This document shows, piece after piece, positions 1 through 64,000 of a DNA stretch of 64,000 nucleotides. Position 1 is the stretch's first letter. Every line of letters begins with the position of its first letter. The notes beneath the pieces were generated by a model. It saw nothing but the letters and a program-made list of their open reading frames with translations. It had not been told where the DNA came from and ran no database searches. The DNA comes from Methanobacteriota archaeon. Lineage in GTDB: Archaea > Thermoplasmatota > Thermoplasmata > SG8-5 > JAGLSY01. The position numbers and the translations under genes are program-made. The DNA is taken from the NCBI GenBank assembly GCA_020697715.1, contig JAEHCO010000003.1, positions 96,001 to 160,000 of the forward strand, in the 5' to 3' direction.

Positions 1-336
1 GGATTTGGAAAACAGGTATTGCGGGAGATGGGAGAGTCTGGCAATGCTATCAAGATAATATCAAAGCACGGGGCTGATGACATTTACCCCGTGGTGTCTG
101 CTTCATCGATACTGGCCAAGACAAAGCGCGATAATATCGTAAAGGAGATCGAGGAGGAGCTTGGTCAGCCCATTGGAAGCGGCTATCCCTCGGACCCCAA
201 GACCATCCAGTTCCTTAAGGCATGGTATCGGGAACATGGGGAGATGCCCCCTCACACGCGCATGAGCTGGAAGACTGTCGGAAGATTGATAAATGAGCTT
301 AGCATGAAGGGGCTGGCAAGCTTCGATGAAGATTAG
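1..336 (+). CDS. rnhB: Ribonuclease HII, C-terminal part (5' end outside window)
   Basis: Frame open from base 1; motifs KHGADDIYPVVSASSILAK and GSGYPSDP are typical of archaeal RNase HII. Confidence 0.95.
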   Translation, partial: GFGKQVLREMGESGNAIKIISKHGADDIYPVVSASSILAKTKRDNIVKEIEEELGQPIGSGYPSDPKTIQFLKAWYREHGEMPPHTRMSWKTVGRLINELSMKGLASFDED

Positions 337-342
337 CAATGG

Positions 343-693
343 ATGGATGATAAAATGGATGAACTAGAGCAACTTTTACTGAATACGGTCGAGAAATTCA
401 GGGCCAAGATGATAGAGGATGAGGATCTGAGAGAGGAGATGAAGCCCCTGAAGCGCACGATCAATATCGAGCTTACGGATGCGGAAGGCTTCTCCTTTAT
501 TCTGAACCATGGGGACGTGACGGATTTTAAAAGAGGCTATATCGAGAACCCGGATGTCGCTATCCAGATAAAAGAGGCCGATATGTTAGCTCTTCTGAAA
601 AAAGAGCTAAAGCCAATGAAGGCCTGGGCAACTAAGAAGTTGAAATTCGAAGCCGAACTTGAGGATGTTGTCAGGATGCGGAAGTTCTTTTGA
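343..693 (+). CDS. SCP2 sterol/lipid-binding domain protein
   Basis: 116 aa; PDVAIQIKEADMLALLKKELKPMKAWATKKLKF resembles the SCP2 C-terminal pattern. Confidence 0.75.
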   Translation: MDDKMDELEQLLLNTVEKFRAKMIEDEDLREEMKPLKRTINIELTDAEGFSFILNHGDVTDFKRGYIENPDVAIQIKEADMLALLKKELKPMKAWATKKLKFEAELEDVVRMRKFF

Positions 694-697
694 ACAT

Positions 698-995
698 CCT
701 CGTCCATCGCTGAGCTCAGACGAGGTTTTCGAATAGGAAGCACTCTGTGACCATCACCACTTTTTCTTTTAACCCTCGCTGTGCTGAATTGGGCTCCAAA
801 AGAAAAAGACGGACAAATAAGAAAACTCGCCCAACTCTGCTCGCTCGGGAGAACTACCACCGCCCTCGGTTACATGGCCTGGTCAATCAGACGGGGCATG
901 TTCGAATACAAATGCAATTTCCGAGCGAGCAGGCTCTATCGAATTTTCTTTTCTAAAGCATACGCTGATCAAATGCTTCATTGGTCAATTTTTCG
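698..995. other. Multi-hairpin structured intergenic element (candidate ncRNA or repeat)
   Basis: Inverted repeats 698-704/719-725, 760-770/798-808 and 837-848/921-932 (12 bp perfect); lies between convergent genes. Confidence 0.5.
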
Positions 996-1068
996 CATAT
1001 TCTTCAGGCTTTTGGTATAAACTTATAACCATAATGGACTGCACCTTGAACAAGTCAAGGTTGGTCCA

Positions 1069-1470
1069 CTACTCCTTGGGAACAAATTTATAACCATAAT
1101 GGATCACACCACATTCTCCTTCCTGGCCAAGTTTTCTGAAGACAGCCTCGACCTCTGTTCCGATCTTGACTTCATCAGGTTTGACATCGACTATTTGTCC
1201 AGTTATCTTGGGCCCTTCTTCCAGTTCGATTATCGCCATGGTATATGGAACCTGCATGGAGAATGCGGGAAGTCCATCATGCACAACAGTGTATGATATG
1301 ATCTTGCCCTTGCCAGATAGTTTCAATTTCTCCATTTTCCCAATGCTTTCCCTGCGGCATTTCGGGCACAGGTCACGTGGTGGAAAATACACAATACCGC
1401 ATGCACCGCATTTCTTTCCCTGCATATTGTACCTGCTCTGGTTCTCTCTCCAGAATCTTGCAACTTCCAT
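1069..1470 (-). CDS. DUF35 Zn-ribbon/OB-fold scaffold protein
   Basis: CGACGIVYFPPRDLCPKC Zn ribbon, OB fold and C-terminal IHYGYKF; downstream of thiolase. Confidence 0.95.
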   Translation of the reverse strand: MEVARFWRENQSRYNMQGKKCGACGIVYFPPRDLCPKCRRESIGKMEKLKLSGKGKIISYTVVHDGLPAFSMQVPYTMAIIELEEGPKITGQIVDVKPDEVKIGTEVEAVFRKLGQEGECGVIHYGYKFVPKE

Positions 1471-2639
1471 CAGTTACCCCTCCCGAGAATATGAACTATA
1501 CAAGTCGAGCCAGTTCCTCCGATATTATGGATGAGCCCCTTTTCGGCATCCTTCACCTGCCTATCACCAGCTTCGCCTCTTAATTGCAATGTCATCTCAA
1601 CAGCTTGACCAACTCCAGTGGCTCCCATCGGATTTCCCTTCGCTTTGAGACCTCCAGATGTATTGACGGATATCTTGGAGTTCAAAGCAGTCTCACCATC
1701 TTCGGTGGCCTTACCGCCCTTGCCTTTCTCAAAGAAGCCAAGGTCCTCGATCGCCATGATCTCCGATATGGAGAAGGCATCATGCACCTCTGCAAGCTGT
1801 ATGTCATTTGGCCCGATGCCTGCGTATTTGTAAGCTTTTTTGGAGGCTTCGATCGTGGCATCCATCCTTGTAAGGCTTGGTCGGTCATGCAGAGCCATAT
1901 AATCCCCAGCTTGTCCACAGCTCAGGATCTTCACTGGTGAATCCGTGTACTTCTTCGCATCCTCCCATGGACATAATATGACAGCCGCGGCCCCATCCGA
2001 TAGGGGCGCGCAATCAAAGACACCAAGGGGATCTGCCACCATTGGAGCATTGAGAGCCATCTCTAACTTTATCGCTCTCTGGAACTGAGCATCTGGGTTC
2101 ATGGATCCATTAAGATGATTCTTCACGGCCACTGAGGCCAATTGTTCTTTCGTTGTGCCAAAATCATTCATATGTCTTCTCGCCATCATCGCGTACAATG
2201 ATCCAAGGGTTGCGCCAAATACAGCTTCCCACTCTTGGTCCGCTGTGCTTGCCAGAATCTCGGCTGCTGATTCTTCACCAACATCCATCATCTTTTCCGC
2301 TCCTCCAACCACAACTATGTCATGAACACTACTGGCTACTGACATGTAAGCCTGTGAGAGCGCTATTCCACCAGATGCATTTGCCGCTTCCACTCTGACC
2401 GAGGGAAGGTTCCTTTCACCAAAGCCAGAGTAATCGGCTATGAGGGGGGCGATATGTTCCTGGTCGATGAGACGGTCGGCTGACATGTTTCCGACAAACA
2501 TGGCATCGATATCATCACCAGCTATACCAGCATCTTCCATGGCCTTGAATCCAGCTTCGATACCCAGATCTCTGAAGGATCTCTCCCACAATTCACCGAA
2601 TTTCGTTTCTCCTACTCCGATTATTGCTACTTCTCTCAT
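1470..2639 (-). CDS. Archaeal thiolase-family (acetoacetyl-CoA thiolase-like) protein with substituted catalytic residues
   Basis: MREVAIIGVGETKFGELW start; VEAANASG, EVHDAF and KGNPMGATG in place of the canonical VEAACASG, HDCF and GHP. Confidence 0.9.
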   Translation of the reverse strand: MREVAIIGVGETKFGELWERSFRDLGIEAGFKAMEDAGIAGDDIDAMFVGNMSADRLIDQEHIAPLIADYSGFGERNLPSVRVEAANASGGIALSQAYMSVASSVHDIVVVGGAEKMMDVGEESAAEILASTADQEWEAVFGATLGSLYAMMARRHMNDFGTTKEQLASVAVKNHLNGSMNPDAQFQRAIKLEMALNAPMVADPLGVFDCAPLSDGAAAVILCPWEDAKKYTDSPVKILSCGQAGDYMALHDRPSLTRMDATIEASKKAYKYAGIGPNDIQLAEVHDAFSISEIMAIEDLGFFEKGKGGKATEDGETALNSKISVNTSGGLKAKGNPMGATGVGQAVEMTLQLRGEAGDRQVKDAEKGLIHNIGGTGSTCIVHILGRGN

Positions 2640-2696
2640 ATCAGAACCCCTCCATTTCATTTCGGGCTTTTGAATATTCAAATTTTATTTGCATAT

Positions 2697-3749
2697 TCAA
2701 ACACCTCCCATCTTTATCTTGCCGCGGAATTTTGCATAATTCGCATAATCCAGATATATAAGATCTTGATTGGAGCAGTCAAGACTACACCAATCACCTT
2801 TTCGATAATCCTCAATGGAATCCTTAACTGTTATATCAAATCCATCTGACCCAGCTCCTGAGCCATAGGCCATGACAAATATTCTATCTCCTGGGGCGGC
2901 GTGATCCAATACATTGGTCAGGCCAAGAGGTACAGCGCCTGAGTAGGTATTGCCAATTATAGGTGTGAGCAGGCCGTATTTCATTTGATCTGGCCCGAAT
3001 CCCATGCTTTTTCCTATTCTCAATGGGAACTTGCCATTTGGTTGGTGGAAGATAGCATGTTGGTAATCATCAGGTTTAGTTCCCATGGCTTGAAAGAGCT
3101 TGTGTGAACATGCATTGATGTGCTTGAAATACGCAGGTTCACCCGTGAACCTGCCTGCGTGTTTGGGATACATCTGTCCCTCCCTTCTCCAGAAATCAGG
3201 TGTGTCGGTGGTGTATGATACAGTGTGATTGATCTCCGCTATCATATTTTCTTTACCTATCAGAAAGGCTGCCCCTCCTGCCGAGGCTGAATATTCTAAT
3301 GGGTCGCCTGGAGCTCCCTGAGATGTGTCCGCGCCTATCGCCATGCCGTACTTCACCATATCTGACAATACAAGACCCATGCAGGTCTGTATCGCGGCAG
3401 TTCCCGCTTTGCAAGCGAACTCATAATCTGCCGCGGTGAGATCTGGTGCCGCTCCTATGGCCTCAGATACTATTGTCGCTGTTGGTTTCACAGCATATGG
3501 ATGAGATTCGGAGCCAACGTATATCGCTCCGATATCATCTGGACAAACGTCGCATCCTTTCATGGCCTTTCTAGCTGCGGATACCGCAATAGTGATCACA
3601 TCTTCATCCGGGCTTGGTATGGATTTCATCTGGATGCCCAGGCCTTTTCCGCGAGCTGCCCCATCCACTCCCCAGACCTTTCCAATATTGTCTGGAGTGA
3701 TCCTGTACTTGGGCACATACCCACCATATCCAACAATTCCTACTGTCAC
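2697..3749 (-). CDS. Hydroxymethylglutaryl-CoA synthase (archaeal)
   Basis: [19 protein letters not shown] (catalytic Cys), HQPNGKFP and GNTYSG motifs; GTG start after GGAGG inferred. Confidence 0.95.
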
Positions 3750-3775
3750 TGTTAAATTCCTCCTGCATGCTTCAT

Positions 3776-4462
3776 TCAATCACCTATTTCTTTAAATCTT
3801 TCGAGAAGCTCATTTCCTGAGAGCTCGGTTACCAGGAGAATTATATTCTCAAGGGTTGCCAGCCTTATCGCGAGATCATCCACATTCTCTGGTTTTACAT
3901 AGACCACCATGGCTGGTTTCATCGGATGAGCTCTGACAGCTATCATTGGTGATCTTCCATGTTTGACACCAGTGAATAACAGAGCTCTCTCCGTGCTCCA
4001 ACCATACACTTTCATGTAATCCTCTGAGGATAATGTCGTGATGGCTTTCAGACTGTCTATAAGAGTGAATCCATTTATGCTTCTTTCTTGATTCACATCC
4101 GGGTTCAACACCTTTGCCTCTATGAGGTCGCAGAATTCTGCCGCATCCATTGATCTCTTGAACTCGCCCATTCCTATTATGGCCTCTATTCCTATCTCGG
4201 CTCCGAACTGTTTTGTGATCTGGCCGCCTCTTTCCAGGTCTATATAGAGCAGTCCATCCACTATCTTCCTGACAGTGACGACCCCAGGAGATTGTCTCCT
4301 GCCAGCTTCATAATCACTGATCACGGAAGTGGATATTTCCAGATAGTTTGCAAGATCTTTCTGCGATATCTCAAAAAGGGTTCTCCATTTCTTTATGGTG
4401 CTACCAGGCTCATTAGATACGGTGATCTCTCCCGCGATCTTTTGCCTGAGCATCTCGGTCAT
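3776..4462 (-). CDS. XRE-type HTH transcriptional regulator (COG1709-like) of the HMGS cluster
   Basis: N-terminal [27 protein letters not shown]; C-terminal [20 protein letters not shown]. Confidence 0.85.
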
Positions 4463-4584
4463 TGAAGGGTGAATGAAATAACACTATTTATTATTGTCGA
4501 AGTTAATAACGTCAAATGACGATTATCAATAGGTGATCGATAGCATTGGAGCAAATACTTTGAATGCATATGAATGGGGTCGTA

Positions 4585-5886
4585 TTAGCTCTTCTTCGTG
4601 GTCTTTTTGGTCGTCTTCTTCGTGGTCTTTTTGACCGTAGCTCCTTTTGGAGGAGGAGATGAAGGCATCTCTTCCACCACTACAGGTTTTTGTGCCTCAA
4701 ATTCAAAAAGAACTGCTTTTTTGATCTTGGCATTCATATCCTTATCGACCTTGTCAAACCTCTTGACAAGAGCTTTGATCTCTTCTTCCAGCTTCTTCGG
4801 CTTGCTGGTCGATAGTTTTTCAACCTCCTTTTCCAGGTCCGTTGTCCTATCATTGAGATTATGTATCCTTTTACTATCTCTGAAAACAGTATCTTTTATC
4901 TCTTCAGATACGGCTATCTCTTTTTTCAGATCTCTTATTCCCTTTTCAGAATTTTTGATCTTTGTATTGATCTTTCGATCAGCATTCCTCAATTCTTTAA
5001 TATCATCCAGCAGGTCGTCATTTCCCTTATCGCTCTCAGCTATAGATTCTATACTATCCATCTTCAATATGGCTGCTTGTAATTTCTTTCTGAGCTCTTC
5101 AAAGGAATCATTCAATCCATTTCTGAGATCGTGGAATTCCTGTTCAAGGGTGCTGATCTGCTCCTCCACATCAGTGAATTGATTATCGATCTCATTGAAC
5201 TGTGTCTCGACCTCGCCGATCGCCGTCTCGACCTCAGCCTCCATTTCAGAAGCAATTGCTTCGATCTCGATCCTCTCGAATGCCTGTATCTCCATCAATT
5301 CACGCTCATACCGGGCAAATCTTTCATGATCGTCCATCTCGATCTCCCTGTATAGTTCCTGGATAAGCACTCTGGCCTTCTCGATCTTCTCCGCCTGGGC
5401 TTTGGACTGTTCATCCAGCCATGGGTTCAATTGGAGTATACTATCAGATTCTTTCTTCACATCATCCATATGGATCTCAATGCCTCCCAGAATTTCCAGG
5501 CGCTTGGAGCTTGCCAGATCCCTGTCCGCATCCAGTACGGATATGCGAGTTGCCTCGTCTTCCGTCCATTTGGTATATGGAGGGAATATCTGCATGAAGT
5601 CAAAGCTCTTTTCGGAGATCTTGCTTCGGACCTCTTCGAACTCTCCCTCAACAACAAGGATCCTGGATCTATTGCTCTTCTTCAATAGAACACTCACACT
5701 GTGATTTGGGTGAAGGTAAGCCTCTATGCTGTAAGGGAAACCCTTGTACACAGAGGGTAGGTGCCTTTCATCAATATCCATCTTTCCAAGATGATCTCTG
5801 TAATTCGTAGTATAGGCATCGATGAATTCTTCTATTGCCTTTCTAAGATCATCATCCGTCAATAAAGTATCATTCTCGGGACACAT
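4585..5886 (-). CDS. Uncharacterised coiled-coil protein with Lys/Thr-rich tail
   Basis: 433 aa; long E/K-rich heptad region; ends KKTTKKTTKKTTKKS. Confidence 0.75.
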   Translation of the reverse strand: MCPENDTLLTDDDLRKAIEEFIDAYTTNYRDHLGKMDIDERHLPSVYKGFPYSIEAYLHPNHSVSVLLKKSNRSRILVVEGEFEEVRSKISEKSFDFMQIFPPYTKWTEDEATRISVLDADRDLASSKRLEILGGIEIHMDDVKKESDSILQLNPWLDEQSKAQAEKIEKARVLIQELYREIEMDDHERFARYERELMEIQAFERIEIEAIASEMEAEVETAIGEVETQFNEIDNQFTDVEEQISTLEQEFHDLRNGLNDSFEELRKKLQAAILKMDSIESIAESDKGNDDLLDDIKELRNADRKINTKIKNSEKGIRDLKKEIAVSEEIKDTVFRDSKRIHNLNDRTTDLEKEVEKLSTSKPKKLEEEIKALVKRFDKVDKDMNAKIKKAVLFEFEAQKPVVVEEMPSSPPPKGATVKKTTKKTTKKTTKKS

Positions 5887-5952
5887 AATTACACCGCCCT
5901 TTAATTGATGCCGAGACCTAAAAACCTTTGGTTCGATAATTAAACAAAAATA

Positions 5953-8088
5953 TCACTCTTTTACCTGATCCTTTATGCTCTTTGCAGTGATATCTCCTAT
6001 CATCGGTACTTTACTGATATCCTTGAGCGTGGCTCTTTGTATGGCTGATATATCTTTGTAGCCAGCGCGGAAAAGAGATCGAGCTCTTTTCCTCCCAATA
6101 CCTCTCAATTTGACCAATGGAACAAGCTCTTCCTTTATTCCGCTCTTCACCCTCAATACCATTTCATTGAGGTCTTCGGTCATGCGGCTTCCGAAAAGTC
6201 TGGCGATCTCTCTCATGGAGTATGTGAGCCATTCTGCAGTATCCACTCTATTCCTGATGTCCCCGGGCCCGACATTGTATTTCAGAACAATGTCGTTCTC
6301 CTCGACTTCTTCCATCCAGTCATTTATTAAGAGCGCGGTCTTAACCTCTCCAAGGAAGAAATCAAATTCTATGCCATCTGGAATTGGCAGAAGGAAATCA
6401 TCCATATTTTCCTCCACCATTTTCTCCACCCAATCATAGTCCTTCTTTCTCATGTAGAGGGTGTACATATCCGGTGTCGAGCACACTGCTTGAAGTATTC
6501 CCAGTATGCTTTTCGTTTTATCTTCTCCAGCTTCTATCGCATTACGCAATTGAACTGCGGACAGAGGGTCGATATAGAGATCGGATGTTCGCTTGCCGAA
6601 CAATGTCGTTTTCAGTCCGTCATCTGTTCTGATCAATTCTTCTTTTTCCAGGAACTCCAATATTTCCATGATCTTGCTCTCGATGGACCAGATCTCGCTT
6701 TGATGGGCGAAGAAGGTTCCACCCATGAACTCCATAAGCTCTTCTTCATCGACCGCGAACCCTGTCGCGATGGTGGCCAGTATATGCATTCTCAGGGCAG
6801 ATTCATTACCTAATTTGGAGGATACAGCTTCTACATCTCCAAGAATATAATTCTCGAGTATCTTTCTTCTTTGATACTCATCTTTAGCTATCAGAATTCC
6901 CTCACCATGGGGATCGAATTGCGGTCTACCAGCTCTGCCACACATCTGCCTTATCTCAAGGACCGGGATAGGGACATTGCCATAGTTCGCATCGAACCTG
7001 GTGAGATCTCTTACGATCACCCTACGGGCGGGCAAGTTAATGCCTGCAGCCAGTGTCGGTGTAGCGACAATGCATTTGATATTCCTTTCTCGGAAGTTCT
7101 TTTCAATGAACTTCCGCTGTATATTGGTAAGGCCAGCATTATGGAAGGCAATACCTCCCTCCACACATCTTCCCAATCTCGCCCCGAAAGATGTTGGCTC
7201 TTCCTCCTTTTTTGATAATTGATCGGCCAGGCTCTTAAGTTTTACAGCTTCCTTCTCATCCAAAAGTTTCGTATTCGCCTTGCCCAATCTCTCGGCCAGG
7301 CTCTCGGTCGAACGCCTGGTATTAACGAAGACCAGGCATTGCCCCTCATCCTCGATCGTGTCGAGCACCAGTGACACGATATTGTGCTTCCTGTCCATGA
7401 TCGGTCTTATGGTATTATCCAGAAATTCTATCCTATTTCCATCAGAGTTCTTATCTTCAAGATATATGCCGTATTTCAGGTCAACAGGTCTCCAATCACT
7501 GGCAACATGGGCCGCATCAAGCCAGATAGACAGATCCAATGAATTGCTTATGGTCGCGGAAAGGGCTATGATCTGCAATTCGGGATTTACCAGTTTCATT
7601 TTTGTCAAGGTGACTTCCAGGGTGGGCCCTCTGTTTGGGTCATTGAGAAGATGCACTTCATCCGCGACCACCACTGTCATCTTATCCAGCCAGCGTGTTC
7701 TGTGACGGAGAAGGGAATCTGCCTTCTCCGATGTCGCGACAACAATATCCAGTCTTTCCAATGAAGGATCTGGGTCATCAAAATCTCCTGTTGCCATCCC
7801 CACTCTTATTCCAAGAACTTCGAATGCCTTCAGCTCATCATATTTTTCATTGGCCAGGGCTTTGAGAGGCACTATGTACAGGGCTTTGCCCCCTTGCAAT
7901 ACGGATCTTATCACACCGATATAGGCGACAAGTGATTTCCCGCTGGCTGTGGGAACTGCGAGTACAAGCGATCTCCCTTCAACTACATGTCCTATGGCAT
8001 CTGCTTGAGGGGGGTAAAGCTCCTGAATTCCTTGACCCTGCAGGATCTCTATCATGCGTTTGTCAATAGGCAATTCATCTGTCTTCAT
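5953..8088 (-). CDS. hel308: Hel308/Hjm Ski2-like DNA helicase
   Basis: PTASGKS, DEVH, LSAT, TPTLAAGINLPA, QMCGRAGRP and C-terminal HhH. Confidence 0.95.
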   Translation of the reverse strand: MKTDELPIDKRMIEILQGQGIQELYPPQADAIGHVVEGRSLVLAVPTASGKSLVAYIGVIRSVLQGGKALYIVPLKALANEKYDELKAFEVLGIRVGMATGDFDDPDPSLERLDIVVATSEKADSLLRHRTRWLDKMTVVVADEVHLLNDPNRGPTLEVTLTKMKLVNPELQIIALSATISNSLDLSIWLDAAHVASDWRPVDLKYGIYLEDKNSDGNRIEFLDNTIRPIMDRKHNIVSLVLDTIEDEGQCLVFVNTRRSTESLAERLGKANTKLLDEKEAVKLKSLADQLSKKEEEPTSFGARLGRCVEGGIAFHNAGLTNIQRKFIEKNFRERNIKCIVATPTLAAGINLPARRVIVRDLTRFDANYGNVPIPVLEIRQMCGRAGRPQFDPHGEGILIAKDEYQRRKILENYILGDVEAVSSKLGNESALRMHILATIATGFAVDEEELMEFMGGTFFAHQSEIWSIESKIMEILEFLEKEELIRTDDGLKTTLFGKRTSDLYIDPLSAVQLRNAIEAGEDKTKSILGILQAVCSTPDMYTLYMRKKDYDWVEKMVEENMDDFLLPIPDGIEFDFFLGEVKTALLINDWMEEVEENDIVLKYNVGPGDIRNRVDTAEWLTYSMREIARLFGSRMTEDLNEMVLRVKSGIKEELVPLVKLRGIGRKRARSLFRAGYKDISAIQRATLKDISKVPMIGDITAKSIKDQVKE

Positions 8089-11000
8089 TTTTCATCCACA
8101 GGCTTATTCGATGTAGTACTATCTTCTGATCCTTCATCTGCAGAGGCATCTTCGTCTGCATCATGTTCAGGATCATCATCTTCCATATCTTGAGCTACTT
8201 CATCCTCTTCAATTTCAGAGAGTTCATCATCTGTGCTTTTCTCAATGTTCGGTCGAGCTTTTTTCTTCGTCAATATCAGGGCTGCCAATATGATGATCAC
8301 AAGAATTATTATCGGGATCAAATAAGCCAGCCATGGTGTTTCAGTTCCTGGAACGGATAATTCAGTACCCAGTTCATTTCCAAGGTTCTGCATATCATCA
8401 AGTGTGGATGCCGTGTTCCCAGATTTGTCAGTTGCATTGATGTAATAATACACTATTCCACTTTTTGATTGAGCTGGTATAGTGAAGGAATATACATCGC
8501 CTGTTTGATTATTGCTCATTGTCCTTTTCACCCACAGGTCACCACCAACAGCTTTGAAATAGAGTATGACCTCCTCGAGCTCAACATTATCAGTGACATT
8601 TGCAGAGATCTTTATAGATTTATCATCGAGGACCTCCGCATCTTGAAGCTCTATGATGGGTACGGTCAAGTCCACTATATCTATAGACCTTAGTGGACTA
8701 TCATTTTGATTGCCATGGATGTCAGTTGCAGATATATTGTATGTCACAAGGCCGACATCATCCTGTTGTGGAATAATTGCCTGATACTTTTCAGATGCAC
8801 TGTCAAAGCTGAGGTTCATATATTTGGTGAAAAGAGATCCGATCTCCCAATAGGACATTGTCACATCCTGAATATCTGAGAAGTCTGTCACATTCACACT
8901 AATGGGTATCGCTTGGCCCACTGGCTGTTCAGTTATATTTGACATCTCGATCTCTGGCATCGTCATATCCAAAACATCGAACATGTACGGAGTTGTATTT
9001 CCCGTATTGCCGATAATGTCACTTGCCCAAATATAAAAGGACACATCGCCCAGAGCATTCTGAGCTGGTATTGTGGCCGAGAACTTATCCTCATTGAGGT
9101 CTGTGATATTCTCCATGTCCAAGGAGTTGGAATATGCAATATCGGAAACTCCTCTGTAATACAATTTGATATCATCTATCTCGCCATGGTAGTCCTTGAC
9201 CTCCGTGCTTATGGTCACAGGTTCATCATAATTTGCATCGAAAGAACCATTCTGAAGTATCGTGAATATCGAGTCAGATGTACTTATGACCAGTTGAAGC
9301 TGAATAGAAGGAGGATCCATGTCCACTCCTGTACTGAAGCCCCATGAATAACTTCCTTCCAATGCATTGTCAGAAATATCCTTAGGGCCATTGTTCAGAG
9401 ACACTGTATATGTCGAACTGTAAAGCAATGGATCAAGAGGTGATAATTTCACCTCATCGCTATAATCGGACCAGGTTATGAAGAAATCATTTATGTCGAA
9501 GGTAGTGTTTCCACCGACCATGGAGAAAGCAGCTTCCACACTGGGTCTGTCCATTGGCTCGGAGAATTCGATATAGATCGATCTGAATATCGAAACATTA
9601 GTGGAGCCATCAAGTGGAGATGCCGAGATCAATACAGGTGCTGTTATGTCCGAGACAATATTACTCGAATGGTATACGTTTATGCCGACCTCTCTGTAAT
9701 CTCGCCATACCATAGACACATCACCATAGGCATTGCAGGCGATCGCGGGGAAGTTCTTAGTTTCGATGCTTTCATCATTGACCACATCATAACCTGTGAA
9801 GGTGATCCCACCATCTGATGATGAATATAGAAATACCTGGTAGCCTCCAAGTCTGGAATCTATCCATGTGACATATATCATACCATCATCGGGGGTGACA
9901 GCTATATCCGATGCTTGCTGAACCGCAGTGTTACCATCGATTATCTTCACACTACTAAATCCATCTGATGAGTTAGAATAATGGATATCATATATTGGAT
10001 TGCCCGCACTTCCTCCAGTCTCTTTTTGCCAGGAAATATGGACTATTCCCGTACTCTTATCGACATCCAGTGCGGGATTGTTCTCCACCTTGCTTGTGAT
10101 AGAGATGCCGATATCTTTAGAAAAGCTAGCCCCTTTGTCTGTTGAGTTTGCGTAATAAACCCCCTCATTGGTTGTTCTATCATCACTCCAAGCCACATAA
10201 GTGATATTGTTGCTATCCATTGCGGAATCTGGTGAATTCTTCAATCCTTCAAGTGTGTCTGAGACCACAATAGGATCACTGAATGTCTGGCCACCATCTT
10301 CAGAGAAAACAGAGAATACCTGACTCTCTATAAATCCCTTCATAACGGAATTCCCTCCTCCTGTGGCTATCTGTCCATTTGTTTGTGACCAATCCAGTGC
10401 ATACACACTGTTCCTGTGACTGCTGAGATTGACGATATCTATTCCTGTATCTGTATCCCATATTTTTGAATCTGGGTCAGATGCAGCTGATGCCAATTGA
10501 TCAGTCACTTCATTCCAATGTAGATCATTCACACTGCCTTCATGACCACTTAGCCAGTATTGATCCATGTGATTGGTATGGTTGAATACCAATATCGAAT
10601 TATTTGTAAGTCCCGCAGCGATGAAGGCATCATCTGGTGACCAGGCTACTGAGCTGACTTTTTCTCCGATATTGATCTCATCCACCAAACTGCCATTCGT
10701 GGTGTCCCATATCTTCACATTGGTGGCAGCAGTAGCCGCAAGATCTCCAGCATGACTGAATTTGACATCCATAACCGAGCCACTATCTCCGCCTCCTGAT
10801 TTCTCATTCACGGTGAAGGCACTCCAATCACTGGTGTTCCAGATAGTGATATTAAAGTATTCGCCAGGTAATCCAAAGAAAGAAGTGGCTTTTTCTTTAC
10901 CATTATAAGCAACTGCTATCTGCCCCATGTCATCGGAAACATCCACTGCATTTGCAGGATTATCCAATAACATGCCTCCAACTACATTAAGATCATTCAA

Positions 11001-11840
11001 CTCAGCTAGGCTGACTGGATCCCATATCTTCACGGATCCATCCCATGAACTGCTGACAAATTTGGAACCATCACTGTACCATGCTATGTCTGTTACTTTT
11101 TCACTGTGTTGACTGATGGTATTTGATTCTGCCCAGGTGGCAGTATCCCAGACCTTCACTGTGTGATCCTCGGAGCCAGATATCAATTTTGTTCCATCCG
11201 GGGAATAATCCAGTCCTCTTACTGCCCCAGTATGGCCATCCAGGGCATTTATAAGGTCTCCACTTGCAGCATCCCATATTCGTATGGAATTATCTGTTCC
11301 TGTATCCACCCAGGTAACTGCCACATTCTCACCATTGGCAGCCACTGTCGGCCAGCTTTGAATGGAATTGTTCATGTCCGCAACTTCCTGTGGATCATCA
11401 AAGGTCTTTCCACCATCCCTCGATCTGCTTATGAGCACATGACCTGCTTCATTCGAGTCCTGCCAGACGATATACACATCCTCCCCGCCTCCATTTGTTA
11501 TGGCGGGCATTATCTGATTTCCATTTGTGTTCAGATTGACGATCTTATCCTTTGTGAAGCTGGTACCATTGTTGGAGCTATAGGAAACGTATATGTCTTT
11601 GTTACCGCCTCTTTCTTCTCCCCAGGTGGTCACGATCCTTCCGGAATCAAGGACTGTGACGCCGATATTTGTTTTCAAGCCAGTGTAACTCTCATCATTC
11701 ACCAATATGTTATCGGCTAGATCAATGGCATCAACCGTAGTATACGCATTCATTATCAAGCTGGATAACATGGTCGTTATCAGCAATATCGTTATAAATA
11801 GGGTGAATTTTTTTTTCAAGCAGACCACCTTTATAGGCAT
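8085..11840 (-). CDS. Membrane-anchored surface protein: BNR/sialidase-like repeats, nested WD40 repeats, Big_5/Ig-like domains, C-terminal TM and acidic tail
   Basis: Signal-like KKKFTLFITILLITTML; SxDGGxTF repeats; GH...WD repeats; FSEPMD Ig motif; TM LAYLIPIIILVIIILAALIL; start moved to Met60 of the track ORF. Confidence 0.85.
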   Translation of the reverse strand: MPIKVVCLKKKFTLFITILLITTMLSSLIMNAYTTVDAIDLADNILVNDESYTGLKTNIGVTVLDSGRIVTTWGEERGGNKDIYVSYSSNNGTSFTKDKIVNLNTNGNQIMPAITNGGGEDVYIVWQDSNEAGHVLISRSRDGGKTFDDPQEVADMNNSIQSWPTVAANGENVAVTWVDTGTDNSIRIWDAASGDLINALDGHTGAVRGLDYSPDGTKLISGSEDHTVKVWDTATWAESNTISQHSEKVTDIAWYSDGSKFVSSSWDGSVKIWDPVSLAELNDLNVVGGMLLDNPANAVDVSDDMGQIAVAYNGKEKATSFFGLPGEYFNITIWNTSDWSAFTVNEKSGGGDSGSVMDVKFSHAGDLAATAATNVKIWDTTNGSLVDEINIGEKVSSVAWSPDDAFIAAGLTNNSILVFNHTNHMDQYWLSGHEGSVNDLHWNEVTDQLASAASDPDSKIWDTDTGIDIVNLSSHRNSVYALDWSQTNGQIATGGGNSVMKGFIESQVFSVFSEDGGQTFSDPIVVSDTLEGLKNSPDSAMDSNNITYVAWSDDRTTNEGVYYANSTDKGASFSKDIGISITSKVENNPALDVDKSTGIVHISWQKETGGSAGNPIYDIHYSNSSDGFSSVKIIDGNTAVQQASDIAVTPDDGMIYVTWIDSRLGGYQVFLYSSSDGGITFTGYDVVNDESIETKNFPAIACNAYGDVSMVWRDYREVGINVYHSSNIVSDITAPVLISASPLDGSTNVSIFRSIYIEFSEPMDRPSVEAAFSMVGGNTTFDINDFFITWSDYSDEVKLSPLDPLLYSSTYTVSLNNGPKDISDNALEGSYSWGFSTGVDMDPPSIQLQLVISTSDSIFTILQNGSFDANYDEPVTISTEVKDYHGEIDDIKLYYRGVSDIAYSNSLDMENITDLNEDKFSATIPAQNALGDVSFYIWASDIIGNTGNTTPYMFDVLDMTMPEIEMSNITEQPVGQAIPISVNVTDFSDIQDVTMSYWEIGSLFTKYMNLSFDSASEKYQAIIPQQDDVGLVTYNISATDIHGNQNDSPLRSIDIVDLTVPIIELQDAEVLDDKSIKISANVTDNVELEEVILYFKAVGGDLWVKRTMSNNQTGDVYSFTIPAQSKSGIVYYYINATDKSGNTASTLDDMQNLGNELGTELSVPGTETPWLAYLIPIIILVIIILAALILTKKKARPNIEKSTDDELSEIEEDEVAQDMEDDDPEHDADEDASADEGSEDSTTSNKPVDEK

Positions 11841-11979
11841 TGTATTACATATTTTAATATTATAGACTTTCGCTAATTGTATATCGCGTGTGACATATGC
11901 GCGATATTCGCATGTTTCATATGTGGTTATTGATATGATATTATTACTACAAATATGATATTTTATCCATTTATGAATA

Positions 11980-12456
11980 TCATTTGCTGATCTTGGAGGT
12001 TCTATTGACGATCTCAAATCCTTTCCTGGTTATCAGCCTATCATTTTCATGCTTCAGTAGTTTCATGGCTTCCTCTTCCCCAGACCATAGATAATCGCTG
12101 AATTCTTTTTCCATATTCAGCGTGGGGTCTCCATCCACCTTCATCAAGAAATAATGAACGCTCTTATTGTAGTTCATATCATCCGGATACCAGAAAAAGG
12201 TATATCGGACGATGCCAACTGGCCTGTCGATATAAGGTTCTTCGATACCGGATTCCTCAGTTACCTCCCTAAGGGCGTTCTCCCTCAGGGTCTCCCCCTC
12301 TTCCCGTTTGCCTTTTGGCAGTACCCAGATCTTCTCCACTTTCCTCTTCATGATGAGAACTTTATTATCCTCATTAAATAGGATCCCACCGGCTGATACT
12401 ACAAGCTCCGTGGGTTTATCTGGGTTTGGTGGGCCGGTCATTCTCTGATTTCCCAT
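11980..12456 (-). CDS. NUDIX hydrolase (Ap4A hydrolase-like)
   Basis: Nudix box WVLPKGKREEGETLRENALREVTEESG; start overlaps rad50 stop. Confidence 0.9.
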   Translation of the reverse strand: MGNQRMTGPPNPDKPTELVVSAGGILFNEDNKVLIMKRKVEKIWVLPKGKREEGETLRENALREVTEESGIEEPYIDRPVGIVRYTFFWYPDDMNYNKSVHYFLMKVDGDPTLNMEKEFSDYLWSGEEEAMKLLKHENDRLITRKGFEIVNRTSKISK

Positions 12457-14543
12457 TAGATCACCTCAGCGGTACTAGAGCCGTCTTCCAATCTCTTCAC
12501 CACGATGGCATTCCCGAGCATATCCTTAACATCCTCTACATGGGTTATCAGGAATATCTGTTTAAATCTATTGCTAAGACCTGCCAAAGCCGAGAATATA
12601 TTGTTCCTGCGACTAAGGTCTTGGCTGCCGAATATCTCATCCAGGATTATGAAATCCATGCCACCTGATCCCGCTCTCTCGGCAATGACCTGAGATATGG
12701 CCAATCTCAGACATAGATTGGCCAGGTCCTTTTCTCCGCCCGAGAATCTATCTATGGAATGAATATCACTCTCATCGGTCATCGTTATCTCGTAATCCTC
12801 ATTGAGAAGTATCTCATTGTATCTTGAATCTGTTAGAAGACTGATAAGCCTGGACGAGGATTGTGACAGTCCAGGTCGTATTCTGGATATCATATGGGTT
12901 TTGAACCCGCCAAGGACCTCATCGAGTTTCAGTAGCAGATCCAGTTCCTTCTTCTTGGCCTTGAATCCCTCTGCAAGGCCATCCAGCTCTTTCAATTCCT
13001 TCTCCAGAGCGGAGGTCCTGACCTCCAAACGCCCAGCCTTTTCCCTGGCCTGGCTGGACTCTCTTTCTATCTTTCTGATCTCGATAGAAAGTTTTTCAAC
13101 ACTTGCCTTGAGCTTTTCATAACTGGCCTCATCGAATTCCAGTTCTTTCAATTTCTTCTCTGTCTTTGAAAGTTTATCCTGTTTTTCCTCGAGGTCTTTA
13201 TTGGTATCCTCAAGTTTTTTCTTGAGGTCACTGGATCTTTCCATCTTGGCCTTCAGTTTGTCGAATTCTCTTTTCTTCTCATTGAGTATCCTCTCTCTCT
13301 TATCCAGGGCTTTCATTCTCGCATCCAGGCCCATCATCTTCTCCTCGATGGCCTCCGCCTTTTTGCCAGCTTCTTCTTTCTCTTTCAAGAATTTCGCCCT
13401 GTGTTTGCCAAAGGATGTCAGTAGTTTTTCATATGTGGCTCCCAGCTTTCTTTGGCATGTGGGGCACTCACTTTCAGCCCCCAGGCCTTCGATATCTTTG
13501 ATATTGGCATCGATCTCTGAAATATCCTTGCCAAGTATCCTGATGCTGGCTTTCAGCTCGCCAGCATTTGCCTTGATCTCATCTCTTTCTTTTCTTGCCA
13601 TATTCCTTTTCTCAGAGACACCGTCAAGCTCTTTGTCGATCTTATTGATGGATCCCTTCTGTTTGATGAATTCCTTCTCACTTTCTTTCAGAGCCTTGAT
13701 CTCCACATCCAGCTCCTTGCTCTTTTGCTTAAAGGAGGTGATGGTCGCTTTCAGAGAGGCCTTCTCGCGCAGGGCGATATTAAGAGCCTTAGATTTTTCA
13801 TCAAGGCTCTTGACCTTCTTTTTTGTCTCTTTCAACTCTTCATCTTTCTTTTTCAGTATCTTGTCATTATCCTTCTGGATCTTTGCCTCTACCTTATCCC
13901 TCGCCCTGAATTCTTTGAGCTCCAACTGTATGATCTTGATCTTTTCTTTTCCATCATCATCATAGAGTCTTTTTCTGACTTCCTTCAGGCTGGCATCTGC
14001 ATATCTTTTGTCTTCCCTCAGGAGTTTGATAGCATCATCAATATCCTGGATGCCCAACATCCGAAGTATCTCCTCCCGCCTTTTGGCCGGCTGCAAGGTC
14101 GTCAGTGCGTTCAATTCCTTTTGTTGAGCAAAGACCGAGATGAAAAAGGCCTTGTGATCCATTCCCAGTATCTTCTCGATGGCCTCCGTGGTCTCCCTGG
14201 TACCATTGGCCAATATCTTGCCATCAGCCAATAAGGTGGCGGACATGGAAAGGGTCTTGCCAGTCATTTTTCTATGGATCCTGTAGGTGGATCTATTAAG
14301 TTCGAATTCGAGGATCGCCTCACAAGGATCGGAGTGAGCCGCGCCCTGTCTTTTTACTCCTTCTCTATCAGTTCGGACTATGGCTTTCTCATTCCCATAA
14401 AGAGCCCATGCCACGGCCTCCAGAAGACTGGACTTGCCAGTTCCATTGAGACCGATGACCCCTATCAGGCCATTGGGGAATTCCAGCTCCAGGTTCTTGA
14501 AGCGTCTGTAATTCTTCAGCTGAAGGTAGGCCAATCTCATCAA
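12456..14543 (-). CDS. rad50: Rad50/SbcC SMC-like ATPase
   Basis: Walker A GLNGTGKS, coiled coil, CPTC zinc hook, FSGGE signature and ILDE Walker B. Confidence 0.93.
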   Translation of the reverse strand: MMRLAYLQLKNYRRFKNLELEFPNGLIGVIGLNGTGKSSLLEAVAWALYGNEKAIVRTDREGVKRQGAAHSDPCEAILEFELNRSTYRIHRKMTGKTLSMSATLLADGKILANGTRETTEAIEKILGMDHKAFFISVFAQQKELNALTTLQPAKRREEILRMLGIQDIDDAIKLLREDKRYADASLKEVRKRLYDDDGKEKIKIIQLELKEFRARDKVEAKIQKDNDKILKKKDEELKETKKKVKSLDEKSKALNIALREKASLKATITSFKQKSKELDVEIKALKESEKEFIKQKGSINKIDKELDGVSEKRNMARKERDEIKANAGELKASIRILGKDISEIDANIKDIEGLGAESECPTCQRKLGATYEKLLTSFGKHRAKFLKEKEEAGKKAEAIEEKMMGLDARMKALDKRERILNEKKREFDKLKAKMERSSDLKKKLEDTNKDLEEKQDKLSKTEKKLKELEFDEASYEKLKASVEKLSIEIRKIERESSQAREKAGRLEVRTSALEKELKELDGLAEGFKAKKKELDLLLKLDEVLGGFKTHMISRIRPGLSQSSSRLISLLTDSRYNEILLNEDYEITMTDESDIHSIDRFSGGEKDLANLCLRLAISQVIAERAGSGGMDFIILDEIFGSQDLSRRNNIFSALAGLSNRFKQIFLITHVEDVKDMLGNAIVVKRLEDGSSTAEVI

Positions 14544-15658
14544 CTGTCCCCTCCAGCTTTTTCAATATACTCAAGCCCTCGTGTTCTGAGGGCTTCTTTA
14601 TCAATTCCTTCCACGGCCTTTTGTTCGATATAGCCAGCAAATTCTTTTTCCAGTGAATCGAACACAGATTCGCCGGATGAAATGGCCTGCTCGCTGGATG
14701 TCAGCTCCGCCTTGATCTCGAAATGCAGGCTTTCCTTCATCCTTTTCTTCAAATTGCCAGTGTCCAGAAGATGATACTCACTGGAACTCACATCGATCAG
14801 TTTCAGCCGGATGATCTTACCATCAGGCTGCACCCTTGCCAGTTTTTTGTCAATGGCTTCCATGATATCCTGTGATTTCAAACCCTGGCATTTGATCGGG
14901 CCGATATCCTGCATTTCTCTAATGTCGATCGTATGGAACTTCCACTTGCCAGATTCTAGATCCAGCATCACGAAGCCTTTATTCTGGCCGACCTCGCCAA
15001 AGCCCAGTCTTTCGGTCGAGCCTGCATAGACCGCGTTTGCAGTCACCTCGCAATGATCGTGATAATGACCAAGCGCGATGTAGTCAAAGTCCTTGCTCAG
15101 ATTTCCGGATTGAGCAAGCTGTTCATTGAACTCGCCTGTTTTGAAAACACTCAGGCCAGCCACACCCGCATGAAGCATCGCGATATTGTGCTTGAACTTC
15201 TTGTCTGGTTTTAGCTTTTTCAACTGTTCGTCAAAAGTATCCTTATCAATGCAATGCGGCAAAGCATGGACCTTCAACTCTCCGAACTTCAAGGTCTCCA
15301 GCTGGCTTCTGTAAACCGGAAATACGGATTCGATATGCTCGAAGAGCCTGAACACGCTCCCCGTTTCTCTAAGGCGGGGAGCCTCATGGTTGCCAGCTAT
15401 CATCACCAGTGGTATGCCGACCTCTGATAATCGAAGTATCTCCTCCATAGCGAAAGATATCGCGCGATTGGTCGGCCTCACCGTGTCGAAGAGATCGCCA
15501 GAATGAAGCACCAGGTCTGGTTTTTCCCGGATCGCGAAGTCAATTATTTGGGAAAAGGAATTCTGGATATCCACCTCACGCTGATTGTATCCGTTCTCAT
15601 CCAGCTTATTGTAAGTGCTGTAGCCGATATGGCTGTCGGAGAAATGTAGTATTTTCAT
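14540..15658 (-). CDS. mre11: Mre11/SbcD nuclease
   Basis: DSHIG, GDLFD, GNHE and LGHYH phosphoesterase motifs; adjacent to rad50. Confidence 0.93.
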   Translation of the reverse strand: MKILHFSDSHIGYSTYNKLDENGYNQREVDIQNSFSQIIDFAIREKPDLVLHSGDLFDTVRPTNRAISFAMEEILRLSEVGIPLVMIAGNHEAPRLRETGSVFRLFEHIESVFPVYRSQLETLKFGELKVHALPHCIDKDTFDEQLKKLKPDKKFKHNIAMLHAGVAGLSVFKTGEFNEQLAQSGNLSKDFDYIALGHYHDHCEVTANAVYAGSTERLGFGEVGQNKGFVMLDLESGKWKFHTIDIREMQDIGPIKCQGLKSQDIMEAIDKKLARVQPDGKIIRLKLIDVSSSEYHLLDTGNLKKRMKESLHFEIKAELTSSEQAISSGESVFDSLEKEFAGYIEQKAVEGIDKEALRTRGLEYIEKAGGDS

Positions 15659-15719
15659 TCTGTCTCCATTTTTCTTATGTCATTCGATTATATAGATCAT
15701 ATCGATCATGCCAGTATCC

Positions 15720-17294
15720 TTAGAAAAAGGATGTGTCTACCTTTTTCTTCTCCGGTATATTGACCTTCACGGTCTTGATGTAATCTTCGTAAAGATCTAT
15801 TTTGAGTGGTAATGCGAAAGGCGTCTTGGGTGAGACAACCAGTCCCTCGCCGACCATGAGTGTTTGTATCTCATGGTCCAATTTGGAAACATCCTGCCTC
15901 GCGGAGCTGGCCAGCTTTTCCCTGTCCATCTTATCCGCCAGTCCCAGGATGAATAGTGAGTTAAATTGGGATATGACCTGCGAATCGATAAGCTTCGGCT
16001 GCTGTGAAACTGCACAAAGCCCGGTCTTGAACTTTCGGCCTTCTCTCGCTATTTGGCCGAAGATACTTCCCTTCGATCTGTCCAGCACCCGTTGTGCCTC
16101 TTCCAGCACTATCATGGTGGGCGGCATCTTCTCGAATTCCTTCATCTCTTTGTATATTTTCTTATTCCTGTCGAAAAGAGTGCGCACAAGCACGCTGGAT
16201 ATCAGTAATTCCTCACGCTCGCCAGCACCTGACACATCCACCAATACGACCAATCCTTCTCGCAGTTGTTGGATGACCGTGTCTGTCATGGACACGGTGT
16301 CATCGAATGTTATGAGTGGTGAGCTGGCGATGGATTCAATGCGCCGCTTGACCACGCCTATTGTTCCTTCATGGAATCTGGGCTGATATTGTTCGATAAG
16401 CGCCTCGATCCCAGTATCATTCAGATATTGAAGCCATTTCCTTCCGTGACGGCCACGTACCGCGCTAAGGAATTCCACCTGCGGTTCGGATAATGAGTAA
16501 ATATTGCCAACATCCTGAGGTCCGATCTCACTGGCCGCGATCCTGACATCCGAAACATTTCCCTCCACCTCGCGGGTGACATAGCATCTCAATTTCTGAG
16601 TGGCCAGTGGGTGATCCTTCAATCCTTTGAGCTCGGATTTACCACCATTGATATATTCCCCATGTGGATCAAGTATCAACATTCCCACCTGGCCAGACTC
16701 AAGGACCGAGCCTGCGAATCTCTTCATCAAATTGCTCTTACCCATGCCCGTGGTGGCGAAGACACCCAGATGGTGGCACAATACATCTGTGTGGACCCCG
16801 ACTGGCACGCTGTCGATCGTGCGCTCGCCACTTCGAAGAACTCCGACTGTCATATCACCCAAATAATCCTTGAGGAACTTGTAATCCTCATCCCCGGCAT
16901 GTCGGACCTTGGAGAAGTGGGCGGGAATGGTCTTCGGTTTCTTGAACTTCCCACCATCCAGATATCCCAGGGGTGCGCATACCGCGACATTGAATAATCT
17001 TCTTTCCTCATCATAGATATTGTAATTCTCATCGCGATTGTCCATGTCCATCATATTACCAGCAGCGCGTGATGCCCAATCCGATTCCCTGGCCTCCACG
17101 CCGTGCATGAGATTGATAACTCGCAGAAGGAAACGGCGGGACGATGCATCGTCCAGTCCGATCAATATCTCTCCGAGGAAGATGTCCTCATCCTTGAAGG
17201 ATCTGAAATGTATCTCCGTAACATCCTTTCCGATAACTCTGCCTAGTCCTGTATTATTGTTTCCTGTCATATCATCTTCCTCCATCCAGTACAT
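15720..17294 (-). CDS. herA: HerA bipolar helicase/translocase
   Basis: ATTGMGKSN, ILDPHGEY, LEEAQ, REGRKF and SQQP motifs. Confidence 0.92.
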   Translation of the reverse strand: MYWMEEDDMTGNNNTGLGRVIGKDVTEIHFRSFKDEDIFLGEILIGLDDASSRRFLLRVINLMHGVEARESDWASRAAGNMMDMDNRDENYNIYDEERRLFNVAVCAPLGYLDGGKFKKPKTIPAHFSKVRHAGDEDYKFLKDYLGDMTVGVLRSGERTIDSVPVGVHTDVLCHHLGVFATTGMGKSNLMKRFAGSVLESGQVGMLILDPHGEYINGGKSELKGLKDHPLATQKLRCYVTREVEGNVSDVRIAASEIGPQDVGNIYSLSEPQVEFLSAVRGRHGRKWLQYLNDTGIEALIEQYQPRFHEGTIGVVKRRIESIASSPLITFDDTVSMTDTVIQQLREGLVVLVDVSGAGEREELLISSVLVRTLFDRNKKIYKEMKEFEKMPPTMIVLEEAQRVLDRSKGSIFGQIAREGRKFKTGLCAVSQQPKLIDSQVISQFNSLFILGLADKMDREKLASSARQDVSKLDHEIQTLMVGEGLVVSPKTPFALPLKIDLYEDYIKTVKVNIPEKKKVDTSFF

Positions 17295-18309
17295 CGTGGA
17301 AGTTTTGGAAGGACAAATGCCATTTCGCCATGTTCATGCCCATTTTCCCGGCCTCGCGCTCCATCAAATGCTTGATATTCTCGACCTCAGTTCGACTGAA
17401 AGCCACATTGTTATGGGCCTTCGCCAGTGGGTAGGGATATCCGAGATAACCCGGATCATCGCTATATCCGGCCAATTTTGAGAATAGTAGACTGGGATCC
17501 ACACCTTCCGGCAAGGATATATCGACTTTGAATACGAACTTCGACCTGCTGGCCAGAGACACTACATAAGGCTCTCCGAAGAGCTTGTCCTGTCCACCCT
17601 CGATATCCAGCTTGAAGTACCAGGGAGATCCTGGGGCAAGTGCTTCCCCCAGGGTTTGGATCATGGGGATAGCTGGCATTCCTCTATATGCCAGCGAACT
17701 TCTTTTACTGACACCGCAGAGCATTATCTTTCTGGACTTGCAGAGTTCGATCAATCTCTCTAAAAGGACTTCCGAACCTTTGATGCCCGCCCACAGGGAA
17801 CCATCAAAGGACAACACGTCTCCCTCCGCCATATTCTCGGCGGATGCCAGTACTTCCTTCCATTCGATGAGGGAGCGTATCCTGCCCACACCTTCCTCGA
17901 TGGTTCTGGGTATGTCCTGGGGCTCGTTTCCGATAATCTTTCTGTGATGATCAGAATAAACATCTTCCAGATTGGAAGGTGAGAGTGTGATCAATTTGAG
18001 AGATGGATTGTTTGTTCGCTCGGATGAGAATTTGCCATCCACGAAGGCCGCCCCGCCAGCTCGGATACCGGATACATTGAACAATGTGTATCCGTCCAGT
18101 ATGACCGCGCTGCCGCCATCCACTCCGATGAAAGTGCCTTGATTCTCAGACTTCTGGAACTTGATAAAACTATCTTTGTCAATGTCCCTGAGCCAGAGAG
18201 TTCCAGATGTCTCGTCCATCACCATCTGATCGTCATTGGGTTCCTCTATCATCGACCTGGTGTGTGTGACAGCCTCTTCTATTTCAGAAAGATCAAGTCC
18301 CCTCAACAT
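17272..18309 (-). CDS. nurA: NurA 5'-3' nuclease
   Basis: GVDGG, FDGSL, GVSKRS and GYPYPLAKAH motifs; upstream of herA. Confidence 0.92.
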   Translation of the reverse strand: MLRGLDLSEIEEAVTHTRSMIEEPNDDQMVMDETSGTLWLRDIDKDSFIKFQKSENQGTFIGVDGGSAVILDGYTLFNVSGIRAGGAAFVDGKFSSERTNNPSLKLITLSPSNLEDVYSDHHRKIIGNEPQDIPRTIEEGVGRIRSLIEWKEVLASAENMAEGDVLSFDGSLWAGIKGSEVLLERLIELCKSRKIMLCGVSKRSSLAYRGMPAIPMIQTLGEALAPGSPWYFKLDIEGGQDKLFGEPYVVSLASRSKFVFKVDISLPEGVDPSLLFSKLAGYSDDPGYLGYPYPLAKAHNNVAFSRTEVENIKHLMEREAGKMGMNMAKWHLSFQNFHDVLDGGR

Positions 18310-18388
18310 GCGACCTGAAATCTATCAAACCATACTTAAGGATATAGGGAGGGGGGATAGGTGAAACTATAACAAAGCACCAGGAAGG

Positions 18389-19426
18389 TCACTCAACCTC
18401 AACATCCAGCACGAAATGCCCAACTCCTGGGGAGTAGGATTTGATAAGTCTCTGTTCGATATCCAGCACCTTCCTGCCCTCCAGCTCGGCTGCCTCACGG
18501 ACCCTGCTGGCCGGCCTTTCATCGGCCAGCACATTGGGACAAGTCTCGTGGTAATGGATGATACCGCCTTCTGGCTTCAATATCCTCACACTCTTCTGTA
18601 GAAATTCATGGGTCGTGCCAACATAGCCCATGACCACCCTGTCGGCTATTCCCTCCATCGCATCCAGGCAATTGGAATTGTGGGGTTCGACAATGTCCCC
18701 CACATCATTCAGCTCGATATTCTTCTTTAGATAATCATGAGATAGTGGATTGAGCTCGTAGGCCAGCACTTCCGATGGCTTGCTGTGGAAGGCCATCGGT
18801 AGTGTGAAATAACCAATGCCCGCGAACATGTCTACAACGATTTCTCCTGAATTACAAACACTGGCCATTCGGATCCTCTCGTCCACATTCCCGCTGGAGA
18901 ACATGAGCCGGGAAGCATCGAAATTGTATCGGATGCCATTCTCCAAATGTGTCGTCACGGTGTCATTCCCGTAAAGCAATTTATGAACTGGCTCCCGGAA
19001 TTGCCCAGAAATTCCGCCAGTATCCCACAGTACGGCTTTGACATTCAAAATACCAGCATACACTTCGGCAATGTGCTTGCCATACTCCACAATGTCATCG
19101 TCCAGTTTGATAACAAGTACATTGCCCATGAACTCCCATCTTTTCGGTATTTTATCAATGAGATCCTCAGGAATATCAAGATGGGCCAGTATGTCCTTCA
19201 TCGGGTCGTAGAAGGTCTCGCGCCCGATGATTTCCGACAACTCACCAACACTGCCCCCAAGCTCTTCAATGAGCTTGGTCTCGTGGTCTGCCAGTTCTCT
19301 TGTTATTGGAATTTCAATAATCCCACCATCGGAAATAATGCGATGATATTTATCAAGGGCACCCAGACTGGTAATTAACAGTCTGGCCTTCTCCGCTTTC
19401 TCCTTGTGTATCCTGATGGCGAGCAT
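18389..19426 (-). CDS. Taw2/TYW2-like (Trm5 superfamily) SAM-dependent tRNA modification enzyme
   Basis: MFSSGNVDER, DMFAGIGYF, RVVMGY and IHYHE motifs; Trm5-like N-terminal domain. Confidence 0.85.
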   Translation of the reverse strand: MLAIRIHKEKAEKARLLITSLGALDKYHRIISDGGIIEIPITRELADHETKLIEELGGSVGELSEIIGRETFYDPMKDILAHLDIPEDLIDKIPKRWEFMGNVLVIKLDDDIVEYGKHIAEVYAGILNVKAVLWDTGGISGQFREPVHKLLYGNDTVTTHLENGIRYNFDASRLMFSSGNVDERIRMASVCNSGEIVVDMFAGIGYFTLPMAFHSKPSEVLAYELNPLSHDYLKKNIELNDVGDIVEPHNSNCLDAMEGIADRVVMGYVGTTHEFLQKSVRILKPEGGIIHYHETCPNVLADERPASRVREAAELEGRKVLDIEQRLIKSYSPGVGHFVLDVEVE

Positions 19427-19459
19427 CTGACATGGAAACCCGGCACAATGGTTTAAACC

Positions 19460-22400
19460 TTACCAATCAATCGTCCATACAATGTCTGTAACCGCATAAA
19501 CCCAGTAACCTTTTCCTGGTGTCATGACATACCCTGGCCCAACTTCTTGTAGATCGTAAGCCATGCTGGTATTGCAGACCTCGACCGCCGTTACAGTTGT
19601 CCCCCAGAAGGCATTGGCCACAGTTTCAGGAGTTGTGGTTGGATATGCCACGAGGTTCCAGCCCGCATATAATTGAATATCTGTGGAAATCGGTACGCTT
19701 CCGTAAACATCCAGTGTGCAGGCTTCTGTCGCCCTTATCCAGAATCCCATTGTGTGATCCAGATCATTCAGGTCATTGAACACGCTGGGCATGGAAGTTG
19801 AATATGTTTTCCAGTGGTCTGTAGCGTCGGTCGGATCGTAGAATTGGGCCGTGTCCCATTTGCCATCGATGGATGCCAGCACTGCCAGTATATCTGTATC
19901 CGCTTGCTCAAGTGGTAGTGAGATAAGATTCCAACCCACTTCCAGGTCTATGCCGAAGGAAGTTGGTGTGATGATGGTCAAGGCATAGTCACTTGCCTGG
20001 AATGGTGTGCCCCCATCATCATCATAGTACAGTATGACGGAGTTGTTCAGTGTGCCAGTTGCCGCGATATCTATTGAAACATTGATGTAAAGTGTACCGC
20101 TCACCCCTGGGGCGATATTACTCAATATCCACAGGTCGTCCCCAGTTCCTGGATTAAAGGGCAACATGGATGCATCTACAAATGTTACATCTGACGGATA
20201 AGCCTCATCCAATACGCAGGTATAGGCGGTCTCATCACCAATATTCTCGTAGGTGATGGTGTACATGATGGTGTCGCCAGCATTGGCAAATGGCGGCGCG
20301 GTCTTGTTGATGGTCATCAGAGGGCCAATTTGATCCACTATTGTGATCGCCATGTCAATAACAGGCGGCAATGCCATTCCAATAGAGTTCTCATAGTCCA
20401 ATGTCACTATGTTGGTAAGAGGACCAATAGCACCTGCATTGACCGTGACATTGATGTATATCACGCCTCCAGTGCCAGGAGCGACACTTCCGATATTCCA
20501 GACATTATCTCCTGCGCCTGGATTATCTGGAATCGGATTCGCATCAAGGAACGTGACCTCGATCGGATAGGTCTCGGTTATGACCACATTGTAAGCGGTG
20601 TCTGTCCCAACATTCTGATATGTGATCGTATACATGATGGTCTCGCCCGGAATAGCTGATACGGGCGCGGTCTTGGTCAATGCCATATATGGGCCAATGA
20701 TCAGAGTATCTGCCTCATCCCAATCCTGGCCACCATCATGCACGATGGTGACATTGTTTGTCAGGATAGTACCTAGTGGTACATCATTATCGATCTGAAC
20801 AGTAATCATTATCGTACCACTGGCTCCAGGAGCTATTGCTCCAATCATCCAAACATTGTTTCCCACATCTGGCATAGGAACAGAACTTACATAGCTGATA
20901 CCAACTGGGAATGTATCGGTTATGACCGAATTATATGCCCAGTCAGTTCCAATGTTTTCATAGGTGATTGTATAAGTGATCATCTCGCCAGGATTCGCTG
21001 TTGCTGGCGCGGTCTTGTCTATGGTCATGATCGGCTCTAATGGGACACCCTCTCCCACGTCTATCGTGACATTATCCCAATCATCCAGATAGCCCGGGAT
21101 GGTGTTCCATCTATCCAGGTAGAAGGCGCCCCATGGTGTTAGGTAATTATCATAGCTGCCTTCCATGATGTTCACCCACTGGGTGCCGGCCGTGTTCAAT
21201 GTCACGGTCGCCGTGTAGGTTCCGTCATTAGCTGCACCACCCAGGCCGTCGAAGCTCATTGGATGTGAGGTATCATTGACGAACCCAGCATCACCTGAAT
21301 GGAAGTTCATTAGGCCATCAGTATGCGTGAAATAACCCTGGGCCAGCATGCCATCCCGATCTAGCACATCATAGGTGAGCGGGAATGGTGTTCCCGCTGT
21401 CACATTGGCTGGCGGTAAATTGTATCTCACCTCATACGGAACACCGCTGATAATGTCCTGGCGGTGCGGTCCATTTGCCACATTGTAGACCGTGGCATTG
21501 TAACCATTGTTCATCCAGCCAGCAGATGAGCTATTGGCCAATATGTCTCCTCCATCCGTGTAATTGAACACATCTATGGAGAATTGGGCAAAGGTATTCG
21601 ACATCTCGCTTAAATTAATGTATGACATTGTGTAGGGATCGAACCATTCTATATTCACCTGTGAACCGGGATCCAGTCTTCCACTTGTATCCTGCATGAA
21701 ATTGTATTCCAGATTGCCTCCAGCGCCATTGTAATATGTGGTATAACCGTACACGACATAAGGATCGCATGGGCAGACGCAACCGGGGAAGTTGATGGTT
21801 CTTTCTGCCCCGGTAACAGCATTGCCATTACTGTCTTCCAGCCGGTATTGGTAGTCTATGAACCCTGCAACTCCGCCTGGTGCACTGACCTCGAAGCTGA
21901 AATCCGCTCCATAGCTTCCATTCCATGTTCCGTCAAGATCCATCGGGGTCCAGGGTCCATATGGACCTCCATTCTCACTTATGCAGTAATCGGCAACTGT
22001 GTAGTCAGTGAAATCATGATAATCTACCTTTATCGTTATGTCCATTGATGTGTCAAAGCTCATTCCATCTGCAGGTGATGTCACATCATAACCATGAATG
22101 GGGTCCGTGGTGTCATCAATTGTGTAGGTATAAGAGTCTGGAGTGATATCCAATATGCCTGTGGATGACCGTGCTTCAATAGTATAGTCTCCCAATGCCA
22201 GCCCATGTAGGTCAAGGGTGGCTGTGAATGTCGTGACAGCACCTATTGGAGTTGAAGGTGTCATGGGAATCCAGGCCCCTCCATCGATCCGGTAATCAGC
22301 TGATATGACATCCGCACTATCTCCGCCTGTGCTATCGCCCGTGACCGTCAATACAGCATCGTCTGGCAGTGTGCCCTGATATGGGTCCGGCGATATGGAA

Positions 22401-25400
22401 TCTATCGTGGTCTCTGGTTGGGTCATACCTCCTGTGGAGAAGGACCATGGATTAGGAACTGGGCCTGCAATAATTGGTATGCCGGCCATGTCCTCGCCCG
22501 ATAGTACTGTGACAGTGTAAACAGTGCTTGGAGCGAAGTCATTGAAGGTGATCATTAGGAGCGTGTCATTTGCAAACCAGGACATGCTCATTCCGCCAGG
22601 ATCTGGCATGATGGTCACCACGACAGTCCCGGTGTCCATTGCCTCAGGGAATTCTATGTATATGTCTTGGAAAATACTTGCTCCAACATAGCCATCTCCG
22701 GGAATTGTAGAGACAATATAAGGAGGTGCATCCATCGTGGTATCAAAGTCAAAGTACATATCACCAATCAATGGGTTTCCGGCCAGATCCTGATAGCCCG
22801 CTCCTGAAATATCTAGATAATAGATCGCATCTATAGCCAAAGCTCCATAGAATATTTGTATAGTGTCTGCGGTTACCCAGGATAGGAAAGTTCCAGGTAA
22901 GTTTGTGGTATAAGTGGAAATAGCATTGTTCATAGGTTCACTGAATACTATTGTATAGGTTCCTGGTGCAGCAGGGACACCAGTCGCCCCGTCTGCTGGA
23001 GTGACCGAGACAATATAAGGAGCTGTGGTATCTATCACATATGGGCCGAACTCGATATCTCCAGGTCCGACTGGTACTGGTTCAATACCTGTATCCGTTG
23101 CAGTGAAGTAGTAGGTTCCATCCGCTATCGCAGAAGCAGCAGTCCAGGTCCCATCTGGACTGGCATCTGTACCCCAAAGTACCCAATTGACTCCACCATC
23201 ATCAGAGTACCAGAAATCAACAGTCAATGCCAGTCCTTCGTCATAGGTTATTATTGGTGTATTGTCATTAGATGGTGAAGGTGGCTGGACATCGATGATC
23301 TCAGCCTCATGTGAGTGTGTATGGGAGGCTTGCCAGCTCTGCCACATATACCCGTTGTCAATGAAGGTGGATATCTGGTCCGCAGCAGCGTATGTACCGT
23401 CACCCTGCGGTGTCGAGCCCAATTTTCCACAGTACATATCTTGAGCTGGGTTATTAAGGAGAGATCCCTGCATCCACATCTTGTAATTGGTCCCATCGCC
23501 GCCTGGCTCTCCTATCTGCATGGTTATTCGGTAGTAGGCTTGATCCATATGGGAATCATCCAGAGGTGAGTATCCATTTACCCCTGTCTCATCATATATC
23601 TCTGGCAGCGCAGGGCCATAATCTGGATAATACAATCCATCGAAATTCTCATCACAAGAGAGTATGAGATTGGTAGTTGCATCAGTCTCCCCCGACAATA
23701 TTGTGCCAGTATCATCAGTGATATAGCCCTCAAGCAAATATGGGGCAGGGCTCCAAGCTAGAGGATCAAAGCCTCCACCATCATTGAACAATTGATCTAC
23801 TGGCTTAGGTTTAGCTCGATTGGTATTCACATCATCCCCGCTTATCCAGGTGTATGTCGATGATGAATTGAAATAGACCATCCAGCCCTCTCCACTTGGG
23901 CTCAATGGTTCAGGGTCGAAAAAGTCTGGTGTTATCAGGGATCGGCCCGTGAAGCTGTGACCTGTGAATATCGTACTCAGATCTGGCATGCGCCATTGGC
24001 TGTCCTTGTCAACCAGCATCCAGTCGCTCAGCTGGTTTCCGTAAGTGTCATTCGAGTTCTTGAATACCTCGAATGGTGTGCTGATAGCTTCATAGCCAGC
24101 TGGTAGATCCCTTGTGTACTTGCTGACTGAATAAGAGCTGTTCCCAAGCTCCAGCAGGATATTCTCCGCGGCTACAATGTAATACTTCGCACCGAGGGTG
24201 ATATTTGCGTTTACATCTGTGTAAAATGTATTGGTTCCAGAATATACTGGAGCACCGAAATCAAAGGTGTCCAGGCTCCTGCTTGTGGAAGTGAATAACT
24301 TATACTGACTTGCTCCCGCAACTGGATCCCAATCCAGGTAAAGGTCATTCCCGCTCCATTGGATGTTGAAATTATCCGGCGCTGGCAATATCAGCGACTC
24401 GCTCTCGGTCATGCGTATCTGCTCTGCTGGCCATCCATACCATGTATAGGTTGTAGAGGCAGACAAATAGACCATGAAGCCGTCCTCGAGATAATCTATA
24501 TCACCAGATGGTATGAAGGGGGGTGTGGTCGGCATTCGTCCTAGCCAGCCAGTGCCGGGAGTGTATGTAAAAGCAGATTCGATGTTTGGGACTTTCCTGA
24601 CAGATCCCAGGTTGGTTAATATCCAATCAGACAGCACATTTCCCCAGCTATCCACATCTTCAGGGAATGGCTGAAGCGGACAGCCAAGTATCGAATAACC
24701 AGCAGGCAACTGTATGGTTTGCTTGCCAACTGTCGCACTGGAAGTTCCTTCCTCCCCTACATCGACCGATCTAAGACAGTAGTAATATTCGGGCGAGCCA
24801 GCTATCGCTCCCACATCCGTGTAGCTCATTGTTCCCTGAGGCACATTTGCGATCGGAGTTGAGAAGTCAATTGCATCCGCATATTCTCCTCTGTAGATAT
24901 TGTAGCTGTCTGCCCCGACAGTATCAGTCCATGTGATAGTGATGTCTGCATCAATAGTCTGATCAATAGGAGAGACCCTCACATTCGTTGGTGCGGGGAT
25001 CAAGCCAGAGGGCTTCTCATCTGTTCCAGTATCTGTGAAAATTGTATCATCCGGCGTGAATCCATACTCTGAATCGAATTCGATCGTGCATGGATTACCC
25101 ACCCATATCCAGTATCCCCAGGCAAATTGGGTATTGACAACCCAGTTCTTGCTAGCCATTCCAGGGAAGTACATGGTATTCACATATGATTCGAATAACT
25201 GGGTGTCCTGGTTCCACTTGCTCACGATTATCTCGTTCTGGGTCACACCAGTCTGTAGATTTAGGTCAATAGATCCATCTGTGAAGTCATTGGCCGACAG
25301 CTCGGAATTCCAGCCACCTGGGAAAGGCCCAAAGGTGTCATTGTGCGGGAACCCGATGAAATTCCATTCTCCAGTGACCAGGCTGACCTCTTTATCTGCC

Positions 25401-27304
25401 GGGTCTGCTATTTCCAGAGCCTCGACGGTCACGATACCCCCTACTGGAGAGTATATCCTGTAGCCATGGACGAAGTCCGTCGGCAGGTCATTGCTAGCCC
25501 CTTCTATTGTGCCATAATCAAAGCCCGTATAAGCACTGGGATTTCCACCACTTCTCATGCCTATCTGATAGGCCGCTGGCCCCAGATCTGCCGCGATCTC
25601 TCTCAAGACATCAAAGGCTCCGAATACTCCATCGCCTCCCTTGTCTATGGGGTCCATGGGAATGCTGATATCATTGATGCCAGGCACTAGATTCCATTGG
25701 AAAGAACTGCTTCCAGCCACCACTATCATGGCGGTTTCCCAATCGTCCTTGTATCCGGGGGTTGTTCCGCCATCTTGTAGGTAGAAATCACCCCAAGGTG
25801 TGAGGTGGTCTGGACCATCTGGAGTTGGCATATCCCCGCCTTCAGAAATTGTAACAGAATGCATACCTCCAGATAATAAGGTCACTGCCGCGGTGTATGT
25901 TCCATCAGTCACCGCGCCATCAAGACCATCGAAGGTAATTGGATGTGCCATGTCATTGGTCCACAGAAGATCAGTGCACTCGAAATCGAAAGGTCCATCA
26001 GCCGCATATGTGAAATAACCCTCTGCCAGATCTCCATCCCTGTCCAGTATCTCGTAGGTCAGGGGAAATGGGGCTCCAGAAGCCACTGCGCCAGGTGGTA
26101 GAACATAAGCCACCTCATAAGGCACGCCGAACATCACGTCCTGCCTTATCCCGCCAGGACTTCCAATGACATCTATCGTGGTGTAATTGTATCCGTTGTT
26201 GCCCCAGCCATCTGAAACTCCGTTCACCTTGACGATTCCTCCGTCTGCGTAATCACGGATGTCAACTGCGAACTGGGCAGTAACTGGGTTTGAAGTGGTG
26301 GATATGGTATTATAGCTTCTAGAAGAGGCATTCCACCAAGTAATGTCAACTTGCGAGCCAGGGTCCAGTCTTCCATAGGCCTGCTCGGCTGGATTCCATT
26401 CCATCGCGCCTGCTTGGCCATTATAGTAAGTGGTGTAGCCGTAGATCGTGTATGGGTCTGGTATTACAGTGTCAAGCACCCAGGGGCCGAAATCCGGTGT
26501 GCTTGGAACTCCAAATGGGTCCCCGGCGAAATAATAAGTGCCATCTGCAAGTGGGGGTGATGTGAAGACCTCGTCCATGTCTGAGTCAGTACCCAGGAAG
26601 TTCCAAGTGGAACCAGCATTATCTGAATAATATATGTCCCATGAGCAAGTGCAGGTATCTATGTAGATAGTGGGAGTATTATTAATTGAGGGGGTGGCTG
26701 GCTGGACATCTATGACATTAAAGTAATGCATTCCTGCCGCTGGTATCTGGAAATCCTGCATAAGTGAACCACCTGAGCTCGGGAAGGTAAATATCTGGTC
26801 TGCGGGGAGGTATGTTCCATCACCTTGAGGAACAGCTCCAGGTACTCCGCAGTACCCATCCATAGATGGTGTGTTGAGCTTGGAACCTTCGATCCAGATC
26901 TTGTATTCCATGTCATAGCCGCCTGGCTGACCAGCAGCCATTGCAAGCTGAACATATCCACCAGGTGGACCGAATTCCACGAAAGCATCGTTTAATGCTG
27001 CATTTCCACCAACTCCATTCTCATCATAACTGTTTGGTGTAATTGGCTCGACAGGATAGTAAATGCCATTTCCATCCTCATTCACACTCAATACTATGTT
27101 CACAGTGGCATCGAATTCGACATTATTGGCAATGCTTGTGCCATCTGAATTCAATATATATCCGCTAAATGAAAACACCGCAGGCCAAACATCAGCCTCG
27201 TCCACGACATTCTTGCTGATGACGACAGATGGCATTACCATCAAAATTAGTATTATAATTGACAACACTGGGCTCAAATAATTCTTCTTTGCAAATCTGT
27301 TCAA
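19460..27304 (-). CDS. Giant (about 2600 aa) secreted/surface multidomain protein with internal duplications, FN3-like, Big_5 and DUF11 domains
   Basis: Signal peptide after TTG start with SD GGAGAGGAG; 3x KTAP...YTITYxNxG (DUF11); FSEPM/FPEAM Ig domains; C-terminal GWNLISLP...GWNLVAYP...GYWV. Confidence 0.88.
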   Translation of the reverse strand: MNRFAKKNYLSPVLSIIILILMVMPSVVISKNVVDEADVWPAVFSFSGYILNSDGTSIANNVEFDATVNIVLSVNEDGNGIYYPVEPITPNSYDENGVGGNAALNDAFVEFGPPGGYVQLAMAAGQPGGYDMEYKIWIEGSKLNTPSMDGYCGVPGAVPQGDGTYLPADQIFTFPSSGGSLMQDFQIPAAGMHYFNVIDVQPATPSINNTPTIYIDTCTCSWDIYYSDNAGSTWNFLGTDSDMDEVFTSPPLADGTYYFAGDPFGVPSTPDFGPWVLDTVIPDPYTIYGYTTYYNGQAGAMEWNPAEQAYGRLDPGSQVDITWWNASSRSYNTISTTSNPVTAQFAVDIRDYADGGIVKVNGVSDGWGNNGYNYTTIDVIGSPGGIRQDVMFGVPYEVAYVLPPGAVASGAPFPLTYEILDRDGDLAEGYFTYAADGPFDFECTDLLWTNDMAHPITFDGLDGAVTDGTYTAAVTLLSGGMHSVTISEGGDMPTPDGPDHLTPWGDFYLQDGGTTPGYKDDWETAMIVVAGSSSFQWNLVPGINDISIPMDPIDKGGDGVFGAFDVLREIAADLGPAAYQIGMRSGGNPSAYTGFDYGTIEGASNDLPTDFVHGYRIYSPVGGIVTVEALEIADPADKEVSLVTGEWNFIGFPHNDTFGPFPGGWNSELSANDFTDGSIDLNLQTGVTQNEIIVSKWNQDTQLFESYVNTMYFPGMASKNWVVNTQFAWGYWIWVGNPCTIEFDSEYGFTPDDTIFTDTGTDEKPSGLIPAPTNVRVSPIDQTIDADITITWTDTVGADSYNIYRGEYADAIDFSTPIANVPQGTMSYTDVGAIAGSPEYYYCLRSVDVGEEGTSSATVGKQTIQLPAGYSILGCPLQPFPEDVDSWGNVLSDWILTNLGSVRKVPNIESAFTYTPGTGWLGRMPTTPPFIPSGDIDYLEDGFMVYLSASTTYTWYGWPAEQIRMTESESLILPAPDNFNIQWSGNDLYLDWDPVAGASQYKLFTSTSRSLDTFDFGAPVYSGTNTFYTDVNANITLGAKYYIVAAENILLELGNSSYSVSKYTRDLPAGYEAISTPFEVFKNSNDTYGNQLSDWMLVDKDSQWRMPDLSTIFTGHSFTGRSLITPDFFDPEPLSPSGEGWMVYFNSSSTYTWISGDDVNTNRAKPKPVDQLFNDGGGFDPLAWSPAPYLLEGYITDDTGTILSGETDATTNLILSCDENFDGLYYPDYGPALPEIYDETGVNGYSPLDDSHMDQAYYRITMQIGEPGGDGTNYKMWMQGSLLNNPAQDMYCGKLGSTPQGDGTYAAADQISTFIDNGYMWQSWQASHTHSHEAEIIDVQPPSPSNDNTPIITYDEGLALTVDFWYSDDGGVNWVLWGTDASPDGTWTAASAIADGTYYFTATDTGIEPVPVGPGDIEFGPYVIDTTAPYIVSVTPADGATGVPAAPGTYTIVFSEPMNNAISTYTTNLPGTFLSWVTADTIQIFYGALAIDAIYYLDISGAGYQDLAGNPLIGDMYFDFDTTMDAPPYIVSTIPGDGYVGASIFQDIYIEFPEAMDTGTVVVTIMPDPGGMSMSWFANDTLLMITFNDFAPSTVYTVTVLSGEDMAGIPIIAGPVPNPWSFSTGGMTQPETTIDSISPDPYQGTLPDDAVLTVTGDSTGGDSADVISADYRIDGGAWIPMTPSTPIGAVTTFTATLDLHGLALGDYTIEARSSTGILDITPDSYTYTIDDTTDPIHGYDVTSPADGMSFDTSMDITIKVDYHDFTDYTVADYCISENGGPYGPWTPMDLDGTWNGSYGADFSFEVSAPGGVAGFIDYQYRLEDSNGNAVTGAERTINFPGCVCPCDPYVVYGYTTYYNGAGGNLEYNFMQDTSGRLDPGSQVNIEWFDPYTMSYINLSEMSNTFAQFSIDVFNYTDGGDILANSSSAGWMNNGYNATVYNVANGPHRQDIISGVPYEVRYNLPPANVTAGTPFPLTYDVLDRDGMLAQGYFTHTDGLMNFHSGDAGFVNDTSHPMSFDGLGGAANDGTYTATVTLNTAGTQWVNIMEGSYDNYLTPWGAFYLDRWNTIPGYLDDWDNVTIDVGEGVPLEPIMTIDKTAPATANPGEMITYTITYENIGTDWAYNSVITDTFPVGISYVSSVPMPDVGNNVWMIGAIAPGASGTIMITVQIDNDVPLGTILTNNVTIVHDGGQDWDEADTLIIGPYMALTKTAPVSAIPGETIMYTITYQNVGTDTAYNVVITETYPIEVTFLDANPIPDNPGAGDNVWNIGSVAPGTGGVIYINVTVNAGAIGPLTNIVTLDYENSIGMALPPVIDMAITIVDQIGPLMTINKTAPPFANAGDTIMYTITYENIGDETAYTCVLDEAYPSDVTFVDASMLPFNPGTGDDLWILSNIAPGVSGTLYINVSIDIAATGTLNNSVILYYDDDGGTPFQASDYALTIITPTSFGIDLEVGWNLISLPLEQADTDILAVLASIDGKWDTAQFYDPTDATDHWKTYSTSMPSVFNDLNDLDHTMGFWIRATEACTLDVYGSVPISTDIQLYAGWNLVAYPTTTPETVANAFWGTTVTAVEVCNTSMAYDLQEVGPGYVMTPGKGYWVYAVTDIVWTIDW

Positions 27305-27415
27305 ACTCTCCTCTCCATAGTATATTGTTAATGGGGTTGGTAGTTTAAATAGCTTATGCACACGCGTGCACAATTGTTAATAATATGCTTTATCTACTAA
27401 TTTTAACTAGGATCA

Positions 27416-28450
27416 TCATACTTTATATCGGAGCAAGGCCCCCACATCTCCAATGGATTCCAGCTTCCTGCCAGCATCATGCAAGGTGCTTATCACCACC
27501 ACCTTGCTCTTGCTCTCTTCTGTCTTATTGAGGAGCTTTTCATATTTCCTGCTCCTCATCGCTTTGTCGGTTATCAGGACAGTTTCAACCGCTCCCGCAT
27601 CCAGGCAGTTCCCTACGTCCGCCACTCCATAGGCGAAGGCTCCGTCTTTGGCGATCTCGGCCATCAGATCCTCTATCAACTTGGTCTCGACAGCCACCCT
27701 GGATTCCTTCAGGACTTCAGACCCAATGCCTTTTTTCATCACCTCCTGCACAGCGGCCATGCCCGACTGGCCGGTGGAAAGCACATGAAGGCCTTTGGCG
27801 ATCGGCCTTTTCTTATCCCGGATGTAATTTGAGAAGTTCTCTTTCTCAAAACCTGGGCCGAGGACGATGCACACCCCTTCACCAGCAATGGATTCGAGCT
27901 TGGCCAGAACCTCTGGATAAAATTCATTTTTGCCTGGTTTCTTGGTCGTGTACTGCTTGCCAGAAGCATTCGATCGTATCTTCGCGACCTCTTTAATTCC
28001 ATACTCGCGAAGTTGGACCAGCACCGCTTCTTCCTCATCGATCGCGACAAAGGTTATGAGTGGGCGCTCGACAGCCTTTTCAGCATCGAAGAGCCTGTCC
28101 ATCAGCTCCCTTCGCCAGACCTTGATAACCGAAAGATCCTCGCCAACAGAAAGATTGAATGTGTGATAGGAGCCGATGTCCTGCGGCCCCTCCTCTATCA
28201 CGCCGTGTATCCTGAGCCAGTCTGTGAATTCATGGAACTCCACACTCTCAACGCGGATGCCGAGGCGCATCTTTCTTTTCTCGCCTCGCTCGGCTCTGAG
28301 CTTATCATCCTTGGATTCCTCCCTGCGAGTTGTGAGAGCGAAGGCTAGATCATCCTTTTCGACAATATTGTACAGTTGCCAGAGGTCGTCCTCGGTCTGT
28401 ATGAGGATTTTTATCTCACCGCTCTTAGGGTCTTTCTTGAGGATCTTCAC
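27416..28450 (-). CDS. pelA: Pelota/Dom34 ribosome rescue factor
   Basis: EDDLWQLYNIV, GSYHTFNL, GPGFEK, AYG and GALLRYK motifs. Confidence 0.95.
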   Translation of the reverse strand: MKILKKDPKSGEIKILIQTEDDLWQLYNIVEKDDLAFALTTRREESKDDKLRAERGEKRKMRLGIRVESVEFHEFTDWLRIHGVIEEGPQDIGSYHTFNLSVGEDLSVIKVWRRELMDRLFDAEKAVERPLITFVAIDEEEAVLVQLREYGIKEVAKIRSNASGKQYTTKKPGKNEFYPEVLAKLESIAGEGVCIVLGPGFEKENFSNYIRDKKRPIAKGLHVLSTGQSGMAAVQEVMKKGIGSEVLKESRVAVETKLIEDLMAEIAKDGAFAYGVADVGNCLDAGAVETVLITDKAMRSRKYEKLLNKTEESKSKVVVISTLHDAGRKLESIGDVGALLRYKV

Positions 28451-28654
28451 GTATATTCCTTCTGAACCAAGATTGAGGGTTGTGTATATGAATTATACGT
28501 AAGACGGTTTTCACATACTGGCCCAATGTACGACATAATAATCTGCCGTAACCTCATCATTATAATTCTACTGAACTCGAAGCTGAATAAAGCTTCGATA
28601 GCCGAGGTTATGGCCCATGTATGATGACATACTGGACTTCTGTCCAGATTGTTA

Positions 28655-28777
28655 TCAGATCTGTACTATCCCGTAGATCGTGAAGGCAGCCAGCGAGAAT
28701 GAAACAAAACCCCATTTCATTGCCGCGAACCTCTGCCTTTCATCCATCCCATATATAATGCTTAGACTTTCGTCCAT
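28655..28777 (-). CDS. Putative 40-aa leaderless small membrane protein (not in ORF track)
   Basis: MDESLSIIYGMDERQRFAAMKWGFVSFSLAAFTIYGIVQI*; ATG about 23 nt downstream of TTTATATA (28807-28800). Confidence 0.5.
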   Translation of the reverse strand: MDESLSIIYGMDERQRFAAMKWGFVSFSLAAFTIYGIVQI

Positions 28778-29055
28778 AGATATCCCATCCAAGCAGGTAT
28801 ATATAAATAAATATATAAAAGTCTTTCGTAATATAAATTAAGCAATTAGCCATTGAACAAAATTATATTAAATAATAATATTGATATATATTTGTTTATC
28901 ACGCTGTTTTTCACCATGTTTATTTTGTATATCGTGATGATCGGAAATAACACTATCGCATGATATAGAAAATATAAAAACATTATATATCCAAAAAAGA
29001 ATGCAAGTCGGGATTCGATATCGAATTCAGATCGGAATTAAAAAGGGGTTTTCAG

Positions 29056-31662
29056 ATGACTGTGAAATATGTATATGCCTTCTCAGAGGGCAATGCTGGC
29101 ATGAAAGAATTGATGGGGGGCAAGGGAGCCAATCTTGCAGAGATGACCAAGATAGGGATCAATGTTCCACCTGGCTTCACATTAACCACCGAGGCTTGCA
29201 ATCAATTCCAGGATTCTGGAGAGATACTGGATGGGACATGGAAACAGGTTCTGAAGGCGATCAAGAAGCTGGAGACCCAAACAGGTAAAGGCCTTGGAGA
29301 TTCCAAAAATCCTCTGTTACTATCAGTCCGTTCTGGAGCCCCGGTCTCGATGCCTGGTATGATGGACACCGTGCTGAATCTTGGACTTAATGCGGAAACA
29401 GTGAAAGGAATGATAGAGAAGACAAATAATGAGAGATTTGTCTATGATTCATATCGCAGGTTCATACACATGTTCTCCAATGTTGTCCTGGGACTGCCGC
29501 ATTCTCAATTTGACGAGACACTGGACAAGTCCAAGGCCGATGCTGGAGTGGAACTGGACAGCGAGCTCGATGCTGACCAATTGAAGAAATTGGTTGAAGA
29601 TTATAAGGCGATAGTCAGTGCATCTGGTCTTGAATGGCCAGATGATCCACTCATGCAATTGAGATTGTCCATCGAGGCCGTCTTCAAGTCTTGGGACTTA
29701 AAGAGAGCCAGGGTGTACAGGGAGGCCAATGACATACCTCACAATTTGGGCACAGCGGTCAATGTACAATCCATGGTCTTCGGCAATATGGGCCAGAGTT
29801 CAGGAACAGGAGTCACTTTCAGCAGGAACCCATCCACTGGCGAGAATAAGATATATGGCGAATATCTGATGAACGCCCAGGGTGAAGATGTAGTAGCTGG
29901 CATAAGGACACCTCTTCCAATATCCCATATGGAGAAAGCCCTTCCAGATATCTACAAGAAATTCTGGGATATCGTAGACAGGTGCGAGAAGCATTATGGG
30001 GATATGCAGGACATGGAGTTCACCATAGAAGAAGGCGAACTGTTCATTTTACAAACAAGGACTGGCAAGCGCACGGCAGCCGCAGCTATCAAGATTGCCG
30101 TGGACATGGTGATCGAAGGCATAATTCCAAGAGAAGAGGCTCTAATGCGTATCGAGCCATCTGCCCTTAATCAGCTTCTTCACAAGCGCCTGGACCTATC
30201 AGGCGGAGAAAAAGAAGCGGCAACTGGCCTGCCCGCATCTCCAGGAGCAGCCGCGGGTGAGGTGGTCTTCAATGCGGATGAAGCACAACGTCTGAAAGAA
30301 GAGGAAGGAAAAGATGTAATTCTGGTATCGCCAGAGACATCGCCAGAGGACATTCATGGAATGATCGCTTCCGAAGGAATTCTAACATCAAGAGGTGGTA
30401 TGACATCCCATGCGGCCGTGGTGGCCAGAGGAATGGGCAAGCCCTGCATCTGTGGTTGTGATGACCTGAAGATCGGAAAAGGCGAATGCTATATCGACGA
30501 CCTCGTGATAAAAGAGGGCGATTGGGTCACATTGGACGGTACAACTGGCAAGGTTTACAAAGGTCAGGTTCACACTATCGATCCCGAGATGACATCGGAA
30601 TTCAAAGTATTCATGAACTGGGCTGATTCTATCAGCAGAATGACGGTGAAGACCAATGCCGAAGTTCCGGCTGATGTTCAAATTGCGAAGGACTTCGGAG
30701 CAGAAGGAATAGGTCTGGCAAGGACCGAGCACATGTTCTTCGGCGAGGACCGCCTACCGTGGATGAGAAGGATGGTACTGGCATCGACCCCTGAAGAAAG
30801 GCAGAAGGCACTGGATAAGCTTCTGCCGATGCAGAGAAAGGATTTCGAAGAGATATTCACGATAATGGACGGATTGCCAGTTATAATTCGATTACTGGAC
30901 CCGCCACTGCACGAGTTCCTTCCAAAGGACAGCGACGAGATCAAAGAGCTGTCCAAGACGCTGGACATACCTGTGAAGACCATCGAGGACACCATAGAGA
31001 ACCAGCATGAGTTCAATCCCATGCTGGGCTTCCGAGGTTGCAGGCTGGGCATCATGTATCCGGAAATAAACGCGATGCAGGCCAGAGCGATATTCGAGGC
31101 TGGCCTTGCTGTTCAGGAAAAGGGCATCAAGCCAATTATCCAAGTGGAGATCCCGCTCATCGGGAAATTGGAGGAGTTCAGGATGATAAATGACATCATC
31201 AAGGAGGTTGCCGTCGATATGCAGATAGCCGGTAAGCTGGACTACCAGATCGGGACCATGATAGAGGTTCCGAGGGCCGCTCTCACCGCGGATGAGATCG
31301 CTGTCGAAGTGGATTTCATGTCCTTCGGCACGAATGACCTCACTCAAATGACATGCGGACTGTCACGGGATGATGCTGGCAAGTTCCTGGGCATCTATGT
31401 TGATAAGGAAATTTATGACCGTGATCCATTCGAATCCATTGACCAGACTGGTGTTGGATTGCTTATGAAGATATGCGTGGAAAAGGCCAGGAAGATCAAG
31501 CCCGATATGGAGATCGGCATATGTGGGGAACATGGAGGAGAACCAGAATCCGTCAAGTTCTGCCATCGCATCGGGATCAATGATGTCAGTTGCTCACCAT
31601 TCCGTGTGCCAATTGCGAAGCTGGCCGCCGCTCAGGCTGTCATCGAGGAAAGGATGAAATAA
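29056..31662 (+). CDS. ppdK: Pyruvate, phosphate dikinase
   Basis: GGKGANLAEM, SVRSGA, GGMTSHAAVVARG and GICGEHGG motifs. Confidence 0.97.
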   Translation: MTVKYVYAFSEGNAGMKELMGGKGANLAEMTKIGINVPPGFTLTTEACNQFQDSGEILDGTWKQVLKAIKKLETQTGKGLGDSKNPLLLSVRSGAPVSMPGMMDTVLNLGLNAETVKGMIEKTNNERFVYDSYRRFIHMFSNVVLGLPHSQFDETLDKSKADAGVELDSELDADQLKKLVEDYKAIVSASGLEWPDDPLMQLRLSIEAVFKSWDLKRARVYREANDIPHNLGTAVNVQSMVFGNMGQSSGTGVTFSRNPSTGENKIYGEYLMNAQGEDVVAGIRTPLPISHMEKALPDIYKKFWDIVDRCEKHYGDMQDMEFTIEEGELFILQTRTGKRTAAAAIKIAVDMVIEGIIPREEALMRIEPSALNQLLHKRLDLSGGEKEAATGLPASPGAAAGEVVFNADEAQRLKEEEGKDVILVSPETSPEDIHGMIASEGILTSRGGMTSHAAVVARGMGKPCICGCDDLKIGKGECYIDDLVIKEGDWVTLDGTTGKVYKGQVHTIDPEMTSEFKVFMNWADSISRMTVKTNAEVPADVQIAKDFGAEGIGLARTEHMFFGEDRLPWMRRMVLASTPEERQKALDKLLPMQRKDFEEIFTIMDGLPVIIRLLDPPLHEFLPKDSDEIKELSKTLDIPVKTIEDTIENQHEFNPMLGFRGCRLGIMYPEINAMQARAIFEAGLAVQEKGIKPIIQVEIPLIGKLEEFRMINDIIKEVAVDMQIAGKLDYQIGTMIEVPRAALTADEIAVEVDFMSFGTNDLTQMTCGLSRDDAGKFLGIYVDKEIYDRDPFESIDQTGVGLLMKICVEKARKIKPDMEIGICGEHGGEPESVKFCHRIGINDVSCSPFRVPIAKLAAAQAVIEERMK

Positions 31663-31685
31663 TAGATATCCAATGAAACAAAAAG

Positions 31686-31760
31686 TAGCGGGGAGTCGAT
31701 TTGAACGACTGATCTTCGGGTTATGAGCCCGACGGGATTTCCTGGCTACCCCACCCCGCT
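31686..31760 (-). tRNA. tRNA-Met(CAT), initiator type
   Basis: AGCGGGG acceptor stem (A1-U72), anticodon arm TCGGG-CTCATAA-CCCGA with three G-C pairs, T-loop GTTCAAATC. Confidence 0.95.
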
Positions 31761-31892
31761 ATGGTGATAAAAGTAGTATCATCCCGAATGCCCATTCTTT
31801 AATAAACCTATCGGCTTTTAAATATTATCATTACTAGACAAAATTAAATATCATCATCCCATTCCAAAATTATATCAATTGGAGTTGAAAAA

Positions 31893-32678
31893 ATGGACTG
31901 GGGTATGAAAAATCGTTTGTCAAAGATAATCAAACCAAAGGATGGAAGGACTGTAATGCTGGCCGTGGATCACGGCTATTTCATGGGGCCGACAACTGGC
32001 CTGGATCACTTCACCGATATGGTGAACCCGCTCATCCCGCACGCGGACACCTTGATGCTAACACGTGGAGCATTAAGGAACTGGGTAGACCCAAACACAG
32101 ATGTGCCAATAGTCCTCAGGGTCTCTGGCGGGACCAGTATTCTGAATGATGACATGCTTCATGAAGGTCAGGTATGCTCCATTGAGGACGCGATACGCCT
32201 CAATGTCTCGGGTGTTGCTTGGTCCATACTGGTGGGTGCGAAATACGAGCGTGACACAGTACTTGGGTTCACCGAGGTCATTGACCAGTGCGAGGAATAC
32301 GGCATCCCGATGATAGCTGTCACGGCTGTCGGGAAGGACATGGTACGAGATGCCAGATACATGGCTCTGGCCTCAAGAATGGCAGCCGAGTTGGGTGCTC
32401 ATATTGTCAAGACATATTTTGTCGATGGCTTTGAAAAGGTCGTCGATTCCTGTCCAGTGCCGATAGTCATAGCAGGTGGGAAGAAACAGCCCGAGGCTGA
32501 TGCACTGAAGATGGCGCATGCCGCGATAGAGGCAGGCGCAATTGGTGTGGACATGGGAAGGAACATATTCCAGAGTGAGAGCCCAGTCGCCATGATCCAG
32601 GCGGTCAATGCTGTCGTGCACGATAACCATACGCCACAGGAAGCATTTGAGCTGTTCAACAAACTGAAGACCCAGTAG
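31893..32678 (+). CDS. lsrF: LsrF-like DhnA/class I aldolase-fold enzyme
   Basis: MDWGMKNRLSKI start, LAVDHGYF, VKTY (Schiff-base Lys), AGGKK and DMGRNIFQS. Confidence 0.8.
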   Translation: MDWGMKNRLSKIIKPKDGRTVMLAVDHGYFMGPTTGLDHFTDMVNPLIPHADTLMLTRGALRNWVDPNTDVPIVLRVSGGTSILNDDMLHEGQVCSIEDAIRLNVSGVAWSILVGAKYERDTVLGFTEVIDQCEEYGIPMIAVTAVGKDMVRDARYMALASRMAAELGAHIVKTYFVDGFEKVVDSCPVPIVIAGGKKQPEADALKMAHAAIEAGAIGVDMGRNIFQSESPVAMIQAVNAVVHDNHTPQEAFELFNKLKTQ

Positions 32679-32689
32679 AGCAGATTCCC

Positions 32690-32870
32690 AACATTTGCAT
32701 GCGTAATTCTGCGAACATGCCCCGTCCCGAGAGACGCAGGGTCGGGGTACTGCATTCTTTATCTCAGTGAGTGACAGCGATGTGTATGCAAAGAAATTAC
32801 CCACTCGCCTTAAAAGCGAGTGGTCAAATCAAACCCCGCCTCGATCAAAGCAGGGGCGGAGTCTTTATCC
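32690..32870. other. Multi-hairpin structured intergenic element between convergent genes
   Basis: Stems tttgcatgcg/tgtatgcaaa, tgccccgtccc/gggtcggggta, ccactcgc/gcgagtgg (32801-32823) and a GC stem at 32832-32863. Confidence 0.45.
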
Positions 32871-32897
32871 ACACCCAGCTTGACAAACCTATCCTAT

Positions 32898-33512
32898 CTA
32901 CACCCAAAACGCCATCATGAAATAGATGCCGAACACCACGAGGACCGCTCCGCAAACTCCGAATATGATGGCATGGCTTTTGTCTGTCCAGAGATCCTTG
33001 CTCCTGTGCACGGAATAGGATAAGAACCAATCCCACAGCACGTCGCATGTTTCATGAACTATCACGAAGGCGACTATCCCTATCCAGCCGAATTCCAATG
33101 CTCCGATTATCAGGGTGGCTCCAATTGTCGCCCACCATAGAATGAAATACGGGTTGCCAACAGTCGTGATTATCCCGGCCAGGATGGGATGGCCGGGGAA
33201 TGCTTTCTCCACCACTTCTTTTTCCTCGCGCATCCTGATCATCTGGATGCCCATGTACAGTAGAAGTGCTCCTCCGCCAACTCCGATAATCCCCTGAACC
33301 CAGTTATCTGTTAGAACATAATAAAACCCCATCGCTATCAGGGCGATGAGTGGGATCTCGATCATCAGATGACCAAGGGCGATCCACAATCCCGCGTGCT
33401 TATTTTCCGAGCCCTTGGCTATTGCGGCGACCATGACTGGCCCTGGCATCATCACGCCGGATAGCGAGATAATGCCCACAGCTCCCAGAAATGCCCAGAA
33501 TTCCCAATTCAT
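32898..33512 (-). CDS. LysE family translocator
   Basis: LSGVMMPGP and NPYFILWW motifs; multiple TM helices. Confidence 0.88.
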   Translation of the reverse strand: MNWEFWAFLGAVGIISLSGVMMPGPVMVAAIAKGSENKHAGLWIALGHLMIEIPLIALIAMGFYYVLTDNWVQGIIGVGGGALLLYMGIQMIRMREEKEVVEKAFPGHPILAGIITTVGNPYFILWWATIGATLIIGALEFGWIGIVAFVIVHETCDVLWDWFLSYSVHRSKDLWTDKSHAIIFGVCGAVLVVFGIYFMMAFWV

Positions 33513-33608
33513 TGTTGAGGAATTGAATTTTGATATTAAGGTTTATGGCCTGAGGTGTTCCAAAATATTAATTATCCTGCTACCTATCATCTTGCGAGGG
33601 AAATTGAA

Positions 33609-33773
33609 ATGCAGAAGATGAAATGTACGATATGTGGCTGGATATATGATCCTGTTGCTGGAGTTCCAAATGCGGATGTAGCACCAGGCACGTCCTGGGA
33701 AGATGTGGATGCGGAATTCCGATGCCCCGAATGCGGGGCAGTGAAGAAATGGTTCCAGCCTGTGGACGAGTGA
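33609..33773 (+). CDS. Rubredoxin
   Basis: CTICGWIYDP...PGTSWED...FRCPECG. Confidence 0.93.
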   Translation: MQKMKCTICGWIYDPVAGVPNADVAPGTSWEDVDAEFRCPECGAVKKWFQPVDE

Positions 33774-33777
33774 ATAT

Positions 33778-34182
33778 ATGGAATACAAGAATCCCGCACT
33801 GACCGTCGATGGAATAATCATCATCGACGGCAAGCTCCTTCTTATCAAGCGTGGCAGAGAGCCCTTCAAGGGTCAATATGCTTTACCGGGCGGTTTTGTA
33901 GAAGTTGGTGAACGTGTGGAGGAAGCCGTTGAGCGCGAGGCCAAGGAAGAGACTGGTCTCGATACCGAAGTGCGTGATCTGATAGGCGTGTATTCCGCCC
34001 CTGATCGAGATCCTCGAGGTCACACTGTTTCAGTTGTGTTTTCCCTGGATATAATTGGTGGTCGGATGAAGGCCGGTGACGATGCCTGTGATATCAAATT
34101 GTTCGATCTGGATGCATTGCCAGAGCTGGCTTTTGACCATTCTAAAATAGTAGAAGATTATCTTGCCGATAGTTTAGGGTGA
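33778..34182 (+). CDS. NUDIX hydrolase (ADP-ribose pyrophosphatase-like)
   Basis: LPGGFVEVGERVEEAVEREAKEETG, RDPRGH and LAFDH motifs. Confidence 0.9.
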   Translation: MEYKNPALTVDGIIIIDGKLLLIKRGREPFKGQYALPGGFVEVGERVEEAVEREAKEETGLDTEVRDLIGVYSAPDRDPRGHTVSVVFSLDIIGGRMKAGDDACDIKLFDLDALPELAFDHSKIVEDYLADSLG

Positions 34183-34222
34183 TGTTGCAGTATCCGCTAT
34201 TGAAAATGGATGCCTGGCTAAT

Positions 34223-34441
34223 TCATTCCCTTCTCGTGCTCACGGTATAGATGGCCTTCGTGCCCTTGAGCATGGAATGAAGTTTCTGCAGGATCTCTCC
34301 GTATTCTTCGGGAGTTGCGAAATCCATTACAAAATCATAGTCGCCCACATAAGGTGCGAAGCCCATTTCCTCAGCTATCTTGATTATGTCGAGAACTGAA
34401 GACCCGTCCGAGTTGATGAATATCTTTAGATAAACTTTCAT
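34223..34441 (-). CDS. Small hypothetical protein
   Basis: 72 aa with globular composition and a TATA-like sequence upstream. Confidence 0.7.
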   Translation of the reverse strand: MKVYLKIFINSDGSSVLDIIKIAEEMGFAPYVGDYDFVMDFATPEEYGEILQKLHSMLKGTKAIYTVSTRRE

Positions 34442-34585
34442 TAAAGACCAGTATACCAGTGCGGGATAAATATGTTACTGCCATTATAGCCAATTCATCA
34501 ATATCAAAATGCATATTATGATATTATCATCAATATTGTGCATCAAAAAGCAAAGCCAGTTACCAAGGATCCATAACAGATCTTA

Positions 34586-35218
34586 TCAACCGGCGGCGTC
34601 CCCTTGCTTGTCCTCATCGGGTGTTTCTAATTCTGTATCATCCGATAGTAGCCATGGTAATCCGTATTCATGGGCATAGATGTACATGGTTCCGAACAGA
34701 GGCACGAAAATAAGAGTGCTGAGAATGTGGATGATGGTGAAAGGCACCTGCGCCATGAGCACGACCTCGATATTCATGTCTGGGACTATCATCTTGTAAC
34801 CGATAATGGTCCAGAGGTCGTACAATATCGTTAGTACGACCGCCACTCCCGTGAAGACTGCCACCCCCTTCATCCTGTAAAGGAAAGTGGGCTTCATTCG
34901 TGTTCCCATATAGCCTACGAATATCATGCCAGTCCATGTGAAGAGCGATATGCCGACCAGTTGCTGCCATGAGAATGTCATTCCATAATGCATGGCATTG
35001 ATGGCCCAGTCAGATAATGCCATGATCGCAAGGGGTACTATGAAGGCCCACAGTCCACCCAGAACAAGACCAGCTATCATGGATATGGCAAGAACTGGCT
35101 CGATATTCGCGTACTTTGCCATGATGATCCTGAGAAGTATTCCTGAGATTATGAACAGCAGTGCCTGTTGCACCTTTCTCGGGCTCGTATCCAGCTTGAA
35201 CACTTTCTTCAGTTTCAT
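34586..35218 (-). CDS. ECF-type S-component-like membrane protein, putative cobalamin uptake
   Basis: About 6 TM helices; ANIEPV and AxxxD motifs as in CbrT/DUF6580-like proteins; follows DUF4430 gene. Confidence 0.7.
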   Translation of the reverse strand: MKLKKVFKLDTSPRKVQQALLFIISGILLRIIMAKYANIEPVLAISMIAGLVLGGLWAFIVPLAIMALSDWAINAMHYGMTFSWQQLVGISLFTWTGMIFVGYMGTRMKPTFLYRMKGVAVFTGVAVVLTILYDLWTIIGYKMIVPDMNIEVVLMAQVPFTIIHILSTLIFVPLFGTMYIYAHEYGLPWLLSDDTELETPDEDKQGDAAG

Positions 35219-35228
35219 TTTATCTCCA

Positions 35229-36086
35229 TCATCCTGTCCAGGTTTCGAATACCCATTCTACTGAATCCCCATCCTGAAGAACATACTGGCCCGCGCCTAC
35301 AGGTCCGTATTCTCCATCGATATACCATATCCAGTAATAGGCCGAGGTGTCATCGATCCCACCGACCGTGCTTCCTGGTGAGATGCCTTCGATCCCATTG
35401 ACGAACTCGCCCCATCCGAAATCCTGCATATCGAGGCTGTCATATCCAACCGCCTCTTCTAAGGCTCCAAGAGCTGTGTAATTGTCTGTTATCATCGTAT
35501 GGTTCTGATAGGTTCCATTGCCGAAGTTGATTATCACTTCGACAGAGATGCCAGTTTGTTCAAAAACACCACTCGGACCGTCAGCAACTATGAAATTAAC
35601 ATCTATCTCCTGGCCATCATGCACTATGGCGATATCATCCTTCGCGACAAAGGACTCGTTGGTCACTGGAGCCTGAAATCCATCGAAGGAATAGGACCAC
35701 CACATGCTGGCCGTATCCCCTATTCCCTGTACCGTGACATTGTTAGCCACATTGTTAATTGACTCAAGATATGCGACGCCTTCCATGCTGCGTCCCATCT
35801 CGAACATGTCATCTCCGATACTGGCCGCCAGCACTCCAGGAAGCGTGTTATTGGTCGTGGTCACATTGTGCCATTCCACATCCCCATTCCCATAATCGAT
35901 GATCAAAGTCACTGAGATCTCATCGGGATTGATCTCCACTTTATTCATTTCCTGCATGAGAATTATTCCACCGATAGCGGCTCCTATCACCAATGCGACT
36001 ATGACCATGGGCATCCAGCCCAATTCCGCCTTCTCTTCTTCTGCCAATCTGAATCTCTCCATTTCATTCCGAGCTTTTGAATACAA
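35229..36086 (-). CDS. Membrane-anchored protein with two DUF4430 (transcobalamin C-terminal-like) domains
   Basis: Two repeats of IxYGNG...ING...WxYxxDG; C-terminal GAGQYVLQDGDSVEW; true start may be the TTG near 36047. Confidence 0.78.
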   Translation of the reverse strand: MYSKARNEMERFRLAEEEKAELGWMPMVIVALVIGAAIGGIILMQEMNKVEINPDEISVTLIIDYGNGDVEWHNVTTTNNTLPGVLAASIGDDMFEMGRSMEGVAYLESINNVANNVTVQGIGDTASMWWSYSFDGFQAPVTNESFVAKDDIAIVHDGQEIDVNFIVADGPSGVFEQTGISVEVIINFGNGTYQNHTMITDNYTALGALEEAVGYDSLDMQDFGWGEFVNGIEGISPGSTVGGIDDTSAYYWIWYIDGEYGPVGAGQYVLQDGDSVEWVFETWTG

Positions 36087-36130
36087 TCACTTCGTTCTCG
36101 TATTCAATCACCTTTCCACCTCTTTTCGAG

Positions 36131-36151
36131 GGGTGGACAATATATCCACCC
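36131..36151. promoter_or_regulatory. Palindrome GGGTGGA-N7-TCCACCC at the predicted TSS of the DUF4430/ECF operon
   Basis: Perfect 7-bp inverted repeat about 15-35 nt downstream of TTTAATA (36172-36166, minus strand). Confidence 0.45.
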
Positions 36152-36212
36152 TAAAGCCCATTGGCTATTAAAGGTTTTTGATTTTATTTGTTAAAACTAT
36201 GTGCTTTTCCGA

Positions 36213-36824
36213 TCATGCAGTAGTGGATGATATCAAGAGGCCGGAAGCAGCTGCAAAGGCTCCATCTTCTGCCTTTGCCTCACTGTTGCCAGTTCCGATG
36301 ATGACAATGTCCCCATCCTTGAGATCGAAAGTTTCTCTTATCTTATTCGCGACCTGCGGCATCTGATCATCTATATTGAAATGATCTGGAAGTTCAAGAC
36401 CATCATTGACGAATAGGATGGTCGTCGCACCACTGGAGCCCGCCTTTATGGCTTCATCTCTCTCCATTATGCCATCCTTTACAGAACTTGCAATTTGTGA
36501 TAATCTAATTGCGAAATCATATTCGTCCACAGTGAGTCCGAATACCTCTATAATAGAGGCCTGAAAGCCAATATCATTCAGATATCTCGAACCTCGATTT
36601 GCCAATTTGAGCCCATCTTCCTTTCTCTGTATGAAGCCATGTTCTTCAAGATGGGATATAAGTCCGCGGGAGCTTCCCTCGCCCAGTTCCAGCCTGGAAG
36701 CCAGGCCCTTGCGGCCTATGGGTCCATATTCTCGAATGATATGTAATGATTTAAAAACATGTAAAGGTCCGAAAAGGGGGGCTGCCCCCCTTTTCGGCAT
36801 CTCTATCTCGAATATTCCAGACAT
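36213..36824 (-). CDS. HTH + DUF4443-like protein
   Basis: KRGAAP.F, GPIGRKGLASRLELGEGS (wHTH) and ERDEAIKAGSSGATT; ATG directly after the mat stop. Confidence 0.8.
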   Translation of the reverse strand: MSGIFEIEMPKRGAAPLFGPLHVFKSLHIIREYGPIGRKGLASRLELGEGSSRGLISHLEEHGFIQRKEDGLKLANRGSRYLNDIGFQASIIEVFGLTVDEYDFAIRLSQIASSVKDGIMERDEAIKAGSSGATTILFVNDGLELPDHFNIDDQMPQVANKIRETFDLKDGDIVIIGTGNSEAKAEDGAFAAASGLLISSTTA

Positions 36825-36828
36825 CGGA

Positions 36829-38040
36829 TCAGAAGGTTCCGATCTTGCCCTTGACAACGAGGTTGGTGATCTTGCTGGTATCCTGTAACCAGCCGTCAAC
36901 GACTCCTTCGATGTCTGACTTGACATCCTTCATCTTGACACTGTCTGCAAGTTTCACCTTCACACTGGCTGCCTGTGGATTGTTAATTGGCATTCCGATC
37001 TGTGATAGAAGGCGGACATGACATTCCAGTATGTCCCCGCCACCGACCTTTGCAACATCCTGGGCGATCTGATTTGATAATAGATTGTAGATCTTTCCAA
37101 CATGTGTCACCGGGTTCTTTCCAGATGTGGCTTCCATGCTCATCGGTCTGTATGGGGTGATCAATCCATTTGCTCTGTTTCCCCTGCCTACTGAACCATC
37201 GTCGCCGTTCTCCATTGATAAACCTGTTACGGTCAGGTAGTAGATACCTTTCTTGTAATCATCAGCTGTATTGACATCCACATTGATCTCACGCTCGGTG
37301 AATCTCTCTGCCTGTTTGTGAACTTTATCTTTGAGCTCCTGAACAACGCTCTTGTAGTGGTCACTATCCGGGATCTCTTTCCCGACCATGGCTGCTGCCA
37401 CTGTGATATTTATCTTGTTTCCGATCCTGGCTGCCATTACCTTGACATCCTCTCCAACTTCTGGCATGGACTTCTTCAGTCTACCATTGATGTATTGTTC
37501 AGCATCCAAGACGATCGTCTCGGTCTCGCTGAAGGGCGCGTGGCCAACACCGAATGAAGTATCATTGGATAGGAAATCCTTTGGTTTATTATCATAGACA
37601 CCCATGAGATCGACCGATCCCTTGCTTATCATGCAGTCCAGCATGACATCTGCATCGACATCCAGGTGTGAGCAGTGCTTCTTCAGATACTTACGGGCGG
37701 CCTTAATGGCAACCGATCTGTATGGAAGTCTCTCACCGTCCACTTCGGTAGTAGCACGGCCGACAAGAAGAATGTAAACCGGCTCAAGAACAACTCCGCC
37801 TCCAAACTTAGGAGCTGACTGTCCACCCACGATCTGAGTTTCGTCAGTATTATGATGAAAGATATGATCATATTTTTCAAGGTACATGTTACAAAGGGAT
37901 CTTGACACGGACTCAGCCAGTCCATCGGCTATGCTGTCCGGATGTCCAATTCCCTTTCTCTCTACGATCTCAATTTCCTGCTTCTCGATGTACGTCTGTG
38001 CCAAAGGCTCGACAAAGATATTTCTTTTCATATCAAACAT
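36829..38040 (-). CDS. mat: Archaeal S-adenosylmethionine synthetase
   Basis: [33 protein letters not shown] and [12 protein letters not shown] motifs. Confidence 0.96.
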
Positions 38041-38052
38041 TCCTGAGTTATG

Positions 38053-38134
38053 ATTGAATTATCACCAAGCATGGCTTGGGTTGAATTCAATAGGGCTCAT
38101 ATCCCAAGCTTTTGCATTGGGGAGCCCTTATTAG
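38053..38134 (-). promoter_or_regulatory. Two-hairpin leader element, copy 1 (mat 5' UTR)
   Basis: AGGGCTC/GAGCCCT stem followed by an ATTGAATT..CCAAGC/GCTTGG..AATTCAAT stem; homologous to 52271-52430. Confidence 0.65.
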
Positions 38135-38264
38135 TCAGCCTGCAAATACGAGAGTTGATAAAACCCTTTCGGTTGAATTTGCTTTTTCCATGCCTAAATA
38201 TGCATTATCGCACTCATCTTTGACAATATCTCTAATATCACTATCTGGATAGCTCTTAGGGGAC

Positions 38265-39179
38265 TCATATTCTAGATACGATATCAACCACAACACTGAT
38301 ATCATTCAGTGTGAATAAATGAACGCCAGGTGCTCCCATTTCCTTCAGTTTCTGGCACAGCTCGACAGAAAAGTCAATACATACTTTTCTGGCTTCCTCT
38401 GGCCCGAGTCCTTTCAATGACTCTTTCAAACTATTTGGTACATTGGCCTTGAACACTTCTTCCGCAACCTTCACATGCTCGGCCTTGGTGACTGGCCTGA
38501 TCCCTGGGATCACTGGAATATCGATGCCTCTCTCTTTCAATTTCTTTACATAATCCGAATAAGCATCTGCATCGAATATCATCTGGGTGATGGCGAAATC
38601 CGCTCCTTTCTTCACCTTCTGTTCCATGACCATGAGCTCCTTGTCCATGTCATCAGCTTCTGGATAGGCCGCTATTCCGATACAGAAATCAGTCTCCATA
38701 CCGTTCCTTGGCTGGCTGGTATCTTTGAGATGAATATATCTACCTTTGTTCATATCATCTACCTGGCCCACGAGCTCGGATGCATATTGATTGTGTTGCT
38801 CAGGATCTAGAGGACACTCGGGCTCGCCCTTTATCGGATCACCCAGCACAGCCAGTATATTCCTTATTCCGAAATAAGTATGGTCCACAAGCATATTTTC
38901 CACATCACGCTTGTTCATGTCCCGGCATCGAAAATGTACCAGGGAGTTCATCCCATACCTCTCGGATATCATGTAGCCAATGGGAATTGTTCCACCGCGC
39001 ATGCTCCCCATCGCTCCCTTGGTTATACTGATAAAATCAAGGTCCAGCTTGCTCAATTCTTCTATCTTCTTGAGGATGATCTCCGGGCTCTTCCCATTTC
39101 GAGGAGGGAAGACCTCCACGCTGATGGTGAAATTCTTTTTGGCAAGTATATTGGTTATCTTTTCAGGCTGGAACATCAT
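38265..39179 (-). CDS. metF: Methylenetetrahydrofolate reductase family protein
   Basis: SVEVFPP, HFRCRD, LGDP, AAYPE, AITQMIFD and GVHLFTLN motifs. Confidence 0.88.
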   Translation of the reverse strand: MMFQPEKITNILAKKNFTISVEVFPPRNGKSPEIILKKIEELSKLDLDFISITKGAMGSMRGGTIPIGYMISERYGMNSLVHFRCRDMNKRDVENMLVDHTYFGIRNILAVLGDPIKGEPECPLDPEQHNQYASELVGQVDDMNKGRYIHLKDTSQPRNGMETDFCIGIAAYPEADDMDKELMVMEQKVKKGADFAITQMIFDADAYSDYVKKLKERGIDIPVIPGIRPVTKAEHVKVAEEVFKANVPNSLKESLKGLGPEEARKVCIDFSVELCQKLKEMGAPGVHLFTLNDISVVVDIVSRI

Positions 39180-39239
39180 AAGCTGGAATACTGCCTTTGA
39201 TTAAAAATCTTTGTTTATCCCAATACATATCTCGGATCA

Positions 39240-39707
39240 TCAAAATATTTTGGCCAGGTTACCATTTTGTCCCGTGTAGCCTAGCTTCGCATACAAGGCT
39301 TTGGCCGGTTCATTGTGATCGAAAACATGGAGGGCGATGATGCCGATGCCCATGTCCTTCGCCTTATCTTCCATTGCCTTGAAAGTGCTCTCTCCATAGC
39401 CTTTCCGTCGGTGTTCTTCAAATATCTGGATATCGATTATGAAGATCAATTCCTGATCCTGGCCTTCAGCCTTCGCGAACCACAGACCGCCCACTTGAGT
39501 ATCTTCGCCTTCCACAATATTGAAGAAATAATGGTCTTGTGTATCGAGACCATTGTTCAGCACCTTGCTCTTCATCTCTTTCATATTATCCAGGGCATTG
39601 GACTCGGTCCATTCACCAGCCTTTATCTGGGACCGCATATGGTCTTTCATGGAAATTTCCATGAATGCCTCATACTGGTCGGTGTTCATTGATTCTAATT
39701 TTATCAT
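39240..39707 (-). CDS. GNAT acetyltransferase
   Basis: HRRKGYG acetyl-CoA motif and LHVFDHNEPAKALY. Confidence 0.9.
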   Translation of the reverse strand: MIKLESMNTDQYEAFMEISMKDHMRSQIKAGEWTESNALDNMKEMKSKVLNNGLDTQDHYFFNIVEGEDTQVGGLWFAKAEGQDQELIFIIDIQIFEEHRRKGYGESTFKAMEDKAKDMGIGIIALHVFDHNEPAKALYAKLGYTGQNGNLAKIF

Positions 39708-39823
39708 CGATATTCACTGTATGGGAAATATAGTGTGGCCTTATATTTGTTGTGTGATATTATGACCATCAATTCAAAAATATCTTATATCCATCTTCCA
39801 ATCCGGTTACGAGTGTGATATCG

Positions 39824-40924
39824 ATGTCAGAAGTTTATTTTGCCAAAGTGGGCGCCAGCAAGCACAATGAAAGACTCCCGAATAAAGTTCGCCAGCTATT
39901 TGACAAAGCTGGTTTTAATGATCTGATAACGGAGAAGGACATGGTCGCTCTCAAGCTTCATTTTGGAGAGCCTGGGAATACGACTTTTCTCAGACCGCAA
40001 TTCACTCGCCAGATAGTGGATAAAGTGAAAGAATATGGTGGCAAGCCTTTCTTGACTGACGCCAACACACTCTACACTGGCCAGAGGTCGAATGCGGTGG
40101 ATCATCTCAATGCCGCTGCCCTTCATGGATTCCTGCCAGCGGTTGTCGACGCCCCCATCATCATCGCGGATGGACTTACTGGCCGCGATTTCGTCGAGGT
40201 GGATGTGGATCTGAAACATCTGAAAACGGTCAAGTTCGGAGCAGCTGCCTATCACGCTGACGTTATAGGAGCGATATCTCATTTCAAATGTCACGTTGTC
40301 GGTGGTATCGGTGGCGCGATAAAGAATCTGGGCATGGGCTTAGGAAGCCGAGCTGGCAAACAGCAGATGCACTCGGATACCAAGCCAATTGTCGAAGGAG
40401 AGAAGTGCATAGGTTGCGGTACATGTGCGAAATGGTGCCCGGAGGATGCGATAGACATTCCGGACAAAGCGATCATCAACCAGGATAAGTGCATCGGATG
40501 TGGAGAATGTCTCATCCAATGTCCGACCAAGGCCATTAATGTGAGATGGGATGCCAGCAGCAAGAACATGCAGGAGAAAATGGTCGAGTACACCTATGGA
40601 GTGATGAAGAATAAAAAAGACAAGACATTCTTTTACAATTTCCTGCTGGACATAACACCGGATTGCGACTGCGTGCCCTGGAGTGGGAAGCAGATAGTGC
40701 CAGATATTGGAATAATGGCTTCAACCGATCCGATAGCCATTGACCAGGCGTCTGCGGATCTGGTAAATCAACAGACGGCCAATCCAGGCTCGAAGATAAA
40801 GACCAATGTGAACCCGGGTGATGACAAGATACATGAGGTTCATAATATCGACTGGGATCTGCAACTGAAATACGGTGAGGAAATTGGTCTGGGTAGTCGG
40901 CAATATAAGATAATCGAGATCTAA
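39824..40924 (+). CDS. DUF362 Fe-S protein with 2x[4Fe-4S] ferredoxin domain
   Basis: KLHFGEPGN, IKNLGMG, CIGCGTC...CIGCGEC and PDCDC motifs. Confidence 0.9.
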   Translation: MSEVYFAKVGASKHNERLPNKVRQLFDKAGFNDLITEKDMVALKLHFGEPGNTTFLRPQFTRQIVDKVKEYGGKPFLTDANTLYTGQRSNAVDHLNAAALHGFLPAVVDAPIIIADGLTGRDFVEVDVDLKHLKTVKFGAAAYHADVIGAISHFKCHVVGGIGGAIKNLGMGLGSRAGKQQMHSDTKPIVEGEKCIGCGTCAKWCPEDAIDIPDKAIINQDKCIGCGECLIQCPTKAINVRWDASSKNMQEKMVEYTYGVMKNKKDKTFFYNFLLDITPDCDCVPWSGKQIVPDIGIMASTDPIAIDQASADLVNQQTANPGSKIKTNVNPGDDKIHEVHNIDWDLQLKYGEEIGLGSRQYKIIEI

Positions 40925-40949
40925 TTAGATTGAATATAGTAAGATAAAT

Positions 40950-41648
40950 TCAATTCCCATCCAGCTCAGTCAGCACCTTCTGAAGCTTATCAGGTCTATC
41001 TGTGATGATGCCGTCAACATCCAATAATGCCAGCTTCTTCATTTTGATAGGGCAGTTGATCGTCCATACAAAGACCTCCATATCATTCTCATGGGCTTTG
41101 TCAACCAATTCCTGGCTCACCAGCTTATACTCTGGAAATATTGCGCAAGTTCCCAGTATCTTGGCCACCTGCATGATATTGGCTTTCCTGTCATCGCATG
41201 AATAGCCAGTTCTGGCCTTCTCCTTGTCCTTGAGTTGGGCGACCGCGATCCCGTCCTTTGAAGTGAATATCACCCTATCCAGCATATCGGCCTTTTTCAC
41301 AACTTTGTACGCGGGTATCATGGCCTTCCTGGTCTTAATATCTAAAATTATCCCACATTTCCCCCCGAAGGTTTCCAGAATATCAGCCAGCTTTGGAACT
41401 GCCTCTTTTCTCTTCACCTTCAGCTCACTCAGCTCTGAATATTCCGTCTGGCTGAGGAATCCAGCTCCATTGGTCATGCGATTCAGCTTCTCATCATGCA
41501 ATATGACAAGGATGTCATCCTTCGTTATCCTGACATCCAATTCGACATAACTGGCTCCGAATTCCAGGGCCTTTTCTATTGCTGAAACCGTGTTCTCTGG
41601 AGCAAGACTTCTTGCTCCCCTGTGTCCGATGATGGCTGGCTTTTTCAT
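40950..41648 (-). CDS. Glycerophosphodiester phosphodiesterase
   Basis: HRGA...PENT, ELDV, HD, WTIN and DGIITD motifs. Confidence 0.92.
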   Translation of the reverse strand: MKKPAIIGHRGARSLAPENTVSAIEKALEFGASYVELDVRITKDDILVILHDEKLNRMTNGAGFLSQTEYSELSELKVKRKEAVPKLADILETFGGKCGIILDIKTRKAMIPAYKVVKKADMLDRVIFTSKDGIAVAQLKDKEKARTGYSCDDRKANIMQVAKILGTCAIFPEYKLVSQELVDKAHENDMEVFVWTINCPIKMKKLALLDVDGIITDRPDKLQKVLTELDGN

Positions 41649-41710
41649 TGGGAGAGATAATACTAGCATTGGATAAAAACAATGTCATGTCCCAAAACGG
41701 CCTATATGAT

Positions 41711-42439
41711 TCAGTCTTCAGATGTCTGGCTTTCATCAGACTTATCTTCATCAGGTTGATATTCATCAGCCTGACCTTTTTCTGTCTGGCCTTCGATCTC
41801 TTCCTTCTTTTTCACTCGGCTGAAGTATAGGATTATGGCAACTATCGCTCCGCCGATGATAGATGATATTATGACAAGGGATTCGAGGTTCATCTCCATA
41901 TTGTTCAGTGTGAACGCTCCTGCAATTCCAACTATGAGTCCTCTTGATAGTCCCGCCCAGAAATTTGTCTGGACGAACCATTTCATCTCGAAGACCTCCC
42001 CGTCCTTATTGAGCAGGGAGAATATGTAGAGGGTGATGGTGTCTGGCATTATCGGAAGGCTTAGAATGAGGTAAATGGCAATGTATCCGAACCTCTCGCA
42101 GAATCTAGTTAGGAATTCTGTAAGACCCACGAACCACTTCCACTTGAACCATACTCGAATACTATCTTCGATCTTCTCTCCAATTATGAAGACCATCCAG
42201 CTCCCTACGGCCTTGCCAAGTCCCATGACCAGGCTTACGATAAAAAAGGCTGGGAAAATAGTGGTGAAGCCCAGGAACTCCCCACCCTCTACGATGAAGG
42301 GAATAAAACCCGCCAATCCTAATTCGACAGGGATAGGCAGAATGACTGCAGCTAGCACGCAGAATATGAAGAATAGTAAGAGGTAAGTGTATGGATTGTT
42401 CATGTCCAGCATACCCATCAGATCATCAATGAAGCCCAT
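41711..42439 (-). CDS. DedA/VTT-like membrane protein
   Basis: LPIPVE, GKAVGS and LSLPIMPD motifs; multiple TM helices. Confidence 0.65.
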   Translation of the reverse strand: MGFIDDLMGMLDMNNPYTYLLLFFIFCVLAAVILPIPVELGLAGFIPFIVEGGEFLGFTTIFPAFFIVSLVMGLGKAVGSWMVFIIGEKIEDSIRVWFKWKWFVGLTEFLTRFCERFGYIAIYLILSLPIMPDTITLYIFSLLNKDGEVFEMKWFVQTNFWAGLSRGLIVGIAGAFTLNNMEMNLESLVIISSIIGGAIVAIILYFSRVKKKEEIEGQTEKGQADEYQPDEDKSDESQTSED

Positions 42440-43371
42440 TATTCATCCCCTATTATCAAGTCCGAGGCATCCTTGCCAAGTACGAGAACACGGCTCTCGG
42501 GAGCTTCATCCAGTATCTGGAATCCCATCTCGTGTCCCAGCTTTTCTCCGAATTCCCGAACCTTATCGTATTTTGGCATATTCGCCATGGTCATCCTCTC
42601 ACGGGAATATCCAACGTACACATAACCTTTTGGTTCTATGAAGAGTGGATCGGCCATCTTATCCAAATGAGCATATTCCTTTTCCCATCCTATGTTCCAT
42701 CCGTCTACCAGGGTGTGCCGAATGACTGTCCTGGTATCAAGGCTGGCCATGATCTCCAGGCTCTTCTGCAATCTCCCCCAGCCGTCCTTAACAAGAGGCA
42801 CGCATAATCTCTTGTATATCTCCCGGGTGGGAGCGGCAACTGTGATATAAAGCTGGGTTGGAAGTGGGTCCAGGTTCTCAAGAACTTCTGGCTGGATACC
42901 ATTACTGACAATGAAAGTTGTCATATTTCGCTTATGACATTCTTCAATGAACTCTCCCAATCTGGAATATAGTGTGGGCTCTCCGGATAATGATATGGCC
43001 ACCTGATTTGGCTCGAAGGCCTCCTTCCATATCTCTGGACTGCATCTGGCATCCCCCTTGTACCCTGTGATGAGCTTTCTCTGACCCTCAATACAGCCAT
43101 CCAGTATCTCGATGGGATCATCTTCATCCTGTATGCCCAGTTCATTCATTCCCTGGAATCTCCAGCAGAACAGGCAATTATGTGTGCAATGGGAGACAGT
43201 GGGGGTCATCTGAAGGCATCGATGTGATTCGATACCATAGAACCTTTCTTTGTAGCAAGGTCGATCCCTGAGAAGCTTTTCACCCATCCAGTGGCAGAGT
43301 TTCACGCCACTGTGCTCCCCCACGACATGATAATGCTGCTTCTCCAGTATCCTCTTCATATCGTCATTCAT
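42439..43371 (-). CDS. taw1: 4-demethylwyosine synthase (Taw1/TYW1 radical SAM)
   Basis: KLCHW, CYKERFYGIESHRC, CTHNCLFC and AISLSGEP motifs. Confidence 0.95.
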   Translation of the reverse strand: MNDDMKRILEKQHYHVVGEHSGVKLCHWMGEKLLRDRPCYKERFYGIESHRCLQMTPTVSHCTHNCLFCWRFQGMNELGIQDEDDPIEILDGCIEGQRKLITGYKGDARCSPEIWKEAFEPNQVAISLSGEPTLYSRLGEFIEECHKRNMTTFIVSNGIQPEVLENLDPLPTQLYITVAAPTREIYKRLCVPLVKDGWGRLQKSLEIMASLDTRTVIRHTLVDGWNIGWEKEYAHLDKMADPLFIEPKGYVYVGYSRERMTMANMPKYDKVREFGEKLGHEMGFQILDEAPESRVLVLGKDASDLIIGDE

Positions 43372-43388
43372 TTTTCATCTCCTCATCT

Positions 43389-44843
43389 TTAAAAGTCAAA
43401 AAGGTTCTTCTGTTTTGTTGGCTCTGGAACATCTGGCTTTATCTTCTCGTCACCCACATTTTCCTGGGTCATATCGTTATCCTCATCATCGTCCCCATCA
43501 TCTTTCTGCTTGTTTCGAGCCTTTACCGAACTTTGCTTCTTCTTGCTAATATCATCAAATACATTCTTGACATGATTAGAATCCGGCTTCTCATCCATAA
43601 GGAAGCCGACCTCATATTCTCCCAATGAAAGCTTTTCTGTCATCTGTAGGCAGAATTCCCTATCTGAATTGAAAAGAAGTTTGAAATAAGGAAGCTGGTC
43701 TTGAAGTGCTTGCTCCCTCGAGGTGTGCATCAACTTCCCCAATTTCGAGCCTATGGAATTTCTCACCTCTCTTATTCCTTTTGATCGCGACATATTGGTG
43801 AGCCAGCTTGGGAATTGGTATCGGACGAATCCTCTGTATTCCCTGCTTTTGGACAGTGAGACACCCGCACTCATCATAGCCGATGAATATTTCCAGAGAC
43901 CATAATATTGCCTTCTTTGGACCCTGCCCAGATATACATCGGCCTTGGAAACTGCTTCATAGGCTCTCATCCTGTCACCCGAGAGAGAATATGAGACTGG
44001 TATGTTCTCATCTATCCATAATATCGTATAGTTCGGATCCTCGTCAAGCTCCATCAATGCATCTCGTGAGACCCTGCAATTGTTAGTCCTGAATACTTTG
44101 GCCATACCCTGGAATATAGTACTTTTCTGATCTCTTCCACCCAAGGCCAGAACATCCTTCTCTGTGAGCTTTTCTTTCCCCTCTACCAATGACTGGAGAT
44201 CATTCACTGCCCCTCTAATGTCTCCTTCACATCTCTTTGATATCGCTCTTACAGCATCGGGGCTGACATCCACTCCCTCTTTATGGGCGATCTCCCTGAG
44301 CAGTTTGGCTATAGATGCAGGCTGTGGTTTTCTATATTGTATCTGCAATGCCTTGTTGGATATTATGGATGATCTTCGTTTCAATGAGTAGAAATCATTC
44401 ACTATTAAGATGACTGGCTGCATGGTATTGGTGATAAGTTCACCCATTGCTTTGATCCCACCACGATCTTCTTTTCCGAAGACATTGTCTGCCTCATCAA
44501 GTATTATCAGCTTTCTGCCGCCTTCCTTGCTGCTTGTGAACTCTCCCGAATCTGTGAAAGTATCCCACATCGCACCAAGGCCAGCTATGCTCTTTATGGC
44601 ATTGGCATTTCTTGAATCAGATGCATTGAGCTCCACAACCTGCCAGCCATATTCGCGAGCAACCGCATGTGCACTGGTCGTCTTTCCGATGCCTGGCTCT
44701 CCAATGAGTATCACAGCCCTATTCTTTTTCGGGATGCCATTATTCCATGTTTCAGCCCAGCTCCTAAGCTTCGAAATTGCCTCTGAATTACCAATGACGT
44801 TCTCTAAGTCATTTGGTCGGTATTTGCCTGTCCAATCCTGCAT
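43389..44843 (-). CDS. rfcL: Replication factor C large subunit
   Basis: WTGKYRP, GEPGIGKT, ELNASD, LDEAD and C-terminal PIP box QKNLFDF. Confidence 0.95.
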   Translation of the reverse strand: MQDWTGKYRPNDLENVIGNSEAISKLRSWAETWNNGIPKKNRAVILIGEPGIGKTTSAHAVAREYGWQVVELNASDSRNANAIKSIAGLGAMWDTFTDSGEFTSSKEGGRKLIILDEADNVFGKEDRGGIKAMGELITNTMQPVILIVNDFYSLKRRSSIISNKALQIQYRKPQPASIAKLLREIAHKEGVDVSPDAVRAISKRCEGDIRGAVNDLQSLVEGKEKLTEKDVLALGGRDQKSTIFQGMAKVFRTNNCRVSRDALMELDEDPNYTILWIDENIPVSYSLSGDRMRAYEAVSKADVYLGRVQRRQYYGLWKYSSAMMSAGVSLSKSREYRGFVRYQFPSWLTNMSRSKGIREVRNSIGSKLGKLMHTSREQALQDQLPYFKLLFNSDREFCLQMTEKLSLGEYEVGFLMDEKPDSNHVKNVFDDISKKKQSSVKARNKQKDDGDDDEDNDMTQENVGDEKIKPDVPEPTKQKNLFDF

Positions 44844-45028
44844 TCCAATCCTCTAATGATTAGGCTTCTAAATACATTTGCCTTGTTTCCAATATTCGTC
44901 ATGCCAGCCCAATCTTATTCTCAACCTTTTTCCTTAATATACTATATAATTAATGATTTAACGGTCACGTTTATATACAAGTATGTATTCCTCAGCATAC
45001 TTCCCAGAAGCAAAAAATATACTGGAGG

Positions 45029-45514
45029 GTGACATTGGCAGATAATAAGAAACCTACGGATATTGAGAAAGACGACGATTTCAAGTACATATTGAGATTG
45101 TCCGGTAATGACATAGATGGTGAGAAGCCAGCTTTCGTTGCACTTACGGACCTGAATGGGATCGGGATCCGTATCTCAGAGATATTGATAGAAAGATTGG
45201 GGTACCCCCGTGACAAGGCCATCGGACACATGAGCGATGAAGATGTCGAAAAGCTCGAGGATTTGCTAGAAAGTCTCGAGGAAACTATACCCCAGTGGTT
45301 GCTCAACAGAAGGAAGGATTGGGAATCAGGCGAGGACCTTCACCTTTTTGGTATCGAGCTTGAACAGACTAATAAAGATGACATTAACAGGATGAGAATG
45401 ACCCGTTGCTACAAAGGTGTAAGGCATGATACGGGCCAGAAGGTCAGAGGTCAAAGAACCAGATCCAATGGTAGGAAAGGATTGACACTCGGCGTATCCA
45501 AGAAAAGAGGCTAA
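45029..45514 (+). CDS. rps13: 30S ribosomal protein uS13
   Basis: PQWLLNRRKD and KVRGQRTRSNGRKG motifs. Confidence 0.96.
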   Translation: MTLADNKKPTDIEKDDDFKYILRLSGNDIDGEKPAFVALTDLNGIGIRISEILIERLGYPRDKAIGHMSDEDVEKLEDLLESLEETIPQWLLNRRKDWESGEDLHLFGIELEQTNKDDINRMRMTRCYKGVRHDTGQKVRGQRTRSNGRKGLTLGVSKKRG

Positions 45515-45529
45515 TTGAGGTGAGTGATT

Positions 45530-46384
45530 TTGGGAGACCCTAAGTTCAGTAGAAGACGGTATGCTACACCATCACATCCTTGGCAAAAAGAAAGGATAGA
45601 TGAAGAGAATGAGATGATCAGAAAATACGGTCTTAAGAATAAGAAGGAACTCTGGAAGGCACAGTCCCTCCTGAGGAACTTCAGACAGAGATCCAGGATC
45701 CTTCAGGCTCAGATCAGGTATGGTAATAAGCAGGCGGAGAAGGAAAGAGACCAGCTTCTGGCCAGATTAGAACGTGCAGGAATACTCGGTAGCGAGGCTT
45801 CCCTGGATGATGTTCTGGCATTGGATGTTGAGGCTGTACTTACAAGAAGATTGCAGACCCTGGCATACATGAAGGGACTGAGCAACAGTGCGAAACAAGC
45901 CCGCCAGTTCATTGTTCATGGACATGTATCCATCGGAGATAGGAAGGTAACTATTCCCGGTTATTTGGTCAAGAGGACCGAAGAAGAATCCATTGAATAT
46001 CTATTAAGCTCGCCGATAGCGAATGACATGCATCCAGCAAGACCAAAGGATGAATTGGAATTGGCTGAGCAGAAGAGAATGCAGGAAGAGGCCGCCAAGG
46101 CCGCGGAAGCACCAGTTGCCGCACCAGAAGGCGCAGATGCTCCAGCCGTGGAACCAAAACCAGAGGGCGAGGCACCAGCAGCAGAGGTAAAACCCGCAGA
46201 GGCTAAGCCAGCTGAAGCAAAACCTGAACCAAAGGTTGAAGCAGCTCCAGCAAAGGAAAAGCCTGCAGAGGCTAAGCCAGCTGAAGCAAAACCCGAACCA
46301 AAGGTTGAAGCAGCTCCAGCAGAGAAAAAGCCTGCAGAGGCTAAGAAGCCAGCAGAAGATAAACCAAAGGAGGCCAATGAATGA
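45530..46384 (+). CDS. rps4: 30S ribosomal protein uS4 with long A/E/P/K-rich C-terminal extension
   Basis: GDPKF...YGLKNKKE, RRLQT and QARQFIVHGH motifs. Confidence 0.96.
   Translation: MGDPKFSRRRYATPSHPWQKERIDEENEMIRKYGLKNKKELWKAQSLLRNFRQRSRILQAQIRYGNKQAEKERDQLLARLERAGILGSEASLDDVLALDVEAVLTRRLQTLAYMKGLSNSAKQARQFIVHGHVSIGDRKVTIPGYLVKRTEEESIEYLLSSPIANDMHPARPKDELELAEQKRMQEEAAKAAEAPVAAPEGADAPAVEPKPEGEAPAAEVKPAEAKPAEAKPEPKVEAAPAKEKPAEAKPAEAKPEPKVEAAPAEKKPAEAKKPAEDKPKEANE
46196..46345 (+). repeat. 69-bp in-frame tandem repeat (about 2.2 copies) in the uS4 tail
   Basis: gcagaggctaag recurs at 46196, 46265 and 46334; unit AEAKPAEAKPEPKVEAAPAxxKP. Confidence 0.9.
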
Positions 46385-46436
46385 GCGAATGTAATGAGCG
46401 CATTCATAAGCTCCGATCTCAAGGAGGAGATTCAGA

Positions 46437-46820
46437 ATGACCAAATGGGCCCTAGCACACATATACGCATCTTACAACAATATATTGATAACATTGACCG
46501 ACCCAACCGGTGCAGAGACAATTACGAAATGCACTGGAGGTATGGTTGTCAAATCTCAGAAGGATGAATCATCTCCATATGCAGCCATGAAGGCAGCAGA
46601 GATGATCGCCGATATCGCAAAGGAGAGGGGCATCGACAGTGTTCATGTCCGTGTAAGAGCTCCAGGCGGTAACAAAGACCTTTCCCCTGGACCAGGAGCA
46701 CAGGCCGCGATCAGAGCACTGGCAAGGGCGGGTTTGAGAATAGGAAGGATAGAGGATGTAACCCCTATCCCTCACGACGGCACCAAGAAGAAAGGCGGCA
46801 GACGTGGAAGAAGGGTGTAA
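46437..46820 (+). CDS. rps11: 30S ribosomal protein uS11
   Basis: [22 protein letters not shown] and [10 protein letters not shown] motifs. Confidence 0.97.
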
Positions 46821-46824
46821 TCAA

Positions 46825-47889
46825 ATGGATATCAAGATCATTGATATTAAGGACGATTTCATCAAATTCGTCATATCTGGCGTTGACTTCAGCTTTGTGA
46901 ATTCCATCAGAAGGACACTTTTGGCCGATATACCTAAAATGGCCATTGAGGATGTTGAGATCCATCTGGGAGCAATAAGCGATGAGGAGGGTAAGACATA
47001 TGAGAGCACGACCCCTCTTTTCGATGAGATAATCGCTCACAGAATGGGCCTGATACCTATCCCAACAGACCTGGATATGTTGACCTTCAAAGATGAATGT
47101 GATTGCGAAGGTGAAGGATGTGTCAATTGCAGCATCATGTACTCTCTGAATAAGAGGGGGCCATGCACTGTTTACTCTGGTGACCTGGAGCCATTGGGCG
47201 ATCCAAGCCTGAGGCCAAAGGATACCAAGATACCAATAGTCAAGCTTACGGAAGATGAGGGTATCCTTATCTACGCGACCGCCACAATGGGAACTGGTAA
47301 GGGGCATGCGAAATGGCAGGGAATTCATGGTGCTGGCTACAAATTATATCCTACAGTTGACATCGATCCAAAAAAATGTGACAATGGCGGAGGGTGCATA
47401 CCGATATGCCCAGTCAATGTCTTTGTAAAGGAAGGAAAGAAGGTCAAGATGGTCAATACGGAGAACTGCACAATGTGCAATAGCTGTGTGGAGATATGCG
47501 AATTAGGCGCTGTCACCATCGGCCATGAGGAAGATAAGTTCATATTCAGATTCGAGACAGATGGTTCGCTCTATGCAAAGGACGCACTTCTCTATGCAGT
47601 GGCTCACTTAGGAGCATCCTTCGAGGGAGTGATCGACCTTGTTGAAACCATGAAGCCAAAGGAGTACAAACCGATCGAGGCCGTGAAATTGAACTTCGAT
47701 CATGAGGAAAATCCAGAAGGCGTGGCATATATTCCAGCAGGTGAAAGCACTCACGCTCCTGAAGAGGAGACAGAGGAAGAGGAAGAACCTGTTGCTGAGG
47801 AAGAGCCAGTTGTCGAGGAAGAGAAGCCCAAGAAGAAGGCAGCTGCCAAAAAGAAGGCACCTGCAAAGAAAGCAGCCAAAAAGAAATAG
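46825..47889 (+). CDS. rpoD: RNA polymerase subunit D (Rpo3) with ferredoxin-like insert and acidic/Lys-Ala tail
   Basis: NSIRRTL, DEIIAHRMGLIP and HAKW motifs; CDNGGGC..C and CTMCNSC Cys clusters. Confidence 0.95.
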   Translation: MDIKIIDIKDDFIKFVISGVDFSFVNSIRRTLLADIPKMAIEDVEIHLGAISDEEGKTYESTTPLFDEIIAHRMGLIPIPTDLDMLTFKDECDCEGEGCVNCSIMYSLNKRGPCTVYSGDLEPLGDPSLRPKDTKIPIVKLTEDEGILIYATATMGTGKGHAKWQGIHGAGYKLYPTVDIDPKKCDNGGGCIPICPVNVFVKEGKKVKMVNTENCTMCNSCVEICELGAVTIGHEEDKFIFRFETDGSLYAKDALLYAVAHLGASFEGVIDLVETMKPKEYKPIEAVKLNFDHEENPEGVAYIPAGESTHAPEEETEEEEEPVAEEEPVVEEEKPKKKAAAKKKAPAKKAAKKK

Positions 47890-47932
47890 GCTTCCGATCT
47901 CTCGTATCTATAATGATCATAATAGACGCAAA

Positions 47933-48004
47933 GCCGCTGTGGCTAAGGGGTATAGCGATTCATTGGTAATGAATAGGTCGTGGGTTCAATTCCCATCAGC
48001 GGCT
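47933..48004 (+). tRNA. tRNA-Thr(GGT)
   Basis: GCCGCTG/CAGCGGC acceptor stem, anticodon arm ATTCA-TTGGTAA-TGAAT, T-loop TTCAATT. Confidence 0.95.
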
Positions 48005-48024
48005 CCTTATTATTTTATTAGTGT

Positions 48025-48240
48025 TAGCTGATGGGAATTGAATCAAGCCCGTAAGTGCATATTATCTGAATGCTGGCTCAATGTAAGGGCGCAGGTTGAA
48101 ATTTACGTTTATTGGTATTTTACTTGTAGTAAATTTCAATACATGCTCTTGTCTAGGGCTCTTTGCATTTTTTAAGACAAGTCTGGATTTATGTTAATAG
48201 CCTTGTCCAGTATAGCTGATGTGGAATTGAACCAAGCCCG
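48025..48240. repeat. 27/28-bp direct repeat pair, each copy antisense to the tRNA-Thr T-arm/acceptor
   Basis: tagctgatgggaattgaatcaagcccg (48025-48051) and tagctgatgtggaattgaaccaagcccg (48213-48240). Confidence 0.8.
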
Positions 48241-48274
48241 AAAGAGTTTTAACCGCCTCCCCAATCTCCAAGCA

Positions 48275-50275
48275 ATGAAAGTCAAGACCCAAATGTCAAA
48301 TTTCGATATCTCAGCCTTTGTTAGAGAGAGTCAGGATTATCTCGGTATGCAGGTGGAGAAGGTATTCCAGATGTCCTATACCGAGGTCTGGCTTCGGCTT
48401 TCTGCCAAAGGCAAAAAAGCGACCCTCGTGGTCAAGCTGGGCAAGGCCATGTGGTTTGAAGATGAATATCTGAAATCCGATCTTCAGCCGCCGAACTTCG
48501 CCATGTTGATGAGAAAATACCTGGGTAAAAAGAGGTTGAATTCTATTAGCCAGCATGGTTTTGACAGGATCGTCGTGATGGAATTTGGAGCTGAGAATCA
48601 ATTCAAACTTATAATCGAGGGCTTCGGCAAGGGTAATATGATCCTGGTCGAGGGAGATAAGATAATAAAGCCCATGACATCCAAATCATGGAGGCACCGG
48701 GATATCAAGCCAGGTGCGATCTACAAATTCCCTCCAGAGGGTATCAATCCATTGGATCTCGATCTGGAGGATGTATCCGAAATATTGACTGGCTCGGACA
48801 GAGACATGGTCCGAGCATTGGCCACACAGGTCAACCTCGGCGGTAGTTACGCCGAGGAGATCTGCGAATATCTTGATCTTGATAAATCCATGAAAGCAAG
48901 TGAGGTGAATGAATCCCAGATCGCCAGTATCATGGAGGCCATGGGTTCCCTGATAGCTCGTCTGGATACTCCATTCCCGGTGATAAAATATGATGATGGG
49001 GAAGTTTTGGATTTCCTCCCCCTTGCTTTGCAGGACCTTTCTGATAGAGAATATAGGTCATTCGACACCTTCAATATCGCTCTCAAGGAATATTTCAATT
49101 CCCTTCCAGATGTCGTGAATGATGAGGATGAGGATTATGTATCGCCTGAGACCCAGCGCCTTGAAAGACAGGCTGAACATCAGACCGAGGCCATTGAAAA
49201 GATGGAATTCGATATAGTGGAGTATCAGCGATTGGGCGATCTCATATATGCGGAATATGCCAGGTTCGAGAAGATACTGGCAGCTACAAGGGCCATACTG
49301 GATGACAAAGGCTGGAAGGCATCCAAGGCGGAGCTGGAACAATGGGACAAGGTGATATCTTTTGACCCGGATTCCGGCATATTGGAGATGAAGTTGGAAG
49401 ATGATTCTCACATCTCATTGGATGTGAGGAACAATGTGAATGACAATGCTGGTTTCCAATATCACAAATCCAAGAGATCGAGGAAAAGACTTGAAGGGGC
49501 GAGGGAAGCCCTGGGCGAGACCCTCGGACTTCTTAAAAAGACCATGAAGGAGGATTTCAAGAAGACAGTCGCTCGTAAAAAATCACCAACCCGTCAGATG
49601 TGGTTTGACAGGTATCGGTGGTTCCTTTCAAGCGAGGGATTCCTCGTGGTGGGGGGACGAGATGCCAGATCCAATGACAAGGTGGTGAAGAAGCATCTGA
49701 AAGATGATGGCATCTATGTTCATGCGGATATACATGGAGCTCCCAGCATAATCGTGATGAAAGGCCGTGATGCTGGTGAAGATACTCTCACTGAGGCCTG
49801 TGAGTTCGGAGTTTGCCAATCAAAGGCATGGAAGGCCAAGCTAGCCAGCGGCAATGCCTTTTGGGTCAAGCCAGACCAGGTGAGCAAAACAGCTCAGCCC
49901 GGGGAGTTCCTCGCAAGAGGGGCATTCATGATAAGAGGCAAGAGGAATATCCAAACCAAGCTGGAAATGAAATTGGCCATTGGAGAGATAATGTTTGAAG
50001 GTGAGCGCAAGATCATGTGCGCCCCCATAAGCTCCATGAAGGCCCACACTTCGGATTTCTACGAGATAATACCTGGAGAGATGAATTCCAATATATTTGC
50101 TAAAAAGGCATCCGACCATTATAATGTGCCGATCGAGGAAATAAGTAGAATATTACCTCCTGGGGATCTTGATATTGTTCGTTCACCCTCTGTAATAAAA
50201 GTAGATCCAGAGCCCGAAGTCGATACAGGTTCTGAAGTTGATATTGATAATGAAGTTGATATAGATACCGAATAG
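48275..50275 (+). CDS. rqc2: Rqc2/RqcH (NFACT) ribosome quality-control factor
   Basis: MSNFDI, Q.GFDR, GKGN, WFDRYRWF, HADIHGAP and GAFMIRGKRN motifs. Confidence 0.92.
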   Translation: MKVKTQMSNFDISAFVRESQDYLGMQVEKVFQMSYTEVWLRLSAKGKKATLVVKLGKAMWFEDEYLKSDLQPPNFAMLMRKYLGKKRLNSISQHGFDRIVVMEFGAENQFKLIIEGFGKGNMILVEGDKIIKPMTSKSWRHRDIKPGAIYKFPPEGINPLDLDLEDVSEILTGSDRDMVRALATQVNLGGSYAEEICEYLDLDKSMKASEVNESQIASIMEAMGSLIARLDTPFPVIKYDDGEVLDFLPLALQDLSDREYRSFDTFNIALKEYFNSLPDVVNDEDEDYVSPETQRLERQAEHQTEAIEKMEFDIVEYQRLGDLIYAEYARFEKILAATRAILDDKGWKASKAELEQWDKVISFDPDSGILEMKLEDDSHISLDVRNNVNDNAGFQYHKSKRSRKRLEGAREALGETLGLLKKTMKEDFKKTVARKKSPTRQMWFDRYRWFLSSEGFLVVGGRDARSNDKVVKKHLKDDGIYVHADIHGAPSIIVMKGRDAGEDTLTEACEFGVCQSKAWKAKLASGNAFWVKPDQVSKTAQPGEFLARGAFMIRGKRNIQTKLEMKLAIGEIMFEGERKIMCAPISSMKAHTSDFYEIIPGEMNSNIFAKKASDHYNVPIEEISRILPPGDLDIVRSPSVIKVDPEPEVDTGSEVDIDNEVDIDTE

Positions 50276-50276
50276 A

Positions 50277-52046
50277 TCAGTATCCGGCTTTGATGTTCTC
50301 AACCATGGCGAGGCATTCGTTCATCTTATCAAATGATTCCTTGAATTTCCTTTCTTCAAGGAGTTTTTTCGCCATGCTGACCGAATCTATTATTCGATCC
50401 ACATTCTGGCCTTGTATCTTCATGTCCCTGGCCATTTGAGCTATAAGCCCTAGATCTTCATTGGCCTTATTGACGAAGGCCTCTTCTATCTGTCTTCGTC
50501 CCTGTTTCATGAGGGCGACTGCTCCATGCAAGTTCTGTTTCTTGCTCTCATTGACCCCCTGGGCGATGATCTTCTTCTGAGGCAATACGTCTATGGATAA
50601 TTCCTTGGCAAGTAATAGAAGCGGCTTAATGGCACCTGCGTGAATAGCGAGACTTCTCTTCAGAACCTTTGGATCCTCTTCAGGTTCTGGCTCCGGTTCT
50701 GCCTCCATGACCTCGATGGTTTCCTCGACGATCTCTTCCTCTTCCGGAACTTCTTCTTCTTCCACGGTTTCGTATATGACTTCCTCTTCCGGAACTTCTT
50801 CTTCCACGGTTTCGTATATGACTTCCTCTTCCGGAATTTCTTCTTCCACGGTTTCGTATATGACTTCCTCTTCCGGAACTTCTTCTTCAATGAATTCTGG
50901 TGCTGCGACCTCAGGTTCTTCAGTTTCCTGGAATTCTTCCACGGTCTCGTATGTGGTTGTTTCTTCTTCCGTGGGATCATCAACTTCTTCGTTCTCTGGT
51001 ACATCAGATAGGATATCATCATCTTCGACATCCTCCAATGATCCGGATTCTATCGTGGAAGGTTGGATGGCTTCAAGGACATCCGTATCTGACATCTCTC
51101 CATCATCCAGATCATCTATGTCCTCATATGAAGGTAATTCAAATCCCTGGGATGAAATAACATGTGAATAGCAATCTGCGGCTTTCATTGGCTCGCTCAT
51201 CTTATTGTATACCTCGGCCTTGGATATCCAGGCATTTTGATATCCATCATCTATCTCCAGAGATTTATCAAAGGATGCCAGTGCCATATCGAACTCTTCC
51301 ATCTTCATGAGGGTCGAACCTCGTGCGTACCACAGCTCTTTATTGCTAGGATCCTCCTTTAGTTTTGTATCGTAATATGCCAGAGCCATCACATCTGGGT
51401 CATCACCATCAGCTCCCTGTTCCTGATGGTCGCGTAGTGTTGTGCCACATTCATAGCATCGGAATTCGAATGAGCTCACGATCGTATTGCATAGAGGGCA
51501 TGCATTCTCTTCCTCTATCTGAGCAAGATCCAGCTCCTTGCTTCTGATCTCTTCAAGGTCAATATCCCTCAGAGCTGTTTTGATCTCTCCAGCTGATTTT
51601 CGGCCTATGCCTTTTATCTTGACCAATTCCATTACAGAAGCTCTTTTCAGCTTCCTCAGATCTCCGTAGCCAGCGCCCAGAAGGATCTCCGCTCTAAGAG
51701 GTCCGACACCTGGAAGTTTTAGAAGATCTTCCATCTCCTTATCTATGTTCTCAGGGTCAAAGGTTCCACTGAGATTTAGATCATCAATATCCATATCTGG
51801 GTCAGGTTCCGAGAGAATGATCTCTTCCTCATCTGGCTCTTCGATAGTTTCATACTCATCATCCGAGGCCATTCCGATGCGGGTGCCACATTCATTACAG
51901 ATATTCTCCCCTTGTGGGACTATGTTTCCGCAGTCCGGGCACTCTACTGGCTCGGGTGCGGTGAAAACAGTTCCACATATGCTACAAGTTCCCTCATTAG
52001 CATTGATGGAGCCACCACAAATGGGACAATTATCACCAGACGTCAC
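50277..52046 (-). CDS. Uncharacterised Zn-ribbon / HhH / TPR / acidic-repeat protein
   Basis: Three CxxC...CxxC pairs; LPGVG and IKGIG HhH motifs; two TPRs; E-rich repeats; helical C-terminus. Confidence 0.8.
   Translation of the reverse strand: MTSGDNCPICGGSINANEGTCSICGTVFTAPEPVECPDCGNIVPQGENICNECGTRIGMASDDEYETIEEPDEEEIILSEPDPDMDIDDLNLSGTFDPENIDKEMEDLLKLPGVGPLRAEILLGAGYGDLRKLKRASVMELVKIKGIGRKSAGEIKTALRDIDLEEIRSKELDLAQIEEENACPLCNTIVSSFEFRCYECGTTLRDHQEQGADGDDPDVMALAYYDTKLKEDPSNKELWYARGSTLMKMEEFDMALASFDKSLEIDDGYQNAWISKAEVYNKMSEPMKAADCYSHVISSQGFELPSYEDIDDLDDGEMSDTDVLEAIQPSTIESGSLEDVEDDDILSDVPENEEVDDPTEEETTTYETVEEFQETEEPEVAAPEFIEEEVPEEEVIYETVEEEIPEEEVIYETVEEEVPEEEVIYETVEEEEVPEEEEIVEETIEVMEAEPEPEPEEDPKVLKRSLAIHAGAIKPLLLLAKELSIDVLPQKKIIAQGVNESKKQNLHGAVALMKQGRRQIEEAFVNKANEDLGLIAQMARDMKIQGQNVDRIIDSVSMAKKLLEERKFKESFDKMNECLAMVENIKAGY
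50740..50889 (-). repeat. 42-bp in-frame tandem repeat (about 3.5 copies), PEEEVIYETVEEE(V/I)
   Basis: ccgga recurs at 50744, 50789, 50831 and 50873. Confidence 0.9.
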
Positions 52047-52151
52047 AATACCCAGTATGTGATATATAAATAATATACTTTTCTCCTATGGGTATTTAAT
52101 ATTTTTCATTGCTCAAGCTTGAGCAATGGAAAATCCAAATAATATGGAAAG

Positions 52152-52268
52152 TGCCCGAACCGGAATTCGAATCCGGGTCAAAAGCTCCGCAAGCTTTCAG
52201 GATATCCTTTGTAGGAGCAACACGAAGCCTCGCAAGGCGAAGTGATGCTCTAGCTACCCCATTCGGGC
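52152..52268 (-). tRNA. tRNA-Arg(GCG) with a 43-nt D-loop intron (52209-52251)
   Basis: GCCCGAA/TTCGGGC acceptor, AAAGC-TTGCGGA-GCTTT anticodon arm and CCGGA-TTCGAAT-TCCGG T-arm; removing 43 nt gives a normal 74-nt cloverleaf. Confidence 0.88.
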
Positions 52269-52270
52269 GT

Positions 52271-52430
52271 ATTGAATCATCCCAAAGCTAATACCACAAT
52301 CTTTAGATTTTTAGATATAGAGTGATTGTGGTTAGCTTTGGTTGATTTCAATAAGGGCTCACTATCCTCAGTTCATCTTTACAGATTAACTGAGAGGATA
52401 CCCACGGCTGAAGCCGGGGAGCCCTCATTG
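52271..52430 (-). other. Two-hairpin leader element, copy 2 (upstream of tRNA-Arg)
   Basis: AGGGCTC/GAGCCCT multistem followed by a long ATTGAA..CCAAAGC/GCTTTGG..TTCAAT hairpin; homologous to 38053-38134. Confidence 0.65.
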
Positions 52431-52522
52431 GCCTTGAAATGCGAACCTGTTTATGAATGTTTGTGTGGCTCATTATATCCAGACATGATCTTCTTACATG
52501 TCTTTCGGCAGTATCGGCCTCA

Positions 52523-53002
52523 TCAGCCCAGCTTATTTCGCGTATATGCTAACAACCCACCAGCATCTCTAATGGCCAGTATCTCTTTGGGCAGTAAGGG
52601 GAAATTGAACTTCTGGCCGTCGATGATGATCTCGCCAGCATCGATGTCCATCTCCACCTCAGCACCTTCTTTGTAGGCCTGTACCGCTTCTGGACATTCG
52701 ATGAGCACCAGACCTTGATTGATGGCCGCCCGGTAGAATATCCTGGCATAGCCCTCGGCCACAATGGCCTTGATACCTATTGCCTTGAATCCCACAGTTG
52801 GCTGTTCACGGCTGGATCCGCAACCGAAGTTCCGGCCTGCGAATATTATGTCGCCGGCTTTCGCACCCTTGGCGAAGTCCGGGTCCAGGTCCTCCAGCAT
52901 ATGTGGTAGTATCTCCTCGGCTGTTCCACAAGTGTAGGTGTACTTGCCGGGAAATAGCATATCGGTGTTCACGCTGTCTCCGTATTTCCAAACTTTACTC
53001 AT
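52523..53002 (-). CDS. LeuD/HacB-type aconitase-family small subunit
   Basis: VNTD, NFGCGSSRE and ARIFYR motifs. Confidence 0.92.
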   Translation of the reverse strand: MSKVWKYGDSVNTDMLFPGKYTYTCGTAEEILPHMLEDLDPDFAKGAKAGDIIFAGRNFGCGSSREQPTVGFKAIGIKAIVAEGYARIFYRAAINQGLVLIECPEAVQAYKEGAEVEMDIDAGEIIIDGQKFNFPLLPKEILAIRDAGGLLAYTRNKLG

Positions 53003-53003
53003 T

Positions 53004-54266
53004 TCACACCACCGTCCTTGGGTCTGTAATTCTGCCATTGATCGCCGAAGCCGCCACGGTCTCCGGGGAAGCCAGGTATATCTCGGCTTCCTTGCACCCC
53101 ATCCTTCCCTTGAAGTTGCGATTGGCCGTGCTTATACATTTCTCTCCGGGAGCCAGCACGCCTTGATGAGCTCCAAGGCAAGGTCCACAGCCAGGTGGTA
53201 ATATCACACCGCCTGCTTCGCTCAGTGTCTTGATGATGCCCATGTCCAGTGCCTCTTCGTATATCTTCCTGGAGGCTGGCAGTACCAGTAATCTTGTATC
53301 CGGGTGGACTTTTTTGCCCTTCAGGATATTGGCCGCGGCCACCAGATCCGATAGGCGGCCATTGGTGCATGTTCCGATAAGGCATTGGTCCACCTTTGTG
53401 TCTGATAGATCCTTTGCCAGGCATTTATTGTCAACCTGGTGAGGGCAAGCGACCACTGGCTCGATAGCCGAGAGATCGTATTCCTTCTCCATGTAATATT
53501 CAGCGTCATCATCTGCCCAAACCGCATCATAATCAGATGGAGCCAGTCCTATTGAATTGAGATATTCCACAGCCACTTTATCAACTGGGAAGGTGGCATT
53601 TTTTGCCCCCATCTCGATACCCATATTGGATATGACGAATCGGTCTTCAATTGAAAGCTGACCGATATCTCCCCAGAACTCGACCGAGCAATAGGTTGCT
53701 CCATCGGCGGCTATATCGCCGATGATGTGCAGGATTATGTCCTTGGCCGATACTCCTTTCTGCAACTGGCCTTTCAATGTCATCTTGATGGTCTTGGGAA
53801 CCTTGAGCCATGTCTCTCCGGTCAGAATGAGGGACGCGGCCTCGGTTCTGTCGATGCCAGTTGAAAAACATCCAACAGCTCCATATGAACATGTATGCGA
53901 ATCACTTCCAAGAACTATTCCGCCAGGCAATGCCAGTCCCTTCTCAAAGACTATCTGATGGCAGATGCCATGACCGACATCGAAGAAATTCTCGATGTCG
54001 AATTTCTTCACGAATTTCCGTATGTCTTGATGATTGGTAGCTGTCTTCTCGCTGGCCGCTGGTGCGACATGATCTATAACTATGACTGGAAGCTGTTTGC
54101 TTACCACGCCATGCTTATCCAGGTCATCTTTTATCTTGGCGGTTATTGCCGCGGCATTATCGTGCATCAGGAGATGGTCTGGCTTGATCATCACGATCTG
54201 ACCGGGAACAACCGAATCGTTCCCGGATCTCTTTGCCAGCACCTTCTCCGCAAAGGTTTTTCCCAT
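53004..54266 (-). CDS. LeuC/HacA-type aconitase-family large subunit
   Basis: DH, GICHQ, DSHTC, GTCTNG, CGPCLG and NRNFKGRMG motifs. Confidence 0.93.
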   Translation of the reverse strand: MGKTFAEKVLAKRSGNDSVVPGQIVMIKPDHLLMHDNAAAITAKIKDDLDKHGVVSKQLPVIVIDHVAPAASEKTATNHQDIRKFVKKFDIENFFDVGHGICHQIVFEKGLALPGGIVLGSDSHTCSYGAVGCFSTGIDRTEAASLILTGETWLKVPKTIKMTLKGQLQKGVSAKDIILHIIGDIAADGATYCSVEFWGDIGQLSIEDRFVISNMGIEMGAKNATFPVDKVAVEYLNSIGLAPSDYDAVWADDDAEYYMEKEYDLSAIEPVVACPHQVDNKCLAKDLSDTKVDQCLIGTCTNGRLSDLVAAANILKGKKVHPDTRLLVLPASRKIYEEALDMGIIKTLSEAGGVILPPGCGPCLGAHQGVLAPGEKCISTANRNFKGRMGCKEAEIYLASPETVAASAINGRITDPRTVV

Positions 54267-54282
54267 TATGAATCACTCCATC

Positions 54283-54861
54283 TCACTCGTTGATCAAATT
54301 GCCCTTTGTTATCATGACCAGTGGATTGAAAGTGGCGAAATCCGCCTGATGTACCAGCACGGTCTCTATGACCTGTGGCCTGCCATCGCCTTCCTTGGCA
54401 TGGCATCCTATGACATTGACAATTTCCTCAGGCAATCCTATCTCATCGGCCAGGATAGCTCCGGATATTGGGTGTCTGGCACACTTTCCAGCATGGCTTT
54501 TCCTGTATCCGCCTTGTCCATCCTTCTCGAACTCCATGAGCTTGCCGACATCATGGAGAATTCCTCCGGCTATGAGCCGATCATAATCAATTCCATAGGG
54601 CATGTTGGCATAGTGCTTTTCCTGGGCCTTTGCCAACTGTAGTGCGCCCTCGGTAACTGCTAGGGTATGCTCGATGAAGTTAACGCCCTTACAATCCGTC
54701 AGTAGTGTGAAGGGCATTGCCTTCAGCTCGTCCACACTCTGCCAGTTGCCTCTCTCGCAACCGATCACCCAGGCCTTGACAGTGCCTTCGCGGATGTTCT
54801 CGTCCTTGATCATTGACAGGTATGGGCCAAATAATTCTTCGATATCGCTTTTGCTTATCAT
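54283..54861 (-). CDS. HD-domain phosphohydrolase
   Basis: IEH...LHDVGK...RH...H...HQAD motif series. Confidence 0.85.
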   Translation of the reverse strand: MISKSDIEELFGPYLSMIKDENIREGTVKAWVIGCERGNWQSVDELKAMPFTLLTDCKGVNFIEHTLAVTEGALQLAKAQEKHYANMPYGIDYDRLIAGGILHDVGKLMEFEKDGQGGYRKSHAGKCARHPISGAILADEIGLPEEIVNVIGCHAKEGDGRPQVIETVLVHQADFATFNPLVMITKGNLINE

Positions 54862-54942
54862 GATTAATCATCTCCTTTCTGAGACTTTCAGGTTTTACCT
54901 GAAACAATAAAGGGGTTAATGAATGTTGGTATTTATCCTATA

Positions 54943-55812
54943 TCAGCTGATGACCAATTCCTTTTCCAGCTTCTTCCAGATATCCTTTATATCAGCGGCC
55001 AGCTGACCAACAGAGAATTCCACCACCGTTTTCTCATCCATCATGGCCCTGGTGGCTGTTTCGTCATAGGCCAGTTTTCCGATAACCCCAATTCCCTCTG
55101 CCTTGCAGAACTCGATTATGTCGGCTGTATTCTCTTCATTGATATCGTATTTGTTTATGCAAGCCACCGTGGGAACCTGAAAATGTCTGGCAACCTCGAT
55201 CATCCTCTTTGCATCATGTATGCCAGACAGTGTGGGCTCTATGACTATAAGAACAAGATCAACGCCAGTTATCGAAGCGATGACCGTACATCCGGTTCCT
55301 GGCGGTCCATCAATGATAATGAGATCATTTTCTTCTTTTTCGGCTATCTTCCTGGCCTTCTCCCTTACCAGGGCAACCAGCTTGCCAGTTGCTTCCTCAC
55401 CTGGATGCATCTTCGCATGTACCATCTTTCCAAACCTGGTATCCGATACATAGGATTCGCCAGCCACTCTTTGGACCATTTTGATGGCTCCAACTGGACA
55501 TACCAGTTCGCAGACAGCGCACCCTTCGCATTTTTCGAGATGCAGAGTATTGTCGGAGTCAAATGAACTATATCTGCAATTATCATAACATAGGCCACAA
55601 TCCGTGCAGATATCATCATTCTTCTGCGCGACATTCAGGCCGTGAAAGTTCTCACTGCTTCTAATTTGAGGATGGAGCAGTAGGTGCATGTCCGCGGCAT
55701 CAACATCTGCATCGACTATCACGAGGTTCTTAGCCAGTGCTGTAAAGGCGGCTGTAAGGGTGGTCTTTCCAGAACCACCCTTTCCGCTTATAATCGTGAT
55801 CTGTTTGACCAT
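54943..55812 (-). CDS. MinD-superfamily ATPase with inserted ferredoxin (COG1149-like)
   Basis: SGKGGSGKT, DADVD, 2x CxxCxxC and DGPPGTGC motifs. Confidence 0.9.
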   Translation of the reverse strand: MVKQITIISGKGGSGKTTLTAAFTALAKNLVIVDADVDAADMHLLLHPQIRSSENFHGLNVAQKNDDICTDCGLCYDNCRYSSFDSDNTLHLEKCEGCAVCELVCPVGAIKMVQRVAGESYVSDTRFGKMVHAKMHPGEEATGKLVALVREKARKIAEKEENDLIIIDGPPGTGCTVIASITGVDLVLIVIEPTLSGIHDAKRMIEVARHFQVPTVACINKYDINEENTADIIEFCKAEGIGVIGKLAYDETATRAMMDEKTVVEFSVGQLAADIKDIWKKLEKELVIS

Positions 55813-55813
55813 A

Positions 55814-56662
55814 TTATTCCACCCCCTGGGTTTTGACGATCTCTTTTATTTTATCATAGATCTTAATGAACTCCTGTTTGAACTCTGGGATTCCTTCAAC
55901 AATTGGAATTCCTTTCGAGTACAACTTGGCGATATCCAGGTCATTGGGGATGGTGGCCAAGAGTGGAATACCATCTTCTTCACAAAATATCTCCACTCTA
56001 TTATCACCTATTCCAGCCCGATTTATCACGACTCCAAAAGGCGTTCCGATATTCCTTACCACGTCCACAGCCAGTTTTAGATCATGCAATCCAAAAGGTG
56101 TTGGCTCGGTCACCAGAATGACAAAATCCGAATCACTCATGGCCTCCACCGCAGGGCACGCTGTACCTGGTGGGGAATCAAAAATGATATTCTTATCTGG
56201 AGAAGCCAATTCCTTGACCGCTTTGATTATTGGAACTCCAAAAGGCTCTCCGATCTTAAGAAGGCCATGGTACAGTTCCATTTCTTCCATACCCCCTTTT
56301 TCTATGATGCCCAGCACATGTTCTGTCTCGGATACTGCGTCATTCGGGCATATGATCTTGCACCCTCCACAGCCATGACAAAGCTCCTCAAAGAAGAGTA
56401 ATTTATTTTTGATGATAGCTATGGCATTGTATTGGCAGAATTCCGCACATTTCCCACATCTATCACATTTTTCCAGATCGAACCTGGGTATTGGAATTCC
56501 AATTTCCCTGACCCTTTCCATGGGCTCCTTGAAGAATAGATGGCAATTCGGCTCCTCCACATCACAATCTATGAGCATGGCATTATCCATGCTCAATGCT
56601 AGATTGACCGATATAGTGGTCTTGCCAGTTCCTCCTTTTCCACTGGCTACGGATATTTTCAT
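55814..56662 (-). CDS. MinD-superfamily ATPase with inserted ferredoxin (COG1149-like)
   Basis: SGKGGTGKT, DCDVEEPN, 2x CxxCxxC and DSPPGTAC motifs. Confidence 0.9.
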   Translation of the reverse strand: MKISVASGKGGTGKTTISVNLALSMDNAMLIDCDVEEPNCHLFFKEPMERVREIGIPIPRFDLEKCDRCGKCAEFCQYNAIAIIKNKLLFFEELCHGCGGCKIICPNDAVSETEHVLGIIEKGGMEEMELYHGLLKIGEPFGVPIIKAVKELASPDKNIIFDSPPGTACPAVEAMSDSDFVILVTEPTPFGLHDLKLAVDVVRNIGTPFGVVINRAGIGDNRVEIFCEEDGIPLLATIPNDLDIAKLYSKGIPIVEGIPEFKQEFIKIYDKIKEIVKTQGVE

Positions 56663-56687
56663 TGTATCACGCTTCATCTTTTCAATA

Positions 56688-57104
56688 TTAATTCCCGCAG
56701 CCTCCGCCATGATCATGACCCTGCCCATCTCCATGCCCTTCACCCCTGAAGGCATGTTGTGCACAGGCTGAATCCTGAGTGGCCTTGGTAAGTTTCTCGC
56801 TCATGTATAGGCCTATGGCATCCTCCACGGTTCCAGTGGCACCCATGTAAACACAAATGCCCGCCTGTTCGAACATTTGTATGGCCTTCTTGCCCAAGCC
56901 ACCACAGAGCATGATGTCCACTCCCAGCTTCGCGATGTTCTCGGCTGGATAGCCAGTCCCTCCTGTGTGAGAGCTGTTATTAGGTACTACTTTGACATCC
57001 TGCGTCTCGCTGTCATATATCGTGTATGTTGGAACTCGTCCAAAATGCTCGCCCACTTGCTCCTCCAGTCCTTTCTCTCCCATTGTCGGTATACATATTT
57101 TCAT
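56688..57104 (-). CDS. NifB/NifX family protein
   Basis: MKICIP, HFGRVP and CGGLG motifs; His/Gly-rich tail. Confidence 0.9.
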   Translation of the reverse strand: MKICIPTMGEKGLEEQVGEHFGRVPTYTIYDSETQDVKVVPNNSSHTGGTGYPAENIAKLGVDIMLCGGLGKKAIQMFEQAGICVYMGATGTVEDAIGLYMSEKLTKATQDSACAQHAFRGEGHGDGQGHDHGGGCGN

Positions 57105-57114
57105 ATTAGATCAC

Positions 57115-57489
57115 CTACCTTCTACCGCCCATGCCGGCATGGGAGCCGACATTCGCGCTATTTGCCTCCTCCAATTCTCCATTCTTGAATTTCTGTATCA
57201 TATCTTTGATAATGCCATTTGAACCTGTCAGAACCCTAATCCCAGCTGCCTCAAGGGCCTGGTATGCATTGGGTCCAACATTCCCTGTTATAAGCACTTC
57301 CACTCCTTTCTTGGATATTGCCTGTGCGGCTTGTGGTCCAGCCCCACCACTGGCATTCGCACTCTCATTGCTCACGGCCTCGAACTCCATTGTGTCTGGA
57401 TCAACTATTATGAAATAAACACATCTTCCAAACCTGGTGTCCACTTCAGATTCAAGGTCTTTGCCTTTTGATGTCATTGCGATCTTCAT
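57115..57489 (-). CDS. NifB/NifX family protein
   Basis: RFGRC, GGAGPQAA and TGNVGPNA motifs. Confidence 0.9.
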   Translation of the reverse strand: MKIAMTSKGKDLESEVDTRFGRCVYFIIVDPDTMEFEAVSNESANASGGAGPQAAQAISKKGVEVLITGNVGPNAYQALEAAGIRVLTGSNGIIKDMIQKFKNGELEEANSANVGSHAGMGGRR

Positions 57490-57493
57490 TAGA

Positions 57494-58831
57494 TCACCTC
57501 ATGTTCTTTATCGCATTCTCTGAAGCATTTACCAGTTGGTAGGCTATGGGCGATGCTGTGACTGCTGGATGTGTTCCGATCTGGAAAGTGGCCAGGTCAT
57601 CAAAGGTCATCTTTTTCTGAATGCAGGCGCTTACGGTGTTTATCAATTCTCCAGCACTGGAGCCACCTCGTATCTGACCCCCAATTATTTCACCAGTTCT
57701 CTTATTAAATGTTAATTTGACCTTCATCTTCGACATGCCAGGCATTCCACCAGGATGTCTATTTGGAGCTTCTGCTTCACCACATGTTATCTCATAACCC
57801 CTTTCTTTTGCGAGGTCTTCTGTTAGGCCAGCCATGGCAAATACCTTATCTCCGATGGCAGTTGAGAATACTCCAACAGCTCCGTAATTGTGCCTTCTGG
57901 GACTGAAAAGATTGGCTCCAGCTATCCTGGCTTCCATTGTCGCTATTGATGCAAGTCTTAACCCTATCTGCCTTCCTGTGAAGAAAGATGTCTTGCTTGT
58001 ACAATCCCCGCAAGCGAAGATATTGTCATCCGAGGTTCTCATATTCTTGTCTACAACTATTCCTCCTCGATTCACATCAAGGCCTGCATCTGCTGCTAAT
58101 TTTGAATTTGGCTTGACACCAACTCCCACTATCAAAAGATCCGCCTTCAATTCCTGACCATTGGATAATCTAACACTGGAAATTGACTCGTCTCCATTGA
58201 CCTCTTCAAGCTTGACACCTGTTATGATATTCACGCCTCTTTCCTTCAGAGCCTCTCCAGCCTCGATACACAGATCCTCCTCGAAGGCCAGCATCAGACA
58301 ATGTGGCATAAGCTCAACAATTGTCACATTCGCATCTCTGTTCTTCTTGCATTCATCAGCGAACTCGACACCGATGAATCCGCCACCCAGTATCACGATG
58401 TCCTTTGCATCGTTCACTGCATCCAGCATCTTGTTAAGATGATTCACTTCCTTTTTCACGGTGAAGACATTCTTCTTATCCAACCCAGGTATCGGCAGAT
58501 CAAGAGGCTCCGAGCCTATAGCCATGATGAGCTTGTCATATCTCACTTCTTCGCCATTAGCTGTGCTTACTATCTTCTGAGTTTTGTCTATACTCTTTAC
58601 CTCGTCTATCAATAACTCTATTTCATTGTTGGACAGAACACCATCTGGTATCATATTGTTGTCAGGGGAATTCACGGTCCCATAGATATATGGAATTCCA
58701 CAGGGTATCTGGACCTGCTTTTCTTTCCTTATCAACATTACATTCTTTTCTGGATAGTGCCTACGGCAAGTTATGGCCGCGGGTATTCCAGCTGCGCTCC
58801 CTCCGATAACTACTACATCTGTTTGTTTCAT
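57494..58831 (-). CDS. FAD-dependent pyridine nucleotide-disulfide oxidoreductase (NADH oxidase/CoADR-like)
   Basis: GGSAAG, PCGIPY redox Cys, GGGFIG and ACGDC motifs. Confidence 0.9.
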   Translation of the reverse strand: MKQTDVVVIGGSAAGIPAAITCRRHYPEKNVMLIRKEKQVQIPCGIPYIYGTVNSPDNNMIPDGVLSNNEIELLIDEVKSIDKTQKIVSTANGEEVRYDKLIMAIGSEPLDLPIPGLDKKNVFTVKKEVNHLNKMLDAVNDAKDIVILGGGFIGVEFADECKKNRDANVTIVELMPHCLMLAFEEDLCIEAGEALKERGVNIITGVKLEEVNGDESISSVRLSNGQELKADLLIVGVGVKPNSKLAADAGLDVNRGGIVVDKNMRTSDDNIFACGDCTSKTSFFTGRQIGLRLASIATMEARIAGANLFSPRRHNYGAVGVFSTAIGDKVFAMAGLTEDLAKERGYEITCGEAEAPNRHPGGMPGMSKMKVKLTFNKRTGEIIGGQIRGGSSAGELINTVSACIQKKMTFDDLATFQIGTHPAVTASPIAYQLVNASENAIKNMR

Positions 58832-58860
58832 CCATCTAACCTTCTTAACGATTTTTAACA

Positions 58861-58873
58861 CTGTTATTAACAG
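58861..58873. promoter_or_regulatory. Palindrome CTGTTATTAACAG at the predicted TSS
   Basis: 6-bp inverted repeat about 23 nt downstream of TTTTATAAA (58904-58896, minus strand). Confidence 0.4.
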
Positions 58874-58932
58874 CGTTACGTACAATGGCCGATGGTTTAT
58901 AAAACCCTACGATAATGATAGTTAAGTTTTAA

Positions 58933-59760
58933 TCAATTCCTCGAATCCTCAATGTTCTTGATTATATCCATGAAGGCTTTGGCAGAATCCGTATTTCCCT
59001 TAACAACTGGATTACCAGAATCACCCATGATCACCATTTGTGGGTCAACAGGAACTGCTCCCAGGAAAGCGACATCCATTTCTTTGGCTGTTCTTTCTCC
59101 TCCACCTATCTTGAAAAGGTCTATGGTCTCCGAGCAATGAGGGCATTTGAAACCACTCATGTTCTCGATTATCCCGAGAACCGGCATCTTCAAGGCTCTT
59201 GCGAAGCTCACTGATTTTCTCGAATCCAGAAGGGCAACATCCTGAGGCGTTGAGACGATGATCGCCTCGGCCTGGGGTATCTTCTGGGCAATACTGAGAG
59301 GTTCGTCCCCTGTTCCGGGTGGTAGATCCACGACCAGGTAGTCTAATTCACCCCAATTGAAATCTCCCAAGAACTGATCGATAAGCTGCATCTTCATAGC
59401 CCCTCTCCATATGACTGGTGCATCTTTATCCGGAAGCAGGAAGGCCATGGACAATACGCTGAGATTATCTGATACTTTGATGGGCTTCAGTGTTTCATCA
59501 TCCAATTCCAGTTCTCTATCTTCTATGCCCAGCATCTTCGGAACATTAGGTCCATGAATATCAACATCCATGAGACCGACCTTATAGCCTTGGTCTGCAA
59601 GACCTGTGGCCAGGTTCACGGCTACAGTGGTCTTTCCAACCCCGCCTTTTCCGCTCATTATTATCAGCTTGTTCTTGATCTTGCTGATATTGTACATAAT
59701 TCTTGCATTCAGTTCCGCTGCTTCTTTGTTGGGTGCGCCCATACCACATGATTCTGCCAT
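58933..59760 (-). CDS. mrp: Mrp/NBP35 Fe-S carrier ATPase
   Basis: SGKGGVGKT, DVDIHGP, PVIWRG, DLPPGTGD and ENMS..CPHC motifs. Confidence 0.93.
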   Translation of the reverse strand: MAESCGMGAPNKEAAELNARIMYNISKIKNKLIIMSGKGGVGKTTVAVNLATGLADQGYKVGLMDVDIHGPNVPKMLGIEDRELELDDETLKPIKVSDNLSVLSMAFLLPDKDAPVIWRGAMKMQLIDQFLGDFNWGELDYLVVDLPPGTGDEPLSIAQKIPQAEAIIVSTPQDVALLDSRKSVSFARALKMPVLGIIENMSGFKCPHCSETIDLFKIGGGERTAKEMDVAFLGAVPVDPQMVIMGDSGNPVVKGNTDSAKAFMDIIKNIEDSRN

Positions 59761-59880
59761 TTTCCATTCCTCCAAGATACATTTGAGTATACCTGGTATC
59801 AACCCGTCAAAGTATTTATTATTATAACCTTAACGCCATTAACAATATTAAATAATTAATAAAAAGTGTGGGGTCGACCA

Positions 59881-60081
59881 TCATTCGGTCGATCCCATTG
59901 TTCTACGACCTCTGCCGCGTCCCCTTCCAGCTCCACGACCACGTCCACCGCCTCCACGGGCCATGCCCATCCTTCCTTCGGGGTTCGTGTATCCTGGTTC
60001 TTCTTTTCCAGCGCAGTATCCCATACCGCGCCCTGTCTTTGGTCCTTGACCTTCTGGCCCTGTTTTATCTCCTCTTGGTAT
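59881..60081 (-). CDS. DUF5320-like Gly/Arg-rich small protein with ATA start (not in ORF track)
   Basis: SD GGAGGTGA, then ATA-PRGDKTGPEGQGPKTGRGMGYC...GRGRGRGRR; 66 aa; canonical position after DUF134. Confidence 0.8.
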   Translation of the reverse strand: MPRGDKTGPEGQGPKTGRGMGYCAGKEEPGYTNPEGRMGMARGGGGRGRGAGRGRGRGRRTMGSTE

Positions 60082-60101
60082 CTTCTCACCTCCTTTTTCT
60101 T

Positions 60102-60503
60102 TTATTTTTCTGCCTGGGTCGAATGCCTTCTTCCACGTCCCCTGCGACGATAAGGAAATTGGCTATCAATTTCCTTATCGTCCATCTCTCCCACAATGGA
60201 ATAGGAGCCGCCGGCTATCCTTATAGCACAGCCATTGACCAGTGCGAAGGCGACCTTTCGTCTCGCCTCCATCAGATCGTTCCAGAATGTCCTTCTGGAC
60301 ACGCCCATTTCCATCGAGGCCTCTTCTTGGGTAAGCCCCTCTATGTCTGTGAGTCTCAGTGCCTCTACCTCTACTATGGTCAGGACAATGGTTCTCATAT
60401 CATCGCGAGAAACTCCCACAGGATTGAAGAAGGTGGTCTCTGGCACATTACTGACCCATCTTGGGTTTCGTCCTCTACCTCGGCCACGTCCTCTTCCAGG
60501 CAT
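60102..60503 (-). CDS. DUF134 HTH protein
   Basis: EVEALRLTD.EGLTQEEA..MGVSRRTF..DL..ARRKVA.ALV.G.AIRI.GG. Confidence 0.92.
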   Translation of the reverse strand: MPGRGRGRGRGRNPRWVSNVPETTFFNPVGVSRDDMRTIVLTIVEVEALRLTDIEGLTQEEASMEMGVSRRTFWNDLMEARRKVAFALVNGCAIRIAGGSYSIVGEMDDKEIDSQFPYRRRGRGRRHSTQAEK

Positions 60504-60588
60504 AATATTACATATATGAGAAGAAATATATAAACTTTTTGGCATATTTGAGCAATTAAGCTTCAATTATGTAAGATATACACCCCAT

Positions 60589-63486
60589 CTATTTTTCTAG
60601 CTCATCAAGCACTTTCTGAACCTTATCAATATTTTTTTGGTCGCCCATTTTCTCATATTTTTCTTTGGACATATTTAAAAATTCAATAGACTGGATCTTA
60701 TCACCTTTCTTTTTCCACAAGAGGCCGAAATTATAGTAAAGGTCCGAGAGTTGATTGTGTTCGAGCTCTTCCATTATCTCTCTAGACATCTGTAGATTCT
60801 CTTCAGCTATATCCAGGTCATCCAGAGCCATGTATGCTGTGCCAAGATTGAGATAGCTCATACCCATGCCATCCTTGGTCTTGATCTCCTGAGAGACCTC
60901 CAAAGCGAGCTTTGCATTTTCCAGAGCATCATCTACCTTACCAGATATCAAATTCAACTCGCACAGGCCGTTATAACAGTATATGATGATATATTTGAAG
61001 TCATATTTCAAGCAGATGTCCTTTGCCTCGGTCGTTATCTCGATGGCACGCTCGAACTCTTCCTTTATGTAATAGGCCACATTCATATTGACAAGAGAAA
61101 TGGCCGCCCCTCTCATATCCCCTATTTGCTTCTCGATGCTCACACTCTGTTCGAGATAGGGAATTGCATTATCCGCCTCCCCTCTTCCAAGATAGACAGA
61201 TCCAATATTGGCGAGGGTATTTGCCTCCCCCATCTTATTTCCAAGTTTCTTCGCAACTTCAATTGCTATTTCATAATATTCAAGGGCTTCCTTGTATTCA
61301 CCCTTTCTGGCATACACATTTCCAATATTGTTCACGGTCGCTGATTCTCCAGATATATCATTTACTTCTCTTCGATGATCCAATGCCTTCTGTAGATTAT
61401 TCAATGCTCCATCATAGTCACCTTGATACAGAAGGGTCGATCCCAAGATATGATATATCCTGCCCATCTCCCATTTATTCTTCAGTTTGTCAGCTATATC
61501 CAGGCTCTTTTTGAGTATAGCCTTTGCCTCATCATAATCTCCCTTTCTCATTTCAATATTACCAAGGGTGGTGTACAGCTTCGTCTTTTCAATGCTGATA
61601 TTATCGGCCAGCAATGAAAGGCCGATATTACATTCTTCCTTCCCACTATCGAATTCGCTCTTCTTCTCGTACACATCGGCGATCTTCCTGTGGACATTCG
61701 CCCTGTGGCTGACATCATCGGATGATTCACTAACCGCTCTGTATATGCCGATGGAACCATCGAAATCCCCAGTGACGGAATAAAGGTCACCAAGCCTTTC
61801 TTGCAGATTTATACTCGGGGTGTAATCCCTCATGGTGCTAATGGCCAGTGCTTTTCTGTAGAACTCGATGGCCTGTTCAGGAGCGAATGTGCTCTCAGCT
61901 TTCTCTCCGGCCTTTATGCAATAATCCAAAGCCTTTCTGTGCTCATTGCTGTTCGCGAAATGCCTGGCAAGATCATACAATGCATCATCTATCCTGTTCT
62001 TGTAAGCTGTTTCATAATATTCTCCAATGCTTTTGTGATATGCAATTTTCCATCTGTCAGTCATGCTATTATATGTGACATTGTGGAAGATGGCGTGGGT
62101 GAATTCCGCCTTCTCATTGTCTATGATTATTATGCCAGAATTCTCAAGGCTGCTGAGTGCCATTCGAGGGTCAACGATGGAGGGCAGGGAGCATACGACA
62201 TCGCAACTGAATTCCTTTCCCATGCAGGAAGCGTATTCCGCAAGGGTCATGGCATCCAGGTCCAGGCTCTGAAGCCTTTGGTGAACCACCCCCTCGACCG
62301 AGCTGGGTATGTTGATGCTAACCCTTTCAAGAACATAAGTGCCATTTGATCCACTTATGTCCCCCTCCTCTTCCATATGCCAGAGTATCTCCTTCACAAA
62401 GAGGGGATTTCCCTCGCATTTTGATGAAAGGTCTTCATAAAATGTGGATGGGAAGGAATTGTCTGGATAGAGGTCATTCACAATAGCCGATATACCATCA
62501 CTGCCCAATCTGTCGAGCGCCAGTTCATGCAAAGTGCCCTCTTCCTTCATTATCTTGAGCTTCGCCTCTAGGGTTTCACTCTCCGCAGGCCTGGATGTTC
62601 CCACAATGAGGATATTTTCAAGTCCCACATTACGAGCCAGGTAATTGAGAACAAAGAGAGATGATTCATCCGCCCAGTGCAGATCCTCCAGGATAAGAAG
62701 TAATGATCTCTCCTGTGTCCGAGCCTGTAAGGATGCCAGCACCTCATCCGCGATCCTTATTCTCTCATCATCCAGGTTCATGTTCTCTATGTCCCGACGC
62801 ACCATGAACTTCGACTCGGCCAATAGCGTGATCTCGTCCTGGACTGGTTTCATCTCGCCCATGCTTCCCGACCAATCTTCAAATAACTGGCTGTCTGCCT
62901 CGATAGTATCGAGACAGTTCTTCAAGGACGCTCTCATCCCACTATGCTCCGAACCCTTGAAGACCGCGGTGAGAAATAGATGCTCTCCATGCTCGATCAA
63001 TATGGTCATGTCACCGTATTCCAGACGACCAAGCCCAGACATTTTACCGCCTGTATTGACGAACGAATCTCTTATGAACCCCTGTACCGCGGAAAGCATA
63101 CCTGCGAAAATATCCGCATCCATATCCCCTTCTCCTGAGGATGCCTGGCCAACTAATAATCCCGCACTATCTACTGCAAAGATCTCTGTGAATTTGATAT
63201 ATTCCTGGTCTTGGAATAGGGATGAATCATCCCCCAATGCCTTTGAGAATATTTGAAAAGGTATCAGAGAATCCTCGCTTGCCGAGCCAGAAAGTATATC
63301 CATATTCCCATTACTGGCAATGGAGATCAATTCCTCAATAAGCCTGGTCTTACCTATCCCAGCTTCTCCTGATATCAGAATAGTGCTTCCAGAACCTGTG
63401 GCCACATTATCCAAGCACTGCTGGAGCTGACCCATTTCATTGTCCCTTCCAAATAGCCCCCGGTCTAATATTGGATGATCTAACAT
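60589..63486 (-). CDS. STAND/AAA_16-type ATPase with inserted longin/roadblock-like domain and C-terminal TPR array
   Basis: FGRDNE, GEAGIGKT, LEDLHWAD and GNPLF motifs; many TPRs. Confidence 0.88.
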   Translation of the reverse strand: MLDHPILDRGLFGRDNEMGQLQQCLDNVATGSGSTILISGEAGIGKTRLIEELISIASNGNMDILSGSASEDSLIPFQIFSKALGDDSSLFQDQEYIKFTEIFAVDSAGLLVGQASSGEGDMDADIFAGMLSAVQGFIRDSFVNTGGKMSGLGRLEYGDMTILIEHGEHLFLTAVFKGSEHSGMRASLKNCLDTIEADSQLFEDWSGSMGEMKPVQDEITLLAESKFMVRRDIENMNLDDERIRIADEVLASLQARTQERSLLLILEDLHWADESSLFVLNYLARNVGLENILIVGTSRPAESETLEAKLKIMKEEGTLHELALDRLGSDGISAIVNDLYPDNSFPSTFYEDLSSKCEGNPLFVKEILWHMEEEGDISGSNGTYVLERVSINIPSSVEGVVHQRLQSLDLDAMTLAEYASCMGKEFSCDVVCSLPSIVDPRMALSSLENSGIIIIDNEKAEFTHAIFHNVTYNSMTDRWKIAYHKSIGEYYETAYKNRIDDALYDLARHFANSNEHRKALDYCIKAGEKAESTFAPEQAIEFYRKALAISTMRDYTPSINLQERLGDLYSVTGDFDGSIGIYRAVSESSDDVSHRANVHRKIADVYEKKSEFDSGKEECNIGLSLLADNISIEKTKLYTTLGNIEMRKGDYDEAKAILKKSLDIADKLKNKWEMGRIYHILGSTLLYQGDYDGALNNLQKALDHRREVNDISGESATVNNIGNVYARKGEYKEALEYYEIAIEVAKKLGNKMGEANTLANIGSVYLGRGEADNAIPYLEQSVSIEKQIGDMRGAAISLVNMNVAYYIKEEFERAIEITTEAKDICLKYDFKYIIIYCYNGLCELNLISGKVDDALENAKLALEVSQEIKTKDGMGMSYLNLGTAYMALDDLDIAEENLQMSREIMEELEHNQLSDLYYNFGLLWKKKGDKIQSIEFLNMSKEKYEKMGDQKNIDKVQKVLDELEK

Positions 63487-63543
63487 AGGTTAACGTAATT
63501 GAAATTATACTTCATTAACGTTTGTACATTTCAAGTATCGTGC

Positions 63544-63999
63544 TTATTTTTCCTCGTCAATATCAGTTTCCTCGGTTGATGATTCCTCAGAGTCTTCTTC
63601 TTCCTCTTCTTCAAGGTCTTCCTCGTCCTCTGGTTCATCGTCTACTTCTTCATCCTCATCAGATTCTTCAGAGTCTTCCTCTTCGGTTGGTTCTTCTGGC
63701 TCTTCATCATCCTTCTTCTTGCGTCCAAAGATAAGGATCATTACCAAGACTATGACAACAACGAGAATGATCCACCAGTAGTCTGCCAGGAAATTATCTT
63801 CACTGTCTGCATCGTCATCATCGTCATCGGCTGGATCATCTCCAGTAGGCGTATCATCATCGACATCTGGAACTCCGTCTCCATCATCGTCTGTGTCAGT
63901 ATTGTCACCTACACCATCTCCATCAGTGTCTGTATCTTCGTCAGGATCATCCGGGAAATCATCAGCATTGTCACCTACACCATCCCCGTCTGTGTCTGT
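63544..63999 (-). CDS. C-terminal part of a surface protein with thrombospondin type-3-like Ca-binding repeats, TM helix and acidic tail (5' end outside window)
   Basis: Frame open to the window edge: DTDGDGVGDNADDFPDDP repeats, then YWWIILVVVIVLVMILIFGRKKK. Confidence 0.85.
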   Translation of the reverse strand, partial: TDTDGDGVGDNADDFPDDPDEDTDTDGDGVGDNTDTDDDGDGVPDVDDDTPTGDDPADDDDDDADSEDNFLADYWWIILVVVIVLVMILIFGRKKKDDEEPEEPTEEEDSEESDEDEEVDDEPEDEEDLEEEEEEDSEESSTEETDIDEEK

Positions 64000-64000
64000 G

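Follow-up and report, generated by a model that had tools for sequence, protein, structure and literature searches.

What does a thiolase subunit do once it has lost the residues that make it a thiolase? The question is raised by a gene in the window, by which we mean the whole 64,000-nucleotide stretch of DNA analysed here, taken from an archaeon of the class Thermoplasmata (GCA_020697715.1, contig JAEHCO010000003.1). In the canonical archaeal complex, acetoacetyl-CoA is made by the archaeal-type thiolase (ACAT) on its Cys and passed to HMG-CoA synthase (HMGS) via a CoA-binding chamber that sits at the HMGS-ACAT interface, with a DUF35 protein bridging both; channelling of this kind pulls the unfavourable thiolase reaction forward. 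The window encodes an ACAT homologue that is a putative pseudoenzyme subunit (1470..2639, minus strand). Its reading frame runs from an ATG at 2639 to a TGA at 1470-1472, encodes 389 aa in which the Pfam domains Thiolase_N and Thiolase_C_1 are both found, and matches the solved M. thermolithotrophicus thiolase 6esq_A at E 7.5e-112 (phmmer). As the first-pass annotation had stated, the ORF is otherwise intact, and it is under strong purifying selection (pN 0.062 and pS 0.80 against a closely related locus, L013, pS being saturated).

The central claim of that annotation, loss of the catalytic Cys and of the GHP His, holds when the protein is aligned to 6esq_A, a check that it had itself proposed, and Asn falls opposite both. 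Asn87 (codon AAT, 2379..2381, minus strand) pairs with the Cys of VEAACASG in 6esq_A, the acylated Cys of the CxS motif, and also with the Cys of 7yvy_A; Asn336 (AAT, 1632..1634, minus strand) pairs with the His of AGHALGATG, at the GHP (more generally GHx) position. His286 of the HDxF motif (CAT, 1782..1784, minus strand) is retained within EVHDAF, and the variable position of that motif is Ala288 (GCC, 1776..1778, minus strand), which pairs with the Cys of HDCF in 6esq_A and is likewise Ala in 7YVY. All three altered codons lie exactly where they had first been placed; a change from Cys to Asn requires two base changes. The same NAS / HDAF / GNP residues occur in a genome of the same genus, L093 (98% identity), and in two MAG loci, L013 and L014 (90-93% identity), and the loss of catalytic residues is neither chance nor sequencing error. 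With Asn87 in place of the nucleophilic Cys and Asn336 in place of the GHP His, an acetyl-enzyme cannot form, and the window's ACAT homologue, judged from its aligned residues, cannot act as a covalent thiolase. It scores 570 bits against the NCBIfam equivalog NF053570 (AcCoTHIOL_METTL), below the curated cut-off of 600, and the only subfamily model that it passes is NF004720, 'thiolase domain-containing protein' (557.7 bits, cut-off 420).

The third change had been given too much weight as a hallmark of ACAT. The solved 7yvy_A and the canonical family f16 both show HDAF while retaining the Cys and GHP, and the motif is written as HDxF in passages of PMC12960953, so on this comparison an archaeal ACAT is not defined by the Cys of HDCF. 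For the His of the motif, passages of the same paper report that an H284A mutant of the archaeal complex gives no product.

Upstream of the thiolase gene lies HMGS (2697..3779, minus strand), in which Cys123 (TGC, 3411-3413) stands within EFACKAG, as was seen at first pass, and belongs to an E91-C123-H245-N277 tetrad that is intact as a whole; the protein matches 6esq_I at E 8.2e-146 and scores 531.4 bits against the archaeal HMG-CoA synthase model NF003274 (cut-off 244). The 57-nt spacer between the two genes (2640..2696, minus strand) carries GGAGG 8-9 nt upstream of the thiolase ATG. On the other side, the ATG of a DUF35 protein (1069..1470, minus strand; zinc ribbon and OB fold by Pfam, 6esq_E at E 2.4e-39) overlaps the thiolase stop (ATGA), and all four zinc-ribbon Cys are retained. 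By descent and gene context, then, the thiolase homologue occupies the place orthologous to that of ACAT, between HMGS and DUF35. An HTH_3 protein (Pfam; 3776..4462, minus strand) directly upstream of HMGS is syntenic with the operon in canonical and Cys-less lineages alike, tblastn finding it at 33/80 and 75/89 loci; an SCP2-domain ORF that also adjoins the operon shows synteny at no other locus, and promoter and terminator scans gave no excess over shuffled expectation. The Cys-less ACAT is syntenic with HMGS at 27 of 29 loci and with DUF35 at 28 of 29, HMGS keeping its E-C-H-N tetrad in 25/25 complete Cys-less loci and DUF35 reading CCCC in 28/28. The window's gene order is also found in most canonical loci, and in 86/89 loci across the class.

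That the changes might be lineage-wide in Thermoplasmata had been suggested at the outset, and an ortholog survey agrees. Cys87 and His336 are absent from all 120 of the nearest database homologues, and a sample of 100 genomes of the class has 86 ACATs linked to the operon, 80 of them without the Cys; on these sequences the loss of Cys is lineage-wide. Careful class-wide trees together with an AU test point to the Cys having been lost independently more than once, and overturned the single origin taken from an 80-row quick tree, in which all Cys-less rows fell on one side of one branch. Five genomes of the same order seem to be without the whole operon yet retain HMG-CoA reductase, so HMG-CoA may arise another way in this order. 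We found no description in the literature of a Cys-less operon ACAT in Thermoplasmata; a supplementary discussion of AACT homologues without the CH motif (PMC6107057), which lay outside the search, may bear on novelty.

The first-pass annotation had reasoned that acetoacetyl-CoA would be supplied another way, and a candidate source does exist. Searching the window's genome (93.8% complete) revealed one intact bacterial-type thiolase II, outside the window on another contig (G000:C29:89916-91082), with the catalytic set Cys89 / Asn / His / Cys in the motifs VNKVCGSG, NEAF, GHPIGASG and CLGGG, and with scores of 329.9 bits for PF00108 and 457.7 bits for TIGR01930 (cut-off 240.55); this enzyme may well supply the mevalonate pathway. 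At that completeness the genome yielded just one further gene of the thiolase fold (on contig C11), and this has Gly where the nucleophile would be, so that no second protein of the fold carries a nucleophilic Cys. All 120 nearest homologues of the thiolase II are Cys-Asn-His-Cys, and every named one among them belongs to Thermoplasmata or Thermoplasmatota. Thiolase II was present in 26/29 Cys-less vs 1/21 canonical genomes of a first set, and in 79/80 Cys-less vs 1/6 canonical genomes of the class sample, the two sets having genomes in common; exceptions are the Cys-less G056 (74% complete), in which no thiolase II was found, and the canonical G066 (72% complete), which has one. This co-distribution with the state of ACAT comprises two independent pairs, for which a sign test is not significant. 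In the window's genome, as in the other examined loci (4 in all), thiolase II adjoins 3-hydroxybutyryl-CoA dehydrogenase (HBD), so butyryl or beta-oxidation-type metabolism may be what it primarily serves; in three genomes such a pair is found at a distance of 0.2-4.5 kb from the operon. The thiolase II genes are also heterogeneous, three being 39-53% identical to that of the window's genome, so a single replacement event would be conjecture.

We think it likely that the gene in the window is a dead descendant of ACAT kept as a structural subunit of an HMGS/ACAT/DUF35 complex, with acetoacetyl-CoA coming from thiolase II, where the complex itself, the dependence of HMGS on it and the route of supply are all predicted. 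Under such an arrangement ACAT, deprived of its nucleophile and GHP His, would form no acetyl-enzyme; the bacterial-type thiolase II would make acetoacetyl-CoA in its place, and the intact HMGS would condense this with acetyl-CoA, as in bacteria and eukaryotes. ACAT, HMGS and DUF35 would still assemble as one complex, and we propose that the dead subunit is still selected because HMGS needs it, with DUF35, for assembly, solubility and a shared CoA site. Passages of PMC12960953, citing Vögeli 2018, describe the ACAT of the archaeal complex as insoluble alone and its HMGS as inactive alone. Given that required residues have been lost while conservation remains strong, the thiolase gene probably survives as a non-catalytic partner of HMGS.

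Constraint on the Cys-less proteins is considerable. Positions conserved at 90% or more number 149 in 30 Cys-less rows vs 145 in 50 canonical rows, and the median dACAT/dHMGS is 1.20 for 5328 Cys-less pairs vs 0.99 for 1007 canonical pairs; relative to HMGS, then, the rate of ACAT evolution is raised by only about 20% where the Cys is missing. Among positions conserved in canonical loci, 13/140 are relaxed in ACAT, 0/113 in HMGS and 1/29 in DUF35 (157 loci, not de-duplicated), the 13 in ACAT being 57, 86, 87, 129, 132, 145, 146, 198, 211, 243, 289, 336 and 341. Across 107 Cys-less loci position 87 is mostly Gly (81), otherwise Ser (7), Asp (7), Thr (6) or Asn (4), and position 336 is Gln (29), Asp (28), His (15), Arg (13), Tyr (11) or another residue. 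Between and within families the first of these may be Gly, Ser, Thr, Asn, Asp or Glu and the second Gln, Asp, His, Arg, Tyr, Asn, Phe or Cys, with both varying even inside families f9, f13 and f20. The HDxF His is also gone in f12, f15 and parts of f11, f13 and f20, and nothing but Gly, Ala and Ser has become newly fixed in the Cys-less clade; from these alignments, the decay of ACAT is local and directionless. In-frame stops flagged in two f20 matches turned out to be natural stop codons read through.

This pattern bears directly on whether the protein could be a neofunctionalised enzyme, one that uses the old pocket for non-covalent acid-base chemistry on acetoacetyl-, malonyl- or HMG-type CoA esters, which we regard as unlikely. 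Such a change could be modelled on Ltp2 and Sal, retro-aldolases of SCP2-thiolase-like type that lack the Cys and have a DUF35 partner, or on TbSLP, which decarboxylates malonyl-CoA weakly. Passages of PMC12329534 describe Cys-less members of the superfamily with real activities, CtSal having Gly at the nucleophile position and relying for catalysis on the Tyr and Cys of YDCY, and TcLtp2 on two Tyr. A constraint on ACAT that nearly equals that on HMGS would suit a working enzyme, as would the retention in the window's protein of His286, which lines the oxyanion hole; some 40% of family representatives are without the Cys, and Tyr replaces the HDxF His in 7/7 members of family f12. The window, however, has His286 rather than a catalytic Tyr, and Ala288, so the defining aldolase residues are absent from its protein; one conserved new mechanism would not be expected to give such varied residues at 87 and 336, gains are restricted to Gly, Ala and Ser, and an operon context with unchanged HMGS hints at no new substrate. 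The first-pass annotation had left a choice between a pseudoenzyme scaffold and non-covalent chemistry. Its premise that covalent thiolase chemistry is impossible stands, and between its two options the predicted scaffold role fits better, because what stands at the old catalytic positions differs from family to family and even inside families, and the gains are only small, inert residues; the non-covalent option is less favoured. Two observations sit less comfortably with a scaffold, namely that constraint is near that of the active HMGS, more than a simple brace might need, and that the window's protein retains a His which is essential in the canonical enzyme.

Far less probable is that the protein is still an acetoacetyl-CoA thiolase, working through another nucleophile (Cys or Ser) or by direct Claisen condensation without an acyl-enzyme. 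Homologues are annotated as acetyl-CoA C-acetyltransferase by JGI, 25 of the 120 nearest have Ser at position 87, other relatives have a Cys two residues past it (as in EGGGACG), and Cys210 is conserved. The window's own sequence, however, has Asn87 and Ser89 at the motif and no Cys close by, and comparison with canonical ACATs reveals no replacement Cys gained in the Cys-less ones; Cys210 would be no replacement nucleophile, since it is just as conserved in canonical enzymes (0.96 vs 0.93 in Cys-less ACATs). Moreover, the nucleophile-activating GHP His is likewise lost, Gly is the commonest residue at 87, and loss of the Cys tracks the presence of a separate intact thiolase. It is scarcely credible that the gene is a paralogue, an assembly artefact or a pseudogene with the true mevalonate-pathway ACAT elsewhere: passages of bioRxiv 10.1101/2024.07.05.601840 indicate that several thiolase/DUF35 pairs are often present in archaea, and additional archaeal-type thiolases that keep Cys and His (43-48% identity) do occur in some Thermoplasmata genomes, but none further with the Cys is present in the window's genome, the gene lies between HMGS and DUF35 as in the 6ESQ organisms with synteny that is class-wide, and an artefact or pseudogene would not be expected to show an open frame, the same residues in three independent assemblies and purifying selection.

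Returning to a retained non-catalytic subunit as the preferred reading, it is tempting to place it in a longer history, which we offer tentatively and with rather more doubt than confidence. The channelling complex, which textbook accounts set at the head of archaeal lipid synthesis, may have been dismantled stepwise in Thermoplasmata: wherever thiolase II is present, the ACAT nucleophile would have been lost (at least two times independently), other catalytic residues would then have drifted, and ACAT, no longer a catalyst but still an obligate partner, would have become the acetoacetyl-CoA docking half of the CoA chamber, the whole operon seemingly being gone in some close relatives. Were this so, the first committed C-C bond of the membrane lipids of the class, cultured members included, would be made by a bacterial-type enzyme. 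More generally, if most of a major archaeal class uses a dead-thiolase complex together with a bacterial-type thiolase, annotations of these genes as acetyl-CoA acetyltransferase are wrong, metabolic reconstructions of the organisms need a different first step, and the class offers a natural experiment in how a subunit becomes a pseudoenzyme after its job has been taken over, the reverse of what is seen in PhlACB and MucABC, where the HMGS-like subunit is the dead one.

Comparison with known systems helps to place the locus. It shares with the 6ESQ-type archaeal complex the same three genes in the same order, as well as the HDxF His, the HMGS tetrad and the DUF35 zinc ribbon; it differs in that the acylated Cys and GHP His are missing, so the channelled first reaction cannot occur in its thiolase subunit, and in having a separate bacterial-type thiolase. 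Loss of the active Cys from a protein that is nonetheless conserved has parallels within the thiolase superfamily in the trypanosomatid SLP/TLP (3zbg/3zbk/5ab4), and the chain-length factor KSβ of type II polyketide synthases is a Cys-lost, obligate non-condensing partner of an active subunit; unlike the window's protein, these belong to other subfamilies, have other partners and are not found in a mevalonate entry complex. The AtoB/PhaA-type thiolase II with free-standing HMGS of bacteria and eukaryotes resembles the mode proposed here in its separate Cys-Asn-His-Cys thiolase, whereas the HMGS of the window is archaeal-type and still carries ACAT-like and DUF35 partners. Ltp2 and Sal, with their ChsH2/Shy DUF35 domains (6ok1, 9myr), resemble the window's protein in their SCP2-thiolase-like fold, in having a DUF35 partner and in lacking a nucleophilic Cys, the last two features being common to several subfamilies and insufficient alone for membership; as described in passages of PMC12329534, they differ in using for catalysis the Tyr that opens YDHF or YDCY plus a second Tyr or Cys, where the window has HDAF with His286 in the place of that Tyr, and their genes lie in steroid catabolic clusters, away from HMGS. 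The closest analogy is with PhlACB (PpATase), MucABC (SmaATase) and PfACAT/HMGS-DUF35, in which, according to passages of PMC12960953, the architecture is kept with one thiolase-fold subunit dead, the CoA chamber also persisting in the Phl and Muc complexes. There it is the HMGS-like subunit that is dead, lacking E-C-H-N, and the ACAT-like catalyst that keeps its Cys. The window, as far as its genes tell, would be the converse: ACAT dead, HMGS intact, and the complex remaining in primary metabolism.

Four closely packed genes on the minus strand of the window encode a 228-aa HTH_3 protein (3776-4462) and, immediately downstream of it, HMG-CoA synthase (HMGS, 2697-3779; match to 6esq_I, E 8.2e-146), a homologue of the archaeal-type acetoacetyl-CoA thiolase (ACAT, 1470-2639; 6esq_A, E 7.5e-112) and a DUF35 protein (1069-1470; 6esq_E, E 2.4e-39). 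The last three constitute the operon. GGAGG precedes the ACAT start codon (ATG at 2639), and the DUF35 ATG overlaps the ACAT stop. The HTH_3 protein may be an operon regulator. Its gene is syntenic with the operon in at least 33 of 80 and 75 of 89 loci (lower bounds, flanks being short), in canonical and Cys-less lineages alike. An ORF with an SCP2 sterol-transfer domain (PF02036, E 2.3e-11; 343-693, plus strand) is convergent with the DUF35 gene and was not found beside the operon at any other locus examined.

The first-pass annotation held that this ACAT has lost its catalytic Cys and His, and alignment bears this out: Asn87 (AAT, 2379-2381) stands at the acylated Cys, and Asn336 (AAT, 1632-1634) at the His of GHP. 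The claim regarding HDCF stands only in part; Ala288 (GCC, 1776-1778) does occupy the Cys position, but that Cys is not diagnostic, since the solved 7yvy_A has HDAF alongside both Cys and GHP. The available text of PMC12960953 gives CxS, HDxF and GHx as the archaeal ACAT motifs, and reports that HMG-CoA formation is abolished by H284A in the ACAT unit or by replacement of the HMGS tetrad. The window's ACAT retains His286 of HDxF, its partner HMGS keeps its Cys as noted earlier, within a complete tetrad (E91-C123-H245-N277), and DUF35 retains all four zinc-ribbon Cys. The nucleophilic Cys is also absent from PDB 4yzo_A, a family member of known structure labelled 'putative acyl-CoA acyltransferase' (VDNTSGSGG, with GHP present), which offers a structural template for Cys-less members.

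The suspicion that the loss is lineage-wide proved right. Among the 120 nearest homologues in a 5.8-billion-protein collection (65-100% identity, the window's own protein, P0001, included), residue 87 is Gly in 88, Ser in 25, Asn in 4, Asp in 2, Ala in 1 and Cys in none, and His at 336 likewise occurs in none. In a set of 151 sequences, made up of the query and 150 representatives of 50%-identity clusters, 91 are Cys-His-His, so that the wider family commonly includes Cys-less forms. Eighty named genome loci comprise 29 Cys-less, 50 canonical (with the CxS Cys) and one too short to call; all 29 carry labels of Thermoplasmata, Thermoplasmatota or Methanomassiliicoccales type, or are evident mis-bins. 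Of 100 genomes drawn evenly from 25 families of the window's class, 93 gave a match at E <= 1e-80, and the best match of 89 was analysed, leaving out G148 (unpublished), G147 and G089 (best matches 43-44% identical, paralogue-like) and G138 (orthologue split over contig ends). Best matches were HMGS-linked in 86 of the 89, and Cys is absent from 80 of those 86; several of the genomes without it are closed assemblies consisting of one contig. The six with CxS belong to families f5 (G051, G066, G078), f8 (G054) and f16 (G063, G116), and the GHP His is seen in five, its position in G066 lying past the contig end. The other three best matches (G122, G076, G134) are paralogues without HMGS. These (L179, L181 and L180, respectively) are extra archaeal-type thiolases of 43-48% identity that retain both Cys and GHP (EAACASS...GHP); many class genomes hold such a gene, adjoining a distant DUF35-like gene rather than HMGS, and none was found in the window's genome.

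An 80-row quick tree had placed every Cys-less row behind one branch, a single origin that the class-wide sample overturned. In a careful IQ-TREE analysis of 53 rows, with three trait columns taken out, Cys-less sequences form three groups: a large clade sister to canonical f5+f8 (support 97/96), f20, and f21, sister to canonical f16. None of 200 bootstrap trees explains the Cys trait by one change only, and an AU test rejects one Cys-less clade (ΔlnL 49.6, p 0.00013), this group being trait-defined but chosen after the tree was known. The Ser codon at position 87 also differs by lineage, AGT in one locus (L015) and TCT in f21. These results are evidence for repeated loss of Cys within the class. 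GHP is still present in f12, f21 and parts of f9 ('early or recent losers'), while in other Cys-less families the His position holds Gln, Asp, Arg, Tyr, Asn, Phe or Cys; the HDxF His is lost too in f12, f15 and parts of f11, f13 and f20. In all seven f12 genomes (L142-L149) the operon ACAT reads EVYDSST, with Tyr for the HDxF His and GHP retained, resembling the YDxF/YDCY motif of Ltp2/Sal aldolases and TbSLP.

The first-pass annotation expected acetoacetyl-CoA to be supplied another way, and an intact thiolase is indeed encoded elsewhere in the window's genome (93.8% complete), which has three thiolase-fold genes. Besides the operon gene, contig C11 carries a Cys-less thiolase-like gene (L002, 1288-2721, plus strand; 477 aa; NF004982 686.9 bits, cut-off 695) with Gly at the nucleophile and both His kept, followed by the gene for a 225-aa Cys-rich zinc-ribbon protein (2639-3316, plus strand; no NCBIfam match). 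The third, on C29, encodes a bacterial-type thiolase II of 392 aa with all four catalytic residues intact, and adjoins a 3-hydroxybutyryl-CoA dehydrogenase (HBD) gene. HMG-CoA reductase is also present. The 120 nearest homologues of this thiolase II are all Cys-Asn-His-Cys, and every named one is from Thermoplasmata-type archaea. Thiolase II is followed by HBD in all four loci examined, that of the window's genome (L004) and L188 (G086), L189 (G118) and L190 (G008), whose thiolases share only 39-53% identity with that of the window's genome. In three genomes 0.2-4.5 kb separates the pair from the operon, and in most genomes the two are unlinked; in f21 (G086) it is divergent from HMGS, 242 bp apart.

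Thiolase II occurs in 93 of the 100 class-sample genomes. Among the 50 genomes of the first set (counting PF00108 scores above ~180 bits) it was found in 26/29 Cys-less versus 1/21 canonical genomes, the latter an Ignavibacteria bin; in the class sample (E <= 1e-55) the counts are 79/80 versus 1/6, the exceptions being G056 (Cys-less, no thiolase II found, 74% complete) and G066 (canonical with it, 72% complete). Fisher tests give 7e-10 and 1e-6, values that overstate the association, since related genomes are not independent and some genomes belong to both sets; the tree affords two independent contrasts only, and both point the expected way. Five of ten genomes of the window's order seem to lack the whole operon: neither HMGS (protein query, PF01154, PF08541) nor an ACAT-like orthologue was found in G093, G103, G113, G131 or G139, which are 85-94% complete and have HMG-CoA reductase and thiolase II.

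Constraint was compared across 157 loci, of which 50 are canonical and 107 Cys-less (some genomes counted twice), scoring as relaxed those positions whose conservation is 90% or more in canonical lineages and which are altered or relaxed in Cys-less ones. Relaxed positions number 13 of 140 in ACAT, 87 and 336 among them, none of 113 in HMGS and 1 of 29 in DUF35, and the median rate of ACAT relative to HMGS is 0.99 in canonical versus 1.20 in Cys-less lineages (~20% faster). The Cys-less clade has newly fixed Gly, Ala and Ser residues only. The picture is of an ACAT that would have lost catalysis and kept structure and contacts; it does not resemble what a single, fixed new mechanism would leave. 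The serious rival is that the homologue is a new non-covalent enzyme: real aldolases occur among related DUF35-partnered proteins without Cys (PMC12329534, available text), but their catalytic Tyr is absent from the window's ACAT, and a single conserved new chemistry is hard to square with the way the former catalytic positions have drifted. It is unlikely that another nucleophile lies hidden in the protein; the sequence comparison found no gained Cys in Cys-less ACATs, and those at 288 and 334 are lost as well. Many relatives (P0070-P0118; L102, L103, L106, L110) have EGGGACG, with Gly at the nucleophile and Cys two residues on, replacing the CxS Ser, which the window's ACAT has. That a paralogue was mistaken for the orthologue is unlikely given the HMGS-linked counts, as is artefact: identical residues occur in a same-genus locus (L093, 98% identity) and two MAG loci (L013, L014), and against L013 pN is 0.062 and pS 0.80 (synonymous sites saturated), so the changes are neither sequencing error nor the sign of a dying gene.

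Full-text literature searches turned up no account of an operon ACAT without Cys in Thermoplasmata, though the supplement of Hoshino and Gaucher 2018 (PMC6107057) may say more; new here are the counts across the class, the evidence that Cys was lost repeatedly, the relaxation of constraint specific to one subunit and the complementarity with thiolase II. We propose that the ACAT homologue would be a pseudoenzyme retained within the HMGS/ACAT/DUF35 assembly, with free acetoacetyl-CoA provided by thiolase II and HMGS operating as in bacteria and eukaryotes. According to the available text of PMC12960953, in isolation ACAT is insoluble and HMGS inactive (citing Vögeli 2018), and the fused CoA chamber and architecture survive in complexes with one dead subunit. 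By analogy we infer that the subunits would bind, and HMGS depend on its partners, in this lineage, where HMGS, the thiolase homologue and DUF35 are the counterparts of three chains in the solved M. thermolithotrophicus thiolase/HMGS/DUF35 complex (6esq).

Follow-up and report, generated by a model that had tools for sequence, protein, structure and literature searches.

Two hairpin-rich repeats upstream of metK and a tRNA-Arg gene in an uncultured Thermoplasmata archaeon are probably miniature derivatives of an IS200-group insertion sequence

Introduction

Two related, strongly folded sequences lie on the minus strand of a 64,000-nucleotide stretch of contig JAEHCO010000003.1 (positions 96,001 to 160,000; here called the window) from a Thermoplasmata archaeon, one ahead of the S-adenosylmethionine (AdoMet) synthetase gene metK and the other ahead of an intron-containing tRNA-Arg gene. 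Do they constitute an RNA leader shared by two genes, or are they insertions of something that moves? A sequence-only reading proposed either an undescribed 5'-leader RNA module or a promoter-targeting miniature mobile element, and offered the pair as a candidate for a new system. We conclude that both sequences are probably non-autonomous transposable elements of the IS200/IS605 family, of the PATE (palindrome-associated transposable element) type, because the element is mobile and the same ends bound a Y1 insertion sequence elsewhere in the order.

Results

Two copies of one folded element

Both copies are present where they had been reported, with refined boundaries (Table 1), and the arm identities of the second hairpin (16/18 and 15/18), including a C-G to A-U exchange, were verified from the sequence. 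The neighbouring genes are also as described, the tRNA intron being recognised by comparison. Copy 1 ends 12–13 nt ahead of the AdoMet synthetase ORF, and in its predicted structure the 3' end of the element lies 10 nt 3' of the domain 2 inner hairpin. In copy 2 the AUAU bulge of domain 1 is replaced by a whole additional hairpin (UAUCCUCUCAGUU..AACUGAGGAUA) to give a three-way junction, and the distal hairpin of domain 2 is related to the family's conserved hairpin CCGCA.ACCUAAAGGU.GCGG. The predicted folds are unusually stable, at -33.2 kcal/mol for copy 1 (z -5.6) and -66 kcal/mol for copy 2 (z -8.3 as RNA, -9.5 as DNA), and for each copy none of 200 shuffles was equally stable. A search of Rfam matched no family, in agreement with the earlier impression. 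Looser stems at 36077-36107 and 48096-48140 had been taken for possible relatives, but even unfiltered the covariance model reports no match with E under 8 at either place.

Table 1. Coordinates of the two element copies, their domains and the adjacent genes within the window
Feature	Position	Strand	Basis and remarks
metK, archaeal S-adenosylmethionine synthetase gene (context, outside element)	36829..38040	-	Pfam PF01941, E 1.6e-168
Copy 1, 79 nt, minimal form	38053..38131	-	Covariance model R1, 74.8 bits, E 8e-15; between MTHFR and AdoMet synthetase genes
Copy 1 domain 1	38092..38128	-	MFE structure: outer stem GGGCUC/GAGCCC, inner hairpin CCCAA..UUGGG, 4-nt AUAU bulge
Copy 1 domain 2	38053..38091	-	MFE structure: outer stem AUUGAAUU/AAUUCAAU, internal loop, inner hairpin CCAAGC..GCUUGG
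tRNA-Arg(GCG) with intron (context, outside element)	52152..52268	-	Rfam tRNA match on 3' part, 28.4 bits
tRNA-Arg(GCG) intron, 43 nt, in D-loop	about 52207-52249	-	Comparison with intron-less tRNA-Arg(GCG) of G020 and the G003 orthologue
Copy 2, 159 nt, expanded form	52270..52428	-	Covariance model R1, 73.2 bits; ends 2 nt ahead of tRNA-Arg
Copy 2 domain 1	52353..52426	-	MFE structure and alignment A1: outer stem and inner hairpin as in copy 1
Copy 2 domain 2	52271..52352	-	MFE structure and alignments: outer and inner stems as in copy 1, plus distal hairpin

Covariation within the fold

In the family alignment, double changes occur in 17 of the 23 consensus pairs and in every helix (4/6 in helix 1, 4/4 in helix 2, 5/8 in helix 3 and 4/5 in helix 4), and 92.1% of the cells are paired, compared with 37–54% when the partners are slid. 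One pair is a conserved G-U, found in 38 of 42 copies; apart from it, G-U and A-C cells are equal in number (27 and 27), so there is no clear strand asymmetry. The compensatory changes fit hairpins that are needed for single-strand transposition. The outer stems, in which a tip pairs with an internal segment, covary as well; this corresponds to no known requirement of TnpA and could point to selection on RNA. A cis-acting 5'-leader RNA (for processing, stability or protein binding) that had spread to many genes, with the RNA itself under selection, would account for the covarying outer stems and the conserved G-U pair, whereas the balance of the remaining G-U and A-C cells speaks against it.

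A dispersed family with varied gene contexts

A covariance-model search over this genome and its relatives had been suggested as a check, and it revealed a dispersed family rather than a private pair: model R1 finds 11 full copies here, together with one truncated at contig C11:404404-404451, and 14, 9 and 14 matches in the three other genomes of the genus. The 15-mer 5' motif (at most one mismatch) is present in 15 of the 22 genomes of the order with up to 27 occurrences per genome, the reversed pattern, used as a control, yielding 0–1. Copies in the genus range from 74 to 239 nt, extra whole hairpins occur at three loop positions, and no transposase-sized ORF lies inside them.

A co-oriented gene start is located 2–40 nt downstream of 8 of the 11 full copies (six ORFs and two tRNAs), and between tandem genes in the four genomes 13 copies are in the sense and three in the antisense orientation (leaving out two ambiguous cases and counting one orthologous pair twice). 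Both observations are those expected of a leader RNA, but the other three full copies have no close co-oriented gene start, two of them lying between convergent genes and one antisense between two genes, and the genes downstream of copies have no function in common. The sense bias could also be explained by strand-specific insertion at replication forks, as described for this family (PMC5027513), and the shortness of archaeal intergenic regions is in itself enough to place most insertions near a gene start. The TATA-like boxes, previously linked to the element, belong to the host genes, as the same box is found at the same distance from the empty metK site of the sister species, G003.

Filled and empty sites

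All four copies of this genome that were compared with the orthologous G003 site are absent there, the metK copy included. The flanks abut or overlap at three of these empty sites, with the metK site being precisely empty, and at the fourth (C11:276596) G003 has 9–10 nt of different sequence in place of the element. In the reciprocal comparison, two of the 14 G003 copies are orthologous here, five correspond to positions where the flanks in this genome abut within 5 nt, six face other element-free sequence and one is unresolved. L043 and L044, two 174-nt copies in G003, are identical at all but 2 positions and have unrelated flanks, and some copies are nested within other copies, both of which indicate selfish spread. 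The element is mobile, and the proposed comparison of orthologous loci for presence or absence thus bears out the mobile reading.

The metK copy is lineage-specific and was inserted into the 5' region of that gene. The tRNA-Arg copy is an older insertion common to two species, with 154/162 identity between this genome and G003, whose flanks here are 84–90% identical; in another lineage there is a separate insertion, again 2 nt from the same tRNA. Retention of the tRNA-Arg copy adds to the case for a leader RNA, against which stand the four filled sites that are empty in the sister species and the near-identical and nested copies.

Ends, junctions and target

No terminal inverted repeats were seen in the aligned ends. 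When ATGAGGGCTCCCC at the 5' end is set against the reverse-complemented 3' end, no more than about 7 of 11 positions agree once AT is left aside, and each end pairs with an internal segment, never with the opposite end. About 8 nt separate the left tip from its hairpin. At nine filled/empty pairs the junctions have at most AT in common, which could represent either a duplication of 2 nt or the target together with the tip of the element itself, and several pairs differ by one base or a 1–4 nt indel exactly at the junction. Flank conservation is limited to an A at -1 (26/39 in the genus and 44/47 in other genera), then A and T. Of the proposal that this is a promoter-targeting miniature mobile element, mobility is therefore borne out by the filled and empty sites and promoter targeting is not, the only conserved flank being A-A-T.

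Classical MITEs such as Correia and ERIC are small, non-coding intergenic repeats that are co-transcribed with genes and form stable stem-loops in their UTRs. Their ends are terminal inverted repeats, and the DDE transposases that move them leave target duplications of TA or longer. The element is likewise a small non-coding intergenic repeat, but it has no terminal inverted repeats and at most the ambiguous AT at its junctions in place of a fixed target duplication, and derivation from a DDE transposon was rejected.

A tnpA-bearing insertion sequence with the same ends

In two genomes from another genus of the order (G020 and G019; loci G020:C33 and G019:C127), a 147-aa ORF is enclosed between a 5' end and a 3' hairpin with tail that are both those of the element, forming an insertion sequence of ~700 bp with tnpA as its sole gene. 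The ORF belongs to Pfam Y1_Tnp (E 1.3e-25) and matches the solved TnpA structures 2EC2, 2F4F, 2A6M and 2XM3; its HUH and Tyr motifs line up with theirs. The eight tnpA matches that cover the C-terminus all lie 29–34 nt from the element motif, and none of this type is seen outside that context. We read the left flanks of five tnpA-bearing copies (four in G020, one in G019), and all five are different and start exactly at the element 5' end; the right end of this form is seen at two loci only. The G019 and G020 insertion sequences are collinear over ~700 nt, with 80% amino-acid identity in tnpA and unrelated flanks. The collinear composite and the five different left flanks show that the outer ends delimit the moving unit.

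The miniatures match these ends. The left end of a G020 miniature agrees with the insertion sequence at 45/49 positions, and the long copies in this genome agree at 24/25 positions on the left and 43/58 on the right. In copy 2, the domain 1 arm begins like the tnpA-holding arm of the insertion sequence (55/77 identity to the left end) and the distal hairpin has 23/33 identity to the right-end hairpin. The idea of a new system is thus superseded, as the ends belong to an insertion sequence of the IS200/IS605 family.

None of the four genomes of the window's genus has a close homologue of the parent TnpA, and the only Y1 gene has 28–30% identity to it; in this genome it lies at contig C1:16359-16709. 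Element motifs are absent beside all eight distant Y1 loci examined, in six genomes (within 1.5 kb for the one in this genome). The window copies are therefore orphans, although the G003 copies look recently moved. A REP/REPIN-RAYT system was considered and rejected, since the genome's only Y1 gene has no flanking repeat and 0/8 distant Y1 loci are flanked.

Could the Y1 transposase be incidental, with IS200 merely having invaded, in one genus, an unrelated structured mobile element that is moved by another, unknown enzyme? GC-rich hairpins peculiar to the tnpA-bearing form lie beside the tnpA start and stop, and no close tnpA homologue is found in the window's genus or in the genomes of genus g5, which have up to 27 copies (G010). 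Repeated insertion at one repeat site is also conceivable given the strong target specificity of IS200/IS605 elements. However, the collinear composite with five different left flanks, the confinement of this tnpA type to the vicinity of the motif, the lack of other repeated transposase-sized DNA in this genome and the failure to find any TnpB that passes the Pfam cut-off in the genus (four genomes) make this unlikely.

The 3' end of a structured, IS200/IS605-related repeat borders unique DNA in RNA-guided nuclease scaffolds, and the 3' end of the element likewise abuts unique flanking DNA. On this basis the element could serve a TnpB or IscB nuclease as its guide-RNA scaffold (omega or reRNA), and the start of the flanking gene would be the guide. 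This is highly improbable, as the TnpB zinc ribbon PF07282 is above cut-off in 0/4 genus genomes, compared with 8/14 control genomes in the same search, the parent insertion sequence has tnpA only, and there is no Rfam match.

The existence of a transposase-bearing parent also weighs against the leader RNA, which was already burdened by the dispersed and partly gene-independent copies (3/11 without a co-oriented start) and the empty metK site in G003, and we consider it quite unlikely as an account of the family.

Discussion

The probable history of the non-autonomous element starts from a parental IS200-group insertion sequence of ~700 bp in which the Y1 (HUH) transposase TnpA is the only gene. 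Loss of tnpA would fuse the two end regions, each folded around a subterminal hairpin, to give hairpins 1 and 2 of the miniature. By analogy with IS608, a trans-acting TnpA would recognise the subterminal hairpins of a single DNA strand and cleave the element at its tips, and a single-stranded circle would be excised and pasted beside the short target A-A-T, such that insertion would generate neither terminal inverted repeats nor a real target duplication. Compensatory substitutions would preserve the hairpins required for transposition, and tolerance of whole additional hairpins at three loop positions would give rise to the range of copy sizes. At metK and tRNA-Arg the element is presumably co-transcribed as a passive structured leader.

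The closest parallels are the PATEs of Haloquadratum walsbyi, which are described as deriving from IS605-type transposons (PMC3119063). According to that description, PATEs have no transposase-length coding and no inverted terminal repeats, their palindromes lie near both termini, their ends are related to an IS200/IS605-type transposon, and they seem to have arisen when the core was lost. Insertions private to a strain or species occur even in genomes without a matching intact transposase, and copies contain other nested small elements, all as here. PATEs also have no target duplication, compared with no more than two shared nucleotides, an ambiguous AT, at the junctions here, and IS1341-type tnpB features in their parentage, whereas the parent here carries tnpA only (PMC3119063). 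The host differs at phylum level, being of class Thermoplasmata, and here, unlike in PATEs, the tips pair with internal segments to form two compact multi-helix domains and whole hairpins are gained or lost at three positions.

In IS608 and IS200 as described (PMC3201880, PMC5027513), the Y1 HUH transposase is ~150 aa long, each end carries a subterminal hairpin, one end adjoins a short conserved flank, inverted repeats are missing and there is a bias in strand or orientation, all as here; they have no duplication, against at most an ambiguous AT at the junctions here. The right tip (CR in IS608) is 10 nt 3' of its hairpin in both, and on the left the spacing between tip and hairpin is ~8 nt here, compared with 19 nt in IS608 (PMC3201880). 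In contrast to IS608, whose excision is described as exact, filled/empty junctions are sometimes inexact and the flank motif is only A-A-T; unlike in IS608/IS200, tnpA is antisense to the direction in which most copies face neighbouring genes, and transposition would follow the known scheme by analogy.

REP/REPIN-RAYT systems also comprise small extragenic hairpin repeats with compensatory changes and a Y1 HUH enzyme in trans, as reported (PMC2817692, PMC3116915, PMC3479197). They have hundreds of copies and an inverted REP doublet, whereas there are about ten copies and two different domains here; in this genome the lone Y1 gene has no copy of the repeat beside it, and a conventional tnpA-bearing insertion sequence with the same ends exists.

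A leader RNA linking SAM synthesis and a tRNA is an attractive but wrong reading, and a mobile element replaces it. Nevertheless, the retained tRNA-Arg copy, the second insertion at the same tRNA, the sense bias and the covariation of the whole two-domain fold raise the question of whether the host has taken over some copies as structured 5' leaders or small RNAs; we regard this as a modest outside chance. If true, the recruited fold could protect transcript 5' ends, serve as an RNase P leader or give rise to a regulatory RNA, as reported for Salmonella, where the tnpA transcript of IS200 yields one from its 5' end (PMC12594629).

A search of the published literature found no description of this IS200-group insertion sequence or its miniatures in uncultured Thermoplasmata, and both are hereby defined. 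The repeats break assemblies, with many 5' motif matches lying ~127 nt from contig ends, and the copies mimic conserved structured RNAs in covariation screens. Species-specific insertions provide markers for strain tracking, and the family constitutes a compact natural test set for how far IS200/IS605 ends can be deleted or decorated with hairpins and yet spread.

Two structured copies in the window

Two related structured copies had been pointed out in a sequence-only reading of the window, one before metK, the AdoMet synthetase gene (copy 1), and one before the tRNA-Arg(GCG) gene (copy 2), and these are confirmed here; its arm identities, 16/18 and 15/18, are likewise correct when the sequence is read, as is the change of C-G to A-U between the copies. 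Each copy is predicted to fold into two adjacent hairpin domains that are much stabler than those of dinucleotide shuffles, with z scores of -5.6 for copy 1 and, for copy 2, -8.3 as RNA and -9.5 as DNA, and in each case none of 200 shuffles was as good. Copy 2 is set apart by whole extra hairpins, one in place of a 4-nt bulge in domain 1 and the other lengthening domain 2. Copy 1 is held in the 224-nt spacer between the MTHFR and AdoMet synthetase genes, which is intact in the sister species, and copy 2 ends 2 nt from the tRNA gene.

Coordinates of features in the window and, where a contig is named, elsewhere in the same genome
Feature	Position	Strand	Sequence or context
Copy 1	38131-38053	-	ATAAGGGCTCCCC...GAGCCCTATTGAAT...ATTCAAT
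Copy 2	52428-52270	-	ATGAGGGCTCCCC...GAGCCCTTATTGAAA...GATTCAATA
MTHFR gene	38265-39179	-	upstream neighbour of AdoMet synthetase gene, same strand
AdoMet synthetase gene	36829-38040	-	start 12-13 nt after end of copy 1
tRNA-Arg(GCG)	52152-52268	-	D-loop intron of 43 nt, position non-canonical
Simple AT-rich hairpin	36077-36107	-	TTGAATAC..GTATTCAA
Simple AT-rich hairpin	48096-48140	-	ATTGAAATTTAC..GTAAATTTCAA
IS200-type Y1 gene (only one in the genome)	contig C1:16359-16709		locus L205

Rfam was searched at the gathering thresholds and at E<=10 with the whole window, each of the two copies and ten relatives of full size, and gave no relevant match. When the sequence was read by eye, core positions of the hammerhead, K-turn, C/D-box, H/ACA and bulge-helix-bulge motifs did not fit the element, and a small ORF beginning at its ATG is ruled out, as copy 1 has ATA there. 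The two copies could in principle be att sites bounding an integrated element, a reading rejected because many other copies exist. The two AT-rich hairpins, previously proposed as looser relatives, are not detected by the family model.

The element forms a dispersed family

Motif scans together with a covariance model of the element (R1) find 11 full copies and one truncated copy in the 2.12-Mb genome, and more in its relatives, revealing a dispersed family. Of the 14 R1 matches in this genome, three are left out because they are weak and only mirror known copies on the reverse strand. The copies here range from 75 to 228 nt and share the core AUGAGGGCUCCCCAA-variable-GGGAUAUGAGCCCUUAUUGAAUnCAaCCCAAGC-variable-GCUUGGGGAUgAUUCAAUA; in other genera the element is usually 230-260 nt long, with its architecture unchanged.

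R1, which is specific to the window's genus, matches six of 61 sampled genomes of the class, the window's own included; there are 14, 9 and 14 matches in the three other genomes of the genus and one weak match in each of two genomes of another family. The conserved 15-mer at the 5' end, allowing at most one mismatch, occurs in 15 of the 22 genomes of the order, with highest counts of 27, 26 and 16 per genome, compared with 0-1 per genome for a reversed-pattern control. By family, and excluding the window's own genome, it is present in 4/4 genomes of f1, 10/13 of f4, and 0/2 of both f2 and f3. In a scan of 251 genomes of the class, only f1 and f4 carry it in multiple copies; one genus of another family has a few copies, and elsewhere it is seen only as singletons at about the control level. 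Many 15-mer matches lie about 127 nt from contig ends, and thus the repeat breaks assemblies. A wider contig scan with the 15-mer gave mostly chance matches, with true copies only in records titled as Methanobacteriota or Thermoplasmata MAGs, the titles on which the taxon given below is based; none of 21 viral contigs sharing a 15-mer matches the covariance model, and candidate 5' ends with 2-3 mismatches are also chance matches. A partial second domain-2-like sequence, AATGAATTCAACCCAAGCATGGGATGGATCAATA, lies about 80-115 nt downstream of the full copy at C11:241055 (L001) in the window's genome, and is perhaps left over from a separate insertion.

A probable parent insertion sequence with a Y1 transposase gene

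Most matches to the 5' motif are miniature copies. In G019 and G020, genomes of another genus of the same order, a 147-aa ORF is located on the opposite strand, 29-34 nt after the motif, and encodes a Y1 transposase, TnpA (Pfam Y1_Tnp, E 1.3e-25). In the PDB this protein aligns best with the TnpA structures of Sulfolobus, ISHp608 and ISDra2, and its HUH and Tyr motifs line up with theirs. All eight tnpA matches covering the C-terminus adjoin the 5' motif at this fixed distance. The left flanks of five tnpA copies (four in G020, one in G019) are all different, each copy starting exactly at (A/G)TGAGGG, and between G020 and G019, whose TnpA proteins share 80% amino-acid identity, the copies align collinearly over about 700 nt, from the 5' motif to a conserved CCGCAGACCUAAAGGUCGCGG hairpin and a AUGUUUAUUAA-like tail, with unrelated flanks beyond. 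Because the five flanks differ and the collinearity extends to the ends and not further, the moving unit, as judged by these alignments, is a ~700-bp IS200-group insertion sequence (IS) whose ends are those of the miniature copies. Its left end is matched at 45/49 positions by a miniature copy from G020, long copies from the window's genome match at 24/25 (left) and 43/58 (right), and copy 2 matches the left end at 55/77.

Within the window's genus the closest gene found is a Y1 gene of only 28-30% identity, and the element flanks none of the eight loci examined, which are this gene and seven like it in other places. No TnpB scored above the Pfam cut-off in the four genomes of the genus, and BLAST of the genome against itself gave no multi-copy repeat of transposase size. 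On inspection of the sequence, the Y1 gene at L205 has msrA/msrB-like ORFs and a tRNA-like stretch as neighbors; it shows about 70% DNA identity to the gene of G003, the sister species, in a rearranged context. The 17.7-kb contig C3 of the window's genome is collinear with C11:335213-348877 over about 13.5 kb at about 83% identity; C3 is either part of a large duplication that has since diverged or a related organism's contig binned in.

Filled and empty sites in the sister species

Flanks of the element in G003 are 82-93% identical to the window's genome. Two of the 14 G003 copies (the tRNA-Arg copy and one other) are at sites that are occupied in both genomes; for five, the matching flanks abut within 5 nt in the window's genome, for six the window's genome holds other, element-free sequence, and one is unresolved. 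Conversely, all four tested copies of the window's genome are absent from the orthologous G003 sites, with flanks abutting or overlapping at three of these, the metK site among them, and 9-10 nt of other sequence in place of the element at the fourth (C11:276596); five full copies and the truncated copy fall outside this direct comparison. Of the two interpretations offered in the sequence-only reading, a miniature mobile element is correct, and a new leader RNA system is not supported.

Two G003 copies differ at 2/174 nt and have unrelated flanks, and copies nested within copies are seen in another genus. At L237 (G014:C5), L250 and L253 (G010) and L259 (G010:C133), copies are interrupted by small repeats or by a copy of the same family, with the interruptions falling inside the loops of hairpins (one follows ..GACGATTA), resembling the nesting reported for palindrome-associated transposable elements (PATEs).

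The junctions share AT only (..A-AT|GAGGG....TTCAAT|A...), and because AT is common to both, the element boundary is ambiguous by two bases. No longer duplication was found at the junctions and no terminal inverted repeat was seen, and several filled/empty pairs have a one-base difference or small indel exactly at the junction. Beyond A(-1), flank conservation is at background; 26/39 copies from the window's genus have this A, as do 44/47 from other genera. G001 and G002, which are more distant, offered no empty sites suitable for comparing junctions.

Hairpins, covariation and a possible mechanism

As described for IS608 (PMC3201880), TnpA recognizes subterminal hairpins of a single strand and makes two cuts, one in the flank beside the target, 19 nt 5' of the left hairpin, and the other 10 nt 3' of the right hairpin; a single-stranded circle is excised and inserted 3' of a tetranucleotide with no gain or loss. 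The element may have moved similarly, by TnpA acting on subterminal hairpins of one strand. The inner hairpins of its two domains are alike (CCCAA.GC..GC.UUGGG), and 10 nt separate the domain-2 inner hairpin from its 3' tip, the distance of the right cut in that account. Where IS608 has a tetranucleotide target by one end, the element has a short conserved motif on one flank; its left tip, however, is only about 8 nt from the hairpin. The hairpin-to-tip geometry is plausible with either strand as the active one.

Double changes are present in 17 of 23 pairs, and 92.1% of cells are paired compared with 37-54% when the partners are slid; G-U cells equal A-C cells once one conserved G-U is set aside. 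This covariation matches the expectation for hairpins needed in transposition, and alone is no indication of an RNA. Fitting less neatly, both tips pair with internal segments, and these outer stems also covary.

The tRNA-Arg(GCG) gene as an insertion site

The tRNA-Arg(GCG) gene of the window is missed by ARAGORN in default mode and at the Rfam gathering threshold. Rfam matches its 3' part, and comparison with the orthologue of another family, which has no intron, reveals the one in the D-loop; the sister species has the intron with a different sequence. In G020, from another family of the order, element copies lie on both sides of this tRNA gene (L234, C109:2791-5805). One, separated by 2 nt from the 5' end of the gene, is oriented opposite to the copy in the window and seems to have inserted there independently, which suggests a hot spot.

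Orientation and assignment

In tandem gene contexts the element is oriented with its neighbors 13 times and against them three times, with two ambiguous cases dropped and one orthologous pair counted twice; strand-specific insertion at replication forks (PMC5027513) can produce such a sense bias, and selection on transcripts could also explain it. A gene starts 2-40 nt downstream of eight of the 11 full copies, and upstream gene ends are often equally near; in a compact genome this is to be expected.

As they have been described (PMC3119063), PATEs lack inverted repeats, have near-terminal palindromes, generate no duplication, are too short to encode a transposase, and derive from IS605-type transposons through loss of the core. 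The element, whose junctions share at most the ambiguous AT, fits that description, including movement without a matching intact transposase. It is very probably an IS200/IS605-family PATE, with a parent IS, in uncultured Thermoplasmata.
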